From contig CAXXUG010000011.1 in assembly GCA_963664835.2 (NCBI GenBank), forward strand, positions 69,434-133,433: 64,000 bases of DNA, in the 5' to 3' direction. Positions within the stretch are counted from its first letter, which is position 1. The number at the start of each line of letters is the position of its first letter. The position numbers and the translations under genes were made by a program. The notes beneath the pieces are model-generated. The model worked only from the letters and a program-made list of their open reading frames with translations, did no database searches and had not been told where the DNA came from. Positions 1 to 64,000 of this stretch are shown here, piece by piece. This stretch comes from Chloroflexota bacterium (GTDB taxonomy: Bacteria > Chloroflexota > UBA6077 > FW602-bin22 > JBCLEL01).

Positions 1-21
1 AAATAGCGAGGATGTAGCAGA

Positions 22-828
22 ATGCGACTGACCGAGCAACAGATCAACCATTTCAATACCTTCGGATTCCTGACCTTCCGGCAATTGCTTTCAGCCGAGG
101 AGCTGAAGCGCATCGACCCCGAATATAATGCCGCAGTTGATTCCGTGCTGCCGCCCGGCACTGAATTCGATGGCAAAGCCAGGATTGGCCGCCAGTTCAT
201 GGATGTGGACACGCCTTCGCTAGCTGCCTTGGGCGACGATCCGCGATTTGCAGACGTCGCCGAGCAGTTGTTGGGCAAGGAAGCTATCTGCATCGGCATC
301 GCCGGCAACTACTATGTTGGCGACACGCGCTGGCACTCCGATAGTCGTAGCCTGGACTACGCGGGCGTAAAGTTCACTATCTATTTGGAACCGTTAGGCG
401 CGACCAGTGGCGCATTGCGGGTGATACCTGGCTCGCATAAGGAACCATTGTGGAGCCAAAGTAAAATCACGGAGGATACGGAACCAGTCTTTGGTGTACA
501 GCCGAATGAAATGCCGGCCTATGCCTTCGATTCCCAGCCGGGAGATGCGCTAGTCTTCCTGCACCCTCTCTGGCATTCGTCATTCGGTGGTGGCTCCAAA
601 CGCCGCATGATAGAGGTGAACTATTACGCCGATCCGGACACGCCGGAGGCTGTGGAAGCCTGGCGCGCACAGATGGCGTTTAACCACAGTTCTTCGACCG
701 AGGAGGGCCGGCACATGTACACGAAGTATTGGCGATCGATCGATGGCCCTCGCCACCAGTGGGGAATCCGGCGCATGGCAGAGATAGGCGTCCTCGACAC
801 GCCAGGGGTTGCACCAATCGATAGTTGA
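22..828 (+). CDS. Phytanoyl-CoA dioxygenase (PhyH) family Fe(II)/2-oxoglutarate oxygenase
   Basis: 268-aa ORF. It has the His-x-Asp context GDTRWHSDS and the distal HPLWHSSFGG..KRR typical of PhyH-type oxygenases. The N-terminal LTEQQINHFNTFGF is shared with the two other PhyH paralogs in this window. Confidence 0.8.
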   Translation: MRLTEQQINHFNTFGFLTFRQLLSAEELKRIDPEYNAAVDSVLPPGTEFDGKARIGRQFMDVDTPSLAALGDDPRFADVAEQLLGKEAICIGIAGNYYVGDTRWHSDSRSLDYAGVKFTIYLEPLGATSGALRVIPGSHKEPLWSQSKITEDTEPVFGVQPNEMPAYAFDSQPGDALVFLHPLWHSSFGGGSKRRMIEVNYYADPDTPEAVEAWRAQMAFNHSSSTEEGRHMYTKYWRSIDGPRHQWGIRRMAEIGVLDTPGVAPIDS

Positions 829-1161
829 TCAAGGGAATCACCCGGGCAGCCTGCGTGTTGACGAAATAGCGATGAATCATTAACATAAGCCGCATGTTGC
901 ACGTAGAAAGGTTGATCGACGAAGAAAGGGGATGACGGCCGGATAGGGTACGTCGAGCCCGCAACCCAGCGTAAACATAATCTGCTCAGTCAAATAGGCT
1001 TGCCTGAGAAGCCTGATTTTGGACAATTGGTTCAGGAGCGAGTATCACAGCGACGATCAGAAAGGGGGATGCCATTCGGACCAGATAAGTTCTGGTTGGT
1101 CTTTCCTGTGTGGTCGTGCAGCGATTAGCGCTTTTCAATCGATAAAGAGGAGAGGTTCTGC

Positions 1162-2649
1162 ATGGAGGCCAAATTGTTGTCTGATAAGTTTACCCGCCGT
1201 TCGTTTCTTGCCGGCCTGAGCGCCGCTGCGGCGCTGCCTATCCTGGCGGCCTGTGAGCCGCAGGTTGTTGAAAAGGTCGTCGAGAAGCCCGTCGAGGTGG
1301 TGGTCACCCAAGTCGTCGAGAAGGTCGTCGAAAAAGAGGTGGTCGTTCAGGAGGTCGTCGAAGTAGAGAAGGAAGTAGTCGTAGAGGTCGAAAAGGAAGT
1401 AGTCGTAGAGAAGGAAACGATCGTCGAGGTCCCAGCCGCAAAGGATCCGATCACGATTTTCTGGCTAGGCGGCGGGGGCGACACGCCCGCAGCTATGATC
1501 AAAGAATGGCAGGAGATGGGGAACGAGCACATCTCGTTTGAGGTGTTAGATCTTCCAGCATCAGAACTGTACATCAGGATCGAGACTGGATGGACGGCGG
1601 GCGCCGGTCCTGATATCGCCTTTACCGGCGGTGCGACGAAGCGTTACGCGGCCGCTGGCTGGGCCGTCTGGGTCGAGCCGTTCATGCCGAAGGGTGACTA
1701 TCACGACTTCTACAAGGTTGCAAGAGACTGCGTCAGCTGGAACGATAGAATGTACGCTTTCCCCTTCAGCTCGCACGGTCAGCCGTTGATGTTCCGCAAG
1801 GACGTCCTCGAGGAGGCGGGGGTTGACTGGACGCAAGCGCCGGAGACCTACGACGACATTCTTCAAATTGCCAAGAAGGTGCAGAAGAAGTCGGGCGATA
1901 CGTGGGAGATCATCGGCTACTGGATAAACTCGGATCCTGGCAAGGTCCACATGAGCCAGGGCTACGTCTACGGCAACGGCGGAGGCTGGGTCGAGGATGA
2001 TGATTCGGTCCTTATCGATCACCCCGGAACCATTAAAACAGTCCAGATGTTCAGCGATTGGTTGCTTAAGGAAGAACTGGGCCCTGCAGGCGGCCACCAC
2101 GAGGACGTCTGGGGCTCGAACTTCGCCGACGGTAAATTGGCGATTGTTCACACAGCCGTTCAAGTCGTCCGCAAGGTCGTCGAAAAGCTCGGCAACGACG
2201 ACACGGTCGGCGCCTGGCACATTCCCCCGGGCGACGTGAAGCGGTCGGCTTTCTCTTACCACAACAACTTCATGCCGCACTCGCGAAGCAAGGTATGGGA
2301 GGAGGCGACCAAATTCACCCAGTGGATAACCAACACTGACAACATGATCAGATTTAACGAAGTGGGTAGGGCTCCTATGCCCCGCATTTCAGCCACCGAG
2401 AAGGCGGAGTATACGAAGGACCCCCGCTGGCAAATTGCCCTGGAGGCCGCCGGCGTCTACGGCGACAACGAGGGCAAGAGCCGCTTCTCGATTCCGATCC
2501 GCGACCATATAATAGAGCCGGCGATGACGAGGGCATTCTTCGGCCAAATGTCGGCGGAGGAAGCGATGACCGGGGCCGCCAACGAGGCGAGAGATTTGAT
2601 CGAGAACGAGCTCAAAGTCTGGGATCGAGACATAGAGCAGAAACGGTAA
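1162..2649 (+). CDS. ABC transporter extracellular solute-binding protein (family 1, sugar/CUT1-like), TAT-signal lipoprotein
   Basis: Twin-arginine motif FTRRSFLAG and lipobox ILAAC at aa 27-31. A ~64-aa V/E/K low-complexity tether follows, then an SBP_bac_1-like body. An AGAGGAGAGG Shine-Dalgarno lies upstream of the ATG. Confidence 0.88.
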   Translation: MEAKLLSDKFTRRSFLAGLSAAAALPILAACEPQVVEKVVEKPVEVVVTQVVEKVVEKEVVVQEVVEVEKEVVVEVEKEVVVEKETIVEVPAAKDPITIFWLGGGGDTPAAMIKEWQEMGNEHISFEVLDLPASELYIRIETGWTAGAGPDIAFTGGATKRYAAAGWAVWVEPFMPKGDYHDFYKVARDCVSWNDRMYAFPFSSHGQPLMFRKDVLEEAGVDWTQAPETYDDILQIAKKVQKKSGDTWEIIGYWINSDPGKVHMSQGYVYGNGGGWVEDDDSVLIDHPGTIKTVQMFSDWLLKEELGPAGGHHEDVWGSNFADGKLAIVHTAVQVVRKVVEKLGNDDTVGAWHIPPGDVKRSAFSYHNNFMPHSRSKVWEEATKFTQWITNTDNMIRFNEVGRAPMPRISATEKAEYTKDPRWQIALEAAGVYGDNEGKSRFSIPIRDHIIEPAMTRAFFGQMSAEEAMTGAANEARDLIENELKVWDRDIEQKR

Positions 2650-2671
2650 ACGTCGCGGCCCCGGTAGAATA

Positions 2672-2711
2672 GAAGCAGACCCTCTCAGTTCACGCTAAGA
2701 GGGTCTGCTTC
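2672..2711 (+). terminator. Perfect 14-bp stem-loop just downstream of the SBP gene (attenuator or mRNA-stabilising hairpin)
   Basis: GAAGCAGACCCTCT (2672-2685) pairs with AGAGGGTCTGCTTC (2698-2711) around a 12-nt loop. A GGTTTTGGGTTTT tract starts about 12 nt further downstream rather than abutting the stem. Confidence 0.4.
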
Positions 2712-3096
2712 AGATCAAACCGGTTTTGGGTTTTGACGCTTCGCGCTGAAGGTTGGGCCTGGAACAGGCGGCAGGATCGTATTTCCCTCACGTCTCCGCG
2801 CCGGCAAGGTTTCCAAGAGTCACCAGAGGATCGCCTGGGGAGATGCTGACCTCGCTTCGACGAGACTGAGGATCGGGTCAACAAGCGCGACACAGTGGTA
2901 CAGCTCTCGTGTTGGAGCTCGGGCGAGCTTCGCTGGCCCTGAAATCCGGTGGGCGTACCCCCGGGGAAGTGCGTCAACCGCATAGGGATTAGGGATGTCT
3001 TAATCGGACCACCCCTTTTCCTGTCGCAGTCGATTCATGTCTGGACGAACGCCTGGTTCATACATTCCTGGCGGCGCGTCCTTAAGAGGTGTCGGA

Positions 3097-4032
3097 ATGG
3101 CGATATCGGCGGCAGGGTATAGAAGCGCGCTGTCGCAGTGGCGTCGGCGCCACTGGAGTTACCGTCCCGCCGAGGTGCGGGTCGCGCTGTTGTGCTTGTC
3201 CATCACGTTCGTAGGCATTTTCTTCTTCTCGGTGATCCCGGTCCTGGCGTCCATTTACCTGGGCTTTACCGACTTCAATCCCCTGAGAGACTCCCGGCCG
3301 TACTGGACCGGCCTGGACAACTACGTGCGCCTGCTGGACGACAGCCGCTTCATCAAGGCGGTCGGCAATACCCTCTACTACTACGTCTTCGCGGCGCCCC
3401 TTACCCTCGGTCTGGGTTTGATCGCGGCGCTGGCCTTCAACCGCCAGATCCGGGGAATGGCCTTCTTCCGGATCACCTACTACACTCCCACCCTGGCCTC
3501 GATGGTAGCCGTGTCTCTGTTCTGGTTGTGGATATTCAACCCAGACTACGGGCTACTCAATGCCTTCATAGGTGTGTTCGGTTTCAAGCCAGTCCGCTGG
3601 CTCTTGAGCCCTGACTCGGCGATGCCAGCAATAATCATCCTATCGGTGTGGAAGGGCGCCGGGTTTGCGATGATTATCTTCTTGGCCGGCCTGCAGACCA
3701 TCCCCCAGCATCTCTATGAGTCCTCTGAGATTGATGGCGCGAACCGCTTTCAGCGTTTCATCCACGTCACCTGGCCGCTCCTGCGCCCAACCACGGCCTT
3801 TCTGTTCATAACCTTTACTCTGGGAGCGTTCCAGGTCTTCGAGCAGGTCTTCGTGCTTACCAGGGGTGGTCCGGCCGAGGCAACGACGACGATCGTCCAT
3901 CAGATCTACGCCCGGGCTTTCAGTTACCTGATGATGGGTTACGCGTCGTCTCAGGCGACTCTTCTGCTGCTGGCGTTGTTGGTGATAACCATAATCAACA
4001 TGCGCCTGTTGGTGCGCGACATTGAGTACTGA
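3097..4032 (+). CDS. ABC transporter permease (MalF/UgpA-like)
   Basis: Polytopic membrane ORF with EAA-loop-like SSEIDGANRFQRFIHVTWPLLRP. The start is set at ATG 3097 (AGAGG SD). The ORF is open from 3037. Confidence 0.85.
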   Translation: MAISAAGYRSALSQWRRRHWSYRPAEVRVALLCLSITFVGIFFFSVIPVLASIYLGFTDFNPLRDSRPYWTGLDNYVRLLDDSRFIKAVGNTLYYYVFAAPLTLGLGLIAALAFNRQIRGMAFFRITYYTPTLASMVAVSLFWLWIFNPDYGLLNAFIGVFGFKPVRWLLSPDSAMPAIIILSVWKGAGFAMIIFLAGLQTIPQHLYESSEIDGANRFQRFIHVTWPLLRPTTAFLFITFTLGAFQVFEQVFVLTRGGPAEATTTIVHQIYARAFSYLMMGYASSQATLLLLALLVITIINMRLLVRDIEY

Positions 4033-4064
4033 ATCCACGCGAGAGGTGACGAGAGCAGGCTGAT

Positions 4065-5006
4065 ATGGCACGGTCGACAGCACGAACCGAAGCGAGCGGC
4101 TACCTGACAGTACGGCTCCCCTGGTGGCGAAAGGTCAGTGCGGGATTTACCCTAGCCATGACAGCGGCCGTGCTCGGCGCGGCGATCATGATGGTGCCGT
4201 TTGTCTGGGGCGCCCTCACGTCGTTCAAACCCAGTGGTGAATATCTCAGTATCCCGCCAACCTGGCTTCCCGAACAGTGGACGCTCGATGGGTACGAGCT
4301 TGCCCTCTACCGGGGCGGTTTGCTAACCGGCCTCAAGAACTCCTTCATCGTCGCGGGAATCAGCACCGTTCTGATGGTTCTGAGCGCAGTGCTGGCTGGG
4401 TACGCCTTCGCCAGATTGCGTTTCCCCTTCAGCCGGGTGATCTTCCTGATCGTCTTGGCGACGATGATGATTCCCTGGCCGGTGACGCTGCTTCCCTTGT
4501 TCATCATGATGGTGAAGTTCCCGCTGGCCGGCGGCAACGACATCTTCGGCTCGGGCGGCCGAGGGTTAGTGGATACCTACGAGGGCCTAATCCTGCCAAG
4601 TCTGGGTTTCGCGTACGGGACCTACCTCATGCGTGAGTTCTTCAAGGCGCTGCCGGCGGAGTTGGAGGATGCGGCGCGTGTCGATGGGGCCGGGGAGCTG
4701 AGAATTCTGTTTCAGATCATGGTGCCTCTCAGCAAACCAGCGATGGCCGCCCTATCCATCATCGCGTTCCAGAACAACTGGAACAGCTTCATCTGGCCGC
4801 TAGTCATGACTAATAAGCCGAGTATGGCCGTCGTCCAGATCGTACTCCAGCAACTCCAGTTAATCTCGTCACCGGGGGAAAGGTTGTTCGTCCGCTGGGA
4901 TGCGGTGAATGCCGGTGGTATGATTTCGCTGATACCCCTGGCGATCTTCTTCCTATTCTTCCAGCGATACTTCATCAGAGGCATCGCCATGACCGGCTTC
5001 AAGTAG
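4065..5006 (+). CDS. ABC transporter permease (MalG/UgpE-like)
   Basis: Polytopic membrane ORF with EAA loop EDAARVDGAGELRILFQIMVPLSKP. It lies 32 nt after the preceding permease. Confidence 0.85.
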   Translation: MARSTARTEASGYLTVRLPWWRKVSAGFTLAMTAAVLGAAIMMVPFVWGALTSFKPSGEYLSIPPTWLPEQWTLDGYELALYRGGLLTGLKNSFIVAGISTVLMVLSAVLAGYAFARLRFPFSRVIFLIVLATMMIPWPVTLLPLFIMMVKFPLAGGNDIFGSGGRGLVDTYEGLILPSLGFAYGTYLMREFFKALPAELEDAARVDGAGELRILFQIMVPLSKPAMAALSIIAFQNNWNSFIWPLVMTNKPSMAVVQIVLQQLQLISSPGERLFVRWDAVNAGGMISLIPLAIFFLFFQRYFIRGIAMTGFK

Positions 5007-5051
5007 GAATCCTCGGTCTGTTCAATAGGACTTGCGCGGAGAGAGCAAGAT

Positions 5052-5270
5052 ATGGTCTTTGGACGGTTCGCCAGCACACATAAAGAGATGCGGCGACAGT
5101 GCGGCCATGCCTTTGCGAGCCTCTCGCTTCGACGTTTACAGGCGTTCGGCGCCTGGTCGCCGGAGACACCTGGCGGTTTGACTCTCAGGTCTGCAGGTTG
5201 GAATCGGCGCTGGAATTCGTCACCGGATTTTCGAAGTTGCCAACCGGAATTCGATGGCGTCTGAAATAGC
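5052..5270 (+). pseudogene. Remnant of a third C45 (acyltransferase-like Ntn hydrolase) paralog: N-terminal ~65 codons, frameshifted and truncated
   Basis: MVFGRFASTHKEMRRQCGHAFASL...AWSPETP aligns with the N-termini of the two intact C45 genes (MLFGRFSGTHFEMGRQHGQAFASL / MRFERFSGSHLSMGIQRGKAF...SWSPEAQ). A second frame continues the homology (DSQVCRLESALE versus DLLFTKFESALS). The remnant ends where the halogenase-like gene begins. Confidence 0.55.
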
Positions 5271-7134
5271 CGCAGCCAGGTCGAATGAGTACGACGTAGT
5301 GGTGATAGGCGGTGGGCCCGCCGGCTCTACCGCGGCCTCGTTGCTTTCACAGCGGGGACGCCGGGTCCTGCTTCTCGAAAAAGAGAGCTTCCCGCGCCAC
5401 CACGTTGGCGAGTCTCTCCTTCCAGGCACCATCGAGGTCATGAAGCAGCTTGGAGTGCTTGAGACAGTCAAGCAAGCCGGCTTCGTACCCAAGTACGGCG
5501 CTACTTACGTTTGGGGAAAATCACGACAACCTTGGTCGGTCCAGTTCCGTGAGGTCACTAATAAGTCGGGCCTTGACAGCGACAAGCCTGACCAGTCCTT
5601 CCAGGTAGATCGATCCAAGTTCGATAAGATTCTCCTGGACCACAGTCGGGAATCTGGCGTAAAGGTCCTGGAAGGGTGCCGTGCCACCAGCGTTGATCGA
5701 GACGAGCAAAGCGTAACCCGGGTCGGTTATGTGGACCAGTCGGACGTCCCACGAGTAGCCAACTGTCAATTCTGTGTAGACGCTTCTGGCCAAAGTAGTT
5801 TGCTCGGGAATAGCCTGGACCTTCGGGAATTCAACGAATCGCTTAGAAACATCGCGCTGTACGGCTACTACCAGGGCGGACGTCCGTTGAGTGACCTGGT
5901 CCCGAACCCGGATCCCAAGAGCAACGGAAACATCTTCATCGCCGCAACTGAAGCCGGCTGGATCTGGTACATACCACTTGGCGGCGGCCGGTACAGCGTG
6001 GGACTGGTCACCGACGGCTCATCTTCTGGGGAGATAAATCGCGTAGGTCGCTACAAGTTCTATCGGGACAGTTTGGATAGTACTCGTGAGATTGCGTTCC
6101 TGCTGGAAGACGCCCAGATTGAGTCCGAATCACTTCATACGTTGAGCGACTGGTCATACATCTGTCGAAAGTTTTACGGGCCGGGATATCTGTTGGCAGG
6201 TGATGCCGCCGCCTTCATAGACCCGATTCTTTCGACTGGGGTCCATTTAGCGATGGATGGTGGCCGTCAGGCAGCGCTCGCTATCAACACGTCCCTATGC
6301 GATGCCGATCTGACGGACCAGGCTATGCAATGGTACGAGGAAGGATACAGGTCTAACGCGTCCAATTATCTACAGATGGCTGAGCACTGGTACCTCGGTC
6401 ATCGGAGTCAGACAGGGTGGTTTTCCGCCGCCAGGAACCTGGTGGATCCAACCTCTAATTTGTCCATCAGACAGGCATTTGTTCACGTGGCCGGCGGCTA
6501 CAAGTCCGACCTGTTGCCGTTCGCTGGATATCCCACTGACCAGTTGAAGACCATGTACTCGAACTTCGATAGCGCGTTGCCGAAGAGTGTCGAAGAACCT
6601 GTCGCTGTACCTATAAGCGACGGGTCGGGCAAGGTGCTGTTCAAGCGACAAGGAGAGCTTGAAGAAAGCCGTCCACGATTCCAAAAAGGCGTCAGTTATC
6701 GCGCAACGTTGGGTGCCCGTAAGTCGACCGATACGACGCTAGCTCCGCTAGTCCAGGTCGAGCAAGAGGCGGAGGGCGTAACCTGGCGAAAACGTGTCCT
6801 TTCGGTTGAGTCGTTGGGTCTGCTGCAGAAAATCGATGGGACTCGCACGGTCCGGCAGATCGTGGACGAGCTAATGGGCGGGAACGGCGCCGGCGGGGAT
6901 CGCTTCTTCCGAGAAGTGAGACGACACTATCTGGTCGGGCTCACCAAGAAGCTCTACGACGGGGGCATCATTACTTCGACGATGCCTGGCCGGCGCCGGG
7001 CCAAGCGAAAGGGCATTGCCGTAAGTGCTGCCGGAAGTCCGGCGGCTAGACGTAGCATCGGTCGCAACGACCCTTGCCCTTGCGGTAGTGGAGAGAAGTA
7101 CAAGCGTTGCCACGGGCGCTCGAGATCACGTTGA
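5254..7134 (+). CDS. Flavin-dependent halogenase-like monooxygenase fused to a PqqD/RRE-like domain and a C-terminal SEC-C zinc motif
   Basis: GGGPAGS dinucleotide fold (aa 19-25) and Lys80 in FVPKYG. The halogenase signatures are GWIWYIP (WxWxIP, aa 235-241) and FIDPILSTG (aa 321-329). A PqqD-like segment LLQKIDGTRTVRQIVDEL...LYDGGII spans aa ~505-575. The basic tail ends in DPCPCGSGEKYKRCHG (nt 7069-7116). Confidence 0.78.
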   Translation: MASEIAAARSNEYDVVVIGGGPAGSTAASLLSQRGRRVLLLEKESFPRHHVGESLLPGTIEVMKQLGVLETVKQAGFVPKYGATYVWGKSRQPWSVQFREVTNKSGLDSDKPDQSFQVDRSKFDKILLDHSRESGVKVLEGCRATSVDRDEQSVTRVGYVDQSDVPRVANCQFCVDASGQSSLLGNSLDLREFNESLRNIALYGYYQGGRPLSDLVPNPDPKSNGNIFIAATEAGWIWYIPLGGGRYSVGLVTDGSSSGEINRVGRYKFYRDSLDSTREIAFLLEDAQIESESLHTLSDWSYICRKFYGPGYLLAGDAAAFIDPILSTGVHLAMDGGRQAALAINTSLCDADLTDQAMQWYEEGYRSNASNYLQMAEHWYLGHRSQTGWFSAARNLVDPTSNLSIRQAFVHVAGGYKSDLLPFAGYPTDQLKTMYSNFDSALPKSVEEPVAVPISDGSGKVLFKRQGELEESRPRFQKGVSYRATLGARKSTDTTLAPLVQVEQEAEGVTWRKRVLSVESLGLLQKIDGTRTVRQIVDELMGGNGAGGDRFFREVRRHYLVGLTKKLYDGGIITSTMPGRRRAKRKGIAVSAAGSPAARRSIGRNDPCPCGSGEKYKRCHGRSRSR

Positions 7135-7320
7135 TTCGTCCTATCGTCAGGTCCAATGCGGCAGGCTTGATCGTGATGCTAACGGTCGACGGTTTCGGTT
7201 GGCCGGCAGCTCACGTTGGCCTCAGTGCGTTCGAGGCTTGCCCCTAGATTTCAGACGAGCGCAATCGATAGAGGCGACGGTGGAATTCGATGTTACTATG
7301 CGATCAAGGAGGGGGAACAG

Positions 7321-8373
7321 ATGCTTTTCGGAAGGTTTTCGGGAACCCATTTCGAAATGGGACGACAACACGGCCAGGCCTTTGCTAGCCTGTTGAGCCA
7401 GAACCGGGATGCGTTGCACACGGTCTCGCCGGAGGTTCGTCAACAGCAGGACTTGCTTTTCACCAAGTTTGAATCGGCATTGAGTAGGACCGCTCCGGAG
7501 CTGATCGAGGAGATGCGGGGCATAGCCGAGGGAGCCGCACTTTCTTACGAGGACGTGGTACGGCTGAACTTTGCTGAGGAAGTAGGCGGAGGCAACCTCG
7601 GATGCTCCCAATTTGGCATAGTCGCGGCCGACGGCAGCGCGGTCATGGGTAAGAATGAGGACCACGGATTCGGTCTCCGCACATACGTTGTAACCGAGCT
7701 GCATCCTGACAACGGGTATGCCCAGGTGCACGTTGGCGCCGTGAACTGGGTAGTTAGCTCCGGAAGTGGGATCAACGAAGCGGGACTGTGTGTTGGCCAA
7801 TCCTCGCTTAACGTCACAAGTGAAGCCGATGGCGTGCCCCGGTTGACGATGCTGCGACTAGTCTTGGAGCGCTGCGAGACAGTATCGGAGGCCGGGGAGC
7901 TTCTCAGGACGAAGACCGGTGGGATACGAGGGTTGAACTTTTTGATGGTGGACGCGAACGGAGATATGGCCGTGGTAGAGAGTGCTCCGTCACTGTGCGC
8001 CGTGCGCCAGACCGAGGATTGCGCAATCTGGGCATCGAACCATCCTGTCGATCCCAAGATGCGGGCGGTGGAGAGGATAATCGTAGGTACCGAGACGGAC
8101 CTAGAGCGAACGCTTGCAATGGATGCGAATTCACGGCAACGTTTTGGCAGACTTAGCGCTCTCGCGCGTGATCACGCTGACCCGCCGGGGCACGATGAGG
8201 CCCGCCGGTCGGTGGAGAGCGTGATCCGGTCCCACGGGCCGGGTGGCATGTGTCAGCACGGGCTAATGCAGACTACCTGGTCGGTATTGATGGACGCTCG
8301 CAACCGGGAGCTACTGCTGGCGGATGGGTATCCTTGCACGACAGCCTGGGAACGCTTCAGCCTCGCAAACTGA
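7321..8373 (+). CDS. Peptidase C45 family (acyl-CoA:6-APA acyltransferase-like) Ntn hydrolase, paralog 1
   Basis: An AGGAGGG SD precedes ATG 7321; the ORF is open from 7216. The putative autoprocessing site and nucleophile is GNLG|CSQFG (Cys codon 7603-7605). It is about 60% identical by eye to the downstream paralog. Confidence 0.78.
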   Translation: MLFGRFSGTHFEMGRQHGQAFASLLSQNRDALHTVSPEVRQQQDLLFTKFESALSRTAPELIEEMRGIAEGAALSYEDVVRLNFAEEVGGGNLGCSQFGIVAADGSAVMGKNEDHGFGLRTYVVTELHPDNGYAQVHVGAVNWVVSSGSGINEAGLCVGQSSLNVTSEADGVPRLTMLRLVLERCETVSEAGELLRTKTGGIRGLNFLMVDANGDMAVVESAPSLCAVRQTEDCAIWASNHPVDPKMRAVERIIVGTETDLERTLAMDANSRQRFGRLSALARDHADPPGHDEARRSVESVIRSHGPGGMCQHGLMQTTWSVLMDARNRELLLADGYPCTTAWERFSLAN

Positions 8374-8641
8374 AGGTAGTCGTTGGGAGGGTCTGAGTTC
8401 TCCTGGGCTTCGACTTCCATCGAATTGAACTGGTCGGCTGTGACTTGGTCCGAGTGCCGGCCGGGGGCCGAGCAATCTAGGCCTAGGAGAATCGTCCTGA
8501 TCTCCCCTTCGCGGGGAGGGAAAACGATACCGTCCTCCGCAGCTCTGGTGGAGATAATGATGATGACGACTGAAGCTGGATCCAGCCTATTCAACAGTTC
8601 GCAATCGCCAAGGCACTGAAGTTAGTCGGAGGTAGAGTAGT

Positions 8642-9688
8642 ATGCGTTTCGAACGCTTTTCGGGTTCGCACCTGAGTATGGGGATTCAGCGCGGCAAGGC
8701 CTTTCGAGACCAGTTACAACAACGCAGCCATACCATCGATTCCTGGTCGCCTGAAGCCCAGGATCGAGTCGACTCTCTAGTCAGAAGGTTCGGGTCATCG
8801 CTGAGCGGTTTCGCTCCGGAACTGATTGAGGAGATGCAAGGCATCGCCCAAGGCGCCGGATTGAGCTACGAGGATGTCGCGCGCCTCAACTTCTCGGAGG
8901 AGATCGGAATACCCATCGGTTGTTCCCAGGTTGGACTCGTCAATCGCGATGGCGACGTGATGATGGGCAAGGCGGAAGACGCCGGATTCTCGCGAACGTA
9001 CGTGGTTACCGAACTCCATCCCGATCAAGGCTTCGCTCAGATTCACGTCGGTGCGATCAACTGGGTAGTCAGCTCCGGCAGTGGGATCAACGAGGCCGGC
9101 CTTTGTATCGGCCAATCCTCCCTTCGCATCTTTGACGAGGCGGAGGGAGTGCCCAGGTTGACGATGCTGCGCTTGGCACTTGAACGCTGCGCCACGGTAT
9201 CTGAGGCCTCAGAGCTTATTGAGACTGCGACCGGCGGCATCAGGGGTATGAACTTTCTGATGGTGGATGCAAAGGGCGAGATGAGGGTCATCGAGCGCTC
9301 CCCTTCGCTGTGCGCAGTCCGTCAGCCGGCGAATGGCGCGATCTGGGCTACCAACCATCCGGTTGATCCTCGAATGCGGGCAGTGGAGCACATAATCACC
9401 GGCGCTGAGCCGGATTTCGAGCGCGATCTTGCCTACGAGGCCAACTCGCGACAGAGGTTCGGCCGGCTTGATCATTTGACCCGCGACGAGGTGGATGGGC
9501 TCGGAGTGAAGGAATCACTGCAGAAGGTGATGACCTCACACGGGCCCGGTGGTGCCTGTCAGCACGGCGTTATGGAGACTACCTGGACGGTCATGATGGC
9601 CCCGCGCAGTCGCGAGTTGTGGCTGTCGGACGGACCGCCCTGTCGCAATCCGTTTGAGCTCTACTCTTTCAGCGGAAGACAACGGTAG
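8642..9688 (+). CDS. Peptidase C45 family Ntn hydrolase, paralog 2
   Basis: GGAGG SD. Nucleophile context IPIG|CSQVG (Cys codon 8921-8923). The stop TAG (9686-9688) abuts the ATG of the first GH2-like gene. Confidence 0.78.
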   Translation: MRFERFSGSHLSMGIQRGKAFRDQLQQRSHTIDSWSPEAQDRVDSLVRRFGSSLSGFAPELIEEMQGIAQGAGLSYEDVARLNFSEEIGIPIGCSQVGLVNRDGDVMMGKAEDAGFSRTYVVTELHPDQGFAQIHVGAINWVVSSGSGINEAGLCIGQSSLRIFDEAEGVPRLTMLRLALERCATVSEASELIETATGGIRGMNFLMVDAKGEMRVIERSPSLCAVRQPANGAIWATNHPVDPRMRAVEHIITGAEPDFERDLAYEANSRQRFGRLDHLTRDEVDGLGVKESLQKVMTSHGPGGACQHGVMETTWTVMMAPRSRELWLSDGPPCRNPFELYSFSGRQR

Positions 9689-12157
9689 ATGGGATCGCCG
9701 CCGCACTCGCTGTGGTCGCGCTCGTTTGAACTCGTCTACTACAATCCTTCGCCGAAATTTCGGGGGCGTACACCCTTCCGCGACCCCGAGGACGATCCGC
9801 TAACCACTGAACAGCGAATAGCCTACCTGGAAGCCTACGCCGATCTGCTGCGGCGAGAGAACGATCTGGGCGACGACTGGCTCTCCTCCGAGGTGGTCAG
9901 CGAAGAGGAAGGGCGCCAGCTGGCCTCGCAGATCAAGGCAAAGCCTCTGCCCCGCAACAGGGGGATAGTTCCGCTTCGCTTCTGGCGTTGGAAGCTGCAA
10001 GGGGCCGAGGAGGACGAGTGGGTGGCGTCCGACTTCGACGACAGCCTGTGGAACGAGCTAGAAGTGCCGACGGTGCTGGATATGGGAAGAGCGATGCTTC
10101 TAAGATGCACAGCCCATATCAGAGCGTCGGAACGAGTGGTGCTGGACATCGAATCTATCCACGACGAGTACGAGCTGTGGGTGAATGGCGAGCCGGTGGC
10201 CCACCACGAAGGCTACGAGCCGCACAGCGTGGATATCACGTCGTACGTAGAGGCAGGACAGGAGAACACATTTGCAATCTGCGTCGCCAAGAAGCCCGGC
10301 TATCAGATCGGAATCGCCGGCTGCATTCAGGTGGTGGGCACTCGCTCGGTCTACATAGAGGATCTGTTCGTGAAGCCGGTCGAGGCGATGGAAGGTCGGC
10401 CGGCACGAGTTCAGATCAACGTGACGGTAAGGAATGTCGGAGATCAGGCCTTCTCCGGGCGGTTGGAGGCCAGGTTCAACAAGTGGTACCCGGAGGAAGA
10501 CGGGGCAGTGGCGTACGAGATGGGGGCGATGGATGTAGAGGCAGGGCCAGGCGAGGCGGTGGAGCTAAGCGAGGAGTGTGTCTGGACGGGAGCGGAGCTG
10601 TGGTGGCCGGAGCGACCACGGTTGTACAGGGTGGAGGCGGTACTGAGATCGGAAGGCAGCGAGCAAATCGACGATTACGTAGACACGGTAGGAATCCGCA
10701 CTATACAGCAACGTGGAGGCAGGTTGTACCTGAACGGCCGGCGGTTCGTGGTGCGCGGTTTCTGCCACAATCTTGGTTTCGCGCCAGGGACAGACTCCCA
10801 CGGTTCGGTGTGTCCGCCGGACGCCTGGATCGTAAGGGACTTCCTGCTAGCGAAGCGCGCCAACGCGAACGGTATCCGGATACATCCATGGGGATTCGCC
10901 CAGCGGCCTGGGCAGTACAACGAATATGGATTCCCAGAATGGCACACCCACACCGATAGCACTAACTACGTTCGGATCGCCGAAATCGCCGACCAGATCG
11001 GCATTTGCCTGACTTGGGTGACCCGCCACTGGACGCTATGGCCATCTGAGTTCCGCAAGCATTACCGCGAAGACGATATGGAAAGGTTGCTGGCGCTTTC
11101 CATCAAGCGGGTGCGGAATCACCCGAGCATCATCTCTTACGAAGGCCTCAACGAGGTAGGATCCGGTATGGGGAGAGGGGTCTTAGGGGTAGAGTTGAGT
11201 CACGCCGAGCAACCCTGGGCGAGCAACTTGACCACACAGGAAATCGAGACGCTGAACCGCCGCTATGAGCAAATCTACAAGGATTTTTGCACCTGCTTTA
11301 TGCGATTAGTTGAGTCGGTAGACGACTCACGCCTAATGTGCCCGGACTCGAAGTGGGGACCCTCATACCAGGAGGACCCGAAGTTTCCTGACGCCCTCCA
11401 GCACCAGGACACTTCAATCTTCACCCTGACTGAGAGTGTTTACTGGGCTACTCACGATAAGCCCGGCTGGTATATGGAGTTCCACGATATTTACGCTAGG
11501 AAAGATCGCGTATTGCCGGACGATCGAGCGCGAGCGGTAATTTGGGATGAGTTTTCGGCGGAAGCGATGCCTGATTGGGAGCGCTATCGAGGCCTGCCGT
11601 GGCGAAGTACCTGGCTGAACAACCACATACCGGTCGGAGTGCACGAGAAGGCGAGGCTTGGGCGGCCGTTGCGGGCCTTGCGCGACTCTGAAGCCCACAT
11701 ATCGCAGGCTTATCAGGGCCTCCACTTCCAGCAGGTGGCTTACTTCGTGCGCGCCAACGGCGGCGACGGTATGCAATATGCGATCATAATCGATGGCTTG
11801 TCGCAGGGTATGTACCACAAGGGTGTATGCGACCTCTACCGGCGCGCCAAGCTGGGGTACTTCGCGGCACGTATGACCTACCAACCCACGTTGGTGACGG
11901 GGATGGACGGCGACTTTGTCCTCTCAGAGGATGATGCCCTGCGTCTGGTCCTGATCAACGATGCGGTCGAGCGCACAGGTAAGCGAGTGAAGGTGAGGAT
12001 TCAGGTCAAGCGCCCAGATGGCGGCCGGGTGGATACCGAGGAACTTGATGCCACCATCGATGCGTCGGGCGTCACTCCGGTAGGAAACTATCGGCCACAG
12101 TTTCCGGCCGCTGGCCTGTATCAGATTGAGTACGTGGTGACGCCCGTCGAGGACTAA
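9689..12157 (+). CDS. GH2-like glycoside hydrolase, tandem copy 1 (both catalytic Glu present)
   Basis: GH2 sugar-binding-domain pattern FDDSLWNELEVP...WVNGEPVAHHEGYEPHSVDIT. RVRNHPSIISYEGLNEVG matches LacZ RDRNHPSVIIWSLGNE (acid/base GAG at 11153-11155). The nucleophile context is IWDEFSAEAM. No signal peptide. Confidence 0.8.
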   Translation: MGSPPHSLWSRSFELVYYNPSPKFRGRTPFRDPEDDPLTTEQRIAYLEAYADLLRRENDLGDDWLSSEVVSEEEGRQLASQIKAKPLPRNRGIVPLRFWRWKLQGAEEDEWVASDFDDSLWNELEVPTVLDMGRAMLLRCTAHIRASERVVLDIESIHDEYELWVNGEPVAHHEGYEPHSVDITSYVEAGQENTFAICVAKKPGYQIGIAGCIQVVGTRSVYIEDLFVKPVEAMEGRPARVQINVTVRNVGDQAFSGRLEARFNKWYPEEDGAVAYEMGAMDVEAGPGEAVELSEECVWTGAELWWPERPRLYRVEAVLRSEGSEQIDDYVDTVGIRTIQQRGGRLYLNGRRFVVRGFCHNLGFAPGTDSHGSVCPPDAWIVRDFLLAKRANANGIRIHPWGFAQRPGQYNEYGFPEWHTHTDSTNYVRIAEIADQIGICLTWVTRHWTLWPSEFRKHYREDDMERLLALSIKRVRNHPSIISYEGLNEVGSGMGRGVLGVELSHAEQPWASNLTTQEIETLNRRYEQIYKDFCTCFMRLVESVDDSRLMCPDSKWGPSYQEDPKFPDALQHQDTSIFTLTESVYWATHDKPGWYMEFHDIYARKDRVLPDDRARAVIWDEFSAEAMPDWERYRGLPWRSTWLNNHIPVGVHEKARLGRPLRALRDSEAHISQAYQGLHFQQVAYFVRANGGDGMQYAIIIDGLSQGMYHKGVCDLYRRAKLGYFAARMTYQPTLVTGMDGDFVLSEDDALRLVLINDAVERTGKRVKVRIQVKRPDGGRVDTEELDATIDASGVTPVGNYRPQFPAAGLYQIEYVVTPVED

Positions 12158-12197
12158 AGGGTCGCTCAATGCGGAAGTTATTGGGGGAAGACAGACG

Positions 12198-14663
12198 ATG
12201 ACTGCTCCGGACGACTTGCTATGGTCACGTTCGTTCGAGCTGGTCTACTACAACCCTGCATCCAAGTTTCGCGGACGCACCCACTTTCGTGACCCCGAGA
12301 ACGATCCGCTAACCACCGAACAGCGAATTGCCTACCTGGATGCCTACGCCGACCTGCTGCGGCGAGAGAACGATCTGGGCGACGACTGGCTCTCCTCCGA
12401 GGTGGTCAGCGAAGAGGAAGGGCGTCAGCTGGCCTCGCAGATCAAGGCAAGGCCGCTGCCCCACAACAGGGAGATAGTTCCGCTTCGCTTCTGGCGGTGG
12501 AAGCTGCAAGGCGCCGAGGAGGACGAGTGGGCGGCGTCCGACTTCGACGACAGCCTCTGGAACGAGCTAGAAGTGCCGACGGTCCTGGATATGGGAAGAG
12601 CGATGCTTCTAAGATGCACAGCCCATATCAGAGCGTCGGAACGAGTGGTGCTGGACATCGAATCGATCCACGACGAGTACGAGCTGTGGGTAAATGGCGA
12701 GTCGGTCGCTCACCACGAAGGCTACGAGCCGCACCAGGTCGACATCACCTACGTAATCCGGCCAGGACAGGAGAATACGATTGCAATCAAGGTTGCCGAG
12801 AAGGAAGGCTACCAGATCGGCATCGCGGGCTGCATCCAGGTGGTGGGCACTCGCTCAGTCTACATAGAGGACCTGTTCGTGAAGCCGGTCGAGGCGATGG
12901 AAGGTCGGCCGGCACGAGTTCAGATTATCGTGACGGTAAGAAATGTCGGAGATCAGGCCTTCTCCGGGCAGTTGGAGGCCAGGTTCAACCGGTGGTTCCC
13001 GGAGGAAGACGGGGCAGTGGCCTACGAGATGGGGGCGATGGAGGTAGAGGTAGGGCCAGGCGAGGCTGTGGAGCTATGCGAAGAGTGCGTCTGGACGGGA
13101 GCGGAGCTGTGGTGGCCGGAGCGACCACGGTTGTACAGGGTGGAGGCGGTACTGAGATCGGAAGGTAGCGAGCAAATCGACGATTACGTAGACACGGTGG
13201 GGATCCGCACCATACAGCAACGTGGAGGCAGGTTGTACCTGAACGGCCGGCGGTTTGTGTGGCGCAGCTTCGGCGACAACCTCGGATTTGCGCCGGGTGC
13301 TGACTCCCACAGCGCTACCTGCCCTCCCGACGCCTGGATCGTAAGGGACTTCCTGCTGGCCAAGCGGGCCAACGCTAACGGCGTGCGTGTCCATCCCTGG
13401 GGTTACGGGGAGAGACCCGGAGAACGCAACGAATATGGATTCCCTGAGTTCAGCGTGCACTCGGATGGTACCAACTACGTTCGGATCGCCGAAATCGCCG
13501 ACCAGATAGGTCTTTGCCTGATCTGGGTGACACGTCACTGGACGCTAGGGGCCTCGGAATTTCGAAGTCACTATCGCGAGGAAGACCTTGAAAGGTTGTT
13601 AGTACCGTCGATCAAGCGGGTGCGGAATCATCCGAGCATCATCTCCTATGAAGGTATGAATGGCGTCGGGGTGAACGTTTTGCGCCGAGCTTTGTGGGTG
13701 CTATTCAGTGACGATCCGCAGCCCTGGCTGGGTCACCTGAATCCGCAGGAAGTAGAGTCTTTAACTCGGCTGCAAGAACGTCGATACATAGAGTATTGTG
13801 CGAGATACATACGGCTGGTCGACTCGGTGGATGATTCACGCCTAGTCTGTCCGGATTCGCATTGGGGGCCCGCTTATCAGGGTAAGACGAGCTGGAATGC
13901 GGTCCAACACAAGAACGAGTCTGTATTCACACTGACTGAGAACGTGTACTGGGACCTCCATGAGGCCCCGGGATGGTACGGTGACTTTGCAGACATGTAC
14001 GCGCATAAGGACCGACTCTTGCCGGATGATCGGACCCGAGCGGTGATTTGGAGCGAGTTCTCGGCCGAGGCGATGCCCGATTGGCAGCGCTACCGTGGGC
14101 TGCCTTGGCGAAACATGTGGATCAACCACGATAGACCTACTGCCGGCATCGAGAAGGCGCGGCTGGGCCGGCATCTGCGGAGACTGCGCGATCCGGAGGT
14201 CCATATATCGCAGGCCTACCAGGGCCTATTCTTCCAACAAGTCGCTAGCTTCATACGCGCGAGAGCGGCCGAGGGGATGAACTGCCAGTTGCTCACCGAC
14301 GGGCTTTCCCAGGGAATGTACCACAAGGGGGTATGCGACCTCTACCGACGCGCCAAGCTGGGATACTTCGCAGCACGTATGACCTACCAACCCACGTTGG
14401 TGACCGGGATGGACGGCGATTTTGTCCTCTCAGAGGATGATGCCCTGCGTCTGGTCCTGATCAACGATGCGGTCGAGCGCGCAGGTCAGCCAGTGAAGGT
14501 GAGGATTCAGGTCAAGCGCCCAGATGGCGGCCGGGTGGATACCAAGGATCTCAATGCTACCATCGATGCGTCGGGCGTCACGCCGGTAGGAAACTATCGG
14601 CCACAGTTTCCGGCCGCTGGCCTGTATCAGATTGAGTACGTGGTAACGCCGGTCGAGAACTAA
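12198..14663 (+). CDS. GH2-like protein, tandem copy 2 (acid/base Glu replaced by Gly)
   Basis: Same architecture as copy 1. The aligned motif reads ISYEGMNGVG (GGC at 13662-13664, the same codon index 489 as in copy 1). The nucleophile context IWSEFSAEAM is retained. Confidence 0.8.
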   Translation: MTAPDDLLWSRSFELVYYNPASKFRGRTHFRDPENDPLTTEQRIAYLDAYADLLRRENDLGDDWLSSEVVSEEEGRQLASQIKARPLPHNREIVPLRFWRWKLQGAEEDEWAASDFDDSLWNELEVPTVLDMGRAMLLRCTAHIRASERVVLDIESIHDEYELWVNGESVAHHEGYEPHQVDITYVIRPGQENTIAIKVAEKEGYQIGIAGCIQVVGTRSVYIEDLFVKPVEAMEGRPARVQIIVTVRNVGDQAFSGQLEARFNRWFPEEDGAVAYEMGAMEVEVGPGEAVELCEECVWTGAELWWPERPRLYRVEAVLRSEGSEQIDDYVDTVGIRTIQQRGGRLYLNGRRFVWRSFGDNLGFAPGADSHSATCPPDAWIVRDFLLAKRANANGVRVHPWGYGERPGERNEYGFPEFSVHSDGTNYVRIAEIADQIGLCLIWVTRHWTLGASEFRSHYREEDLERLLVPSIKRVRNHPSIISYEGMNGVGVNVLRRALWVLFSDDPQPWLGHLNPQEVESLTRLQERRYIEYCARYIRLVDSVDDSRLVCPDSHWGPAYQGKTSWNAVQHKNESVFTLTENVYWDLHEAPGWYGDFADMYAHKDRLLPDDRTRAVIWSEFSAEAMPDWQRYRGLPWRNMWINHDRPTAGIEKARLGRHLRRLRDPEVHISQAYQGLFFQQVASFIRARAAEGMNCQLLTDGLSQGMYHKGVCDLYRRAKLGYFAARMTYQPTLVTGMDGDFVLSEDDALRLVLINDAVERAGQPVKVRIQVKRPDGGRVDTKDLNATIDASGVTPVGNYRPQFPAAGLYQIEYVVTPVEN

Positions 14664-14704
14664 CGAGGGCGCTCAATGCGGAAGTTATTAGGAGAAGACA
14701 GACG

Positions 14705-17188
14705 ATGACTGCTCCGGACGACTTGCTGTGGTCGCGTTCGTTCGAATTGGTCTATTACGATCCTTCAACTAAGTTTCGCGGGCGCACGCACTTCCGTGAC
14801 CCCGAGAACGATCCGCTAACCACCGAACGGCGAATAGCCTACCTAGATGCCTACGCCAATCTGCTGCGGCGAGAGAACAATCTGGGCGACGACTGGCTCT
14901 CATCCGAGGTGGTCGGCGAAGACGAGGCTGAGCAGCTGGCCTCGCAGATCAAGGACAGGCCGCTGCCACGCCAGCGGCAAATCGTCCAGCTTCGCTTCTG
15001 GCGGTGGAAGCTGCAAGGCGCCGAGGAGGACGAGTGGGCGGCGACCGACTTCGACGACAGCCTCTGGAATGAACTGGAAACGCCGACAGTACTGGATATG
15101 GGAAGGGCGATGCTTCTGCGGAGCCGGGAGCACATTGAAACCTCGGAACGAGTGGTGCTCGACATCGAGTCGATCCACGACGAGTACGACCTATGGGTAA
15201 ATGGCGAGTCAGTAGTTCACCACAAAGGGTATGAGCCGCACTCGGTCGACATCACATCGTTCATACGGGCGGGGCAGGAGAATACGTTTGCAATCCGCGT
15301 CGCCAAGAAGCCCGGCTATCAGATTGGAATCGCCGGGCGCATCCAAGTGGTGGGCACTCGCTCGGTCTACATAGAGGATGTGTTTGTGAAGCCGGTCGAG
15401 GCGATGGAAGGTCGGCCGGCCCGAGTTCAGATCATCACGATCGTACGGAATGCCGGCGGTCAGGCTTTCAGTGGTCGACTGGCGGCCCGTTTCTACCGGT
15501 GGTTCCCGGAGGAAGATGGGGCGGTCGCCTATGAGGCGCCATCGATGGAGGTAGAGGTTGGGCCGGGCCAGGCGGTGGAACTGAGCCAGGACTGTGTCTG
15601 GGCGGGAGCGGAGCTGTGGTGGCCGGAGCGGCCCCACTTGTACAAGGTGGAAGCGGTCGTGAACTCAGAACATGGGGAGCAACTCGACGACTATGTAGAC
15701 ACTGTGGGTATCCGAACTATACAGCAACGAGGGGGCAGGATTTACCTGAATGGCAAGCGCTTCGTATTGCGCAGTTTCGGCGATAACCTGGGATTTGCGC
15801 CGAGCGCCGACTCTCATAGCTCGGTGTGTCCGCCTGATGGCTGGATTGTCAGGGACTTCCTGCTGGCCAAGCGGGCAAACGCAAACGGCGTGCGGATTCA
15901 TCCTTGGGGTTACGGTGAAAGACCTGGAGAGTACAACGAACTCGGATTCCCGGAGTGGGGCGATCACACAGACGGCACCAGCTACGTTCGGATTGCCGAG
16001 ATCGCGGACCAGATCGGCCTCTGCCTGATCTGGGTGACTCGACTATGGACGCTGGGAGCCTCGGAATTTCGCAAACATTACGACGAACAAGAGATGGAGC
16101 GATTGCTGCCGCCGTGCATCAAACAGGTGCGGAATCATCCAAGCATAATCTCCCACGAGGGGCTCAACGGAGTTGGGGCGACTATGACGAGCGGAGCCCT
16201 CGGAGTGCTGATGGGAAGTGCCGAGGAGACTTGGTTGAGGAATCTGTCTCCACAGGAAGTCAAGACGCTGAACCATCTTCACGAGCGTCGGTACGAGGAA
16301 TTCTGTGCCAAGTTCATCCAATTGGTCAACTCGGCTGACGGCTCACGGTTGGTCTGTCCAGACTCACATTGGAGCCCAGGGTATCAGGGAGAAGCCCATC
16401 AGGTCACGACGTTTGCGTTATGGGACACGGATGTGGAGGACGAGTCAGCGTTTACCCTGACAGAGAACCTCTACTGGGCCCTCCACGAGTACCCTGGCTG
16501 GTACAGGGATTTCCAGGAAATGTATGCCAGGAAAGACCGTATCATTCCGCACGATAGAGCGCGACCGGTGATATGGACTGAGTTTGCCGCCGAGGCTATG
16601 CCCGATTGGGAGCGCTACCGAGGACTTCCCTGGCGAAATATGTGGATAAACCACGACAGTCCTACGGCTGCGATTGAAAGGGCAAGGCTTGGGCGGCCGT
16701 TGCGGGCCCTGCGCGACTCCGAGGCCCACCTCTCGCAAGCTTACCAGGGCCTGTTCTTCCAGCAGGTAAGCACATTTGGCCGGGTGGTCGGCTGCGATGG
16801 GATGAACTTTCAGCTCATAACCGATGGCTTGTCGCAGGGTATGTATCACAAAGGGGTGTGCGACCTCTACCGGCGCGCCAAGTTGGGATACTTTGCCGCA
16901 CGCATGGCCTATCAACCCACGTTGGTGACCGGGATGGATGGAGACTTTGTCTTCTCAGAGGATGACGCCCTACATCTAGTCCTGGTTAATGATGCGGTGA
17001 AGCGTATAGGGGAACGCGTGAAGGTGCAGGTTAGGGTCAAGCATCCGGAGGGCGGCCTGGTGGATTCTACCGAATTAGATGCTTCCCTCGATGGATCGGG
17101 TATTGTCGAATTGGGAGATTATAGACCGCGTTTCCCGACCGCTGGTCTTTATCAAATCGAGTATACAGTCCTGCCAGGCCAGGGTTGA
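14705..17188 (+). CDS. GH2-like protein, tandem copy 3 (acid/base Glu replaced by Gly)
   Basis: The aligned motif reads ISHEGLNGVG (GGA at 16169-16171, codon 489). The nucleophile context IWTEFAAEAM is retained. Confidence 0.8.
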   Translation: MTAPDDLLWSRSFELVYYDPSTKFRGRTHFRDPENDPLTTERRIAYLDAYANLLRRENNLGDDWLSSEVVGEDEAEQLASQIKDRPLPRQRQIVQLRFWRWKLQGAEEDEWAATDFDDSLWNELETPTVLDMGRAMLLRSREHIETSERVVLDIESIHDEYDLWVNGESVVHHKGYEPHSVDITSFIRAGQENTFAIRVAKKPGYQIGIAGRIQVVGTRSVYIEDVFVKPVEAMEGRPARVQIITIVRNAGGQAFSGRLAARFYRWFPEEDGAVAYEAPSMEVEVGPGQAVELSQDCVWAGAELWWPERPHLYKVEAVVNSEHGEQLDDYVDTVGIRTIQQRGGRIYLNGKRFVLRSFGDNLGFAPSADSHSSVCPPDGWIVRDFLLAKRANANGVRIHPWGYGERPGEYNELGFPEWGDHTDGTSYVRIAEIADQIGLCLIWVTRLWTLGASEFRKHYDEQEMERLLPPCIKQVRNHPSIISHEGLNGVGATMTSGALGVLMGSAEETWLRNLSPQEVKTLNHLHERRYEEFCAKFIQLVNSADGSRLVCPDSHWSPGYQGEAHQVTTFALWDTDVEDESAFTLTENLYWALHEYPGWYRDFQEMYARKDRIIPHDRARPVIWTEFAAEAMPDWERYRGLPWRNMWINHDSPTAAIERARLGRPLRALRDSEAHLSQAYQGLFFQQVSTFGRVVGCDGMNFQLITDGLSQGMYHKGVCDLYRRAKLGYFAARMAYQPTLVTGMDGDFVFSEDDALHLVLVNDAVKRIGERVKVQVRVKHPEGGLVDSTELDASLDGSGIVELGDYRPRFPTAGLYQIEYTVLPGQG

Positions 17189-17232
17189 TGGCCGGGCGCC
17201 GCGACACGAAATCTGCTAACGGAGGATATTCG

Positions 17233-19698
17233 ATGACGATGCAGGAGAATTCGCTTTGGTCTCGCTCTTTCGAGTTGGTCTATTACGATCCTTCACCTGA
17301 TTTCCAGGGCCGCACACACTTCCGAGACCCCGAGAACGACGCCCTGACCACCGAGCAGCGAATTGCTTACGTCGAGGCATACACTGATCTGCTGCGCCGG
17401 GAAAACGACCTTGGGGAGCGCTACCTGTCGACTGAGGTGGTGAGCGATGAGGAGTCAGAGCAGCTCGCCTCTCAGATCAAGAACAGGCCGATGTCGAATC
17501 AGCGCAATACCGTCCCCCTCTGCTTCTGGCGCTGGAAGCTGCAGGGCGCCGAGAACGACGAGTGGGTTGCGCCCGACTTCGATGACAGCGTCTGGAACGA
17601 GCTGGAAGTTCCTACCGTCCTCGATATGGGCAGAGCCATGCTTCTGAGATCCAAAGCTCATATCGAACCTTCAGAACGAGTTGTGCTAGATATCGAATCT
17701 ATCCACGACGAGTACGAACTTTGGGTCAATGGCCAGTCAGTAGTTCACCACAAAGGGTATGAGCCGCACTCCGTCGACATCACATCGGTCATACGGGCGG
17801 GCCAGGAGAATACGTTTGCAATCAAGGTTGCCGAGAAGAAAGGCTACCAGATCGGCATCGCCGGCTCGATCCAGTTGGTGGGCACCCGTTCGGCCTACAT
17901 AGACGATGTGTTTGTGAAGCCGGTCGAGGCGATGGAAGATCGGCCGGCCCGAGTGCAGATCATCACGACCGTTCGGAATGCCGGCGGTCAGGCTTTCACT
18001 GGTCGACTGGCGGCCCGTTTCTACCGGTGGTTCCCGGAGGAAGATGCGGCAGTCGCCTATGAGGCGCCGTCAATGGAGGTGGAGGTTGGGCCAGGCCAAT
18101 CGGCGGAGCTAAACCAGGAATGCAACTGGTCCGGTGCGGAGCTGTGGTGGCCGGAGAGCCCTCGCATCTACAGGCTGGAGGCCACGCTGAGCTCAGATGA
18201 TGACGAGCGCATGGACGACTATGCGGATACTGTTGGCATTCGTACTATAGAGCAGCGTGGAGGCCGGTTCTACCTGAACGGCCGGCGATTCGTGATGCGC
18301 GGTTTCTGCGACAACCTCGGATTTGCGCCGGCTCCAGACTCCCACGGCGCGACCTGCCCACCAGACGCCTGGATCGCCAGGGACCTCATCCTGGCGAAGC
18401 GTGCCAACGCCAACACCGTTCGAATACACCCCTGGGGTTTCAGCGGTCAGCCGGGGCAATACGACGACCGGGGCTGGCCAGTCTGGGGCTTGCCTACCGA
18501 TGGCACCAACTACGGCCGCGTAGCCGAGATTGCTGATCAGATTGGTATCTGTCTCGTCTGGGTAACGCGCCATTGGACGCTGTGGGCCGATGGGTTCCGC
18601 GAACACTACAATAGCGACGAGATGGAAACGCTTCTGGCGCCTTCACTGAAGCAGGTGCGAAATCATCCCAGCATCATTTCCTACGAGGGGCTGAATGAGG
18701 TGGGAGTGGGCCTGGGACCACGCGTAATCTTGGGTCGGGAAGGTGCCGAGCCGGAGTGGACTAGCCATTTGCTGCCGGATGAAGTTGAGACGCTGACCGA
18801 ATTCCATGTGCGTCTTTACAGAGATTTCTGTGCCAGTTACATCCGGTTGGTCAACTCGGTTGACGATTCGCGAGTAGTCTGCCCAGACTCCCAATGGGGG
18901 CCTGGTTACCAAGACTTTGCCGAGAGGTCGGACGCGGTCCAATTCGATGACGAGTCCGTGTTTACCATGGCGGAGAACGTCTATTGGGACTTCCACCATT
19001 ACCCTGGCTGGTACACGGACATCAAGGATATGTATGCGCGGAAAGAGCGTTTTTGGCCGGATGACCGGGCCCGAGCGGTCATTTGTGGCGAATATTCGGC
19101 AGAGGCTATGCCCGACTGGAATCGCTACCGAGGGCTGCCCTGGCGAAACACCTGGCTGAACAATGGACGCCCCACCGGTGAAATCGAGCAGGCGCGCCTG
19201 GGTCGGCCGCTGCGCGTGCTGCGGGACTCGGAGGCGCATCTGTCACAGGCCTATCACGGGCTTTGTATCTATCATTCCGCCGTCTACTTGCGCGCCACTG
19301 GTTGCGACGGCATGATCAGCCCCATCTTGGCCGACGGGTTATCCGAGGGCCAGTACCACAAGGGTTTTTTGGACCTGCATCGCCGCGCTAAGTTGGGATA
19401 CTTTGCTGTGACTATGACTTATCAGCCCACCCTAGTAACCGGAATGGACGGCGACTTTGTCTTCTCCCGGGACGACTCTTTGCACCTAGTCCTGGTGAAT
19501 GATGCGCCGCAGCGAGTTAGCAGGCCGGCAACGGTGCTGGTGCAGGCCAAGAAGTTGGACGGTTCGGTTGTAGACTCCAGGGAGGTGAGGGTAACTATCG
19601 ATGATTCAGGCATCATGCCCCTTGGAGAGTTTCAGCCGCAGTTTCCAAGCTCAGGGTTGTACCAAATCGAATACACAGTTGTGGCCGATCCGGATTGA
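17233..19698 (+). CDS. GH2-like glycoside hydrolase, tandem copy 4 (both catalytic Glu present)
   Basis: The start is set at ATG 17233 (GGAGG SD; MTMQENSLWSRSF aligns with the other copies). The ORF is open from 17185. The acid/base motif is ISYEGLNEVG (GAG 18697-18699). ICGEYSAEAM closely resembles LacZ ILCEYAHAMGN. Confidence 0.8.
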   Translation: MTMQENSLWSRSFELVYYDPSPDFQGRTHFRDPENDALTTEQRIAYVEAYTDLLRRENDLGERYLSTEVVSDEESEQLASQIKNRPMSNQRNTVPLCFWRWKLQGAENDEWVAPDFDDSVWNELEVPTVLDMGRAMLLRSKAHIEPSERVVLDIESIHDEYELWVNGQSVVHHKGYEPHSVDITSVIRAGQENTFAIKVAEKKGYQIGIAGSIQLVGTRSAYIDDVFVKPVEAMEDRPARVQIITTVRNAGGQAFTGRLAARFYRWFPEEDAAVAYEAPSMEVEVGPGQSAELNQECNWSGAELWWPESPRIYRLEATLSSDDDERMDDYADTVGIRTIEQRGGRFYLNGRRFVMRGFCDNLGFAPAPDSHGATCPPDAWIARDLILAKRANANTVRIHPWGFSGQPGQYDDRGWPVWGLPTDGTNYGRVAEIADQIGICLVWVTRHWTLWADGFREHYNSDEMETLLAPSLKQVRNHPSIISYEGLNEVGVGLGPRVILGREGAEPEWTSHLLPDEVETLTEFHVRLYRDFCASYIRLVNSVDDSRVVCPDSQWGPGYQDFAERSDAVQFDDESVFTMAENVYWDFHHYPGWYTDIKDMYARKERFWPDDRARAVICGEYSAEAMPDWNRYRGLPWRNTWLNNGRPTGEIEQARLGRPLRVLRDSEAHLSQAYHGLCIYHSAVYLRATGCDGMISPILADGLSEGQYHKGFLDLHRRAKLGYFAVTMTYQPTLVTGMDGDFVFSRDDSLHLVLVNDAPQRVSRPATVLVQAKKLDGSVVDSREVRVTIDDSGIMPLGEFQPQFPSSGLYQIEYTVVADPD

Positions 19699-19727
19699 GC
19701 CGATCCAAATGTAGATGACCTCTCTCG

Positions 19728-21998
19728 TTGGGAAGGAAAAGGCACTTGGCCGAGGACGAGCGGACCAGCGATAATCGTCGGACAGCCGATCACGGTGACC
19801 GGCTCAGCCGTCTCGATGACACTCAGCGAGTGCGCGAACTGGTCCTTGCCGTTGCCTTTCTCGGTCTGCTAGTGGTCCAAAGTGCCCACCAGGCCGAGTA
19901 CGTCATCCGTTTATTGCAGCGCGACGTATTCAACAACCCAACCGCAAACGGACTGCTTGGTCAGTTCTTGGATCTCGAACCCCTTGATCTGGCCTACAAC
20001 CTCGCTTGCTTCTTGCTACTGCTTTTGGTGTACAGGTCAAGTAATGCTCATAATCCTGGGCGATGGACCCGCGGAATGCCAGCCTGGTGGTTGCTCACCT
20101 TGGCGCTCGCGATCGGGGGTTACCACCTTGTTGATCACCTCTTTAAGATCTGGCAATTCATCGACACCCGACGCGAAGGAATGCCCGGCATTCTAGGCGA
20201 CTCCTTGAACCTGACCTGGCTAGACTTCGCACTCAACACAACATCCTATTTGGCGGTTGTGGCGGCCTTTTGGCTGGGTGGCTACTACCGGCATCTGAAG
20301 GCTGACCTGGCAGCACTATGGGCTGAGATTGCCGGCAGCACATCTGTCGGGCGGACTGCTCACGGGTTGCCGACCCTTTCCCGCCGGGGGCTTTTCATAG
20401 GAGCGGTTGGCATTGCGGCGGCGCTAGGGGCGGCCCGAGTCGGCATTCGCGCCTGGCGCCCTCCGATCGAAATGCCAACTTTCGCTGATGCAACCCGGTC
20501 GGCTGGGATCGATTTCAGGCACCGTGAGCACTTTCTCCCGGAGCCAATTCAGGCTGGCGCCGCCTTCTTCGACTATGACGGTGACGGACGTCCTGACATC
20601 TTCCTGACCAACGGCAGCGGACCTAACGCCCTCTATCGCAACAACGGTGATGGCACGTTCGATGACGTAACCGCCAAAGCTGGCCTTGTCGATCCTGATG
20701 AAGTCGCAATCGGTGTAGCCTGCGCAGATTACAACAACAATGGTAACTGCGATCTACTCGTAACTACACTGGAAGGACCTAAGCTCTTCCGCAACAACGG
20801 CGATGGTACATTCACCGATGTCACCAAACCGGCTCGTCTCCATGGGTATCACGGACACCCGACTTCAGTGGCCTGGACCGATTTCGACGGCGACGGCTAT
20901 TTGGATCTCTACGTCGCATATTGGTTCAACTTGTTTCCAAAGCCGATCCACGATCCATCGCTGGCGGCTTTCAGGGATAGTAAGAGACCCGAGCATCGCT
21001 CCCATGTTTTGTTCAGGAACAATGGCGATGGCACTTTCACGGATGTGTCAGAGTACCTTGACCCGCGGCCCAGGCACGGTACTGGCCTTGCCGTCGGATT
21101 CTTCGACTATGATGACGATGGCCGCCCAGATCTATACGTCGTGAATGACTTCGGCCAATATAGGGGGCCTAACACCCTCTATCACAACTCTGGTCCTGTG
21201 GGAGGCGGTTGGGCGTTCACTGACGTCTCTAGGCAGGCCGGCGCTCGTGCTGAAATGGACGGAATGGGTTTGGCGGTCGGGGACTACGATGGAGATGGCC
21301 GGCTGGACATGTACATTACGAACAGGGGCAGCAACTTGCTATATCGCAACCGTGGTGACGGAACTTTCGAGGAATCGACAGGTAGTGCAGGGGTTGGCCG
21401 TGGAGAGGTTGGCGGTGAATACTCAGTCGGTTGGGGCAACGCCTTTTTGGACTTCGACAATGATGGCTTGCTCGACCTCTACTTCGTCGCGGGCAACATC
21501 TATCCTAAAACGAATGTCAACGGAGATTATGGTCCTGACCAGCCAAACGCGCTATTCCACAATCGAGGCGCCGGCAAGTTCCGCGATGTGTCAGCTATCA
21601 CCGGCACTGACCACACTGGAGTAGCCAGGGGATTGGCGGTGGCTGACTATGACGGCGACGGATTCCTGGACCTGCTGGTGGCCAACATCGATCAACCACC
21701 AGTATTGTTGCGAAACTCTGGCAATGATAACCATTGGCTAGCGGTTCAGCTAGTTGGCAAGCGCAGCAACCGTGATGGTGTCGGCGCCCGGCTAGCGTTA
21801 ACCGCCGGCGGACGGCGGCAGGTCCGGGAGATCCATAGCGGCACCAGCTTTCTGTCTCAGCATAGCCTGGTGGCTCACTTTGGCCTCGGTCGACTCGATC
21901 GTGCTGACGAGCTACAGATTCGCTGGCCCAGTGGCGTTGTACAAACGCTTACGAACCTGGTGGTCGATCGCGAGATTACAGTAACAGAAGCAGTCTGA
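19728..21998 (+). CDS. CRTAC1 / ASPIC-UnbV family protein (FG-GAP/VCBS-like repeats) with an N-terminal polytopic membrane region
   Basis: Repeated FRNNGDGTFTDV / DYDGDG motifs. The C-terminal RDGVGARLALTAGGRRQVREIHSGTSFLSQHSLVAHFGLG matches the ASPIC/UnbV domain. The first ~210 aa hold 4-5 hydrophobic segments. An internal TAT-like SRRGLFIGAVGIAAALGAA lies at aa ~218. The true start is uncertain (TTG at 19728). Confidence 0.78.
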   Translation: MGRKRHLAEDERTSDNRRTADHGDRLSRLDDTQRVRELVLAVAFLGLLVVQSAHQAEYVIRLLQRDVFNNPTANGLLGQFLDLEPLDLAYNLACFLLLLLVYRSSNAHNPGRWTRGMPAWWLLTLALAIGGYHLVDHLFKIWQFIDTRREGMPGILGDSLNLTWLDFALNTTSYLAVVAAFWLGGYYRHLKADLAALWAEIAGSTSVGRTAHGLPTLSRRGLFIGAVGIAAALGAARVGIRAWRPPIEMPTFADATRSAGIDFRHREHFLPEPIQAGAAFFDYDGDGRPDIFLTNGSGPNALYRNNGDGTFDDVTAKAGLVDPDEVAIGVACADYNNNGNCDLLVTTLEGPKLFRNNGDGTFTDVTKPARLHGYHGHPTSVAWTDFDGDGYLDLYVAYWFNLFPKPIHDPSLAAFRDSKRPEHRSHVLFRNNGDGTFTDVSEYLDPRPRHGTGLAVGFFDYDDDGRPDLYVVNDFGQYRGPNTLYHNSGPVGGGWAFTDVSRQAGARAEMDGMGLAVGDYDGDGRLDMYITNRGSNLLYRNRGDGTFEESTGSAGVGRGEVGGEYSVGWGNAFLDFDNDGLLDLYFVAGNIYPKTNVNGDYGPDQPNALFHNRGAGKFRDVSAITGTDHTGVARGLAVADYDGDGFLDLLVANIDQPPVLLRNSGNDNHWLAVQLVGKRSNRDGVGARLALTAGGRRQVREIHSGTSFLSQHSLVAHFGLGRLDRADELQIRWPSGVVQTLTNLVVDREITVTEAV

Positions 21999-22101
21999 AC
22001 GGGGGACCGTTGGTGAAATGCGGTCTGACCACTTCACCTTGTGAGGATAGTCGGCCGTGGCGTATGGTTAGACATCGCCGTCCACCGGGGCGTCGCATAT
22101 A

Positions 22102-22410
22102 TTGGAACGACGGACGTGGTCACGCCGGCGGATCAGCTCAACGGGATGGGCAGCCCAATCAACCGATTGGCGCGGTGCTAAGGGAAGTACGCTCAGCATT
22201 GGACTAAAGCTGCCAGAGAGCGGTCCATATGCGCTGTCTCTCCCGTTCACCGAGTCGAGCCACTACGGACTCGGACGCCATGGATGGGCTACTGTTCGCC
22301 CCGGACCCGACGATGACATATCGCTAGAGCTGCTAAAGGAGTGGATTCTAGAGAGCTACAGCACGGTCGCACCCAAGCGTCTGGTGAGGGAATTCGATGC
22401 CGGACCTTGA
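22102..22410 (+). CDS. MmcQ/YjbR family protein, probably N-terminally degraded
   Basis: The C-terminal ~70 aa (LSIGLKLPES...HYGLGRHGWATV...LLKEWILESYSTVAPKRL) fit the YjbR/MmcQ pattern. The N-terminal ~30 aa do not, and no convincing SD is present. Confidence 0.45.
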   Translation: MERRTWSRRRISSTGWAAQSTDWRGAKGSTLSIGLKLPESGPYALSLPFTESSHYGLGRHGWATVRPGPDDDISLELLKEWILESYSTVAPKRLVREFDAGP

Positions 22411-22494
22411 ATCATAGCCGCAGATCCATTGCGAGACTACGAAGGCGCGTGGCAACACTGACCGCATCGAACGGAGGTAGGAGGTAGCAAGACG

Positions 22495-22716
22495 ATGATC
22501 ACGGGCATGCACGGTATATTCTTCACACCTGAGGCGGAGGACGCCCGCAGCTTTGTCCAGGAGAAGCTGGGGTTTTCTCACGTCAACGTGGGAGGCGGAT
22601 GGCTGATCTTCGCCGCACCCAAGGCGGAGTTCGCTTTCAATCTTGGAGACGATACACACCACGAGATTTCTTTGGGGTTACTGGGATTTTCAACCTGTTC
22701 GCATAAGCCATACTAA
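22495..22716 (+). pseudogene. Truncated VOC/glyoxalase-fold gene fragment
   Basis: MITGMHGIFFTPEAEDARSFVQEKLGFSHVNVGGGWLIFAAPKAEFAF..HHEISL resembles the N-terminal half of ~115-aa VOC-family proteins. The expected C-terminal half was not found in any frame. Confidence 0.45.
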
Positions 22717-23083
22717 GGGGTTGAGTGGCTAACCTGGATAGCCGCGATCAGAGGATCGGTATGATGTTTGTCCTGACGATCTTCCTATCGGTGCCCTTAT
22801 TCGCGGTCTTCATGGGCTTATCGGCCTCTATTCTTGGAGGGGATCTTAAGGATTGGCCTGCCGTTCGGGTACCCTGCGCTGGGTTGCCGCCGACCAACTT
22901 GGCGGCGCTATCAGCGTACTGAACGGCACCTTCACCACTCTCTATGGTCCGCGTTACATACCCTACGGCGAGGACCGTGGGGCCGGACTAGACTGAACCC
23001 CGACCGCAAGCTCGCCTGCCAGAGCGAGGGCAAGGCAGCCCGCGTCTACGGGTACGCCTTGGGCAATCTCCCAACAACAGGGG

Positions 23084-23100
23084 CGCTCTGTTGAAGAGCG
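23084..23100. repeat. Left copy of a 17-bp direct repeat flanking the IS (putative target-site duplication)
   Basis: CGCTCTGTTGAAGAGCG is identical at 23084-23100 and 24764-24780. Confidence 0.6.
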
Positions 23101-24763
23101 TGTTTCATAATTCAGGCATGAGAGGAATTGGTAAAATTGAGGGAGGGAAGGTGATTGGAGGATAGGTAGATGCCACATAGACCGATGAGCCGAGAGCAGA
23201 TGTGGATAATGCCGCCGAGTCTTGAGGATTTGCTTCCAGCCGACCATCCAGCTCGATTCGTGGGGGAGTTCGTGGATGCCTTGGAGGAGGAGAACTGGGC
23301 GGAGTTGGGGGTGGACATAGAAGGAGGGCGACTGGGAGCGCCCGGATACCACCCACGAGGGCTGTTGAGCGTGTGGTTGTATGGGTTCATGACGGGGGTG
23401 CGGTCTAGTCGAAAGCTGGAGGCGGCGTGTGGGGAACAGATACCGTATCTGTGGCTGACGGGCTGTCAGCGCCCGGATCACGTGACTTTGTGGAGGTTCT
23501 ACAAGGCACATCGGCAGGGGATGAGAAAGCTGTTCGAACGGACAGTGAGGACAGCGGTGAGGATGAAGCTGGTGAGCTTGGCGGTGCAGGCGGTTGATGG
23601 TACGAGGGTGGGGGCGAACGCAGCGAGAGATAGGACCTACGATGCGGAGGGACTGCGCAGGCTGTTGAAGCGGTTGGAAGAGGCTATAAGGGAACTGGAG
23701 GCTCAGAATGAAGGTGGGGAAGATGCTGAACCGGCGCGGCTACCAAAGGAGTTGGCCCAGAAGAAAGGCCTGAGAGAACGGGTACGTGAGGCGATGGAGG
23801 AATTGGCAGGTGAAGGGGAGACGAAGCGGATCAACCTGACCGATGCAGAGGCTCAGTTCATGAAGACACGTCAGGGGATCATGCCGGCCTTCAACGCTCA
23901 AGCAATGGCCACGCCGGTGGAGTTAGAGGGGAAAGCGAGTGGCATGTTGGTCACAGCGGTTGAAGTGGTGGAAGAGACGAATGACTTCGCCCGATTGATC
24001 CCGATGCTGGAACAGGCCGAGGAAACCACGGATAGGAAAGCAGAAACGACGTTGGCGGATGCCGGTTATCATTCGGGGCGCAACTTGGAGGAATGCGCCA
24101 ATAGAGGTCAGGAGGTGGTGATGCCGGAGTCGCAGCACAAGGCGCTGAAGAGTCCGTATCACAAGGATCGATTCACATACGACGAGGATAGCGACAGCTA
24201 TATCTGTCCTCTAGGACAGAGACTTCGCTTCAGCACAATGAAGAAAACTCGTGGTGTACCGATGCGCCTGTATCGTGGCTCAGCGGCCTTGTGCCGTAAA
24301 TGTCCGGCCTTCGGGGTCTGTACCAAAGACCGGCGACATGGCCGTGCACTAGAGATAGGGCCACATGACCAAGTGCTGCGCAGTCATCGGGACTGGATGT
24401 GCACAGACGAAGCCCAGAAGAAATATAAGCAGAGAAAACAACTGGTGGAACCGGTATTCGGGATCATCAAAGAGCAGCAGGCGGGGCGAAGATTCCTGCT
24501 CCGCAGTAGGGCCAAGGTGGCAGCAGAGTGGACGATGTTGGCGACGGCCTTCAACCTGCGCACCCTCTGGCGGGCATGGCGATCTCGGACAGGCCCTCGA
24601 TGGCGCGTGGGTTGTGCAAATGGCGAAGTTTCGACCTATAGGTCGATCCTGGCGGGCATAATTGGTTCAGTTCTAAAGCTCTTGCCACTGCTCAGGACCG
24701 ATCTTCAGTCACTTTCACCCGGTGTACTTGCGTCGCGTCCACCACAATCCAATATCTGAAACA
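23101..24763 (+). mobile_element. IS1182-family insertion sequence (about 1.66 kb)
   Basis: A single transposase ORF fills the element. The termini are TGTTTCA...TGAAACA (7-bp perfect inverted repeat, about 11/16 when extended). It is flanked by the 17-bp direct repeat. The outer flanks rebuild a 15-bp-stem palindrome. Confidence 0.7.
23170..24759 (+). CDS. IS1182-family DDE transposase
   Basis: 529 aa. The N-terminal PPSLEDLLPADHPARFVGEFVDAL is an InsH-N-like domain. The C-terminal VEPVFGIIKEQQAGRRFLLRSRAKVAAEWTMLATAFNLRTL is typical of IS1182-family transposases. Confidence 0.9.
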   Translation: MPHRPMSREQMWIMPPSLEDLLPADHPARFVGEFVDALEEENWAELGVDIEGGRLGAPGYHPRGLLSVWLYGFMTGVRSSRKLEAACGEQIPYLWLTGCQRPDHVTLWRFYKAHRQGMRKLFERTVRTAVRMKLVSLAVQAVDGTRVGANAARDRTYDAEGLRRLLKRLEEAIRELEAQNEGGEDAEPARLPKELAQKKGLRERVREAMEELAGEGETKRINLTDAEAQFMKTRQGIMPAFNAQAMATPVELEGKASGMLVTAVEVVEETNDFARLIPMLEQAEETTDRKAETTLADAGYHSGRNLEECANRGQEVVMPESQHKALKSPYHKDRFTYDEDSDSYICPLGQRLRFSTMKKTRGVPMRLYRGSAALCRKCPAFGVCTKDRRHGRALEIGPHDQVLRSHRDWMCTDEAQKKYKQRKQLVEPVFGIIKEQQAGRRFLLRSRAKVAAEWTMLATAFNLRTLWRAWRSRTGPRWRVGCANGEVSTYRSILAGIIGSVLKLLPLLRTDLQSLSPGVLASRPPQSNI

Positions 24764-24780
24764 CGCTCTGTTGAAGAGCG
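24764..24780. repeat. Right copy of the 17-bp direct repeat flanking the IS
   Basis: Identical to 23084-23100. Confidence 0.6.
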
Positions 24781-24871
24781 CCCCTGTTGCAACGTCGCCG
24801 CGATCCCTCAAGCTTCTGGCGGTGTTGGATTGGGTTGGTTGCGTGCGCCGGAAGTGGGCATGCTCTAGGGC

Positions 24872-25078
24872 TCAGGCGGCGATGGACGGGTAGTCGATCT
24901 TGCCCTGCTGAGTCTGCTTCAGCATCAGGGCCTGCTCGACCCTCTGGCGAAGCTCCCACAGCCGGCGTGATTCGCGCCGGTCGTGCCGCAACAATGCAGT
25001 CTTATAGCGTTCTATCAGCTCGTCGCGGTGAGTCTTTAGCCGTGTTATTTCGTTCTTGTAGGCGGTGTAGTTCCTCAT
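24872..25078 (-). CDS. Small (68 aa) highly charged, probably coiled-coil protein of unknown function
   Basis: A GGAGAAGG SD lies 5-6 nt upstream of the ATG. A sigma70-like promoter is predicted upstream. The sequence is lysine/arginine/glutamate-rich with a heptad-like pattern. No family was recognised. Confidence 0.5.
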   Translation of the reverse strand: MRNYTAYKNEITRLKTHRDELIERYKTALLRHDRRESRRLWELRQRVEQALMLKQTQQGKIDYPSIAA

Positions 25079-25131
25079 CTTTTCCTTCTCCTGGCCCCCG
25101 ACCTTCTAAGTTAAAGTCCCAACTTGTACTT

Positions 25132-25160
25132 AGTCTAGACCATCAATTATTGCGTGTCAA
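25132..25160 (-). promoter_or_regulatory. Predicted sigma70-type promoter for the 68-aa ORF
   Basis: On the minus strand: TTGACA (25160-25155), a 17-nt spacer, then TAGACT (25137-25132). Confidence 0.3.
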
Positions 25161-25184
25161 GTACTAATTTGAACTTTTTTGAAG

Positions 25185-25964
25185 CTAGTCGGTTGTTGTT
25201 GAACCGCTCTCTTCACGCCGCCAGTGTGTTCCGCCCACCGCAATGAATGTGCGCGTCGACTCCACCGCCGGCAGGGTCTGGATCTTGTTCATTATCAGGT
25301 CGTCCAGATCGCCCTGATGATCCACCAGGACGTGGGCGACGATGTCCGTCTCACCGTAGATGACGCTTGTCTCAATGACACCGGCGAACTGCTTTAGCTC
25401 CTCGACAATCCCGTCGATCTGCTTGGCCGGAACTTTGATCAGTATGTAAGCGCGCAATCCCGCCCTCCGTCCTCTATCATTCACAGGTTGATCGACCGGG
25501 CCGAGTTCCATCTGTTTGATCCGCATGACCTGGGGAGGCGCTTCGACGACCTCCAGGCGCACCGCGCCGGCCAAGACCATGTATATGTCGCCCTCATCCG
25601 GCGCATGCATTCGCGCGATCAGGTCCACGTCCTCGCCGTACACCGCGGTCGACTCGACCACCCGATCAAAGCTGTGGAGTACCTCTTGAGCCTGGGCCAG
25701 CCGGCCGGCCGGAACTTTCGATAGCAGATACACTTGGTCTCGGTGCGCCCGCCGGAGCAACTCGACGGCGCTTTGCACCGAAAAGCCCCGCTCGTAATAC
25801 TCCCACGCCCCTTTGATCGTGTGAAGGTCATCCTCGGTGTAGTCGCGCCGAGAGATCCGCTCCTTCTTTACCTTGATCGGATGTATGTAGCCCTGCGACT
25901 CCAGGTAGTGAACGAATCGCTTGGGCAACCCCGGCACCTGGGCCCGAACTTCGCCCAGTTTCAT
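25185..25964 (-). CDS. MerR-type HTH regulator fused to two AsnC/Lrp-type (RAM-like) ligand-binding domains
   Basis: The start is set at MKLGEV (GGGGGAG SD). The MerR-like HTH is LPKRFVHYLESQGYIHPIKVKKERISRRDYTEDDLHTIK. Two internal repeats follow, each resembling the AsnC C-terminal domain: YLLSKVPAGRLAQAQEVLHSFDRVVESTAVYGEDVDLIARM and YILIKVPAKQIDGIVEELKQFAGVIETSVIYGETDIVAHV. Confidence 0.72.
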   Translation of the reverse strand: MKLGEVRAQVPGLPKRFVHYLESQGYIHPIKVKKERISRRDYTEDDLHTIKGAWEYYERGFSVQSAVELLRRAHRDQVYLLSKVPAGRLAQAQEVLHSFDRVVESTAVYGEDVDLIARMHAPDEGDIYMVLAGAVRLEVVEAPPQVMRIKQMELGPVDQPVNDRGRRAGLRAYILIKVPAKQIDGIVEELKQFAGVIETSVIYGETDIVAHVLVDHQGDLDDLIMNKIQTLPAVESTRTFIAVGGTHWRREESGSTTTD

Positions 25965-26312
25965 GAGAGTGTCTCCCCCGACAACCACCAGAATCGAGCC
26001 AAAGAAGGGACGCCGGCTGCAAATGCCATGTCATCTTCTAAGAGATTGCGATTATAGATCAAAGTTGTCCTCGGCTACGGCAGGGGATAGAGGCGACCGC
26101 CCCCTTACGTGGAGGTCGAGAGTCGCCGGCCCGGCCACACTCCTGATGACATCCAGCCGGTTCGCCCAGGAGGGTCCGCCACCGTGCGCGACGAGTCGCT
26201 AATCCGATGACCGCGCCCTCCTGATAGACTATTCTTATGTTAGCTAAGGCAAGGTGTTTCTTGCCGCTGGAATGGACGCACGCGGCATCAAGAGGTTATT
26301 GGCACGACAAGA

Positions 26313-28229
26313 ATGGTTACTGACTGGAAGCCTGGCGATCCGATTGGATACATCCGCCCTGACATTCCTGATTTTGAAATGCCGGCCTGCCAGGGCGAAC
26401 GCTACGAAGCGATGGTGCCGGACATCTTGGACCTTGCGGAACGAGCCGGTTTCGTCGTTCACGCCATGACCGAGAGCACAAACCCCCAGGCGGACTACGA
26501 GCCTTACTGGACTGTGTCCTGGACGCCAGTCCCGAGGATGGCGGCAGGCGGGTTTTCCAGTCCCAACAAGTTCCAAGAGGCTGTCTCTCTATGTCGTCTC
26601 ATGAGTGGCAGCGAGCAGAACCTCCACGTCGATCGGCGATGGATGGAGGCGACGTTGAAACAGCAGGGTCTGGACGGTCTCATATACGTTCCTTCAAAGG
26701 GACGGCCCTGGGTGGTCAGCGAGGAGCCGCGCCACATCCCCGGCTTGAGCGCGAGCGACTCCAATCCTGACCAGATCATCTCGCCGTTCGTCAACGGCCA
26801 GATCCTTCGCAACTTGTCACTGATCGTGGCGCAGGATGACCACCCGTCTTGGATCGAGACAATTCGCGGCGTTGTCGACGGGCTCGCCGCGTTAGCCGTC
26901 GACACCGGCAATTATGCCTACTACTGGCCGGGTCCTCTGTTCGCGGTCAAGGAGCGTCCAACCACCACCGGTCCCTCGTACCATTTCCACGATGTCGAAG
27001 AGAGCCTGGTTTACTGGGGACTGGTGTGCGCCTACAGATGGACCGGCTACGAACCGGCCCGTCAGCTTGCCGGCAAGCTGATCGCCTACTCCAGGGCGAC
27101 CTTTTTCACCCCTGAGGGCGAGTTCCTGACCACCCAGGAAAACTCGGTGAAAGGGCACGTCCATGCTCATGCACGGGGCCTGCTGGCAATGGCGGAGTAC
27201 GGGCTGCTGGTTGGTGACTCCGATCTGCTGCAGTTCGTCATCAAGTCATACGAGTGGGCCAGGGGCCAGATAGAGACGCTGACTGGGTACGTGCCCAATA
27301 TCCTTGATGGTCCTGAATGGCGGGGTCCCGTTATTCCCGGCGACTTGCATCCGGGCACCCACCGTTCGTTCACGTCCGCCGCCGGCGAGTTCAATGGATG
27401 CGAAATCATGGGATTGGCCGACATGCTGGCCGTCGCGCTTGTGCTGAGCGAAGCCGGCATTGCCGACTTCTGGGACGATGCCGACCGATGGACCCGCAAT
27501 ATGTTGGCCGAGGCCCAGTTGCTTCAGTCCGACTGGGTCTATCACCTACCCGGTTCGTCGAACGTGTCAATCGAAACTGCTCCGGGCGAAACAACCGAGA
27601 ACGTGCCGGAGCGATGCCTGGGAGGTTGGCCGACGGGCACTGCCCTCAATGACTGGTACGAAGCCGGCACGCCGGCCTGGTCCGAGGAAGGCGAGGGCAC
27701 CCGAGGGTTCCTCCACGGCGACACGGTGGGCGGCGGGCGGGCCATCTACTGGGTTTGGAGCCGAATACTCTCCTATAGAGATGGCTAACTGACGGTGAAC
27801 ATGCTCCTGAACCGAGCATCGCCGTGGGCGGACATCGATAGCTACATTCCGTATCAGGGCAGGGTCGAGATCAAGATGAAACAGTCCTTGGACCTTGCCA
27901 TACGCATTCCCGAATGGGTGACGCCGCAAGAAGTTCAGGTCAAAGTGAACGCGGGAGATAGAATCGTTGGTTGGGATGGACGTTACGTCAAGGTCGGCGC
28001 CGTCGGGCCGGGAGATGTGGTTGCTGTCTTCTTCCCGATAAATGAGCGGACGGACGTGGTTTACGTTCAGAAAAGAAAGTACACACTCGTGCGACGAGGC
28101 AACGAAGTAGTAGAAATCTATCCCCGCGGCAGCTACTATCCGTTCTACCGCCGCGATCACTATCGCAGCGCCGAGCCTCGCTGGCGCAAAGTCGAGCGGT
28201 TCGTCTCGTCCCAGCAGATTGACTGGTGA
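26313..28229 (+). pseudogene. DUF1680/GH127-like six-hairpin glycosidase-like gene interrupted by one in-frame TAA (27786-27788)
   Basis: ORFs 26313-27788 and 27795-28229 share one frame and are separated only by TAA. Read through, the sequence is ...ILSYRDG*LTVNMLLNRASPW...LAIRIPEWV...VKVNAG, which matches the usual linker into the C-terminal beta-sandwich of DUF1680 proteins. The family assignment is tentative. Confidence 0.5.
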
Positions 28230-28314
28230 GCCCGAATATAGTCTGGTAGCCGCGCCGTCAATCCGGCGCAATCGACAGGCCGTCGACACCCCGACCGGTA
28301 TCTCTTGAGCTCCG

Positions 28315-29484
28315 TTAACCGGTGGCTGTGCCGTCTCTGGTTGCGTCCTCTTCCGAGTTGCCAATAACATCAGCGGCCGGCGCCATCGGCAGTCCCTTTT
28401 GCCGGCGCAAGCTCTCAATCTGCCGCAGGGGTCGCTCGAGAGTACGCGTTCGTGTGCCGGTCAAATGATCGTAAGAGGTCTGGACCGATTTCAGACGTTT
28501 TCCGTGGGTATCCAGAGCTTCCTGGAACTTGCCCCACTCGTTGTTGAAACGGCCGAAGAGCGAAATGATCTCCTCCGAAGCCTGCTGAAGGGCGAAGTTG
28601 CTGGCCGCCTGCCTCACGACCGCCAACACGGCAAACAGCGTGAATGGGGAGCAACAGATGACCTTGCTCTTTAGAGCGGCGTCCAGAACTTCGGGGTCGC
28701 TCTCGTGAATGAACGAGTACACGCTCTCGTTGGGTATAAACAGTAGAACGTAGTCCACCGTTCCGCCCTCCGGATTGATGTACTCCCGAGTGGTAACTTC
28801 CTTGATCCGGGCGCGGACATCCTTGAGGAAGGCCACCTTGTACCGGTCGCGCTCCGACTCCGACTCCTCTCCCAGAAACCTGAGGTAGTTCTCGAACGGA
28901 AACTTGACGTCCATATTCATTTGCAGGCCATCGGTGAGAAGGAACACAAAATCGGGACGAGAGCCGTCCCCTTGGACCATTTCCTGCCGGCGATAGTTGA
29001 TCCCCTCGATGAATCCGAGCAGCCGGAGGATGTCGTCGGCCATGCGCTCGCCCCACTGGCCCCGGGCGCGGGTGCTGCTCAGCGCCTCGCGCAGGGTGGT
29101 CGTAGACTCTGTCAGGTCCCTGGTCTGCTGTCCTATGCCTTGCAGGTGGGTGGCCAGTTGACTGAAGCTGGCTTGGCGCTTGGTTTCGGTGTCGTTCACC
29201 AGCTTTGAGACCTGTTCCAGCCTGCTGTTCATTGCCGTCAGCTGCTGGTCGATGAGCTGCTTTTTCGTATCCAACTCACTGCTGCCGGCCTCGGTTTGGC
29301 GGGCGAACCGCTGCTCCGCCAACGACAGGAACTGCTCCGATGCCTTCGCCAGGGCGTCCTGAGAAAGCGCCTGGAACTCCGCCTTTGCCTGATCTCCGAC
29401 AATGCTCTGGTTATCTGGACTTCGCCGGGACGCTACAAACAACGCGATGACCACTGCCAGTATCGCCAATATAATCTCTGTCAA
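28315..29484 (-). CDS. rmuC: DNA recombination protein RmuC
   Basis: N-terminal TM anchor, a long coiled-coil, and the RmuC nuclease-like core (RGQWGERMADDILRLLGF...DFVFLL...VLLFIPNESVY). Confidence 0.88.
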   Translation of the reverse strand: MTEIILAILAVVIALFVASRRSPDNQSIVGDQAKAEFQALSQDALAKASEQFLSLAEQRFARQTEAGSSELDTKKQLIDQQLTAMNSRLEQVSKLVNDTETKRQASFSQLATHLQGIGQQTRDLTESTTTLREALSSTRARGQWGERMADDILRLLGFIEGINYRRQEMVQGDGSRPDFVFLLTDGLQMNMDVKFPFENYLRFLGEESESERDRYKVAFLKDVRARIKEVTTREYINPEGGTVDYVLLFIPNESVYSFIHESDPEVLDAALKSKVICCSPFTLFAVLAVVRQAASNFALQQASEEIISLFGRFNNEWGKFQEALDTHGKRLKSVQTSYDHLTGTRTRTLERPLRQIESLRRQKGLPMAPAADVIGNSEEDATRDGTATG

Positions 29485-29508
29485 ACTTTTGCCCTCACAA
29501 ATCTAAGT

Positions 29509-31263
29509 CTAGTCGAACCGGCGCGGCGTAGTCCCGCCTCGATACTTGACATCTAGCTCCACCCTCTCGATGCGAATATCGTCCACCGCCGGCTCCGTCA
29601 GCATCGGCGGCGGTGTCGATCCGGCGATTGTCGCGAGGTCGAAGCAGACTTGATCGACCGGCTCGTTGGCGACACGAACTGCCACCAGGTTCACGCCCCG
29701 AGCCATCTGGCTGGGATGAACAGCGAACACTAGCCACCCCTCTTGTACCTTTGCCGGCCCTAGCGCCACGTTGTTCAGTCGGACTTCGATTCTGGGTAGC
29801 AATTCCTTGGAGACCGGGGTCGTGTTGTAGTCAGGTTCGCCGTACCCGGACTTTCTGGCAATGCCTGGTTGGATTACCTGATCTCTGGGAAGCCCCGACG
29901 AGTTCGGATCGGACAGCAGAATACCAAGCTCGACCGACCGCACGTTTCCGGCCTCGGAATCCAGGTCGTCGCCGACGTATAGATGAAGCAGCGTAAGTCC
30001 TCGTCCGTGTTGGCCCAGACGAGCCGGCAGGGCCGACTCCATGTTTGCCAGGTGGTAGAACAGCCGCTGCGTATGGCCCTCTTCAGGAAACCCAATCATG
30101 AATGGTATCCCGCCGGCTCGTCTCTGGACCACGAATGTCTTGTCGAGTTGATGGAGGGAGTCCGCACCTCCGATCTGGCGGAACGCCTCGGCATTTCGTC
30201 GCCACTCCCAGTGGGTCTGGGTTGATTCTTGGCCCGTTGTCCAGAAACCCACTCTCTTCAACGATTCGGGCGTCGAACACGCAAAATTCATCAGGTGGAT
30301 TCCATCGGCGCCCTGTCTCAGCCAGTTGGAGGCGACTCCGCGCAAAACCTCGATCGGCGCAGCCTTGTACCCGTCCGAGGAATGATGGTCATCGTAGCTG
30401 GGATATAGCTTGATATGCCCGCCGGCGGTGAGCCGGCGGAAGGCCGGAATATCCACCTCCAGCGACCGGTCCCCCAGGACCAATATGTCGACTAAGCGTT
30501 CGTCAATCCAGGTCTCGACATCCATTCCGTCAAAATGGCAGCCCTGGACTGTCTCTGGAACCCTGGCCGCCACGATCAGCGGACGGCCTCGTTTAAGCGC
30601 CACCCCTTGAAGAGCTTGTCTAAGTAGTCGCATGCACTGGGTCAGACAGTCTCGCAACACCCACTGCTGACCGACCGGCAGATGAGGACATCCGCGCGAC
30701 CAATCGAGCAGGATGCCATCGATGTCGTAACTTTCGGCCAACTCGCACACTACTTGCTTTCTGTGCTCGTGCACCTCCGGCACCGCATAGTTCCACATGC
30801 AACCCGTCCTCTGCCAGGGAACGGTATAGATAGGATCGCCGGCCGGGTCCGGATTGAAGTTAATCAGCCGTTCAGGATGCGCCTCTTGCACCAGTGGAGG
30901 TCCATCGAGGAATTTGAGGTCCGGCGCCTGGTTCATTCGATGCGAGACGAAGACTTCTAGTCCACGCTTCCGGGACTCCCGAATGACCGATGCCACCGGG
31001 TCATTTCCCGCCGCGAGATACTCCCGGACGCTCGGGAAGGGTTCCGCAAACTGGCTCGGATGACAAACCCAGTTGCCATAGACATCCCACCAAACACTGT
31101 CTATCTGGTGGCCAGACCAGTCCGCGAACTCCATGATCGCCTCGGTCGTGGCCGCCAGCGGGGCGGCGCCGTAACGGTACAGGGCGGCATCGTAATGATT
31201 TATCAGCCGCCGCCGGCGGTTCACCGCCTCTACGTGCTCTTTGGGAAGCTGCATCCGTTCCAT
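29509..31263 (-). CDS. Hypothetical protein, possibly a TIM-barrel glycoside-hydrolase-like (GHL10-type) enzyme
   Basis: 584-aa ORF with good coding character. The motif YDIDGILLDWSRG resembles GHL-type barrels. No signal peptide. The function call is weak. Confidence 0.6.
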   Translation of the reverse strand: MERMQLPKEHVEAVNRRRRLINHYDAALYRYGAAPLAATTEAIMEFADWSGHQIDSVWWDVYGNWVCHPSQFAEPFPSVREYLAAGNDPVASVIRESRKRGLEVFVSHRMNQAPDLKFLDGPPLVQEAHPERLINFNPDPAGDPIYTVPWQRTGCMWNYAVPEVHEHRKQVVCELAESYDIDGILLDWSRGCPHLPVGQQWVLRDCLTQCMRLLRQALQGVALKRGRPLIVAARVPETVQGCHFDGMDVETWIDERLVDILVLGDRSLEVDIPAFRRLTAGGHIKLYPSYDDHHSSDGYKAAPIEVLRGVASNWLRQGADGIHLMNFACSTPESLKRVGFWTTGQESTQTHWEWRRNAEAFRQIGGADSLHQLDKTFVVQRRAGGIPFMIGFPEEGHTQRLFYHLANMESALPARLGQHGRGLTLLHLYVGDDLDSEAGNVRSVELGILLSDPNSSGLPRDQVIQPGIARKSGYGEPDYNTTPVSKELLPRIEVRLNNVALGPAKVQEGWLVFAVHPSQMARGVNLVAVRVANEPVDQVCFDLATIAGSTPPPMLTEPAVDDIRIERVELDVKYRGGTTPRRFD

Positions 31264-31640
31264 TCCCCTCCTGATTTCTCCCCTGCCAACACGATTCTCT
31301 CACGCCGGCGAGGGCAATCGCGATCGTGTAATGGTGAGACGAAGCGCTTCGAACGCCGTGCAGGAATCCCGCGAACGGGTCCGGCCGGGGGTAGAGGCGA
31401 CCAGACCAAAGATAAAGAGACCGGTACCGTTCGGAATAAGCTCACCGGCCGAGCGATCCTTGGACCGTTCATCGACAAGTCCCTCGGCAAGCGGCCATTC
31501 GCCACGGCATTCTTGTCCGGCTGGCAGGACAACTATCCAGACAAGCTCGTCTATGGCGTGCTGCGCTTACAGGCAACGCTCTTGGATCACGCGGTCTAAC
31601 CTGGGTCGAATGGCGGCTCCAACCTATTCACATATCCCAG

Positions 31641-32543
31641 TCAGGGGCCGCCTGTGATCTCCGCTGCGTCCTCAGTCCAATCCGGCCGCGGGAACCGCTC
31701 GCTCTCCGGCGTCAGCGGATAGCCGTAAGGCCTGTCCACAAACTTGGCATCCTTGTTTGTCAGTGGCCAGTTCTGACCGCCCATCGCGTAGTAGCGGTCA
31801 GACGGGCCGCTCAACCAAAACATCATTTCGGACCCAAAAACCGTGTCCCGCAACTGCCGTGTGAGCGGGTGGGACCAGTCGTTGCCATACTTGGCAGTGG
31901 CAAAGTCAAACCCCGGTTCTGTGATCCAATCTCGCTTTGGCGGCGCCGTGCGGTAATAGTTGTACTTCATCAGATTCCGCGCTCTTCCGCCGATCGTGCC
32001 GGCCGATTTGCGATGCCATACCGAATATATGGTGATGAATATGCTGCCGGCAGGCGCCGCCGTTGAGTAGGCGTTGCGGACCCTCTCATAGTGCCCCATG
32101 AAGGCGGATATCGAGTAGAGAAAATGCGAGCCAGGCAGCAACTCGGTCGGCCCCATCTCGCGAGTCACGTCCTGTGGATAGTAGAAGACCTGCAAATAGT
32201 TCAGTAGAGGGCTGCGTTCGTGATATCCGTCGGTGTGCCACTTCAGGGCCGGCGCCGGCTCGGTATGCCGGTGATTGCTCATGAGAATCGGCAGACCGAA
32301 ATCCTCGCCCAATAGAGAGCGAATCGCGCCGGCCGCCTCTGGGTTGAGGATGACATTCTCGACAAACCAAGGCTCATCGGTCAGGAGCTCACTCGGCTCT
32401 CTAATCGGATGCTCCTCGAGGTAATCGCATACACGGCGATTGATCTCGTCCGGCACAACCCCTTCAAGCCTCAGGATTCCTGATTTGCAGAACTCAAGTA
32501 CCTGGCTGTCCGTCAGAGTCGGTTCGCAATTGTGCGTCTTCAT
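31641..32543 (-). CDS. Phytanoyl-CoA dioxygenase family oxygenase (paralog 2)
   Basis: LKWHTDGYHE (HxD) and a distal WHRKSAG...R. The N-terminal LTDSQVLEFCKSGIL pattern is shared with the other paralogs. Confidence 0.78.
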   Translation of the reverse strand: MKTHNCEPTLTDSQVLEFCKSGILRLEGVVPDEINRRVCDYLEEHPIREPSELLTDEPWFVENVILNPEAAGAIRSLLGEDFGLPILMSNHRHTEPAPALKWHTDGYHERSPLLNYLQVFYYPQDVTREMGPTELLPGSHFLYSISAFMGHYERVRNAYSTAAPAGSIFITIYSVWHRKSAGTIGGRARNLMKYNYYRTAPPKRDWITEPGFDFATAKYGNDWSHPLTRQLRDTVFGSEMMFWLSGPSDRYYAMGGQNWPLTNKDAKFVDRPYGYPLTPESERFPRPDWTEDAAEITGGP

Positions 32544-32759
32544 CTCCGTCCATTCACCTCGTCTTAGATCTGCGATGGGGTGTTCAAACCGATCGTGTTT
32601 ACAAGCACCCGATTCGTCGCCATTCCCACAAGTCCGCTTGGCAGACCCCTTCGCTCGAATGCCTCAATCAAACATTCCGCAGTTTACGATAACACATTCT
32701 GCGAGCCCTGATCACTCTTACAAGGCGATGGAGCGCGTACGCCTCGCGGCAGCGGCTCG

Positions 32760-32789
32760 TTGACAGCCGGCTCGCGTTATCTCTATCAT
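32760..32789 (+). promoter_or_regulatory. Predicted sigma70-type promoter upstream of comM/yifB
   Basis: TTGACA (32760-32765), an 18-nt spacer, then TATCAT (32784-32789). A GAGGT SD precedes ATG 32821. Confidence 0.3.
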
Positions 32790-32820
32790 TTGTACTATAT
32801 TAGAGTCCGCGAGGTAACAA

Positions 32821-34344
32821 ATGACAGCTAAAGTCCTCACCGGCGCAATCCTGGGGTTGGAAGGCGAGATTATAGAGGTGGAGGCCGACGTGGGCGCTGG
32901 ACTGCCGGCGTTCCACGTGGTCGGTCTGCCCGACGCTGCCGTCCAAGAGGCTCGCGAGCGGGTACGATCGGCGATTCGAAACTCCGGCTGCGAGTTCCCC
33001 CTGCGACGCCTGACGGTGAACCTCGCGCCGGCCGACCTGCGCAAAGAGGGCCCCGGCTATGACCTGCCGATTGCGGTGGCAATCCTGGCCGCCTCAGGCC
33101 AGATTCCGCCGCCGGATGGCGATGCGTTCTTTCTGGGAGAACTCTCCTTGGACGGAAACGTCCGACATACGCAGAGCGTTTTCCCGCTGCTGAGCGTGGC
33201 GCGAGAGCACGAGCTGACAACCGCCTACGTGCCGTCCGAAGATACCCACGAAGCCGGGCTGGTGGAAGGCGTCACTGTCTATCCGGTCGAGTCATTGGCA
33301 CAGCTGGTGCAGCATCTGCGCGGAACTGAGCAGCTGTCTGCGGCGAAGGCTATCGAAGTCGACCAGGATGGCGATGTGCCAGACAGTGTGGTGGACTGGG
33401 GAGATATCGCCGGCCAGCAACACGCCAAGCGGGCGTTGGAGGTCGCCGCGGCCGGCTCCCACAACGTGCTGATGATGGGCCCTCCGGGCGCCGGCAAAAC
33501 GCTATTGGCACGAGCGGTCCCGTCGGTCATGCCGCGTATGTCGGTCGATGAGGCCTTGGACGTTACCAAGATATACAGCGTCGCCGGCATATTGCCCGTG
33601 GAGCAACCGATGATGCTCGAGCGGCCGTTTCGCGCTCCGCACCATACGATATCTCACGCCGGCCTGATCGGAGGAGGCAAATTCCCCCGGCCCGGTGAGA
33701 TCACCCTGGCCCACCGCGGCGTGCTCTTCCTGGACGAGTTGCCGGAGTTTGGGACCTACCTGCTGGAGACGCTTAGGCAGCCATTGGAGGACGGATTGCT
33801 CACTATCTCCCGGGCGAACGGATCGCTGACCTTCCCCGCCAAGGTGATGCTGGTGGGCGCGATGAACCCCTGTCCCTGCGGGTTCTACGGAGACAACCTT
33901 CAATCTTGCAGCTGTTCGTCAAGCTCGATCGTCAGGTACAGGAATCGCCTGTCCGGCCCTCTAATCGACAGGATCGACATCCACGTCGAAGTGCCTAGGG
34001 TCGAGTACGAGAAGCTCTCCGGACGTCAGCAGGCCGAGCCCTCGAAGTCGGTACGCGGACGAATTGAGGAAGCGCGAAAGCGACAGCGAGAAAGGTTCGC
34101 CGGCTCGACCAAGATCAAGAACAACGCCGAGATGGGGCCGGCTGATGTCAAGGAGCATTGCGAGCTGGACTCCGCGTCGGAAGGTCTGATGAAGTCGGCT
34201 ATGCAACAGCTGAAGCTCTCGGCGCGGGGTTTTCACCGAGTATTGAAGCTGGCGCGCACGATTGCCGACCTGACCGCCGCCGAGCGCATCGAGGTCGCCC
34301 ATCTGGCCGAGGCCCTGCAATACCGGCCGAAGCTGAACGCATAG
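32821..34344 (+). CDS. comM: YifB/ComM family Mg-chelatase-like AAA+ ATPase
   Basis: Characteristic N-terminus (LGLEGEIIEVEADVGAGLPAFHVVGLPDAAVQEARERVRSAI). Walker A is GPPGAGKT, followed by RGVLFLDELPEF and the C-terminal SARGFHRVLKLARTIADL. Confidence 0.92.
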   Translation: MTAKVLTGAILGLEGEIIEVEADVGAGLPAFHVVGLPDAAVQEARERVRSAIRNSGCEFPLRRLTVNLAPADLRKEGPGYDLPIAVAILAASGQIPPPDGDAFFLGELSLDGNVRHTQSVFPLLSVAREHELTTAYVPSEDTHEAGLVEGVTVYPVESLAQLVQHLRGTEQLSAAKAIEVDQDGDVPDSVVDWGDIAGQQHAKRALEVAAAGSHNVLMMGPPGAGKTLLARAVPSVMPRMSVDEALDVTKIYSVAGILPVEQPMMLERPFRAPHHTISHAGLIGGGKFPRPGEITLAHRGVLFLDELPEFGTYLLETLRQPLEDGLLTISRANGSLTFPAKVMLVGAMNPCPCGFYGDNLQSCSCSSSSIVRYRNRLSGPLIDRIDIHVEVPRVEYEKLSGRQQAEPSKSVRGRIEEARKRQRERFAGSTKIKNNAEMGPADVKEHCELDSASEGLMKSAMQQLKLSARGFHRVLKLARTIADLTAAERIEVAHLAEALQYRPKLNA

Positions 34345-34452
34345 CGATTAGACATTAGTACGAAAATGCGCCCTCCAATCGACCTTAATGCCGGCAGTCC
34401 GCGAACAAAACGCGTCGATTTGTAGCCCGATGGTCGATAGCGGAACGAAATA

Positions 34453-34600
34453 ATGTAGCGCGGTCGAAGACTACGCGAGGCGAGGGGCTTGTCCCCCGCT
34501 CGAAGCAGTCCGGCTACCACGCCTAGACCCGAGACACCGTGTAGAAGACCCTCCAACCGGCGCCCCGGTTTTCACAACTTGGTGTGCCGGCGCAAGCCGG
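34453..34600 (+). repeat. Intergenic structured repeat, copy A (candidate sRNA or MITE-like element)
   Basis: The 49-nt core at 34453-34501 matches the reverse complement of 56568-56616 at 46 of 49 positions. A second conserved block at 34540-34579 matches 56491-56529. The core folds into hairpins, and the differences fall in a loop or give G-U pairs. Confidence 0.6.
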
Positions 34601-34706
34601 CATGGGCGATTGCTAGGTCTTGCTTTGTAACTCCCTGACGACTCCTGACCGTTTGTCGCCGCGAATTCGGGAGATGATGACCGAAGGCCCCTCGCCGCTT
34701 TGCGCC

Positions 34707-34886
34707 TAGATGAAGAACAGTCTAATCAGTATGCCCACCATGCCGACTATTAGCGCTCCAAGCAAGACATAAACAGCGGTAAACCGGGCATTCATGTTGT
34801 TGTTCATGTCGCCGATACGCTTGTCGATCTTTTCGCAAATTCCCTCTAGCTTGCTCACTCGCGCTGCAAGTGATGTTGCGGCCATA
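34707..34886 (-). CDS. Unlisted 59-aa ORF: small protein with a coiled N-terminus and a C-terminal TM helix
   Basis: Hand translation gives MAATSLAARVSKLEGICEKIDKRIGDMNNNMNARFTAVYVLLGALIVGMVGILIRLFFI*. A GAGGA SD lies about 6 nt upstream. The ORF falls below the 60-aa cutoff of the supplied track. Confidence 0.4.
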
Positions 34887-35323
34887 TCATCCTCGTGTGT
34901 CTTGCTGATGATCCAATAGTCTAAAGGCGTCTAACAACCCCAGCCTGCGGTTCTCATTTAGGCATGTATATTTCCGAAACAGTCCCCCGAGAGCCGCTCC
35001 TACACCGCGCGATGGGTTTGCTTGGACTCTTGTTCCGCAAAAAAGGTCCTTTTGCCCTGGCACTGGCAAGCAGCTGAATCTTGTGTCTCGAATCGGCGTT
35101 GCCGGCTGATGGCGTACTAATAACCGAACAGGTGTTTGGTATTATACCATTGTTCAAATGAGCCTGCGCAAGTGGATATTGCCTGACAGAGCGCGCCGAT
35201 TGTGCTGTCAGGACTCCAACGCCAATCTCGCCATGTTGAACCAAAGTGCGCCGGCTGCTTTCCAGGCGCGATAAGTCGGCCCGGCTAGACTGGCGATCTC
35301 ACGCGCCGGCTGAAAGCCCCGCG

Positions 35324-36148
35324 CTACCTGAGGCCCAGCTCCACCAACCTAGACACCATTGGAGCGATTCGAGGGGTTTTGATCTCCAAGAAGGAATCGT
35401 CATATACCTGGGCGGTCTGCTTGTGCTGCGCCTGCTTTATGTAGTCGAGGTTGAACTGATGGATGGCTTCGAAATACGCCATTTGCTCCGGGCTGGTCGG
35501 GTTCTCGGCAAAATTGATAGTGAACGACCGCCGGCCGGCGCGCCCGCCGAACGATGAGTGCCATACGTTCTGGTCCATCACCAGGGCGTCGCCGGGATCG
35601 GTCTCGATGGGAAACGCCGGCACTTCCTCTGGTGACGCCCCAAAAGGGTCTACCGCCGGATCATTCTTCTGGGCTCGCAACGGCTTGACCGCATCGTAGA
35701 ATGGGTATCGATGTGAGCCCGGGATCACTCTCAAACAACCATTTTCCTTGTTGAGTGGATCCAGGTAGAACGAGATCTTGATTCGGTTCAACTCCATTTG
35801 CGATCCATCCGCGTGAATGTCCGGCCACCAGGCATCGGGATGCCACCCCGTGTCTCCGACGTACAGGTTCGCATCGGAACCCATCCAGACGCAGTCGGGT
35901 CCGAGGATCTGTTGGATAGGTTCGCAAATCCTCTGTTCGAGATGCTCGGTCAGTAGAGGGCGCTTTTCCACAAATCCCTGGACGGTATGCCGCTTCGCCC
36001 CATCGAACAGCCGGCCGTCCCGATCATTCACCAGGACTTCGTCGAACTCGCGATTCAGGCCGGCGACCTCGTCCTCGGAGAAGAAGCTCCGCACAACTAC
36101 GAAACCAAAGGCCCTGAAGTGGTTCACCTGTGAGTCATTAAGGCGCAT
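35324..36148 (-). CDS. Phytanoyl-CoA dioxygenase family oxygenase (paralog 3)
   Basis: The start is set at MRLNDSQVNHFRAFGF (AAGGAGG SD). Motifs are GDTGWHPDAWW (HxD) and the distal VWHSSFGGRAGRRS. Confidence 0.8.
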   Translation of the reverse strand: MRLNDSQVNHFRAFGFVVVRSFFSEDEVAGLNREFDEVLVNDRDGRLFDGAKRHTVQGFVEKRPLLTEHLEQRICEPIQQILGPDCVWMGSDANLYVGDTGWHPDAWWPDIHADGSQMELNRIKISFYLDPLNKENGCLRVIPGSHRYPFYDAVKPLRAQKNDPAVDPFGASPEEVPAFPIETDPGDALVMDQNVWHSSFGGRAGRRSFTINFAENPTSPEQMAYFEAIHQFNLDYIKQAQHKQTAQVYDDSFLEIKTPRIAPMVSRLVELGLR

Positions 36149-36281
36149 CGACCGTTCCTCCTTATTCGCTGGCGGCGTGCGAGCGGTATTCTCGGCCCGG
36201 AATTCTAACAAGTGGCGCGCAATTCGTGGGACGCTCGCGACTGTGTAGTCGCGTGTCCATCTCGAAAAATGCTCCAATTTT

Positions 36282-36752
36282 ATGGATGAAGATCTGCTCT
36301 ACGCTCCTCGTTACAACGTCACGCCGACGCAGCAGGTTCTCGCCTTAATCAATCAGGATGAAGTCCAGCCGGCCTTCCTGCGCTGGAGACTGATTCCACC
36401 CTGGGCAAAGGACCACATAATCGGAAACCGAATGATCAACGCCCGAGCCGGCAAGAAGATGCCGGTTCGCGTCGTTCTAAAATCAGGAGAGCCATTCGCC
36501 TTCGCCGGATTGTGGGAGACCTGGTGGCACCGCGCCGGTGAGGCAATTCGTTCCTGCACAATCGGATGCCGGTGACCCTGTCCGGAGACGCTGAGTCGCC
36601 CTGGCTGGATAGGGGTATAGAGGATGCCGATCTCCTGACCGGCCTACTCGCGCCGTATCCTTTCCGAGGAGATGGAGGCTTACGAAGTATCTCGGCTGGT
36701 CAACTCTCCGAGGAACGACCTGCCGGCATGTATCGCGCCGCTCGAAAGCTAG
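36282..36752 (+). pseudogene. Degraded SOS-response-associated peptidase (SRAP/YedK, DUF159) gene
   Basis: YAPRYNVTPTQQV...FLRWRLIPPWAKDHIIGNRMINARA fits the SRAP core. The N-terminal MCGRF with catalytic Cys2 is missing and there is an internal deletion. At least two frameshifts are needed to recover ...PVTLSGDAESPWLD...LLAPYP and SEEMEAYEVSRLVNSPRNDLPACIAPLES* (ending at 36752). Confidence 0.7.
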
Positions 36753-36807
36753 GAGGTAGAGTGGCGGTCAAGCTACGTCCCAAGCTCCCCTCGGATAGTC
36801 GGCACGA

Positions 36808-37972
36808 CTAGCCTTCCGGCCTGATCGTAGCCTTCACTACCTTCATCGCGTTTGCCTCCGCCACGGCCTGCGCCACGCCGGCCTCGGTCAGCGGAAACTC
36901 TTCCTGCATCAGGTCCCAGGGATACCGGTCCGCCGCTCGATGAAGCAGGTCGATCGCTATCTGAATATCGTTGGCCGTGAACGCCCAGCTTCCCACGATC
37001 GTCAGGTCCTTGGTGCAGATTCGGTGCCAGTTCGTCTCGATAGCGCCGGCGTCGGTGAACTGCCCCATCTCGACGTAAGTGCCCCCGTCACGCAGCATCT
37101 CTATACCCTCCGGCCCAGAGGACGGGTGACCGCTGCACTCCATCACCACGTCGGCGCCAAATCCGCCGACCGCCTCGCGTACCGCGCCTACGCGCTCCTC
37201 TGACGTCTCGTACTCTTCGATTGAAATCGTCTCGGCCGCACCGAATGATCTGCAGATCTCCAGTCGGGGCTTCTCCGGCGCGCCGACGACGATTACCCGG
37301 CCGGCGCCCATCTCCTGGGCCGCGACCAGCGCCAGCAGTCCGATCGGGCCGGAGCCCTGGACGACGACCGTGTCGCCCACTCGAAATCCGTCCGCGGCGC
37401 CGGGACTGCGGATCGCCCGATTGAGCCCCCCTCACACATGACGTCAGCGGCTCCGCCAGTGACGCCAGCTTCAGCGACATCTCGTCGGGCAGCCGGTAAG
37501 CCTTGGTCCCGGGAAGCATATCGAGGTCCACGTACACCATCTCGGCCCAACCTCCCCAGAGGTGGGGCGGCTTCGAATAGGGGATATAGCGGCCGTAGTA
37601 GGTCGGGTTCAGGCACTTGTTCGCCCGGACTGGGTAGTGAACGCAGTAGTAGCACTCGCCGCAGGGCATCAGCGGCGGCAACATCACCTTGGAGCCGACG
37701 CCCAGCGGTTGTCCCATGAAGTCGTATTTCAGGTCCGGCCCAATCTCCTCGATCACGCCGGCCAGCTCGTGGCCCAGGGTTATCGGCCATGGCAGCGGCT
37801 TCGGCCAGTGGCCTTTAAGGATGTGCAGGTCCGTCCCGCACACTCCACAGGAGTCGATGCGGATCAGCGCCGCCTTAGCCGGCACCGAGGGCCGCGGCAC
37901 CAGGTTCATCACCGGTGGCCGGCCCGGCCCTTCATAGCTGATTACCGCTATGTTATCGGCCGATTCTCTCAA
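36808..37972 (-). pseudogene. Zn-dependent medium-chain alcohol dehydrogenase/reductase, frameshifted in a C6/G6 homopolymer
   Basis: The N-terminal ORF carries CGVCGTDLH, GHELAG and the structural-Zn motif CGECYYCVHYPVRANKC. The C-terminal ORF carries GDTVVVQGSGPIGLL. Removing one G from the GGGGGG run (plus-strand C run 37426-37431) gives a continuous ...SCVRGLNRAIRSPGAADGFRVGDTVVVQG. Confidence 0.8.
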
Positions 37973-38036
37973 TCTTCCCCGCCGATCTATGTGTCTTTAA
38001 CTGCTTTGGTACGCCTTTGACCGCGCCTATGGCGAC

Positions 38037-39098
38037 CTAGCGCAAGCCGCCGTACCACTCGCTCTCACGCCGGCAAAAGAGGTCGTGGAAAATCACCGGG
38101 TACCAGTGCTCCGGCTCGCTGGTGCGCGTAAGCTCCGCCATCTCATCATCCGAGAGCCGGACGTCGAGGACGCCCATGTTGTTGTAGTAATGCTCCATAC
38201 TGGATGCGCCCAGGTGCACAACGTCGCACTTGCCCGATTGTAGGAGCCACCGCATCGAGACGCTTGCCACGTTCGAGCCCCGCTCCTTTGCGATCTTCGA
38301 GAGCAAGTCCAGTGTTTCCCAGTTCCGCTCGATAGCCAGGGCCTTCCAAGAGAACATCTCGTTGTCCTTCGCCTGCTCCAAACGCGCTCCCGCAGTTGGC
38401 TTCTCGTCCCCTCGCTTGTATTTTCCAGTCAGGAAACCGGTCGCCAAAGCTCCCCACGAGATTATGGACACGTTCTGGTCCTGGCAGGCCGGAATGATCG
38501 AGTTCTCGGCGCCCCGGTCGGCGATGTTGTACCAGATCTGGTTCGAGAGAATGGGCGACAGGTTGTTGAACGTGGCCTGCATGTTCGCCCTGATCATCTG
38601 CCATCCATCCCAGTTGCTGGCCCCGACGTAGCGTATCTTGCCGGCTCGCACGAAGTCGTCGACGACGCGCAGCGTCTCTTCGATCGGCGTGTAGTAGTCC
38701 CAGATGTGAAACTGATATAGATCGATGTAGTCTGTCTCCAGTCGGCGCAGGCTTCCCTCGATATTGGTCGCCAGGTAGGACCTAGACAGTCCGACATTAT
38801 TGGGACGGACCTCGTCCTCCATGAGACAGTAGCCCTTGGTCGCGATCACCAGTTGGTCCCGCTTGCCCTTGATGACTTTGGCGACTGTCCGTTCGGAGGT
38901 GCCGGCGGTGATGGCATTGCTGCCGCGCAGCCCGCCTCCATAGAAGTTTGCGGTGTCGACCAAATTCCCGCCAACGTCGTAATAGTGGTCGAACATTTTC
39001 TGGCTCGTATCTTCGTCGAGCTTGGAGCCGAACAATGCGGCGCCCAACCCGATCCGGGCGACCTCAAGTCCAGAGTTCCCAAGATTGCAATACTCCAT
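38037..39098 (-). CDS. Aldo/keto reductase
   Basis: MEYCNLGNSGLEVARIGLGAALFG, with a GGAGG SD before ATG 39098. The AKR motif GKIRYVGASNW is present. Confidence 0.85.
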   Translation of the reverse strand: MEYCNLGNSGLEVARIGLGAALFGSKLDEDTSQKMFDHYYDVGGNLVDTANFYGGGLRGSNAITAGTSERTVAKVIKGKRDQLVIATKGYCLMEDEVRPNNVGLSRSYLATNIEGSLRRLETDYIDLYQFHIWDYYTPIEETLRVVDDFVRAGKIRYVGASNWDGWQMIRANMQATFNNLSPILSNQIWYNIADRGAENSIIPACQDQNVSIISWGALATGFLTGKYKRGDEKPTAGARLEQAKDNEMFSWKALAIERNWETLDLLSKIAKERGSNVASVSMRWLLQSGKCDVVHLGASSMEHYYNNMGVLDVRLSDDEMAELTRTSEPEHWYPVIFHDLFCRRESEWYGGLR

Positions 39099-39203
39099 CG
39101 CGTTCCTCCAAATGTCGTTGATGCGCCACAGGGCCGGCGAAGCGTCGCTCACCCGGCCCAGAGGCATGGTAATCGAAGTCGGATTTCTAGCTGTTCTGGG
39201 CCC

Positions 39204-40211
39204 TCACCACCTGAACGGGTGAGGTCCGAAATCACCCTCATAGTACGGCGCGATCACGCCACCGGGAGGAGCGACCTCGTCCAGCGCGGCTCGATCTTCA
39301 TCGGTCACCGTGACGTCCAACGCTGCTAAATTGTCCTCTAGCTGCTCCATGGTGCGGGGTCCGATGATCGGACTGGTGATGCCCGGCTGCTCGGCGCACC
39401 AAGCAAGACCTAACTGGCTGGGCGTGCACTGTTTCTGGCCCGCTAGCTCTACCAGCTTTTCGACAACCGTAAAGCCGGCATCCGAGAACTTCTCCTTGAG
39501 GGCCCTGGCCTGGGTAACCGGGACACGTCCCTTTGCCGGCCTATCCTGGCCGCGGCGGTATCTTCCTGCAAGAAATCCGGCCGCCAGCGGTGACCACGGC
39601 AATACTGCCAATCCGTACGTTTGCGCCATCGGAATCAACTCTCGCTCGATCCGGCGGTCCAGCAAGTTGTATGGTGGTTGCTCGCTGACAAACCGATTCA
39701 AGCCCAGTTCCTTCGACGCCCATAGAGACTCAACAACCTGCCACGCCGCGAACGTGCTGGTGCCAATGTAGCGCACTTTGCCGGCCCGTACCAGGTCGTC
39801 CAGCGCTCGCAGGGTTTCGTCGATCGGAACCTCGGATTGAGGTCTGTGGATTTGATAAAGGTCGATCCAGTCCGTTTGCAGCCGTCTCAGAGAACCCTCG
39901 CACTGTTCGATAACGTGGCGGCGGTGATTGCCCCAGGCATTCGGGTCGTCATCGGACATTGGGGCGTACACCTTTGTAGCCAGAACGATGCGGTCCCGCT
40001 GGCCGTCCCGCTTCAACGCCTTCCCCACCAGGACTTCGTTAGAGCCTAGACCGTAGGAGTTGGCGGTGTCTACGAAGTTGAGTCCCAACTCTATCGCCCG
40101 GCTAATGATCTCGACGGATTCCTCTTCGCCGGTTCTGTTCCCAAAGTTGAAACAGCCAAGACAGAGCTTGCTTACCTTTACTCCGGTGCGGCCAAGATTG
40201 CGGTACTCCAT
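39204..40211 (-). CDS. Aldo/keto reductase
   Basis: MEYRNLGRTGVKVSKLCLGCFNFG, FVDTANSYG, GKVRYIGTSTF. Confidence 0.9.
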   Translation of the reverse strand: MEYRNLGRTGVKVSKLCLGCFNFGNRTGEEESVEIISRAIELGLNFVDTANSYGLGSNEVLVGKALKRDGQRDRIVLATKVYAPMSDDDPNAWGNHRRHVIEQCEGSLRRLQTDWIDLYQIHRPQSEVPIDETLRALDDLVRAGKVRYIGTSTFAAWQVVESLWASKELGLNRFVSEQPPYNLLDRRIERELIPMAQTYGLAVLPWSPLAAGFLAGRYRRGQDRPAKGRVPVTQARALKEKFSDAGFTVVEKLVELAGQKQCTPSQLGLAWCAEQPGITSPIIGPRTMEQLEDNLAALDVTVTDEDRAALDEVAPPGGVIAPYYEGDFGPHPFRW

Positions 40212-40283
40212 GGCTGTCGCTCCTCGAGGACGGTCGAGCGTCTTGGCCCGACAGTGAATAAGCGCTCCGAATGCCGGCTTGCT

Positions 40284-41360
40284 CTATCCTTCTACTCTCA
40301 CGCCTATCCGGTGGGCCGAGTTGTTCTTGTAACCCAGTTTATTCCAGCTCGCTTGTGCCGGCTGAGCGTTGCCCTTCGCGTCCGTCGCACGGACCACGAC
40401 TTCGTACGAGCCGGCGGTCTCTGGCGTCCAGTCGTACTCCCAGTGCCGCCACGCGTACCTGTGGTTCGGGCCCGTCAGTCTGGTCAGGTCCCATGTCGCG
40501 CCACCGTCCAGAGATAGCTCGACCTTCTCGACTGCGGCCAATCCCGACCAGGCCATGCCTGAGATGCGTGCGCGGTTGGCCTCCAACCGGGCCCCATCGA
40601 CCGGCGACGTGATCAATGCACGCGGCGCCATCCGGGTTACAGGTGTTGTCCGCGTGTGGCCAGATTCTGAGTCCCTGCCATCCGGAACCATGACGTATCG
40701 TTCTCGTTGATAGAAGCCTGTGAATGGCTCGGCCAACAGACTTATCCGAGTGAGCCATTTCACCGCACTCATACCGTACCAACCGGGCACTATCAGCCTG
40801 AGGGGATAGCCGTGTGCGGGGGACAGCGGCTCCCCGTTCATCGCCCATGCGAGCAACGTGTCGGGCGCCGTGGCGGTCTCTAGTGTCAGACTCCTCTCGA
40901 AGGCCCCTTCCGGCGTACCATCGGGTAGGGTGCCGCGGTCCGCGCCGACGCAAAGAACCTCCACTGCCGGTGGTTTGATCCCTGCAATTTCCAGGATCGT
41001 CCTCAGGGGAGTACCGGTCCATACCGCATTGCCAACAGCGCCGTAGCGCCACTGCTCTCCCTGGGCCTTCGGACTGAAATAGGATCTGCCGTTGCCGGCG
41101 CACTCGATTGTAACTGTCAAATCTCTCGCCGGCAGCGACACCAACTCCGAGTAGCTCAGGGCAAGGGGTCGTTCGACCTCGCCATCGACCACGAGGTGCC
41201 AAGAATCGGCCAGAATCCCTGGAACGGGAAAATTGCTCCTCATGTAAAAAAGAGGCGTTGGCGTGACGTAGTCATCTAGTAGCTCGAGTGGTGTTTCCGC
41301 ATTCAGGGGAGATTCACGCACAACCACCAGGCGCGGGTCATTGCCAGGATTTCGGGTCAC
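40284..41360 (-). CDS. Sulfite-oxidase-family molybdopterin oxidoreductase (Mo-binding plus dimerisation domains), apparently cytoplasmic
   Basis: TIECAGNGRS carries the Mo-ligand Cys. GYPLRLIVPGWYGMSAVKWL is also present, with a C-terminal Ig-like dimerisation-domain pattern. No signal peptide. Confidence 0.85.
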   Translation of the reverse strand: MTRNPGNDPRLVVVRESPLNAETPLELLDDYVTPTPLFYMRSNFPVPGILADSWHLVVDGEVERPLALSYSELVSLPARDLTVTIECAGNGRSYFSPKAQGEQWRYGAVGNAVWTGTPLRTILEIAGIKPPAVEVLCVGADRGTLPDGTPEGAFERSLTLETATAPDTLLAWAMNGEPLSPAHGYPLRLIVPGWYGMSAVKWLTRISLLAEPFTGFYQRERYVMVPDGRDSESGHTRTTPVTRMAPRALITSPVDGARLEANRARISGMAWSGLAAVEKVELSLDGGATWDLTRLTGPNHRYAWRHWEYDWTPETAGSYEVVVRATDAKGNAQPAQASWNKLGYKNNSAHRIGVRVEG

Positions 41361-41703
41361 CTTCGAGTCCTCCGCCGATTCCTAGCGCCCGTCATTCGAT
41401 CAAGGTGAGCGGCCGGCTAAAAGCCACCAGATTGCCGTGTGTTGTCTGGCGCCAGGCACTTGTCGCAGCGGAAATGGTAGCCGAGCGGGATGATTCGTTT
41501 CAACATCCGCCGGCGGCAGGTGCTATTGAGACTCGCCCGGTGTCACCTGGGAATCGCGGCTTACTGTCGTTACCAGCGACAGGTGATATGCGCCGTGAAT
41601 CTGGCGGACTTCGCTATGAAATGTGTCATTTCGCCTGCTTGCCGTTGAAGTATTCACCATGTAGAATTTTCGCAAATTTCCCAGGACCGGTGTCGAGGCA
41701 ACG

Positions 41704-42228
41704 ATGAACAACAGGCCTGTTTTGGTATTGAATCAGAACTTCGAGCCGCTGAACGTTTGCAATCCTATGCGCGCGATCGTTCTGGTCCTGAGCGGTAAGG
41801 CCGAGGTCCTGGAACACACCGACGGCGCCATGCGCTCGCCATCGGTTAGTTTCCAACTCCCCTCCGTGATCCGGCTCATCTACCTGATCCGGCGGCCGCG
41901 GCCGAAGGCCCGCCTGACTCGCAAGGAGATCTTCAACCGTGATCGACACACATGCCAGTACTGCGGAACCAAGGGAAGAGAGCTAACCATCGATCACGTG
42001 CTGCCTCGACATAGAGGCGGCAAGCACGTCTGGGAAAATGTCGTGAGCGCCTGCCGCCGGTGCAATCACCGCAAAGGCGGCAAGACGCTGGAGATGGCCA
42101 GGATGCATCTGCTTAGCAGACCCTTCCAGCCACGGGTTTCGCCATACTACGTAGTGCATCAGTATCTCAACACCTGCATAGAGTGGCGGAAGTTCATTCC
42201 TGAGTGGGAGTTGGCGGCGGTAGTCTAG
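41704..42228 (+). CDS. HNH endonuclease
   Basis: CQYCG...IDHVLPRHRGGKHVWENVVSACRRCNHRKG. Confidence 0.85.
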   Translation: MNNRPVLVLNQNFEPLNVCNPMRAIVLVLSGKAEVLEHTDGAMRSPSVSFQLPSVIRLIYLIRRPRPKARLTRKEIFNRDRHTCQYCGTKGRELTIDHVLPRHRGGKHVWENVVSACRRCNHRKGGKTLEMARMHLLSRPFQPRVSPYYVVHQYLNTCIEWRKFIPEWELAAVV

Positions 42229-42270
42229 GCGCTGGAGCGCGTCCCGTTTCGACGCCCCAAGACTGAGACC

Positions 42271-42927
42271 TCAGTCCAGGAGCAGTTGCCTCAGTTCCGA
42301 TTCCAGTTCGGCCTTAGTGACGGCCATCACGGAATCGAGTGCTTCGATCTCCGTCGAGCCGGTGGGCACGATTGCCTCCCGACCTCTCATCATCAATATG
42401 ATCTTGGTGTCTCCCGGCAAGGTGATGTCCTTGAGCGGCTTGCCAACCACCGGCGAGTTGATCGACACCACGCCTTCTACCAACTCTAATCCCACGTTCT
42501 GTAAGAGCAAGTGATGAATCAGCGCCTGAGACGGCAGTGCCTGTTCGATCTGCGCCAATATGAGATTGGTGCTGCTGACAGTTGCATCGATACCCAGGAG
42601 CTTGAATATCGTCTCATTCTTTGGGTTGTTGATTCTCGCGATTGTCCTGTCGACTCTGAATTTGTGTTTCGCGACCTGGCAGATCACGAGGTTATCCTCG
42701 TCGTCGCCTGTCACCGCTACCACAACGTCAGCACGGTTAGCGCCGGCCTCCTCCAGGATTCTCGCTTCGTCGGCGTTCCCGAGCATCACGACGCTGCCGA
42801 GTTCTTCCGATATAGAGGCAACCTTCCTCTTGTCTTTCTCGACGACTAGCACTTCGTGGTCTTCGTTCAATAGCGCCCTGGCCAAGTAGAAGCCTACTTT
42901 TCCGCCGCCGGCGACAATGACGTACAT
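42271..42927 (-). CDS. TrkA/KtrA-type potassium transport regulatory protein (RCK N and C domains)
   Basis: MYVIVAGGGKVGFYLARAL Rossmann motif and a C-terminal TrkA_C-like domain. Confidence 0.9.
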   Translation of the reverse strand: MYVIVAGGGKVGFYLARALLNEDHEVLVVEKDKRKVASISEELGSVVMLGNADEARILEEAGANRADVVVAVTGDDEDNLVICQVAKHKFRVDRTIARINNPKNETIFKLLGIDATVSSTNLILAQIEQALPSQALIHHLLLQNVGLELVEGVVSINSPVVGKPLKDITLPGDTKIILMMRGREAIVPTGSTEIEALDSVMAVTKAELESELRQLLLD

Positions 42928-43419
42928 CTAGTCGACGCCTCGCGATGCTGTTCCGGGGCGGGTGGTTGGTCGAGCGACATTATCGTGGAGTAGCCTCGCC
43001 GCGACGCGCGTCGGACACACTGTTGTATATCCCAGGTCCCGGAAAATCTCTTCGCGATCCGGATCATAGATGCGCGTAATCACCTTGTTCACCCTGTAAA
43101 TCAGCTTCGTGATCTGAGAGGCCATTATGTTGGTGCAGTCATTCTCCGTCACTGCCACAAACAGGTCCGCGTTCTTGATGCCTGCCGTTTCTAGAATCTC
43201 TTGATCTATGCCCGTACCCAGGATCGGCTCGCCGCCGAAATCTTCGTTGAGCCGGCGAAACGCGTCCTGAGACCTATCGACGATAGACACACGGTGGCCG
43301 CGGGCGTCCAGGTCATTCGCCAAGGAAGCGCCCACCCGACCGCAACCAAGGATTACTGCCCGCAATTTAACTCCCTGAAGCGGATAGGATCCGTACAGTT
43401 GGAACCGTGAAGTGAACAT
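42928..43419 (-). CDS. TrkA-N (RCK N-terminal NAD-binding) domain protein
   Basis: AVILGCGRVGASLANDL. The true start is probably the internal TTG at 43365 (AGGGAG SD). The stop TAG abuts the ATG of the downstream trkA-like gene. Confidence 0.8.
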   Translation of the reverse strand: MFTSRFQLYGSYPLQGVKLRAVILGCGRVGASLANDLDARGHRVSIVDRSQDAFRRLNEDFGGEPILGTGIDQEILETAGIKNADLFVAVTENDCTNIMASQITKLIYRVNKVITRIYDPDREEIFRDLGYTTVCPTRVAARLLHDNVARPTTRPGTASRGVD

Positions 43420-43524
43420 TCCTGCGCCGCAGATTCGTGCTTCGACGCACTCGGACTTAGCCTGTATCGCCGCGTAAGAGCGAGCGTCGAGTTTCCGGCG
43501 CGGTCATTCATATCTCACGGATGT

Positions 43525-43962
43525 CTAGGAGATACCTGCTCGACAGAGCCACACTTCGCAGGGAGCATTTCTCAAGACGTAGCTGGCGGTATCCCCGACG
43601 CTGAACCGTCCATATTTCCGTTCGTAAGGGAGCCCAAATATGATGGTGTCTACCGCCCGTCCGACCGCCTCCTCGACGATCGCCGGTCCTTCGTGGCGAG
43701 CCTGTAGCAGTTCGCTGCTGATCGCAACCTTGGCCAACCTCCCGACTTCCAACGCCTCTTCTAAGATCTCTTCGCCCCGGTCAGCCTGCGAGCCTATCTC
43801 TGCATCAATGGGCAAGGACCGTTTTACTTCCATGACATGGATGACAAAAACCTGCGACTTATTTGAGCGGGCGGTTTCACAAGCCAGTCTGAGAGCCACT
43901 CTGTCGGCTTCGACGCCGGCAAGCGGCACAAGGATTCGTTCGATTCTCTTTGCGTTAGCCAA
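43525..43962 (-). CDS. Universal stress protein (UspA family)
   Basis: 145 aa. ILVPLAG......VFVIHVMEV...IIFGLPYE....GDTASYVLRNAPCEVWL. Confidence 0.85.
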   Translation of the reverse strand: MANAKRIERILVPLAGVEADRVALRLACETARSNKSQVFVIHVMEVKRSLPIDAEIGSQADRGEEILEEALEVGRLAKVAISSELLQARHEGPAIVEEAVGRAVDTIIFGLPYERKYGRFSVGDTASYVLRNAPCEVWLCRAGIS

Positions 43963-44173
43963 CTGTACCCAATTCCGCAGTTGGACGGGTCTTTGTCTGC
44001 CATCGGAGCGTGGTCAGTATACACCCACGTCCGTAACTCATTCAATGAGTTCCAGACGTCGGGCGAGCGCCGGATATGTGTCGCCTCTCCTATTAGAGTT
44101 GCCATTGCGCCCTCGCACGGGGACGCTACCGGACGGGAAAAGGACATGCGTCAGACAATCTCTTGTCTATAAT

Positions 44174-44857
44174 ATGTTGCGCAAATCGACCGACATCGGA
44201 TGGGCGAGGGAAGACGTGTCCGGCGGAAATCTTCTGGCAGACGCCACGATTCGCGAGTACCTGGCCAAGTTGGCATCCTCGTCGCCGACTCCGGGCGGTG
44301 GCAGCTGCGCCGCGCTCTCCGCGGCATTGGGTGTCGGCTTGATAAACATGGTTTGTGCGCTTACGGTCGGACGCAAGCGGTTTGCCCAGTACGAGTCCCT
44401 ATTGACCGATACGATTCAGAGTCTACAGAGTGTCTCGAACCGTCTGACCGAACTGGTCGATGAAGACGCCGACGCTTATGACCGCGTCATGGCAGCGTAC
44501 CGTTTGCCGAGGTCAAGCAAGGACGAGAGGGAGAGTCGCCGGCGCAGCATCCAAGAGGCGCTGATTCCCGCCACGGAGACGCCGCTCGAAATCGTCGATT
44601 GCTGCCAGGAAGCGCTTCGACTGGCGGCGCCCCTACTCGGCAAGCTGAATCCAAACGTCTTGAGTGATCTTGCCGCCGGCATTGACTTGGTCGCCGCAGC
44701 CGCTCATGCCGCTTCTCACAATGCCGATGTCAACATCGCTATGATGTCCGACGACGAGACGATTGCTCGTTACACGGAACGGACGAGGTCGGCACTTGGC
44801 GAGGTAGATGAACTAGCGGCCCGGCTAAGGGAATGCTTGTCTGGCGATCAGGATTAG
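44174..44857 (+). CDS. Cyclodeaminase/cyclohydrolase family protein (FTCD C-terminal domain-like; putative methenyl-THF cyclohydrolase)
   Basis: YLAKLASSSPTPGGGSCAALSAALGVGLINMV is the hallmark of this family. The long upstream extension of the ORF (from 43640) is antisense to usp and was discarded. Confidence 0.78.
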   Translation: MLRKSTDIGWAREDVSGGNLLADATIREYLAKLASSSPTPGGGSCAALSAALGVGLINMVCALTVGRKRFAQYESLLTDTIQSLQSVSNRLTELVDEDADAYDRVMAAYRLPRSSKDERESRRRSIQEALIPATETPLEIVDCCQEALRLAAPLLGKLNPNVLSDLAAGIDLVAAAAHAASHNADVNIAMMSDDETIARYTERTRSALGEVDELAARLRECLSGDQD

Positions 44858-45049
44858 AGCACGACGGTTTGGCCGCGTCCTGATCCGCTCGTTTCCGCGC
44901 TGCTAAGGACCACCAATTCCTTAAGACGGCACCGTGTGTCCCTCCATCGCCAGAGCGCAAGATGGTGGGTCAGGTTGCTTGGCCCCTGCGTCAAGCGCTC
45001 GCCTGAGACTACATTCTAATACCTAGATTTGAACGGGAGGACCAAGGTT

Positions 45050-45910
45050 ATGCCGGCCATTCGCATCGACGGACGAAAATTGGCGTCCGCTCATCTGGAC
45101 AGACTGCAAGCAGAGATTACGGAGTTCGCCGAGCAGTTCGGCGCCGGCCCCAAGTTGGCAGTTGTGCGGGTGGGCGCTGACCAAGCGTCCGCCAGCTACG
45201 CCAGGCAGATTCGTCGGACATTCGAACGGCGGGGCGCCTCCTCGGTCGAGATCGAGCTGCCCGGCGACGCTGACACCGAGCGGGCTCTGGCCAAAATAAG
45301 GCGGTTGAACACCGACCCAGAGGTACACGGAATTATGCTCCAAGCTCCTCTGCCCGCCGGCATTCCCTGGCGTCAGGTAGCGGATGCGGTTGCCCCGGAA
45401 AAAGACGTGGACGGTGTCACCTCCACAAATCTTGGTCTCTTGGCGGCTGGCGACGGCTCGGCGATGCCGCCGGCCACCCCGGCTGGCGGCATGGAGATAC
45501 TGCGCGATAGCGGTGTGAGAATCGTTGGTTCTCTTGCGACCGTGGTCGGCCGGTCCAACGTCGTAGGACTTCCGATGGCGCTAATGCTCGTCCGTGCGCA
45601 TAGCACGGTCACTGTCTGCCACACCAGAACGCCGGACATGGCGGCAGCGTGCCGGTCCGCCGACATCCTCTGCGTTGCGGCCGGTCGCTCTCATCTGGTC
45701 ACGGCTGACATGGTGAAGCCAGGCGCTGTGGTGCTGGATTTCGGCGTGAATTTCGCCAATGGCAAGATGGTCGGCGATGTAGCGTTCGAAGAGGTGGCTC
45801 GCGTCGCCGGCGCTATCACGCCTGTGCCTGGGGGAACCGGCCCGATGACGAACGTATGCCTGTTGGCCAACACACTGTTGGCGGCTCGACGCGCGATGGA
45901 TAAGGGATAA
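45050..45910 (+). CDS. folD: Bifunctional methylene-THF dehydrogenase / methenyl-THF cyclohydrolase
   Basis: GGGAGG SD. Motifs: LAVVRVGADQASASYARQ, HGIMLQAPLP, VVGRSNVVGLPMALML, TPVPGGTGPMT. Confidence 0.92.
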   Translation: MPAIRIDGRKLASAHLDRLQAEITEFAEQFGAGPKLAVVRVGADQASASYARQIRRTFERRGASSVEIELPGDADTERALAKIRRLNTDPEVHGIMLQAPLPAGIPWRQVADAVAPEKDVDGVTSTNLGLLAAGDGSAMPPATPAGGMEILRDSGVRIVGSLATVVGRSNVVGLPMALMLVRAHSTVTVCHTRTPDMAAACRSADILCVAAGRSHLVTADMVKPGAVVLDFGVNFANGKMVGDVAFEEVARVAGAITPVPGGTGPMTNVCLLANTLLAARRAMDKG

Positions 45911-45964
45911 GGCCTAGGATCTGCGTCCCCACCGAAAAAGACTTGGTCGTAGACCTAGATTAGC

Positions 45965-47308
45965 TCAGGGCAGGCTGCCGGCCCGCGCCCCCGCGAACGC
46001 TTCAGCCCGACGGTCGTAACGTCTCAGGGCGATTACCGTCACGCCGGCGACAAGAATCAGGGCCACCGTACCGAAAATCAGGCCATCCATGTGCCACCTA
46101 TCGGCGAGCGGGCCACCTATTCCCGCGCCAACTAGCTGGCCTACACCCAGCAGCATTGAATAGGCGCCCATTACTGGACCCCGATGAACGGGATTTTCGT
46201 CCGATATGTCGGCGAGATAGGCCAGCGCCGCGGGAGTGAATCCTGCCAACACAAATACGGACACGCCCACAATCGCGGCCAGCACGATTATCTGCACAGT
46301 TGCGTGACTCGGGCTGTGATTGAGCGCGAAGAGGAACACGCCTTCGAACACGCCTCCACCGGTTGCTATCAGCATGATCGTAGTCTTCTTGATCCGCTCG
46401 AGCTGCAGGCTCCAGAAGAGCATTCCCGCTCCGAAAACCAGGCCGAAGAGTGCCATGCCATTGCCGATTTGATCGCCGGTAAAACCGCCGGCCAAGAGCT
46501 GCCCGGTCGCATCGTCCTCGGCCGCCTGCAGCACCGCGTGGGTCAACCACAGTCCGAGCACGCCATTCACCGCCAACCAGGCCGGCGCGAACCTAAGCAA
46601 ATGGACATTCTTCAATATGGACAAGGATTCGAGTATCCGGTGCCTGCTGCCGGAGCGACTCGAGACTTCTCGAACGGTCCAGAAGGCCACTGCGGCGAGA
46701 ATATATGATGCCAGGCTGACAAACAGCGCGTCGGGACCGAACTGGTCCCAGAGCTTGGCTCCCAGGACCGCACCTCCCAGCAACCCCCCTGCCGTGGCGA
46801 TCTCGTACACGCCGACGATTCGACCGCGTAGTCCGACATCTTCAACGCTGGTTTCCGCTATGTATCCGAGAGTAGCCGGTGCCGAGCTGGCGGTTGAGAA
46901 TCCCTTGAGAAAAAAGATTGTCAGGAGGATCAATATAGTGACGGTAGCCGGCAGTCTCACGTTTGACTCCAGCGAGACGCCGACGATGAGCAGTGTGATC
47001 GCCACCGCACCGCAGGCGACGCCCAGCTCCATGTAGCGCCGCCGGCCCGATCTGTCCGATAGCGCTCCGAATATCGGCGCCGTACTCAACTCCGCCAGAT
47101 AGAACGCGATCGTGAACAGGCTCAAGAGCGAGGCGCTGCCCAACGTGATGAGGCCAGCTACTCTGATGTCGCCTGAAACGCTGGGCAGATATGGACCCGC
47201 AAGAATCAACGCTGTGAGCGAGGCGGACGCCGCCGAAGCGATTCTCAGCAGCAAGGAGCCGACCAGGCATCCCCACATGGGCAGCGGAATCGAGAAGAGC
47301 CTAGTCAT
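45965..47308 (-). CDS. MFS transporter
   Basis: 447 aa with about 12 hydrophobic segments and the MFS loop motif GALSDRSGRRR. Confidence 0.85.
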   Translation of the reverse strand: MTRLFSIPLPMWGCLVGSLLLRIASAASASLTALILAGPYLPSVSGDIRVAGLITLGSASLLSLFTIAFYLAELSTAPIFGALSDRSGRRRYMELGVACGAVAITLLIVGVSLESNVRLPATVTILILLTIFFLKGFSTASSAPATLGYIAETSVEDVGLRGRIVGVYEIATAGGLLGGAVLGAKLWDQFGPDALFVSLASYILAAVAFWTVREVSSRSGSRHRILESLSILKNVHLLRFAPAWLAVNGVLGLWLTHAVLQAAEDDATGQLLAGGFTGDQIGNGMALFGLVFGAGMLFWSLQLERIKKTTIMLIATGGGVFEGVFLFALNHSPSHATVQIIVLAAIVGVSVFVLAGFTPAALAYLADISDENPVHRGPVMGAYSMLLGVGQLVGAGIGGPLADRWHMDGLIFGTVALILVAGVTVIALRRYDRRAEAFAGARAGSLP

Positions 47309-47421
47309 CAGCGGTCGACGTGGGTCACTAGCGCGAAGGCGCCGCGATCACGGGCAGCGGACAGCGGGCAGGGGATCCTGTTGGCGAACCTGGGACGATT
47401 CTAGGCTGTCGGTTTTCGCGG

Positions 47422-47889
47422 CTATCCAATTTCGTCAAGATCAGCGAGAACCGCCGCCGAGTGCCCACTCGGCGAAACCTGCGGATACGTCTTCTTGATC
47501 AGGCCATCCTCGCCAATAATGAACGTGCTGCGCAGCAACCCCGTGAACTTCCTTCCATCGCGCTCCTGCTCCCCCCACGCGCCGTAGGCTTCAATCGCCT
47601 CGCGGTTGGGGTCCGCAAGAAGAGGGAACTGCAGCGAAAACTTCTTGGCAAATGCCAGGTGTGAGTCCAAGTCGTCCGGGCTGACGCCGAGAACCTCGGC
47701 GTTACGTTCCGTGTACTTATCGTAGTCGTCACGAAACGCTGTCGACTCGACCGTTCAACCAGGTGTGTCATCCCTCCCGTAGAAATAGAGGACAACAGTC
47801 TTCTTACCGGCAAAATCGTCCAGGGATATGCTCCCGCCGGTCGAGGACGGTAGAGTGAACTTAGGTGCGGCCTCGCCGGCTTGGGGCAT
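47422..47889 (-). CDS. Bcp/PrxQ-type peroxiredoxin with in-frame TGA at the peroxidatic Cys position (candidate selenoprotein, or a nonsense pseudogene)
   Basis: Hand translation from ATG 47889 gives MPQAGEAAPKFTLPSSTGGSISLDDFAGKKTVVLYFYGRDDTPG-TGA-TVESTAFRDDYDKY...LGVSPDDLDSHLAFAKKF.... It aligns with E. coli Bcp FYPKAMTPGCTVQACGLRD. The TGA is at 47757-47755. The supplied ORF track shows only the C-terminal 82 aa. Confidence 0.65.
47725..47746 (-). promoter_or_regulatory. Possible bacterial SECIS-like hairpin downstream of the in-frame UGA
   Basis: GUCGACAGCGUUUCGUGACGAC starts 11 nt after the U of UGA. It forms a GUCG/CGAC stem plus CA/UG pairs, and the apical region contains GU about 20 nt from the UGA. 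Hand-folded only. Confidence 0.3.
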
Positions 47890-47942
47890 CCTGTTTCGAG
47901 TCAATCGTTACCTCGCTTTCGCACTGTTTGTCGCGGGCACAC

Positions 47943-48485
47943 TCAGCTAGTGGGCTTCCACTTGATGATGCATCCGATAGGCTTGGTCTCGGCCACCGGA
48001 ACCTCCCGGCCGGCCAGGATCGATTCTACCGCATCTCGGAAGTAGCTAACTGTGACGTCCTCGGGACGCTCGTAATTGTCGTCAAAAGCGCCGTGATACC
48101 GCATCCGCCTATCCTGATCGAACAGGAATATCTCCGGCGTACGCTCGGCGCCGTATGCCCGGGCGACCTCCTGGGACTCGTCGTAAAGATACGGGAACGG
48201 ATATCCCTTCGCATCGGCTCGCATCTTCATACGCTCGAAACCGTCGGCAGGCATGGCATTGGCGTCGTTCGAGCTGATTATGACCATTGAAAGGCCCTGA
48301 TCTGCGTAGTCACGTTGTGCATCGATCAACCGACCCTCCCAAGCCTGGGCGAACGGACAGTGGTTGCAGTTGAACACGATGGCAACCGCCTTTCTGTCGG
48401 CGAGAGCGCTCAGGCTGTGGTGATTGCCGTCGACGCCGGGCAGATCATAGCTGATCGCCTCGTCGCCTAAATTCAAGTTTGCCAA
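47943..48485 (-). CDS. Thioredoxin-fold (AhpC/TSA-redoxin-like) protein with a CNHCP motif
   Basis: AVAIVFNCNHCPFAQAW (CxxC) and the C-terminal PIGCIIKWKP typical of this redoxin subfamily. Confidence 0.8.
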   Translation of the reverse strand: MANLNLGDEAISYDLPGVDGNHHSLSALADRKAVAIVFNCNHCPFAQAWEGRLIDAQRDYADQGLSMVIISSNDANAMPADGFERMKMRADAKGYPFPYLYDESQEVARAYGAERTPEIFLFDQDRRMRYHGAFDDNYERPEDVTVSYFRDAVESILAGREVPVAETKPIGCIIKWKPTS

Positions 48486-48514
48486 TTCGTATCAAACCTC
48501 CATTCGGATCATAT

Positions 48515-48841
48515 TCAGTCCTTGGCGGCGAGTAGCCCACGCCGGATCGTGTCCTTCGAGGGCAAGGGGGAGATGCGGCCATCTTCGTGGCGGTAGGTTC
48601 TGCAGGTTAGTCCATAGTAAACGTCACCGACCGGCGGATCGATGTCACGTCCATCTACCAGGATGGTCGGTGATCCGGGAAACCCTATCTCGCGGGCCTT
48701 TTCGTCGGTTGTGATCTCGGTTCGGACAATCGTAGCTTCGATCCCTTCCTCCCGCATAGTGTCCTCCAACCGCTCTAAGCATTGGTGGTGCGAGGGGCAC
48801 TCTTCCCAGAAGAGGAAGTCGATTCTCTTCGGTCCTTCCAT
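48515..48841 (-). CDS. Small thioredoxin-fold protein of unknown function
   Basis: 108 aa. IDFLFWEECPSHHQC followed by GFPGSPTILVDG (cis-Pro-loop-like). It is first in the three-gene minus-strand redox cluster. Confidence 0.6.
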   Translation of the reverse strand: MEGPKRIDFLFWEECPSHHQCLERLEDTMREEGIEATIVRTEITTDEKAREIGFPGSPTILVDGRDIDPPVGDVYYGLTCRTYRHEDGRISPLPSKDTIRRGLLAAKD

Positions 48842-49163
48842 TGGATAAATCCTCGTTTCGTTGTCGATCGCTCGAAGTGATTATAAGTTAGCGTGAAACG
48901 GCCGTACAATGTGCGCCGCGCTCGGCAATCAGGCGGCTAACCGTCGAAAACCGGCCCTCCCGGGAATGGCGTAGTCGCGGATTCATCTCTGATTTCGGAC
49001 TGGAGCAAAAGAGCGCAGGCGCCCTCCAGAGATCAAGCGGAGATCGATATGCTTAAGAATTGATGGTCTGCCATCCATTTTTAGATGATCATGTCACTCT
49101 CACGATGCAACTTCGCATCACGCCTACGAGGGACCAAGTGTATAAGGAACAGGGCGGCCTGAC

Positions 49164-51308
49164 TTGGCAATAGAAACTTCGACGGTGCCGGGCGTAAGTA
49201 CCAAGCTTCATGTGACCGGAATGGATTGCTCCGATTGCGCTGCGTCCATCGGCCGAAACGTCGGCAAAATGGAGGGCGTAATCTCGGCCGAAGTCAGCTT
49301 CGCAACATCCAGAATGATCGTAGCCCACGACGAAACCCTGCCCGTCTCCAAGATCATTGCGACAGTAGAACAAAGTGGCTACGGCGCAACAGTCGCATTC
49401 GACGCTCAAGAGTCGGACACAAAAACGGAGGGCATGTGGATACCTGAGAGCCGAGTGGTGGAGACTTGTGCCTCAGGACTGGCGACGGCGGCAGGCTTCG
49501 TCGCAATCGCGGTCAACGCACCTGTGGTTGCCCAGGGACTTTTCGGGATAGCAATCGTGTTCGGCGGCTATCGCTTTGCCCGCCGTGGCGCTTATTCATT
49601 GGTTCGCTCCCGCGCGCTGGACATGAACGTGTTGATGTCGCTTGCTGTAGTTGGCGCCATCATTCTCGGGCATTGGGAAGAAGCGGCCGTAGTATCGTTT
49701 CTTTTCGCCCTCGGGAACTTGCTCGAGTCCCATACCATCGGGCGTGCGCGTGGCGCGATCAACGACCTGATTAAGCTAACGCCGGCGGAGGCGCGGGTTC
49801 GGCGGGGCGACCGGCGAGTCTCGCTGCCATCGAGCGAAATCAAAGTGGACGACGTGATTGTCCTGGCCGCCGGCGAGCGTATCCCTCTCGATGGACAGGT
49901 AATTGCCGGCGGCTCGTCGGTGGACCAGGCTCCCATCACCGGTGAATCGATGCCTGTCGATAAGAGCATCGGCGACGAAGTCTTCGCCGGTTCTATCAAT
50001 GGCGAAGGATATCTCGAGGTTAAAGTAAGCCGGCCATATCACGAGAATACGATCAATCGCATAGTCCGGTCGGTAGAGGAGGCCCAGGCAAGGAAAGCGC
50101 CAATCGAACGCTTGGTTGACAGCTTCGCCCGGCGTTACACGCCGGCAGTTGTCGCCATCGCGATCTTGATGATGTTGGTTCCCTGGCTCGGCTTCGGCCA
50201 GACATTCGAATCGGGATTCTACCGGGCGTTGGTTCTCCTGGTAATCGCTTGCCCATGCGCTTTGGTGATCTCGACGCCGGTTGCGACTGTCGCGGGCATC
50301 GCCCGAGCGGCGCGGGCCGGCCTGCTGATAAAGGGTGGGGCATACCTGGAGGCCGCTCGCTCGATTCGGGCGGTCGCCTTCGACAAGACCGGTACGCTTA
50401 CACACGGACGGCCGGCGGTCGTGGATATTGTGCCGGTAGATGGCACGCCAGTAGACGACGTGCTTAGAATCGCGGCAGCTATCGAGTCTCAATCGAGCCA
50501 TCCATTTGCTCTGGCGATACAGTGGCACCACCGGCACACCGGCGCATCGATGGCGCCGGCATCAGACTTCGCCGTGTTGACCGGAAGGGGAGCGCGAGCA
50601 AGGATTGACGGCCGGCTCTGCCACATAGGCAGCGGTCGGCTCTTCGACGAGCTGCGCGTAGACTACAGCGAGCTGAGCGAGGCGATGACGCACCACGAGT
50701 CGACGGGCCGGACTACGCTACTGGTGGCTGCAGATGGCAGGTGCTTGGGACTTGTCGCCGTCGAAGACACGATCAGACCGGAGGCGCGTGGGGTGGTGGA
50801 AGCCTTGCATCGGGCCGGGGTAAGACCGGTCGTGATACTCTCCGGCGACCATGAACGAACGGCCCGAGTGGTAGCTGACCGCGTTGGCTCCGACGAGGTG
50901 AGAGCGGGGTTGCTGCCGGAGCAGAAGTCAGGCGCTATCGCCGGACTGATCGCTCAACACGGGCCGGTGGCAATGATCGGTGATGGCGTCAATGACGCGC
51001 CGGCGCTGGCCAGCGCCTCCGTTGGCATGGCCATGGGCGTCGTTGGGTCGGATGTCGCGCTCGAGACCGCCGACATCGCGCTGATGTCCGACGATCTGAG
51101 CAAGATCCCGGCCGTCATCCGGTTCAGTGGCACGGCAGTTGAGACTATCCGGCAGAACATTGCGATTTCACTGGCCGCGAAAGTGGTCTTCGTTGCGCTC
51201 GGCGGTTTGGGGTTCGTCGGACTATGGATAGCAGTCTTCGCCGACATGGGAATTTCGCTGTTGGTGACCGCCAATGCCATGCGGCTCCTGCGTTCACGGG
51301 ACCTCTGA
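49164..51308 (+). CDS. Heavy-metal translocating P1B-type ATPase (Zn/Cd/Pb-type by motif)
   Basis: HMA domain GMDCSDCAASI, CPC in CPCALVISTP, DKTGTLT, GDGVNDAPAL, and a TM8-like FADMGISLLVTANAMRLL. TTG start at 49164. Confidence 0.92.
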   Translation: MAIETSTVPGVSTKLHVTGMDCSDCAASIGRNVGKMEGVISAEVSFATSRMIVAHDETLPVSKIIATVEQSGYGATVAFDAQESDTKTEGMWIPESRVVETCASGLATAAGFVAIAVNAPVVAQGLFGIAIVFGGYRFARRGAYSLVRSRALDMNVLMSLAVVGAIILGHWEEAAVVSFLFALGNLLESHTIGRARGAINDLIKLTPAEARVRRGDRRVSLPSSEIKVDDVIVLAAGERIPLDGQVIAGGSSVDQAPITGESMPVDKSIGDEVFAGSINGEGYLEVKVSRPYHENTINRIVRSVEEAQARKAPIERLVDSFARRYTPAVVAIAILMMLVPWLGFGQTFESGFYRALVLLVIACPCALVISTPVATVAGIARAARAGLLIKGGAYLEAARSIRAVAFDKTGTLTHGRPAVVDIVPVDGTPVDDVLRIAAAIESQSSHPFALAIQWHHRHTGASMAPASDFAVLTGRGARARIDGRLCHIGSGRLFDELRVDYSELSEAMTHHESTGRTTLLVAADGRCLGLVAVEDTIRPEARGVVEALHRAGVRPVVILSGDHERTARVVADRVGSDEVRAGLLPEQKSGAIAGLIAQHGPVAMIGDGVNDAPALASASVGMAMGVVGSDVALETADIALMSDDLSKIPAVIRFSGTAVETIRQNIAISLAAKVVFVALGGLGFVGLWIAVFADMGISLLVTANAMRLLRSRDL

Positions 51309-51483
51309 CGCGGGCGCGCTCTTAGAACGCATCGTTTTCTCGTTTACGATAGCGATTTCGCCCAACGCAATGCCTTCAACGGCGAAGAGATAGGCTCATA
51401 GTCCGGTCGGAGGCAAATTATCAACGATTGATTATCATTAGGCTTACGCCGCTTGGCGAATATCTCACATGGGAGGGTGTCGA

Positions 51484-52266
51484 ATGAGAGTCGAGAGGTA
51501 TGGAAACACATCTTTGCAAGTATCGAAGATATGCTATGGCACGGGATTGACGGGACCCCTTCGATTCAAGCGGACACCCGCCGAGGGCGGCCGGCTGTTC
51601 CGCTACGCCCACGAGCGCGGCATCAACTTCTGGGATACAGCTGATGGGTACAGGACCCACCCCCACGTTGCCGAGGGTCTGCAAGGTCTGGAACGTGAAT
51701 CGGTGGTGGTCAATACGAAGACGGGTTCTAAGGGCTACTCTTCGGCCCTCGCCGACGTCGAACGGTTTCTTCGCGAGCTCCGGACAGAATACGTTGACAT
51801 CGTGCTGCTGCACGGCGTCGAAACCTTGGAGGATTTCAGGTCGCGCCGTGGCGCGCTCGATGGGCTCCTCGAAGCGAAGTCACGTGGTTGGGTGCGCGCA
51901 GTGGGCCTGTCCAGTCACCTCGCTACCGGTCGAATCATCGAAGAGGTGGCCAGATCGACCGAGATCAAGGTCCTGTTGACTCTTTACAACCAGAGCGGGC
52001 TAATGCTGCACAGTGGAACTATTGCCGAGCATAGCCGGCTACTCGAAGACGTGTACAGGGCCGGCAAGGGAATTTGCTTGATGAAGGTGCTCGCCGATGG
52101 CGCTCTGGCCGGCTCGGCCGAGGAAGCGATACGGCAGGCGGTGGAATATCCTTACGCCCATTCGGCCACGATCGGGTTCCGGGACGAGCATCAGATCGAC
52201 ATGGCCGTTCGAATCGCGGAAGGCAAGTCGGTGGCGCCGGATCTTGTCGAGCAGGCGGTAGGCTGA
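51484..52266 (+). CDS. Aldo/keto reductase
   Basis: GGGAGGG SD before ATG 51484. Motifs: MRVERYGNTSLQVSKICYGT, INFWDTADGY, GWVRAVGLSSH. Confidence 0.85.
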   Translation: MRVERYGNTSLQVSKICYGTGLTGPLRFKRTPAEGGRLFRYAHERGINFWDTADGYRTHPHVAEGLQGLERESVVVNTKTGSKGYSSALADVERFLRELRTEYVDIVLLHGVETLEDFRSRRGALDGLLEAKSRGWVRAVGLSSHLATGRIIEEVARSTEIKVLLTLYNQSGLMLHSGTIAEHSRLLEDVYRAGKGICLMKVLADGALAGSAEEAIRQAVEYPYAHSATIGFRDEHQIDMAVRIAEGKSVAPDLVEQAVG

Positions 52267-52365
52267 TCCTTTACCTGAAGGTCTTCGCCACCGTCCCAGT
52301 CCGGCCGCGCAACCGGCGACAGGTTACCGAGTAGGGGCACGATCACCATCGGGAGGGTCAGTACT

Positions 52366-53502
52366 ATGGGCAACGTCAGAGTCAAGGATCGGCGGGATGT
52401 AACTATATATCGCGATGAGTTCGCCTATGTATCGCATCCGACCGTGGCCAAGCTGCAAAACGGCGACTACCTGGTCGCCTTCAACGAGAGCCTGGTCCGC
52501 CAGCCGTACACTCATCCGCCATCGGATCCCCGCTATGTGAACCTGATCTCGCGAAGTCGGGACGGGGGATTTACCTGGGAGCTTCCACGAGTCGCACCAG
52601 GCTATGAGTGGACCGGCGTCGAGTGCCCGGGCATTATCCAGATATCCAGCGGTGAGGTCCTGCTCAATCAGTGGCAGTTCAAGTGGTACCCTCTCGAGAC
52701 AGGGCGCAAGCTGGCAGCCGAAGCCTCGGATTCAGAGGAGATCCAGGCGTTCGACCCTACACAGCGGAAATGGCTAGCGTTCGAAGATGTCGTTGATTGG
52801 GAACAATCACCTTTCCCTTGGGCGCGGGGAGACTCCGGATGCTTCGTCAGCGTAAGCCGGGACGACGGAGCGACATGGGACACCTCCGTCAAGGTCGATA
52901 TTTCGCCTCACAGGCGCGGCTATAGCCCGCGTCCTCCCACCGAGCTCGAAGACGGCACTCTGCTGATGTCGCTCGGAGGCCATGATGCGTACAGAGTGAT
53001 CTACGTGGTTAGATCGACCGATCGGGGAAAGAGCTGGGGCCGGCAGGTTGCGGTCGCTGCCAGCAGTTCCGGATTCAGCTTCAGCGAGCCGGCGATTCTG
53101 GCCTTGGCCGATGGCAAGGTAACCGTGGTCTGGAGAGAGAACAACCATGGCCGGCTGTGCCAGTCCGACTCCTACGATGGCGGTCTTACGTGGACGGCGA
53201 TGCGGCAGACCGAAATGTGGGGATATCCCTGTCACCTGGTAGGTCTGTCAGACGGCAGGATCTTGTGCATCTACGGCCACCGCCGGCCGCCCTACGGAAT
53301 CAGGGCCTGCCTCAGTGCAGACCAGGGAGAAACCTGGGACATGGCGCACGAGCTGATCATCCGCGATGACATGAAGAACTCGAACCTAGGCTATCCCACG
53401 GCCATAGAGCAAGATGACGGTACTGTATTCGCGGCGTACTACGGCGAGAACAAAGAGGGCGTCACCTACGTGATGGGGTCCCACTTCGAGCTTCCATTCT
53501 GA
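52366..53502 (+). CDS. BNR/Asp-box repeat sialidase-like (GH33-like) beta-propeller protein
   Basis: Five Asp-boxes: SRDGGFTW, SRDDGATW, STDRGKSW, SYDGGLTW, SADQGETW. GGGAGGG SD. No signal peptide. Confidence 0.8.
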   Translation: MGNVRVKDRRDVTIYRDEFAYVSHPTVAKLQNGDYLVAFNESLVRQPYTHPPSDPRYVNLISRSRDGGFTWELPRVAPGYEWTGVECPGIIQISSGEVLLNQWQFKWYPLETGRKLAAEASDSEEIQAFDPTQRKWLAFEDVVDWEQSPFPWARGDSGCFVSVSRDDGATWDTSVKVDISPHRRGYSPRPPTELEDGTLLMSLGGHDAYRVIYVVRSTDRGKSWGRQVAVAASSSGFSFSEPAILALADGKVTVVWRENNHGRLCQSDSYDGGLTWTAMRQTEMWGYPCHLVGLSDGRILCIYGHRRPPYGIRACLSADQGETWDMAHELIIRDDMKNSNLGYPTAIEQDDGTVFAAYYGENKEGVTYVMGSHFELPF

Positions 53503-53541
53503 ACGATCCAAGCGCGAACTGCAATACGCTGCTGGGGGGAT

Positions 53542-53561
53542 CCCACCCGGTTGTGGGTGGG
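53542..53561. terminator. GC-rich hairpin between convergent genes
   Basis: CCCACCC-GGTTGT-GGGTGGG. No clear U-tract on either strand. Confidence 0.3.
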
Positions 53562-53618
53562 AAAGATCTTGGCCGGCGGTTAAGACTCGGTCTCCTGCCG
53601 GCCGTTCGAACGATCTCT

Positions 53619-54236
53619 CTAGTGATGCATCAAGAACTCGGCAAACTCGTCTATCTCCGAGGGTGACAGACTGAAGTTCGGCATCGCAGTTCCTGGCTTC
53701 ATGCTTGGTGGGTTCGCAAGCCACCTTTTCAAGTTATCGCCTGTCAACTCTATAGTGCCGGCGATCTGGGTACGTATAGACAGCCCCTCGAGCTGAGGTC
53801 CTGGACCGACCTGGCTGCCCTCTTCGCCAAACGCGTGGCATACCAGGCAACCCCGCGATCGTAGCCTTTCTATGCCCTCATTCCGGGACATGCCCCCACT
53901 CTCATGGGAATCCGCGGCGTGGAGCAGTTCGAACTCCGGCGTGGGTGTGGCCGTCAGGTATTGAGTTACCATCGTGGCTTCTGCACGGGAGACGCCGTAC
54001 AGGTCGAAAGGCTGGGAGAGAGCGACTATGCCGAGCACCAAGATCATGGCGCCGGCGGCAGCGACGCCGGTCGGGAGCAGATAGGCGGAGGCGACCTCCT
54101 CGACCGGCTTGTAGGTGCCGCCCGTCAGATGGTGCCAAATGCGCTTCGGGTAGTCGATTACAAGAGCAACGACTACAAGTGCCGCAAATGAAGCCAGGAT
54201 GGCGACAATTGTGACCAGAATGTTTTCGCTAGTCAT
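53619..54236 (-). CDS. Membrane-anchored c-type cytochrome
   Basis: Two N-terminal TM helices, heme-binding CLVCH (CxxCH) and a distal PGTAMPNF Met ligand context. Confidence 0.75.
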   Translation of the reverse strand: MTSENILVTIVAILASFAALVVVALVIDYPKRIWHHLTGGTYKPVEEVASAYLLPTGVAAAGAMILVLGIVALSQPFDLYGVSRAEATMVTQYLTATPTPEFELLHAADSHESGGMSRNEGIERLRSRGCLVCHAFGEEGSQVGPGPQLEGLSIRTQIAGTIELTGDNLKRWLANPPSMKPGTAMPNFSLSPSEIDEFAEFLMHH

Positions 54237-54851
54237 GCGGTATTACCTCGGTTCGGCCATCAACAGCCGAAAGCCCACCGCCGACATTAGGTGACAGTGG
54301 GCATTGAATTCAATCGTGGGCGCGTTCTTTATGGCCGCCATTTACCTAAATATTACAACTCATTCGATCAAAGTACCGCGCCACCCTAGAGTTTATCCTT
54401 GAACAGGCCTCAATTTCAAATGAGTTGCACGTCGAGTCGCGGAAACCTCGGTTCCGGCCACCTCAAATCGCCCACCTGCGTCCACGATTGGTCGGTTCGT
54501 GGGTTCTGGCGGACATTTGTTTTGCAAAAACTACCCTTTTTGAAACTGCCTTGCCCGAACTCATCGAGGCAGGTCGGAGTCTTGACCGGAGCTCAGTACC
54601 GGACGGCGTTGAGAGCCGGCTTCACAAATTTGTTTTGCATTTTTCATGTACGTTTTGCGATCCGCCAAATCTGGATGCGGAGCGCCTTTTCAAATCGGCG
54701 GTGTCCCATGTCCGGACCACCAATCAAGAACGTTTGTTTCTATTATACCACTGTTGGAATCGATTCCGCACCATCTTGTGTACCGCCAGCCGGACCGCTT
54801 GGCTTCTAGACCGAAGGGTGATGCGTTTCCGCACTATGTGCAGGTTTCGGA

Positions 54852-55757
54852 CTAGCGTTCGCTGCCCTGGAGGGTGATGCCGGCCAGTTTCTCCAGGACC
54901 TGTATCTGGGCCTGGGTGCTCATCTGGCCGAGGCCGGCATCTCGCGCCTCCTGGAGGCATTGAGCGGCCAACGCGGTGCTCAGCAGCCGCACCCCGACGC
55001 TGTCTCCCAGATCCAGGGCGAGCCGGACATCCTTCAGCATGAGATCAATCATGAAACCGGGGTCGAAATCGCGCTCGAGAATCGACGGGCCGTGGGCCAT
55101 CAAAGTTCGGCTGGAGCCGGAGCTGTTCGCGACCACCTCGTAGAGGATGGCGGGATCGACGCCGGCTTTTGCGCCCATGACCAATCCCTCGAATACGCCC
55201 TGGGCGTTGATTGCGACCATCAGATTGTTCGCCAGCTTGACCACCGCTCCAGCGCCGAGAGGGCCGCAATGGTAGATGTTCTCGCCCATCGCGTCCAGCA
55301 CCGGCCGGACACGCTCCAATACCTGCGACTCGCCGCCGATCATTATCGACAGAGTCCCCGACTCGGCGCCGGCGGTCCCTCCGCTGATGGGGGCGTCCAG
55401 GTAGCCGACGCCGCGCTCGGCGGCCGCGGCCGCTATCTCTTTGTGAGTCTCGACGTCGATCGTGCTCATTTCAATCAGGACCGAGCCGGACGTTGACTCC
55501 TCCAGAACCCCACCTTCGTCCATACATACAGACCGGACGTCTGCCGGCCCGGGCAGGCAGGTAATTATCACGTCGGAGTTTCGCGCGACTTCGGCCGGGC
55601 CGGACGCCGGCGTTGCGCCGGCGCGCGCCAACTCATCGACCTTGGCCCGACTGCGATTGTGCACCGTGAGAGGGAAGCCGGCCTTGAGGATATTGTGCGC
55701 CATCGGCTTGCCCATGAGGCCTAGTCCGATGAATCCTACCCGTTGTGGCGTTGTCAT
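54852..55757 (-). CDS. NAD(P)-dependent 3-hydroxyisobutyrate-dehydrogenase-family oxidoreductase
   Basis: VGFIGLGLMGKPMAHNIL, DAPISGG, VKLANNLM. Confidence 0.9.
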   Translation of the reverse strand: MTTPQRVGFIGLGLMGKPMAHNILKAGFPLTVHNRSRAKVDELARAGATPASGPAEVARNSDVIITCLPGPADVRSVCMDEGGVLEESTSGSVLIEMSTIDVETHKEIAAAAAERGVGYLDAPISGGTAGAESGTLSIMIGGESQVLERVRPVLDAMGENIYHCGPLGAGAVVKLANNLMVAINAQGVFEGLVMGAKAGVDPAILYEVVANSSGSSRTLMAHGPSILERDFDPGFMIDLMLKDVRLALDLGDSVGVRLLSTALAAQCLQEARDAGLGQMSTQAQIQVLEKLAGITLQGSER

Positions 55758-55810
55758 TTGGTGGAGCCTCCGGTCGATAAGATGCGACGATTATATCAAC
55801 GCAAGTGGCG

Positions 55811-56404
55811 CTATCGCCTCCGTTTGCTTGACGATCCGTGGGCAATCTCGGCCAGCCTTCGCGTGACCTTTATATTACGGGTGGTGGCCTCCACTTTCAG
55901 TTGTTTCTCAAGGAAGTTGTTCGAAAACTGGACCCTTCCTTTGAATGCCCTATCGACTGATATGAATGCCTGCTCGCCAGCTACTAAGAATGACTCGTGT
56001 TGAGAGGAGCGGGAGGTCAACGCGGCGATAGCCGGCTCTTGCGGAGGTTGCGCAAGGAATGCGACGTATATCTTGTATGCGTCTTCATCGAGATTGCTGA
56101 ACGGGTTGCTTTCGACTATCCGGGACAATTGCTCGGGGGTTCTCAGGATCACGGTGACGTCGAATCCGAATTCGTCTCGTATGGCACGCCGAACGGTCTC
56201 TTCGAGTTTCTGAGTATCGGATATGTCAGAGTTGAAGAATACGTTGCCTGATTGAATGTGGGTAACCACGTCACGGAACCCGAGAGACTCCATGGTCTGC
56301 CGGAGATCGGCCATCCTTATGACCCTATGACCTCCGACGTTGATTGCTCTCAACAGTGCCAGGTGTCTACGCATTGACGCTATCCATAGTCTCGGGTGCT
56401 CCAT
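55811..56404 (-). CDS. DUF1697 family protein
   Basis: LALLRAINVGGHRVIRMADLR is the signature of this family. The start is uncertain (possibly ATG 56374). Confidence 0.8.
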   Translation of the reverse strand: MEHPRLWIASMRRHLALLRAINVGGHRVIRMADLRQTMESLGFRDVVTHIQSGNVFFNSDISDTQKLEETVRRAIRDEFGFDVTVILRTPEQLSRIVESNPFSNLDEDAYKIYVAFLAQPPQEPAIAALTSRSSQHESFLVAGEQAFISVDRAFKGRVQFSNNFLEKQLKVEATTRNIKVTRRLAEIAHGSSSKRRR

Positions 56405-56469
56405 GATTAGTCGCGTTTGGCGTACTTCGCCCGGTAACTAGCTACTATCTCATATCTTTCGGTCATCCG

Positions 56470-56616
56470 GGCTGGGGCCGGCGCACGAAGGTGTGAGAAA
56501 AGGTGCTCCGGTTGGCGGGTCTTCTATACAGTGGATCGGGACCAGGATTGGTTGGCGATCCGCCGGCAGCGGGGGACTAGCCCCTCGCCTCGCATAGTGT
56601 TCGACCGCGCTACATT
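56470..56616 (-). repeat. Intergenic structured repeat, copy B (inverted relative to copy A)
   Basis: See copy A. The core is at 56568-56616 and the second block at 56491-56529. Confidence 0.6.
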
Positions 56617-56749
56617 CCCCGTCCCGACCACTCGGAATTAGATCGATGGACGATGCTGCGAATACCGTTGTCGTAACATTACCGGCGCGGGTTTGGAACC
56701 GCACATTTTCGAAAGAAACACAGAGGTTTGGGCGAGTAGGAGAAAACCG

Positions 56750-57412
56750 ATGACTAGAGCGGACCTGTCCCTGGTCCACGAGATTCAGGAACCCGAGGGC
56801 GAAGCCGGCAGCGGCAAGCCGGCCCTTATTATGCTTCACGGCCGCGGCGCGGACGAGCGCGATCTGCTTGGGCTGGCCGGGCACTTCGATCGGCGATTAC
56901 TGGCGATCAGCGCCCGGGCGCCTTACGTGCTGGGGCCAGGCTATCACTGGTACGAGCTGCGCCAGATCGCCGAGCCGGAACCTCGGAGCTTTGCGCGGAG
57001 CGTGCAGACGCTTCTGAAGTTCATCGACGAGGTGCCCGATGCGTATGGGGTCGATCGCGACCAGGTTTATCTGCTTGGGTTCAGCCAGGGCGCCACTATG
57101 ACCGGCGCGGTTGGGCTGACGGAGCCGACCCGCATTGCCGGCGCGGTAATGCTGAGCGGATACCTGCCGCTGGATTCGGGGTTCGAGATAGACCGCTCCG
57201 CGTTGGCCGGCCGCTCGTTCTTCATCGGCCACGGGAGTATGGACGAGATTATACCGGTTTCGTTGGGCCGGTTGGCGAACGACTATCTGACCGGCGTCGA
57301 GGCAGACCTGACCTACAATGAGTACGCGATGGGCCACCAGATCGCCTGGCCGGAGATCGAGCAGATTGGCGCGTGGCTGACGGAACGCTTGGATAGAGCG
57401 GAGCGGGAGTGA
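56750..57412 (+). CDS. Alpha/beta hydrolase (phospholipase/carboxylesterase family)
   Basis: AGGAG SD before ATG 56750. Nucleophile elbow GFSQGA, with a late catalytic His context GHGSMDEI...H. Confidence 0.85.
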   Translation: MTRADLSLVHEIQEPEGEAGSGKPALIMLHGRGADERDLLGLAGHFDRRLLAISARAPYVLGPGYHWYELRQIAEPEPRSFARSVQTLLKFIDEVPDAYGVDRDQVYLLGFSQGATMTGAVGLTEPTRIAGAVMLSGYLPLDSGFEIDRSALAGRSFFIGHGSMDEIIPVSLGRLANDYLTGVEADLTYNEYAMGHQIAWPEIEQIGAWLTERLDRAERE

Positions 57413-57503
57413 CGGCGGCAAGGGACGACTAGTTTAGGGGCTGGTGCGGGGCCTTCTACAGGGTCGTCTCGCGGGTTGTCTTATATAGTACACTGAGGAC
57501 GAT

Positions 57504-60131
57504 ATGCCACGACGCAAGAAGGCACAAACCAAGCGGCCGATAGAGTCGTACGACCACCGGGACAAGGAGCGCCTCAATAACCCGCCGGTGGGTCTCGTTA
57601 CGCCGGATACCGACAAAGACGCCGGCAAGAAGGCCTACGCCTACGATCCACATCTGGACCCACAGTTGCAATGGGCGGGCAAGGGGGAGCACACCTCTTT
57701 TGAAGTGCCGACCGTGTCGTTACACGTGCACGAGCGCATAGACCCACGCACGATCATCGAGGCCGTGCGCAAGCGGAACGGCGACGCGGGACTTCTGCAG
57801 GGAAGTCTTTGGGAGCTACCTGAGGAGAACCCACCGGTCCGAGAAGCCATCGAGTTCTACCGGCACCGGCACAACTGGACTAACCGTCTCGTCGCCGGCG
57901 ACAGCCTGCTGGTTATGAACAGCCTTCTAGAGAAGGAGGGCATGACCGGCAAGGTGCAGATGGTGTATATCGACCCGCCCTATGGCATCCGCTACGGCTC
58001 CAACTTCCAGCCGTTCGTCAACAAACGCGGCGTGACAGACGGCCGCGACGACGACTTAACCAATGAGCCGGAACAAATACGTGCATTCCGCGACACCTGG
58101 GAGTTGGGCATCCACTCCTACCTCAGCTACCTGCGGGACCGCCTACTGCTCGCGAGAGGATTGCTGGTGAATAGTGGTTCGTGTTTTGTCCAGATTAGCG
58201 ACGAGAACCTCCACCGTGTGCGGATGTTAATGGATGAAGTATTTGGGGTTGACAACTTCGTCGGCGTGATTTCTTTTACTAAAGCATCTGCTCAAAGCTC
58301 GAACTACCTCTCCACGTCATCCGACTATTTGATTTGGTATAGCCGCGAGAAATCTCAGTTGAAGTATCGTCCTCTTTTCCTCGACAAAATATCCGGGCAG
58401 GCTGGTGCAACAAACTATACGAACATAGAATCCAGTAGCGGTGAGACGTGGCGTCGAATGAGCCGCCAAGAACAAGATACTCCGTCGGTCATCCCCCAAG
58501 GCTGGAAAGTCTTCTCTTTGGACAACCTCTACGGGACACGGCCACCGAATCCTTCCGATTTGGGGCCATACGTTTTTAACGGTAAAACTTATAACGGCGA
58601 CAAGCGACGCTGCTGGAAAACTGATAAGAAGGGATTAGACCATCTTGCTATTGCCGGGAGATTGAGGCAATCTGGCAGAGGTTTGTATTACAAGAGATAC
58701 TTTAAAGACTTTCCTGTCTATCCTATGACAACCAATTGGACGGATACCGCTAGCAGTTTTATGGCAGATAAAGTGTATGCTGTTCAGACCACGACTAAAG
58801 TAATCCAGCGATGTGTTCTGATGACCACGGACCCTGGGGACCTCGTATTCGACCCTACCTGTGGCTCTGGCACAACAGCATTCGTAGCCGAACAGTGGGG
58901 CCGGCGCTGGATTACATGTGACACGTCAAGGGTGGCCATTGCCATCGCCCAGCAGCGGCTCATGACCGCAACCTACGACTACTACGAGCTAGCTCACGCG
59001 GACGAGGGAGTTGGCAGCGGCTTTAGCTACAAGACAGTGCCCCACGTCACTCTGGGTTCAATCGCGAACAACCCGGAGATCAAGGAGGGCATGACCCAAA
59101 CGGAGATCGATACTGCTATCGCTCGGCACGCGCCCCAGGAGACATTGTACGACCAGCCTTTGGTAGACAACAGCAAGAAGCGGGTAAGCGGTCCATTCAG
59201 CGTGGAGGCAGTGCCCGCCCCCGTCGTAAAGCCTCTTGACGAGATTGCAGACGGAGTACCGCCCGCCGACGACACAGTGGCGCGCGCCGGGGAGACGCTG
59301 CGGCAGTCGGACTGGCGGGACGAACTACTCAGGACCGGCATCCGGGGCAAGGCGGATCAGTTCATCCAATTTGCGCGGCTGGAGCCATTGCCGGGCTGCC
59401 GGCACCTGCACGCCGACGGACAGACGCGTCCAAACGACCGCGGCACCAACTACATCCGGGAAGGAGGCGCGGCTGCCGCAACCCAGCGGCTCGTCGTATC
59501 GTTCGGCCCCGATCATGCGCCGTTAGAGCAGCGCCAAGTGGAACTCGCCATCATGGATGCGCAGACGTTAGTGCCCAAGCCGAAGGTAATAGTATTTGCC
59601 GCCTTCCAGTTCGATCCCGAGGCGGCCAAGGACATCGACGAGACCAACTGGCCGGGCGTGACGCTGTTGAAGGCTCAGATGAACGCTGATCTGCTCACCG
59701 ACGACTTAAAGAAAAAACGTGCCAGCAACGAGAGCTTTTGGCTTATCGGACAGCCGGATGTCGTGCTGCATCAGATTAGCAAAGGCTATAGTATCGGCAA
59801 ATGGCAAGTGTACGTGCGCGGGTTCGATTATTACAACACCAAGACCGGCGACGTCGAATCGGGAGGGGAGGACAAGATAGCGATGTGGCTCCTGGATCCG
59901 GACTATGACGGTCGGAGCCTATTTCCGCGTCAGGTGTTCTTTCCCATGGCCGGTGCTAACGATGGGTGGGCGCGATTGGCCCGCAATCTGAAAGCGGAAA
60001 TCGACGACGACCTTATCGACGCCTACCGAGGCACAGTCTCTTTGCCGTTTGAGGCCGGCGATCATAGGCGAATCGCCGTCAAGATCGTAGACGACCGTGG
60101 CATCGAGAGCCTCCGCATCCTGACGATCTGA
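57504..60131 (+). CDS. mod: Type III-like R-M DNA methyltransferase (beta-class N6A/N4C, Mod)
   Basis: Motif IV VYIDPPYG (nt 57972-57983) precedes motif I FDPTCGSGTTAF (nt 58788-58811). An AT-richer putative target-recognition segment lies between them. 875 aa. Confidence 0.88.
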   Translation: MPRRKKAQTKRPIESYDHRDKERLNNPPVGLVTPDTDKDAGKKAYAYDPHLDPQLQWAGKGEHTSFEVPTVSLHVHERIDPRTIIEAVRKRNGDAGLLQGSLWELPEENPPVREAIEFYRHRHNWTNRLVAGDSLLVMNSLLEKEGMTGKVQMVYIDPPYGIRYGSNFQPFVNKRGVTDGRDDDLTNEPEQIRAFRDTWELGIHSYLSYLRDRLLLARGLLVNSGSCFVQISDENLHRVRMLMDEVFGVDNFVGVISFTKASAQSSNYLSTSSDYLIWYSREKSQLKYRPLFLDKISGQAGATNYTNIESSSGETWRRMSRQEQDTPSVIPQGWKVFSLDNLYGTRPPNPSDLGPYVFNGKTYNGDKRRCWKTDKKGLDHLAIAGRLRQSGRGLYYKRYFKDFPVYPMTTNWTDTASSFMADKVYAVQTTTKVIQRCVLMTTDPGDLVFDPTCGSGTTAFVAEQWGRRWITCDTSRVAIAIAQQRLMTATYDYYELAHADEGVGSGFSYKTVPHVTLGSIANNPEIKEGMTQTEIDTAIARHAPQETLYDQPLVDNSKKRVSGPFSVEAVPAPVVKPLDEIADGVPPADDTVARAGETLRQSDWRDELLRTGIRGKADQFIQFARLEPLPGCRHLHADGQTRPNDRGTNYIREGGAAAATQRLVVSFGPDHAPLEQRQVELAIMDAQTLVPKPKVIVFAAFQFDPEAAKDIDETNWPGVTLLKAQMNADLLTDDLKKKRASNESFWLIGQPDVVLHQISKGYSIGKWQVYVRGFDYYNTKTGDVESGGEDKIAMWLLDPDYDGRSLFPRQVFFPMAGANDGWARLARNLKAEIDDDLIDAYRGTVSLPFEAGDHRRIAVKIVDDRGIESLRILTI

Positions 60132-60142
60132 GAACGGGATTC

Positions 60143-61417
60143 ATGCTGACAGAATTGAAGCTCTCGAATTTCAGAATCTTCGACGACGAAGTCACTGTCC
60201 GATTCAGGCCGATTACTGTTCTCATTGGTCGAAATAGTTCGGGAAAGTCGTCGATCATAAAATTTCTTCTGATGCTGCAACAGTCACTTGGCCCCGGCAT
60301 GCCTCAGTTCCTCTCTCCCGAGGGAGATAGGGTTAAATTGGGCGTTTTCTCAGAACTTAAGAACTCGCTGACTCGCAAGAAAAACCTCAAGTTTGAACTA
60401 ACTGCAAAGAGTCCAACAACTCATCCTGGCGTTGTCATATTTCGAACCTTGCGCCTACGCGAAAATGTAGACTTCAGCAAACTGCTATTCAAGACCAATG
60501 CCACGGTGTCCTACGGCAAGAAAACTAGGAGAGGGCATGCCCGTCACTGGTTAGCCCATGAAAGCGAAGGCGCCAACTTCCTAAAAGTAGCTACCGAGAT
60601 TCTTGATGACTCTACTTTTTTGGATCAGGCAACCGATGTTTGGGACCAAGGTGATAAGTCACTCGAACGCCTTAAGGAATCGTTCGCTCGTTCTTTTGCG
60701 GAGCATCAACTCCTAGACACGTTGCGCTATCAGCTCAACTCAATTCGTCATCTCTCACCGGTTAGAGATGAGTCCCAAAGAGTCATCATTGCATCCCCTC
60801 CTCCGATCGATTACGTGGGGCAGAGAGGACAGTATGTCTTACCCCATCTCCAGCAGATGACAACCGAATACAAGGATAGATACGATTTCATTTTGCCGCA
60901 CCTAGATACCGTAGCGGGTATCGGGGATATTGAGTTCAAGAAATCAACAGGATACGTGAGTCAGGCCTTCGCACGAAACAAAGCGACTGGGGCAGACGTG
61001 CTCATAGCGGACTATGGATTCGGAGTGAGTCAGTGCCTGCCAATTTTCGTTCAGGGCGCCGTGATGCCTCGATATACTGCGTTGATGGTCGAGCAACCCG
61101 AAGCCCAGCTTCACCCCACGGCTCAACTTGAAATGGGAAGTTTTTTTGCCGATCTGTGGAGAAAACGAAGAGTCGAGTCCATCATCGAGACCCATAGCGA
61201 TAACATACTTCTCAGACTACGACGACTGATCGCGAATGGGCAACTTTCTCACGAAGATGTTTCAGTGGCGTTCTTTACGTTCGATCCGGAATACGAAAAT
61301 ATGCCGATTGTCAAGAACCTAGACATCAACGAAGACGGCTCCATGCAGCCTGGCCTGCCAATGGAATTCTTTGGCGCCGATGTCATAGAAGGACTGAGCC
61401 TCGGAGCGCGGGTTTGA
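60143..61417 (+). CDS. ABC-type/AAA ATPase with a DUF3696-like C-terminus
   Basis: Walker A GRNSSGKSS (nt 60227-60253), Walker-B-like ALMVEQPEAQLHP, and H-loop region IETHSDNILLRLRRLI. It starts 11 nt after mod. Confidence 0.85.
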   Translation: MLTELKLSNFRIFDDEVTVRFRPITVLIGRNSSGKSSIIKFLLMLQQSLGPGMPQFLSPEGDRVKLGVFSELKNSLTRKKNLKFELTAKSPTTHPGVVIFRTLRLRENVDFSKLLFKTNATVSYGKKTRRGHARHWLAHESEGANFLKVATEILDDSTFLDQATDVWDQGDKSLERLKESFARSFAEHQLLDTLRYQLNSIRHLSPVRDESQRVIIASPPPIDYVGQRGQYVLPHLQQMTTEYKDRYDFILPHLDTVAGIGDIEFKKSTGYVSQAFARNKATGADVLIADYGFGVSQCLPIFVQGAVMPRYTALMVEQPEAQLHPTAQLEMGSFFADLWRKRRVESIIETHSDNILLRLRRLIANGQLSHEDVSVAFFTFDPEYENMPIVKNLDINEDGSMQPGLPMEFFGADVIEGLSLGARV

Positions 61418-61983
61418 CCAGCGCGTTTTTTGAAGAATGCGTGGCAATTGACACTAACGTGTTTGAGCACCTATTGAATCCTCAAGTTAATACTGAATCG
61501 CACATAAGCGGTTTGCTCCAAGATCTTCAAAGACAAGAAATCGCCCTTATTCTCGATGATAAGAAACGTGTCTCGGGCGAGTATGAGAACCGCATCACGC
61601 CTGCCATCCGCAATGCTGATGTTATGCGCGCAGAATTGCCCATTCTGCGTTATTGGTTTTTGGATGCACCACGACTCGAAGTCCCCCTAGACTTGCGTGA
61701 CCAGCTTATGCAAACGATCAAAGCAGTGATTAATGAATCTTCTGAGAGCGTGGATAGGATTCTTGTCTATGTGGCCTTCAAGAAGGGAAAAACTCTCATT
61801 ACCAATGATGAGACTCATATAGTAATGGGACCACCTACGGAGCAAGCGCAAGCTCCGCGACGGGCCAGACTGCTGCGTCGCACGAAGAAAATACGAGCGG
61901 CAGGATCTTGCATTTTGACCTCTAAAGAAGCGTACACAGAGATTAATCGATGTCCCACACCACCATCGATCGACTCATCGTAA
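61414..61983 (+). CDS. PIN-like domain protein (putative nuclease)
   Basis: The N-terminal VAIDTNVFEHL carries the first PIN acidic residue (D13, nt 61450-61452). A late LITNDETH motif is also present. The TTG start overlaps the ATPase stop (TTGA). The 3' end overlaps the res start by 34 nt. Confidence 0.6.
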   Translation: MTSAFFEECVAIDTNVFEHLLNPQVNTESHISGLLQDLQRQEIALILDDKKRVSGEYENRITPAIRNADVMRAELPILRYWFLDAPRLEVPLDLRDQLMQTIKAVINESSESVDRILVYVAFKKGKTLITNDETHIVMGPPTEQAQAPRRARLLRRTKKIRAAGSCILTSKEAYTEINRCPTPPSIDSS

Positions 61984-64000
61984 ACTCACCGTATGCAGAG
62001 CCGAAACGGCACTGGGTATATGAGCGTGAGACACGGCTATTCGATCTCGCAACGGGCCGGCGTCCCGCCGGGTACCTGATAGCGTCGGGTGACTCCAAGA
62101 GCTTCGACGACCCTGGTGTGTTCGTGGAGATTCCTCTGGTAAACCGGATTCGGCAGCGGGTGCGGGCATGGCGTGAGGCCGGATATCCAGGCGTGACCAG
62201 TATCACAAAGCGCCTGCTGGAATTTTGGACGGACACAGAGGAGTTCGACGCGCGCCGCTTCTTCTTCTGCCAACTGGAAGCGGCGGAGACACTGATATGG
62301 CTCACCGAAGCGCCGGTTGCTGAGAGGGTGGGCATCTACGTACCCTCGGACGGTGGCGACTTTGAGCGTCTCTGTTCCAAGATGGCGACCGGATCGGGAA
62401 AGACGGTCGTCATGGCCATGATCATCGCTTGGCACTTACTGAACAAGGTCACCTATCCCCAGGACACTCGATTCTCCAAGAATGTTCTGGTGGTCGCGCC
62501 CGGCCTGACGGTCAAGAGCCGCCTCGCCGTCCTGGAGCCGTCACATCCTGAGAACTATTACGAGGCGTTCCGTGTGGTGCCATCACCTCTACTAGATCAG
62601 CTCCGGCAAGGTAAGGTCATCATTCGTAACTGGCATGCGCTCAACTGGGAGACGGACGAGCAGATCAACAAGAAGCGCAGCGTCGACAAACGCGGAGCCA
62701 AGAGTGATGAAGCATACGTTAGAGACGTTCTAGGTGAGATGGCTAACGCGAACAACTTGTTGGTCGTCAACGATGAGGCACACCACGCTTGGCGCGTTCC
62801 GGCTGAGTCCAAGGTCAAGGGTGTTGCCAAGTCCGACATCGAGGAAGCGACCAAGTGGGTCGGCGGTCTTGATCGGATTCACCGAGCACGCGGGATTCTA
62901 ACGTGTTACGATTTCTCAGCTACGCCGTTCGCTCCATCCGGCAGGAGAAGCTCGGAGGAGGCGTTGTTCAACTGGATAGTGAGCGACTTTGGGTTGAACG
63001 ATGCCATAGAGTCCGGGTTGGTCAAGACACCACGGGTCGTAGTCCGCGACGATGGGCAACTGGATGCTACGACCTTCAAATCACGCCTATACCACATCTA
63101 CAACGATCCGGAAGTTAAGGACGACCTGAACCGCAAGGCTGAACCCCACGAGCCTCTACCTGACCTCGTAAATAACGGATATTACCTGCTCGGGTACGAC
63201 TGGAGGGAAACGGCGAGGAGTTGGCAAAACGCTGGATTCAAGACGCCACCGGTTATGATCACGGTCGCGAACCGCACCGAAACAGCAGCAAGAGTTAAAT
63301 TCGCTTTTGACCGCAAAAGGGTTTTGATCGACGAACTGTGTGAACGTGAACGCACACTGCACATCGATTCCAAGGTGCTGAAGCGTGCCGAGGAATCCGA
63401 AGAGCCAATTGCCAGGGTAGTTGCGAACACCGACGCCGCGAGTAATGGCGCAGCCGTTCAGAAGCTGACCGCAGACCAGAGGGCCGAGCAACTGCGCCGG
63501 ATGGTGGATACGGTGGGCCGGCCGGGGCAGCCCGGTGAGGAGATACAGAACGTCATTTCCGTGGGAATGCTGTCCGAAGGATGGGACGCAAAGACTGTCA
63601 CGCACATTATGGGCTTGCGTGCGTTTACGAGTCAGCTTCTGTGCGAGCAGGTGGTGGGACGAGGTCTGCGCCGCACGGCCTACGACGTGAACCCTGAGAC
63701 GGACCTATTCGAACCTGAGTATGTCAACATATTCGGTGTCCCGTTCACGTTTCTTCCGCACGAGTCTGATGATAGTGTCGTACCGAAGCCTCCGACACCC
63801 AAGACCGCGATCGAGCCGGTGCCGGATAGGGCCGAGCTCGAGATTACGTGGCCCAACATCTTGCGAGTCGAGCACGTCTACCGGCCACGACTCCTTCTCG
63901 ATTGGGAGAAGGTTAGTCCCTTGGAGCTAAACGCCAACCAGACCGCGGAGTTCGCCGAACTCGCGCCAATTGTCGCTGGGAAGCCCGACATCTCAAGAAT
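61950..64000 (+). CDS. res: Type III-like restriction enzyme Res subunit (SF2 helicase), 3'-partial at the window edge
   Basis: The frame is open from ATG 61950 to the end of the window, so it is not in the supplied track. N-terminus MSHTTIDRLIVNSPYAEPKRHW. Walker A is KMATGSGKT, motif II is VVNDEAHHAW, and motif VI is EQVVGRGLRR. Confidence 0.85.
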   Translation, partial: MSHTTIDRLIVNSPYAEPKRHWVYERETRLFDLATGRRPAGYLIASGDSKSFDDPGVFVEIPLVNRIRQRVRAWREAGYPGVTSITKRLLEFWTDTEEFDARRFFFCQLEAAETLIWLTEAPVAERVGIYVPSDGGDFERLCSKMATGSGKTVVMAMIIAWHLLNKVTYPQDTRFSKNVLVVAPGLTVKSRLAVLEPSHPENYYEAFRVVPSPLLDQLRQGKVIIRNWHALNWETDEQINKKRSVDKRGAKSDEAYVRDVLGEMANANNLLVVNDEAHHAWRVPAESKVKGVAKSDIEEATKWVGGLDRIHRARGILTCYDFSATPFAPSGRRSSEEALFNWIVSDFGLNDAIESGLVKTPRVVVRDDGQLDATTFKSRLYHIYNDPEVKDDLNRKAEPHEPLPDLVNNGYYLLGYDWRETARSWQNAGFKTPPVMITVANRTETAARVKFAFDRKRVLIDELCERERTLHIDSKVLKRAEESEEPIARVVANTDAASNGAAVQKLTADQRAEQLRRMVDTVGRPGQPGEEIQNVISVGMLSEGWDAKTVTHIMGLRAFTSQLLCEQVVGRGLRRTAYDVNPETDLFEPEYVNIFGVPFTFLPHESDDSVVPKPPTPKTAIEPVPDRAELEITWPNILRVEHVYRPRLLLDWEKVSPLELNANQTAEFAELAPIVAGKPDISR

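Follow-up and report, generated by a model that had tools for sequence, protein, structure and literature searches.

A HEC-03-like ABC ATPase–PIN gene pair between mod and res of a Type III-like restriction-modification operon as a candidate embedded defence cassette

Four co-directional genes and their host operon

Four tightly packed genes running in one direction were found at the end of the window, the whole 64,000-nucleotide stretch of Chloroflexota DNA that was analysed. An ABC-type ATPase gene and a gene for a PIN-like protein are placed after mod and before res in a restriction-modification (R-M) operon.

57504..60131, plus strand: mod, 875 aa, N6/N4 DNA methyltransferase of the Type III-like kind; host gene on the upstream side of the slot
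60143..61417, plus strand: ABC-type ATPase, 424 aa, ATG start, NsnB / HEC-03A / AriA clade
61414..61983, plus strand: PIN-like gene, 189 aa, TTG start
61950..64000, plus strand: res, frame still open where the window ends; 683 codons seen out of about 940

The coordinates bear out the layout given in the first-pass annotation, in which mod and the ATPase gene are separated by an 11-nt gap, the ATPase and PIN-like frames overlap by 4 nt (TTGA), and the PIN-like gene overlaps res by 34 nt; the motifs quoted there (GRNSSGKSS, MVEQPEAQLHP, ETHSDN, VAIDTNVF and LITNDE) were all recovered from the translations. Since each of the four proteins has homologues in the hundreds, the four open reading frames are taken as real genes and not as chance frames. 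The TTG start of the PIN-like gene, preceded by GGAG 7 nt upstream, is credible because its homologues share the same N-terminus, MTxxPFxDxVAIDTNVF. A site scan returned internal promoter-like and terminator-like sites at chance level with no excess, and nothing relevant came from Rfam, tRNA and tandem-repeat scans.

The mod product matched Pfam N6_N4_Mtase (9.1e-30) and the PADLOC model MTase_III PDLC03632 (1.5e-168), and its orthologues flank the ATPase-PIN pair in about 50 loci. The res product matched NCBIfam NF046055 ('BPTD_3080 family restriction endonuclease') at 5.5e-261 and 868.6 bits, exceeding the equivalog cut-off of 800 bits although the protein is incomplete at the window end, and it matched Pfam ResIII as well. 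By these profiles res is assigned to the BPTD_3080 family of Type III-like helicase-nucleases; a PD...ExK motif close to the C-terminus is invariant among its full-length relatives. The initial view of an ABC-ATPase and PIN cassette lying inside a Type III-like R-M operon is upheld. A sequence search of the PDB with Res gave no match. Membership in an Hma system was considered and rejected, as no Hma model stood among the best 25 of 60 matches of mod, the best 25 of 114 matches of the ATPase, or all 7 matches of res.

The ATPase and its PIN partner

The ATPase matched Pfam AAA_15 (3.8e-23) and AAA_21 (1.9e-12). Among PADLOC models the best match, over the full length, was NsnB (1.7e-49), followed by PDC-M55A (7.9e-42) and the HEC-03 ATPase profile PDLC04148 (4.8e-37), in which residues 1-416 align with profile positions 1-440 of 458. 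BLASTP against HEC-03A, the tested P. cichorii-type protein, covered the same residues 1-416 at 26% identity with an E-value of 2e-27. The AriA models were also matched, at 2.8e-25 and 2.4e-11, which places the ATPase in the same ABC clade as AriA and sustains the likeness to PARIS that had been suggested. On these profile matches the protein is classed as an NsnB/HEC-03/AriA-type ABC ATPase, with its nearest relatives in Chloroflexota/Dehalococcoidia metagenome-assembled genomes. Its motifs were compared across 64 homologues.

60227..60253, plus strand: Walker A GRNSSGKSS, residues 29-37; G29, N31, G34, K35 and S36 invariant in 64/64 homologues
61082..61102, plus strand: Walker B variant LMVEQPE, residues 314-320; E317 in 64/64, Q318 in 63/64, P319 and E320 in 64/64
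61187..61198, plus strand: H-loop ETHS, residues 349-352; E349, H351 and S352 invariant in 64/64 homologues
61352..61375, plus strand: C-terminal tail motif GLPMEFFG, residues 404-411; nearly invariant among the 64 homologues, equivalent to the DUF3696 region

In the Walker B variant a glutamine occupies the position of the usual catalytic glutamate; EQPE is likewise present in HEC-03A, and the OLD-family proteins have EEPE. This EQPE suggests that the ATPase is a slow switch and not a motor. The DUF3696-type tail proposed earlier was only partly confirmed: in the alignment with HEC-03A the tail falls on the DUF3696 region, but Pfam DUF3696 (PF12476) found no match in the window ATPase even at E <= 10 with the tail alone, and a close homologue reached 12.3 bits. 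By analogy the GLPMEFFG tail is proposed as the place where the PIN partner may dock. As the model that AF2 built for the ATPase from a shallow alignment has a pLDDT of 46.8, the evidence for the ABC fold and for a contact between tail and PIN protein consists of HMM matches and analogy; a sequence search of the PDB with the ATPase returned an OLD-family P-loop match only.

The 189-aa partner is a single-domain protein with an AF2 model of pLDDT 89.9 and pTM 0.87. The Foldseek leaders in the PDB were VapC, FitB, PAE2754 and other PIN-domain proteins (probability 0.97-1.0), the matches being modest at E about 2e-3 and TM 0.4-0.6. The following residues were found conserved in the family alignment.

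61450..61452, plus strand: acidic residue D13 at the end of strand 1 (IDTNV); D in 52/52 aligned members
61555-61557, plus strand: residue D48; 52/54 members
61579..61581, plus strand: acidic residue E56 (GEY); 52/54 members
61753..61755, plus strand: acidic residue D114 (VDR); D in 54/54 members
61804..61809, plus strand: residues N131-D132 (TNDE) after strand 4; N131 in 53/54, D132 in 48/54 (N in 6)

By the alignment, D13, E56, D114 and D132 fall at the canonical PIN acidic positions. The predicted fold and the alignment identify the 189-aa protein as a member of the PIN fold whose acidic site is conserved, in agreement with its original identification. The window protein itself gave no Pfam PIN match; PF01850 was matched by 9 of the 54 family members at E <= 0.01, one relative clearing the 23.6-bit cut-off with 23.7 bits, and a sequence search of the PDB with the PIN protein yielded chance-level matches only. 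The PIN subfamily comprises about 250 cluster representatives.

HEC-03 and other relatives

HEC-03, or Hma-embedded candidate 03, is a two-gene system in PADLOC-DB v2 that consists of an ABC ATPase(DUF3696) and a PIN protein and was discovered through 'guilt-by-embedding' in a study of Hma, BREX, DISARM and Type I loci (Payne, Hughes, Fineran, Jackson 2024, bioRxiv 10.1101/2024.01.29.577857). Its anti-phage activity, demonstrated for a Pseudomonas representative only, requires both genes, reduces plaquing, and is retained in R-M-deleted E. coli (bioRxiv 10.1101/2024.01.29.577857). No description of its mechanism was found in the literature. The window pair resembles HEC-03 in having the ABC ATPase (AAA_15/AAA_21, with tails that align over the DUF3696 region) first and a PIN protein of about 160-190 aa second, with overlapping frames, in the EQPE Walker B of both ATPases, and in being known as embedded in another defence system. 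The first-pass annotation had recognised no named system for an ATPase(DUF3696)+PIN pair, but HEC-03 has exactly that make-up, and the pair is not without a name: each window protein is a distant homologue of its HEC-03 counterpart, in the same gene order.

The match to a named system, which the annotation had allowed for, holds in a weak form: the homology with HEC-03 stands, but it is distant, and the PADLOC HEC-03 PIN model gave no match to the 189-aa protein at E <= 0.1. With hhalign, the PIN family aligned weakly (20%) with a single HEC-03 PIN sequence but at 94.7% probability and E 5.7e-8 over 116 columns with the HEC-03 PIN family, so that the link is significant only with a family profile on the HEC-03 side; the DTNV, DD..EY and DR motifs line up in this alignment. 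Besides the remote homology, the two differ in that the window ATPase scores higher with the NsnB and PDC-M55A models and the window PIN protein has an extra Arg-rich segment before its last strand. Furthermore, HEC-03 was picked up inside Hma and stands alone, with no R-M neighbours, in the 3 Pseudomonas places examined, whereas about 80% of the window subfamily resides within a single family of Type III-like R-M systems.

Menshen comprises NsnA, NsnB and NsnC (Millman 2022; Li et al. 2025, PMC12065111), and according to a prediction the DUF3696 tail of NsnB binds NsnC at its N-terminal, PIN-like domain (PMC12065111). Of the PADLOC models, NsnB fits the window ATPase best, and the order of ATPase followed by PIN fold is shared. 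However, no NsnA (ParB-DUF262) lies beside the window pair, whose neighbours are mod and res with no DUF262/GmrSD_N match, and NsnC has an inactive PIN and a C-terminal toxin domain, whereas the window PIN retains its acidic residues and has no toxin domain.

In PARIS, the ABC ATPase AriA, of the same broad clade, is likewise paired with a small nuclease; AriA is modelled as a scaffold that frees a tRNA-cleaving effector once an anti-restriction protein is sensed (PMC9122126, PMC11464382), Ocr being the trigger (PMC11464382). The AriB effector is a TOPRIM/DUF4435 protein, whereas the window effector is a PIN protein with no AriB match in PADLOC, and the window ATPase is less similar to AriA than to NsnB or HEC-03. 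PARIS is often borne by phages or satellites, whereas the scan of viral contigs recovered no relative of the window pair.

PrrC, found in the EcoprrI Type Ic R-M locus, offers a further parallel as an ABC-type NTPase-linked RNase nested in and co-oriented with R-M genes, and it is nearly always embedded in Type I R-M. It is, however, one polypeptide with its own anticodon-nuclease domain, its host is Type I whereas the window host is Type III-like, and its latency by binding to the R-M enzyme has been demonstrated whereas at the window locus it is the embedding itself that is seen. The VapC-type PIN toxins of VapBC and FitAB share with the window PIN the fold and a D-E-D-D type acidic site, but sequence similarity to them is under Pfam thresholds, and in place of a VapB antitoxin the gene upstream of the window PIN encodes the 424-aa ATPase.

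The mod-res slot and the role of the pair

Between BPTD_3080-family mod and res genes lie 52 of the 64 loci of the ATPase subfamily (~80%), spread over at least 10 phyla. The ATPase/PIN overlap of 4 nt recurs in 33 loci and the PIN/res overlap in 24, and the proposed linkage is supported, homologues of the two genes being tightly linked with one another and, in this subfamily, with R-M genes. Seen from the Res side, the pair is present in just 2 of 66 loci collected (metagenomes). The Res relatives in the other 64 are 62-72% identical, with mod abutting res in most, and on Rhizobium and Mycobacterium plasmids res directly follows mod. Other cargo was found in the same slot: HEC-01, PDC-M24, PDC-M32A+PIN, MNT-HepT, a Bro-N protein, an AriA/NsnB-like ATPase, and a ubiquitin-like operon located after the ATPase-PIN pair. 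Because the host family is mostly plain mod-res and the slot hosts other cassettes, the pair is an accessory cassette, repeatedly gained or lost, and not a restriction subunit. The mod-res junction of the BPTD_3080 family is an embedding hotspot for cassettes of many kinds. The residence of the subfamily in this slot and the varied cargo of the slot are new here; no description of the four-gene arrangement was found in literature on BPTD_3080 and DUF3696.

The four proteins diverge in step, with correlated pairwise distances (Pearson 0.64-0.84, Mantel p = 0.001), and the four-gene state is clustered in the Res tree, which switches between the two-gene and four-gene states 15 times against 36.6 expected by permutation. 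Such correlated divergence, along with a four-gene order that is kept and translationally coupled in about 50 loci, might be expected if the ATPase and PIN protein were integral subunits of a four-component restriction enzyme, taking part in DNA recognition, translocation or cleavage with Mod and Res. This is highly improbable: the 64 close Res relatives that do without the pair largely refute it, Res has its own invariant PD..ExK nuclease motif, unrelated cassettes occupy the slot, solo pairs occur, the base composition of the pair differs from that of mod and res in 48/48 loci, and its nearest relatives, HEC-03 and Menshen NsnB, function without R-M genes. An obligatory four-gene system is rejected on the strength of the Res-side scan, the plasmid mod-res examples and the Res tree.

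The best explanation, judged moderately likely, is that the two genes make up a self-contained defence cassette like HEC-03, carried in the BPTD_3080 mod-res junction as in a general docking slot. About 11 solo pairs, from several lineages and with unrelated neighbours, keep their catalytic residues intact. These intact solo copies and the many R-M loci that have no pair suggest that neither the pair nor the R-M system is strictly dependent on its partner. Against the self-contained cassette counts the preference for one R-M family (52/64 loci), which a purely autonomous cassette leaves unexplained.

That same preference, across at least 10 phyla, favours a strict guardian after the manner of PrrC or PARIS, as the first-pass annotation had suggested, dependent on BPTD_3080, in which the ATPase-PIN pair would watch Mod/Res or bind phage anti-restriction proteins such as DNA mimics and the PIN RNase would fire only when restriction is blocked. 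The correlated distances, the clustering in the Res tree, the overlap of PIN stop and res start in 24 loci, and the AriA matches of the ATPase point the same way, as do the precedents of PrrC, embedded in Type I R-M, and Ocr-triggered PARIS (PMC11464382). Strict guardianship is nonetheless rather unlikely, as the solo pairs sit intact amid unrelated genes, one copy adjoins a Type ISP-like methyltransferase, HEC-03 is active without any R-M in R-M-deleted E. coli, and simple hitch-hiking also predicts linkage and correlated divergence. A PrrC/PARIS-like guard role as a candidate back-up for restriction is plausible as a hypothesis, genetic linkage being what is observed. The specific proposal that the HEC-03-like subfamily is a dedicated BPTD_3080 guardian, whose ATPase reads the Mod/Res state or binds inhibitors and unleashes the PIN RNase upon restriction failure, is doubtful; if true, it would be a Type III counterpart of PrrC-EcoprrI with sensor and effector as separate proteins.

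An addiction module was also weighed, in which a VapC-like PIN toxin is neutralised by the ATPase and the main effect is stabilisation of the R-M operon or a mobile element. The VapC toxin fold of the PIN protein, the Pfam name of AAA_21, which refers to AbiEii/type IV toxin-antitoxin, the MNT-HepT pair in the same slot at another locus, the four-gene form on a Planktothrix plasmid, and a PIN gene interrupted by a 463-aa ORF, which is compatible with toxin cost, would agree with it. It is improbable, since a small VapB-type antitoxin is absent, the PIN protein is paired with an ABC ATPase of 424 aa whose nucleotide-binding motifs are invariant, as is typical of sensor-effector defence systems, and HEC-03 reduces plaquing; abortive infection and toxin-antitoxin behaviour can, moreover, coexist.

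For the self-contained cassette, a mechanism is proposed in which the ABC ATPase would serve as sensor or scaffold and the PIN nuclease as effector. An oligomer of the ATPase would keep the PIN protein inactive via the conserved C-terminal tail until an infection cue altered the ATP-bound state of the ATPase. VapC-type PINs cleave tRNA or rRNA. The released or activated PIN protein would likewise cut RNA, most likely tRNA or rRNA, so that translation would be halted and the infection aborted. As the pair would be co-transcribed with mod and res and coupled to them in translation, this second layer would be delivered along with restriction. The PIN substrate, the trigger and the oligomeric state in this scheme are those that we infer. 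Concrete targets for mutation are the conserved, switch-like EQPE of Walker B, the nearly invariant tail motif and the preserved acidic residues of the PIN protein.

With this locus, 'guilt-by-embedding' is extended to a widespread Type III-like R-M family outside the original study. The ATPase-PIN subfamily is compact and well delimited, and its near-exclusive home in one R-M family recalls PrrC; it offers a clean system in which to ask whether embedded ABC-ATPase systems hitch-hike with or truly guard the restriction enzyme.

Two single loci add to the picture of the subfamily. One solo copy adjoins a Menshen-like trio, a defence-island association. At another locus, L006, the 463-aa ORF is inserted into the PIN gene and splits it.

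Organization of the operon and of its two nested genes

The mod, ATPase, PIN and res genes are all co-directional and span the region from 57.5 kb to the end of the window:

57504-60131, + strand, mod: 875 aa, N6/N4 methyltransferase (Pfam 9e-30; PADLOC MTase_III 1.5e-168)
60143-61417, + strand, ATPase gene: 424 aa
61414-61983, + strand, PIN gene: 189 aa, TTG start with GGAG 7 nt upstream
61950 to beyond 64000, + strand, res: reading frame unclosed at the window end

The tight packing described in the first-pass annotation was confirmed, with a gap of 11 nt between mod and the ATPase gene, an ATPase/PIN overlap of 4 nt (TTGA) and a PIN/res overlap of 34 nt. Promoter-like and terminator-like sites inside the four-gene cluster showed no excess over expectation, which is consistent with a single operon. 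The res product scored 868.6 bits on the NCBIfam equivalog "BPTD_3080 family restriction endonuclease", for which the cut-off is 800 bits. A PD...ExK motif is invariant near the C-terminus of full-length Res relatives, and therefore the R-M pair possesses a nuclease of its own. That the ATPase and the PIN protein are integral subunits of the restriction enzyme is essentially excluded.

The ATPase matches Pfam AAA_15, AAA_21, AAA_23 and SMC_N. Its best full-length PADLOC match is NsnB of the Menshen system (1.7e-49), followed by PDC-M55A (7.9e-42) and the ATPase model of HEC-03, a published anti-phage pair of an ABC ATPase and a PIN protein (4.8e-37), with AriA of PARIS next (2.8e-25). Among 64 ATPase homologues, Walker A residues G29, N31, G34, K35 and S36, Q47 and a GFGV signature-like motif, Walker B E317-Q318-P319-E320, H-loop residues E349, H351 and S352, and a C-terminal GLPMEFFG motif are invariant or nearly so. 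The position usual for the catalytic Glu is occupied by Gln in 63 of the 64. An E-to-Q change at this residue of ABC ATPases slows hydrolysis; because Gln replaces the catalytic Glu, the window ATPase probably serves as a nucleotide-dependent switch and not as a motor. The Walker B of HEC-03A, the ATPase component of HEC-03, is the identical EQPE, whereas OLD-family proteins have EEPE. The AF2 model of the ATPase, from a shallow alignment, reached a pLDDT of only 46.8.

The 189-aa protein had no match in Pfam, NCBIfam, PADLOC or PHROGs. Its AF2 model, built from a 26-sequence alignment, is confident (pLDDT 89.9, pTM 0.87), and the top Foldseek PDB matches are VapC, FitB, PAE2754 and other PIN proteins (probability 0.97-1.0), although at modest values (E about 2e-3, TM 0.4-0.6). 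In a set of 54 diverse relatives, the acidic site is retained at D13 (52/52), D48 and E56 (52/54 each), D114 (54/54), N131 (53/54) and D132 (48/54). Fold and conservation together bear out the earlier proposal of a PIN partner; the protein has the PIN fold with its metal-binding site retained and is a probable nuclease. Nine relatives match Pfam PF01850, one of them reaching the gathering score. This protein family is small and has clear-cut limits, with 250 members at E <= 1e-3 in a library of 1.84 billion representatives, nearly all being single-domain proteins of 160-190 aa. An Arg-rich segment, PRRARLLRRTKKIR (window 61840-61920, PIN residues about 143-170), sits as an insertion after the ND motif and ahead of the last strand. 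Most family members conserve it, some relatives have a shorter version and HEC-03 PINs lack it; the segment could bind RNA or the ATPase.

Relation to HEC-03 and Menshen

HEC-03 consists of an ABC ATPase, annotated DUF3696, and a VapC-like PIN protein, and is embedded in Hma systems (Payne et al. 2024, bioRxiv 10.1101/2024.01.29.577857). In an E. coli host devoid of R-M it lowered plaquing, provided that both genes were present (bioRxiv 10.1101/2024.01.29.577857); according to a 2026 preprint, its mechanism has yet to be described. In the tested representative the ATPase gene precedes the PIN gene and their frames overlap, as in the window pair. The window ATPase aligns with it over residues 1-416 at 26% identity (E 2e-27), and the two PIN family profiles align with 94.7% probability (E 5.7e-8, 116 columns), pairing the DTNV, DD..EY and DR motifs; the HEC-03 PIN model of PADLOC would overlook the window locus. 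Judged from these alignments, the window pair is homologous to HEC-03 on both components, remotely. Thus the combination of a DUF3696 ATPase with a PIN protein, which the first-pass annotation did not recognise as a named system, already has a name, while the description of a nested ATPase-PIN cassette linked to R-M stands. As for the DUF3696-type tail, Pfam DUF3696 falls below significance, but the tail can be aligned to the part of HEC-03A that carries DUF3696.

In Menshen, NsnB is predicted to use its DUF3696 tail for binding the PIN-like domain of NsnC (PMC12065111). NsnA has no counterpart at the window locus, and the window PIN, unlike NsnC, has intact catalytic residues and no toxin domain.

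Distribution of the pair and cargo of the mod-res slot

The ATPase profile matched 70 loci among 185,579 species-representative genomes, from Chloroflexota, Cyanobacteria, Chlorobiaceae, Planctomycetota, Verrucomicrobiota, Acidobacteriota, Latescibacterota, Bdellovibrionota, Desulfobacterota and Gammaproteobacteria. The linkage suspected earlier holds across genomes: in 52 of the 64 loci having a full-length ATPase, the order is mod-ATPase-PIN-res with orthologues of the window mod and res, and a Planktothrix plasmid carries this order too. The ATPase/PIN overlap is 4 nt in 33 loci, and PIN and res overlap in 24. Pairwise distances among the four proteins are correlated (Pearson 0.64-0.84, Mantel p = 0.001), with mean identities of 63% for Mod and 61% for Res versus 46% for the ATPase and 35% for PIN.

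From the R-M side, a metagenome scan with a Res profile gave at least 594 relatives, of which the best 80 (62-72% identity to four-gene Res) were kept; 66 of these had upstream sequence long enough to judge. Only 2 of the 66 contain the pair and mod abuts res in most, which overturns the initial view that the four genes form an obligatory unit. On Rhizobium and Mycobacterium plasmids, distant relatives of the R-M system consist of mod and res alone.

Cargo of the mod-res slot in metagenome Res loci (L, locus)
L104, L133: HEC-01 (A 1e-145, B 1e-60)
L100, L148: PDC-M24
L103, L151: PDC-M32A and a PIN protein
L101: MNT-HepT
L144: Bro-N protein
L079: AriA/NsnB-like 572-aa ATPase
L121: 771-aa and 486-aa proteins without assigned family
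Also among the metagenome Res loci: DUF488 protein

In six genome loci a ubiquitin-like/E2/JAB-E1 operon, resembling the Bil-type conjugation defence operon, lies between PIN and res:

L002/L049, locus positions 11843-14308; also L040, L053, L055, L022 and L026: second nested module, after the pair and before res

It comprises a multi-ubiquitin-like protein, a prokaryotic E2, a JAB-ThiF(E1) fusion and a protein of ~120 aa (Pfam families from L002 only).

A neighbour-joining tree built from 111 Res proteins has 15 changes between the two-gene and four-gene states, against 36.6 on average (minimum 28) with permuted labels; thus the pair has been inherited with the operon over long stretches, yet gained or lost many times. 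Its G+C is below that of mod and res in each of the 48 four-gene loci compared (mean difference -6.6 points); in the window, ATPase/PIN are 0.49/0.47 versus 0.57/0.57 for mod/res, and GC3 is 0.53/0.46 versus 0.69/0.68. This could reflect cassette exchange, selection for low toxin expression or faster evolution.

The pair is an accessory, putative HEC-03-type defence cassette that occupies an embedding hotspot in a family of Type III-like R-M systems. The embedding concept and the closest system are already published; a divergent, R-M-resident HEC-03 subfamily and a new host family for embedded defences are new. The proposal that the pair backs up the flanking enzyme gains from the residence of ~80% of pairs in one R-M family, a PrrC-like pattern beyond pure hitch-hiking. 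However, strict dependence on R-M is opposed by R-M loci without the pair, by the R-M-independent activity of HEC-03 and by about 11 solo pairs in several lineages, which have unrelated neighbours and intact catalytic residues, so that such guarding is rather unlikely. The near-exclusive association with one family allows guarding to be tested cleanly against hitch-hiking.

Several single loci depart from these arrangements (coordinates within the locus). In L001 (5045-10841), a solo-type pair is flanked by a 1036-aa Type ISP-like methyltransferase/specificity protein on one side and by an 88-aa Type_ISP_C fragment on the other, and looks as if inserted into, or beside, another type of R-M system; a HepT/MNT pair lies close by. 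L017 has a DDE transposase directly upstream of its solo pair and, ~3 kb downstream (14912-18122), a Menshen-like trio of a GmrSD_N/DUF262 protein, an AAA_15+DUF3696 ATPase and a 316-aa protein. A 463-aa ORF splits the PIN gene of L006 (11538-13097), and L004 has each of mod, ATPase and PIN split into two ORFs, as pseudogenes or assembly errors. L025 and L045 are mod-ATPase-res with the PIN gene undetected by the profile, the effector being either lost or replaced by something invisible to it.

Proposed mechanism and other genes of the window

By analogy with PARIS (PMC11464382), Menshen models and VapC biology, the most likely mechanism is sequestration, release and RNA cleavage: an ATPase oligomer would sequester the PIN nuclease via the conserved tail, an infection cue would shift the ATP state of the ATPase, and the freed PIN would cut tRNA or rRNA, leading to abortive infection. 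A toxin-antitoxin-like addiction role, compatible with abortive infection, is quite improbable.

Neither tRNA genes nor Rfam families were detected across the 64-kb window. Other genes include:

5254-7134: flavin-dependent halogenase-like protein with a C-terminal SEC-C motif
23170-24759: DDE transposase (DDE_Tnp_1_6/DUF772)
49164-51308: heavy-metal P-type ATPase

Four tandem paralogous genes at 9689-19698 encode proteins of 821-837 aa with glycoside hydrolase family 2 domains, and are followed by a gene for an FG-GAP/ASPIC protein (19728-21998).
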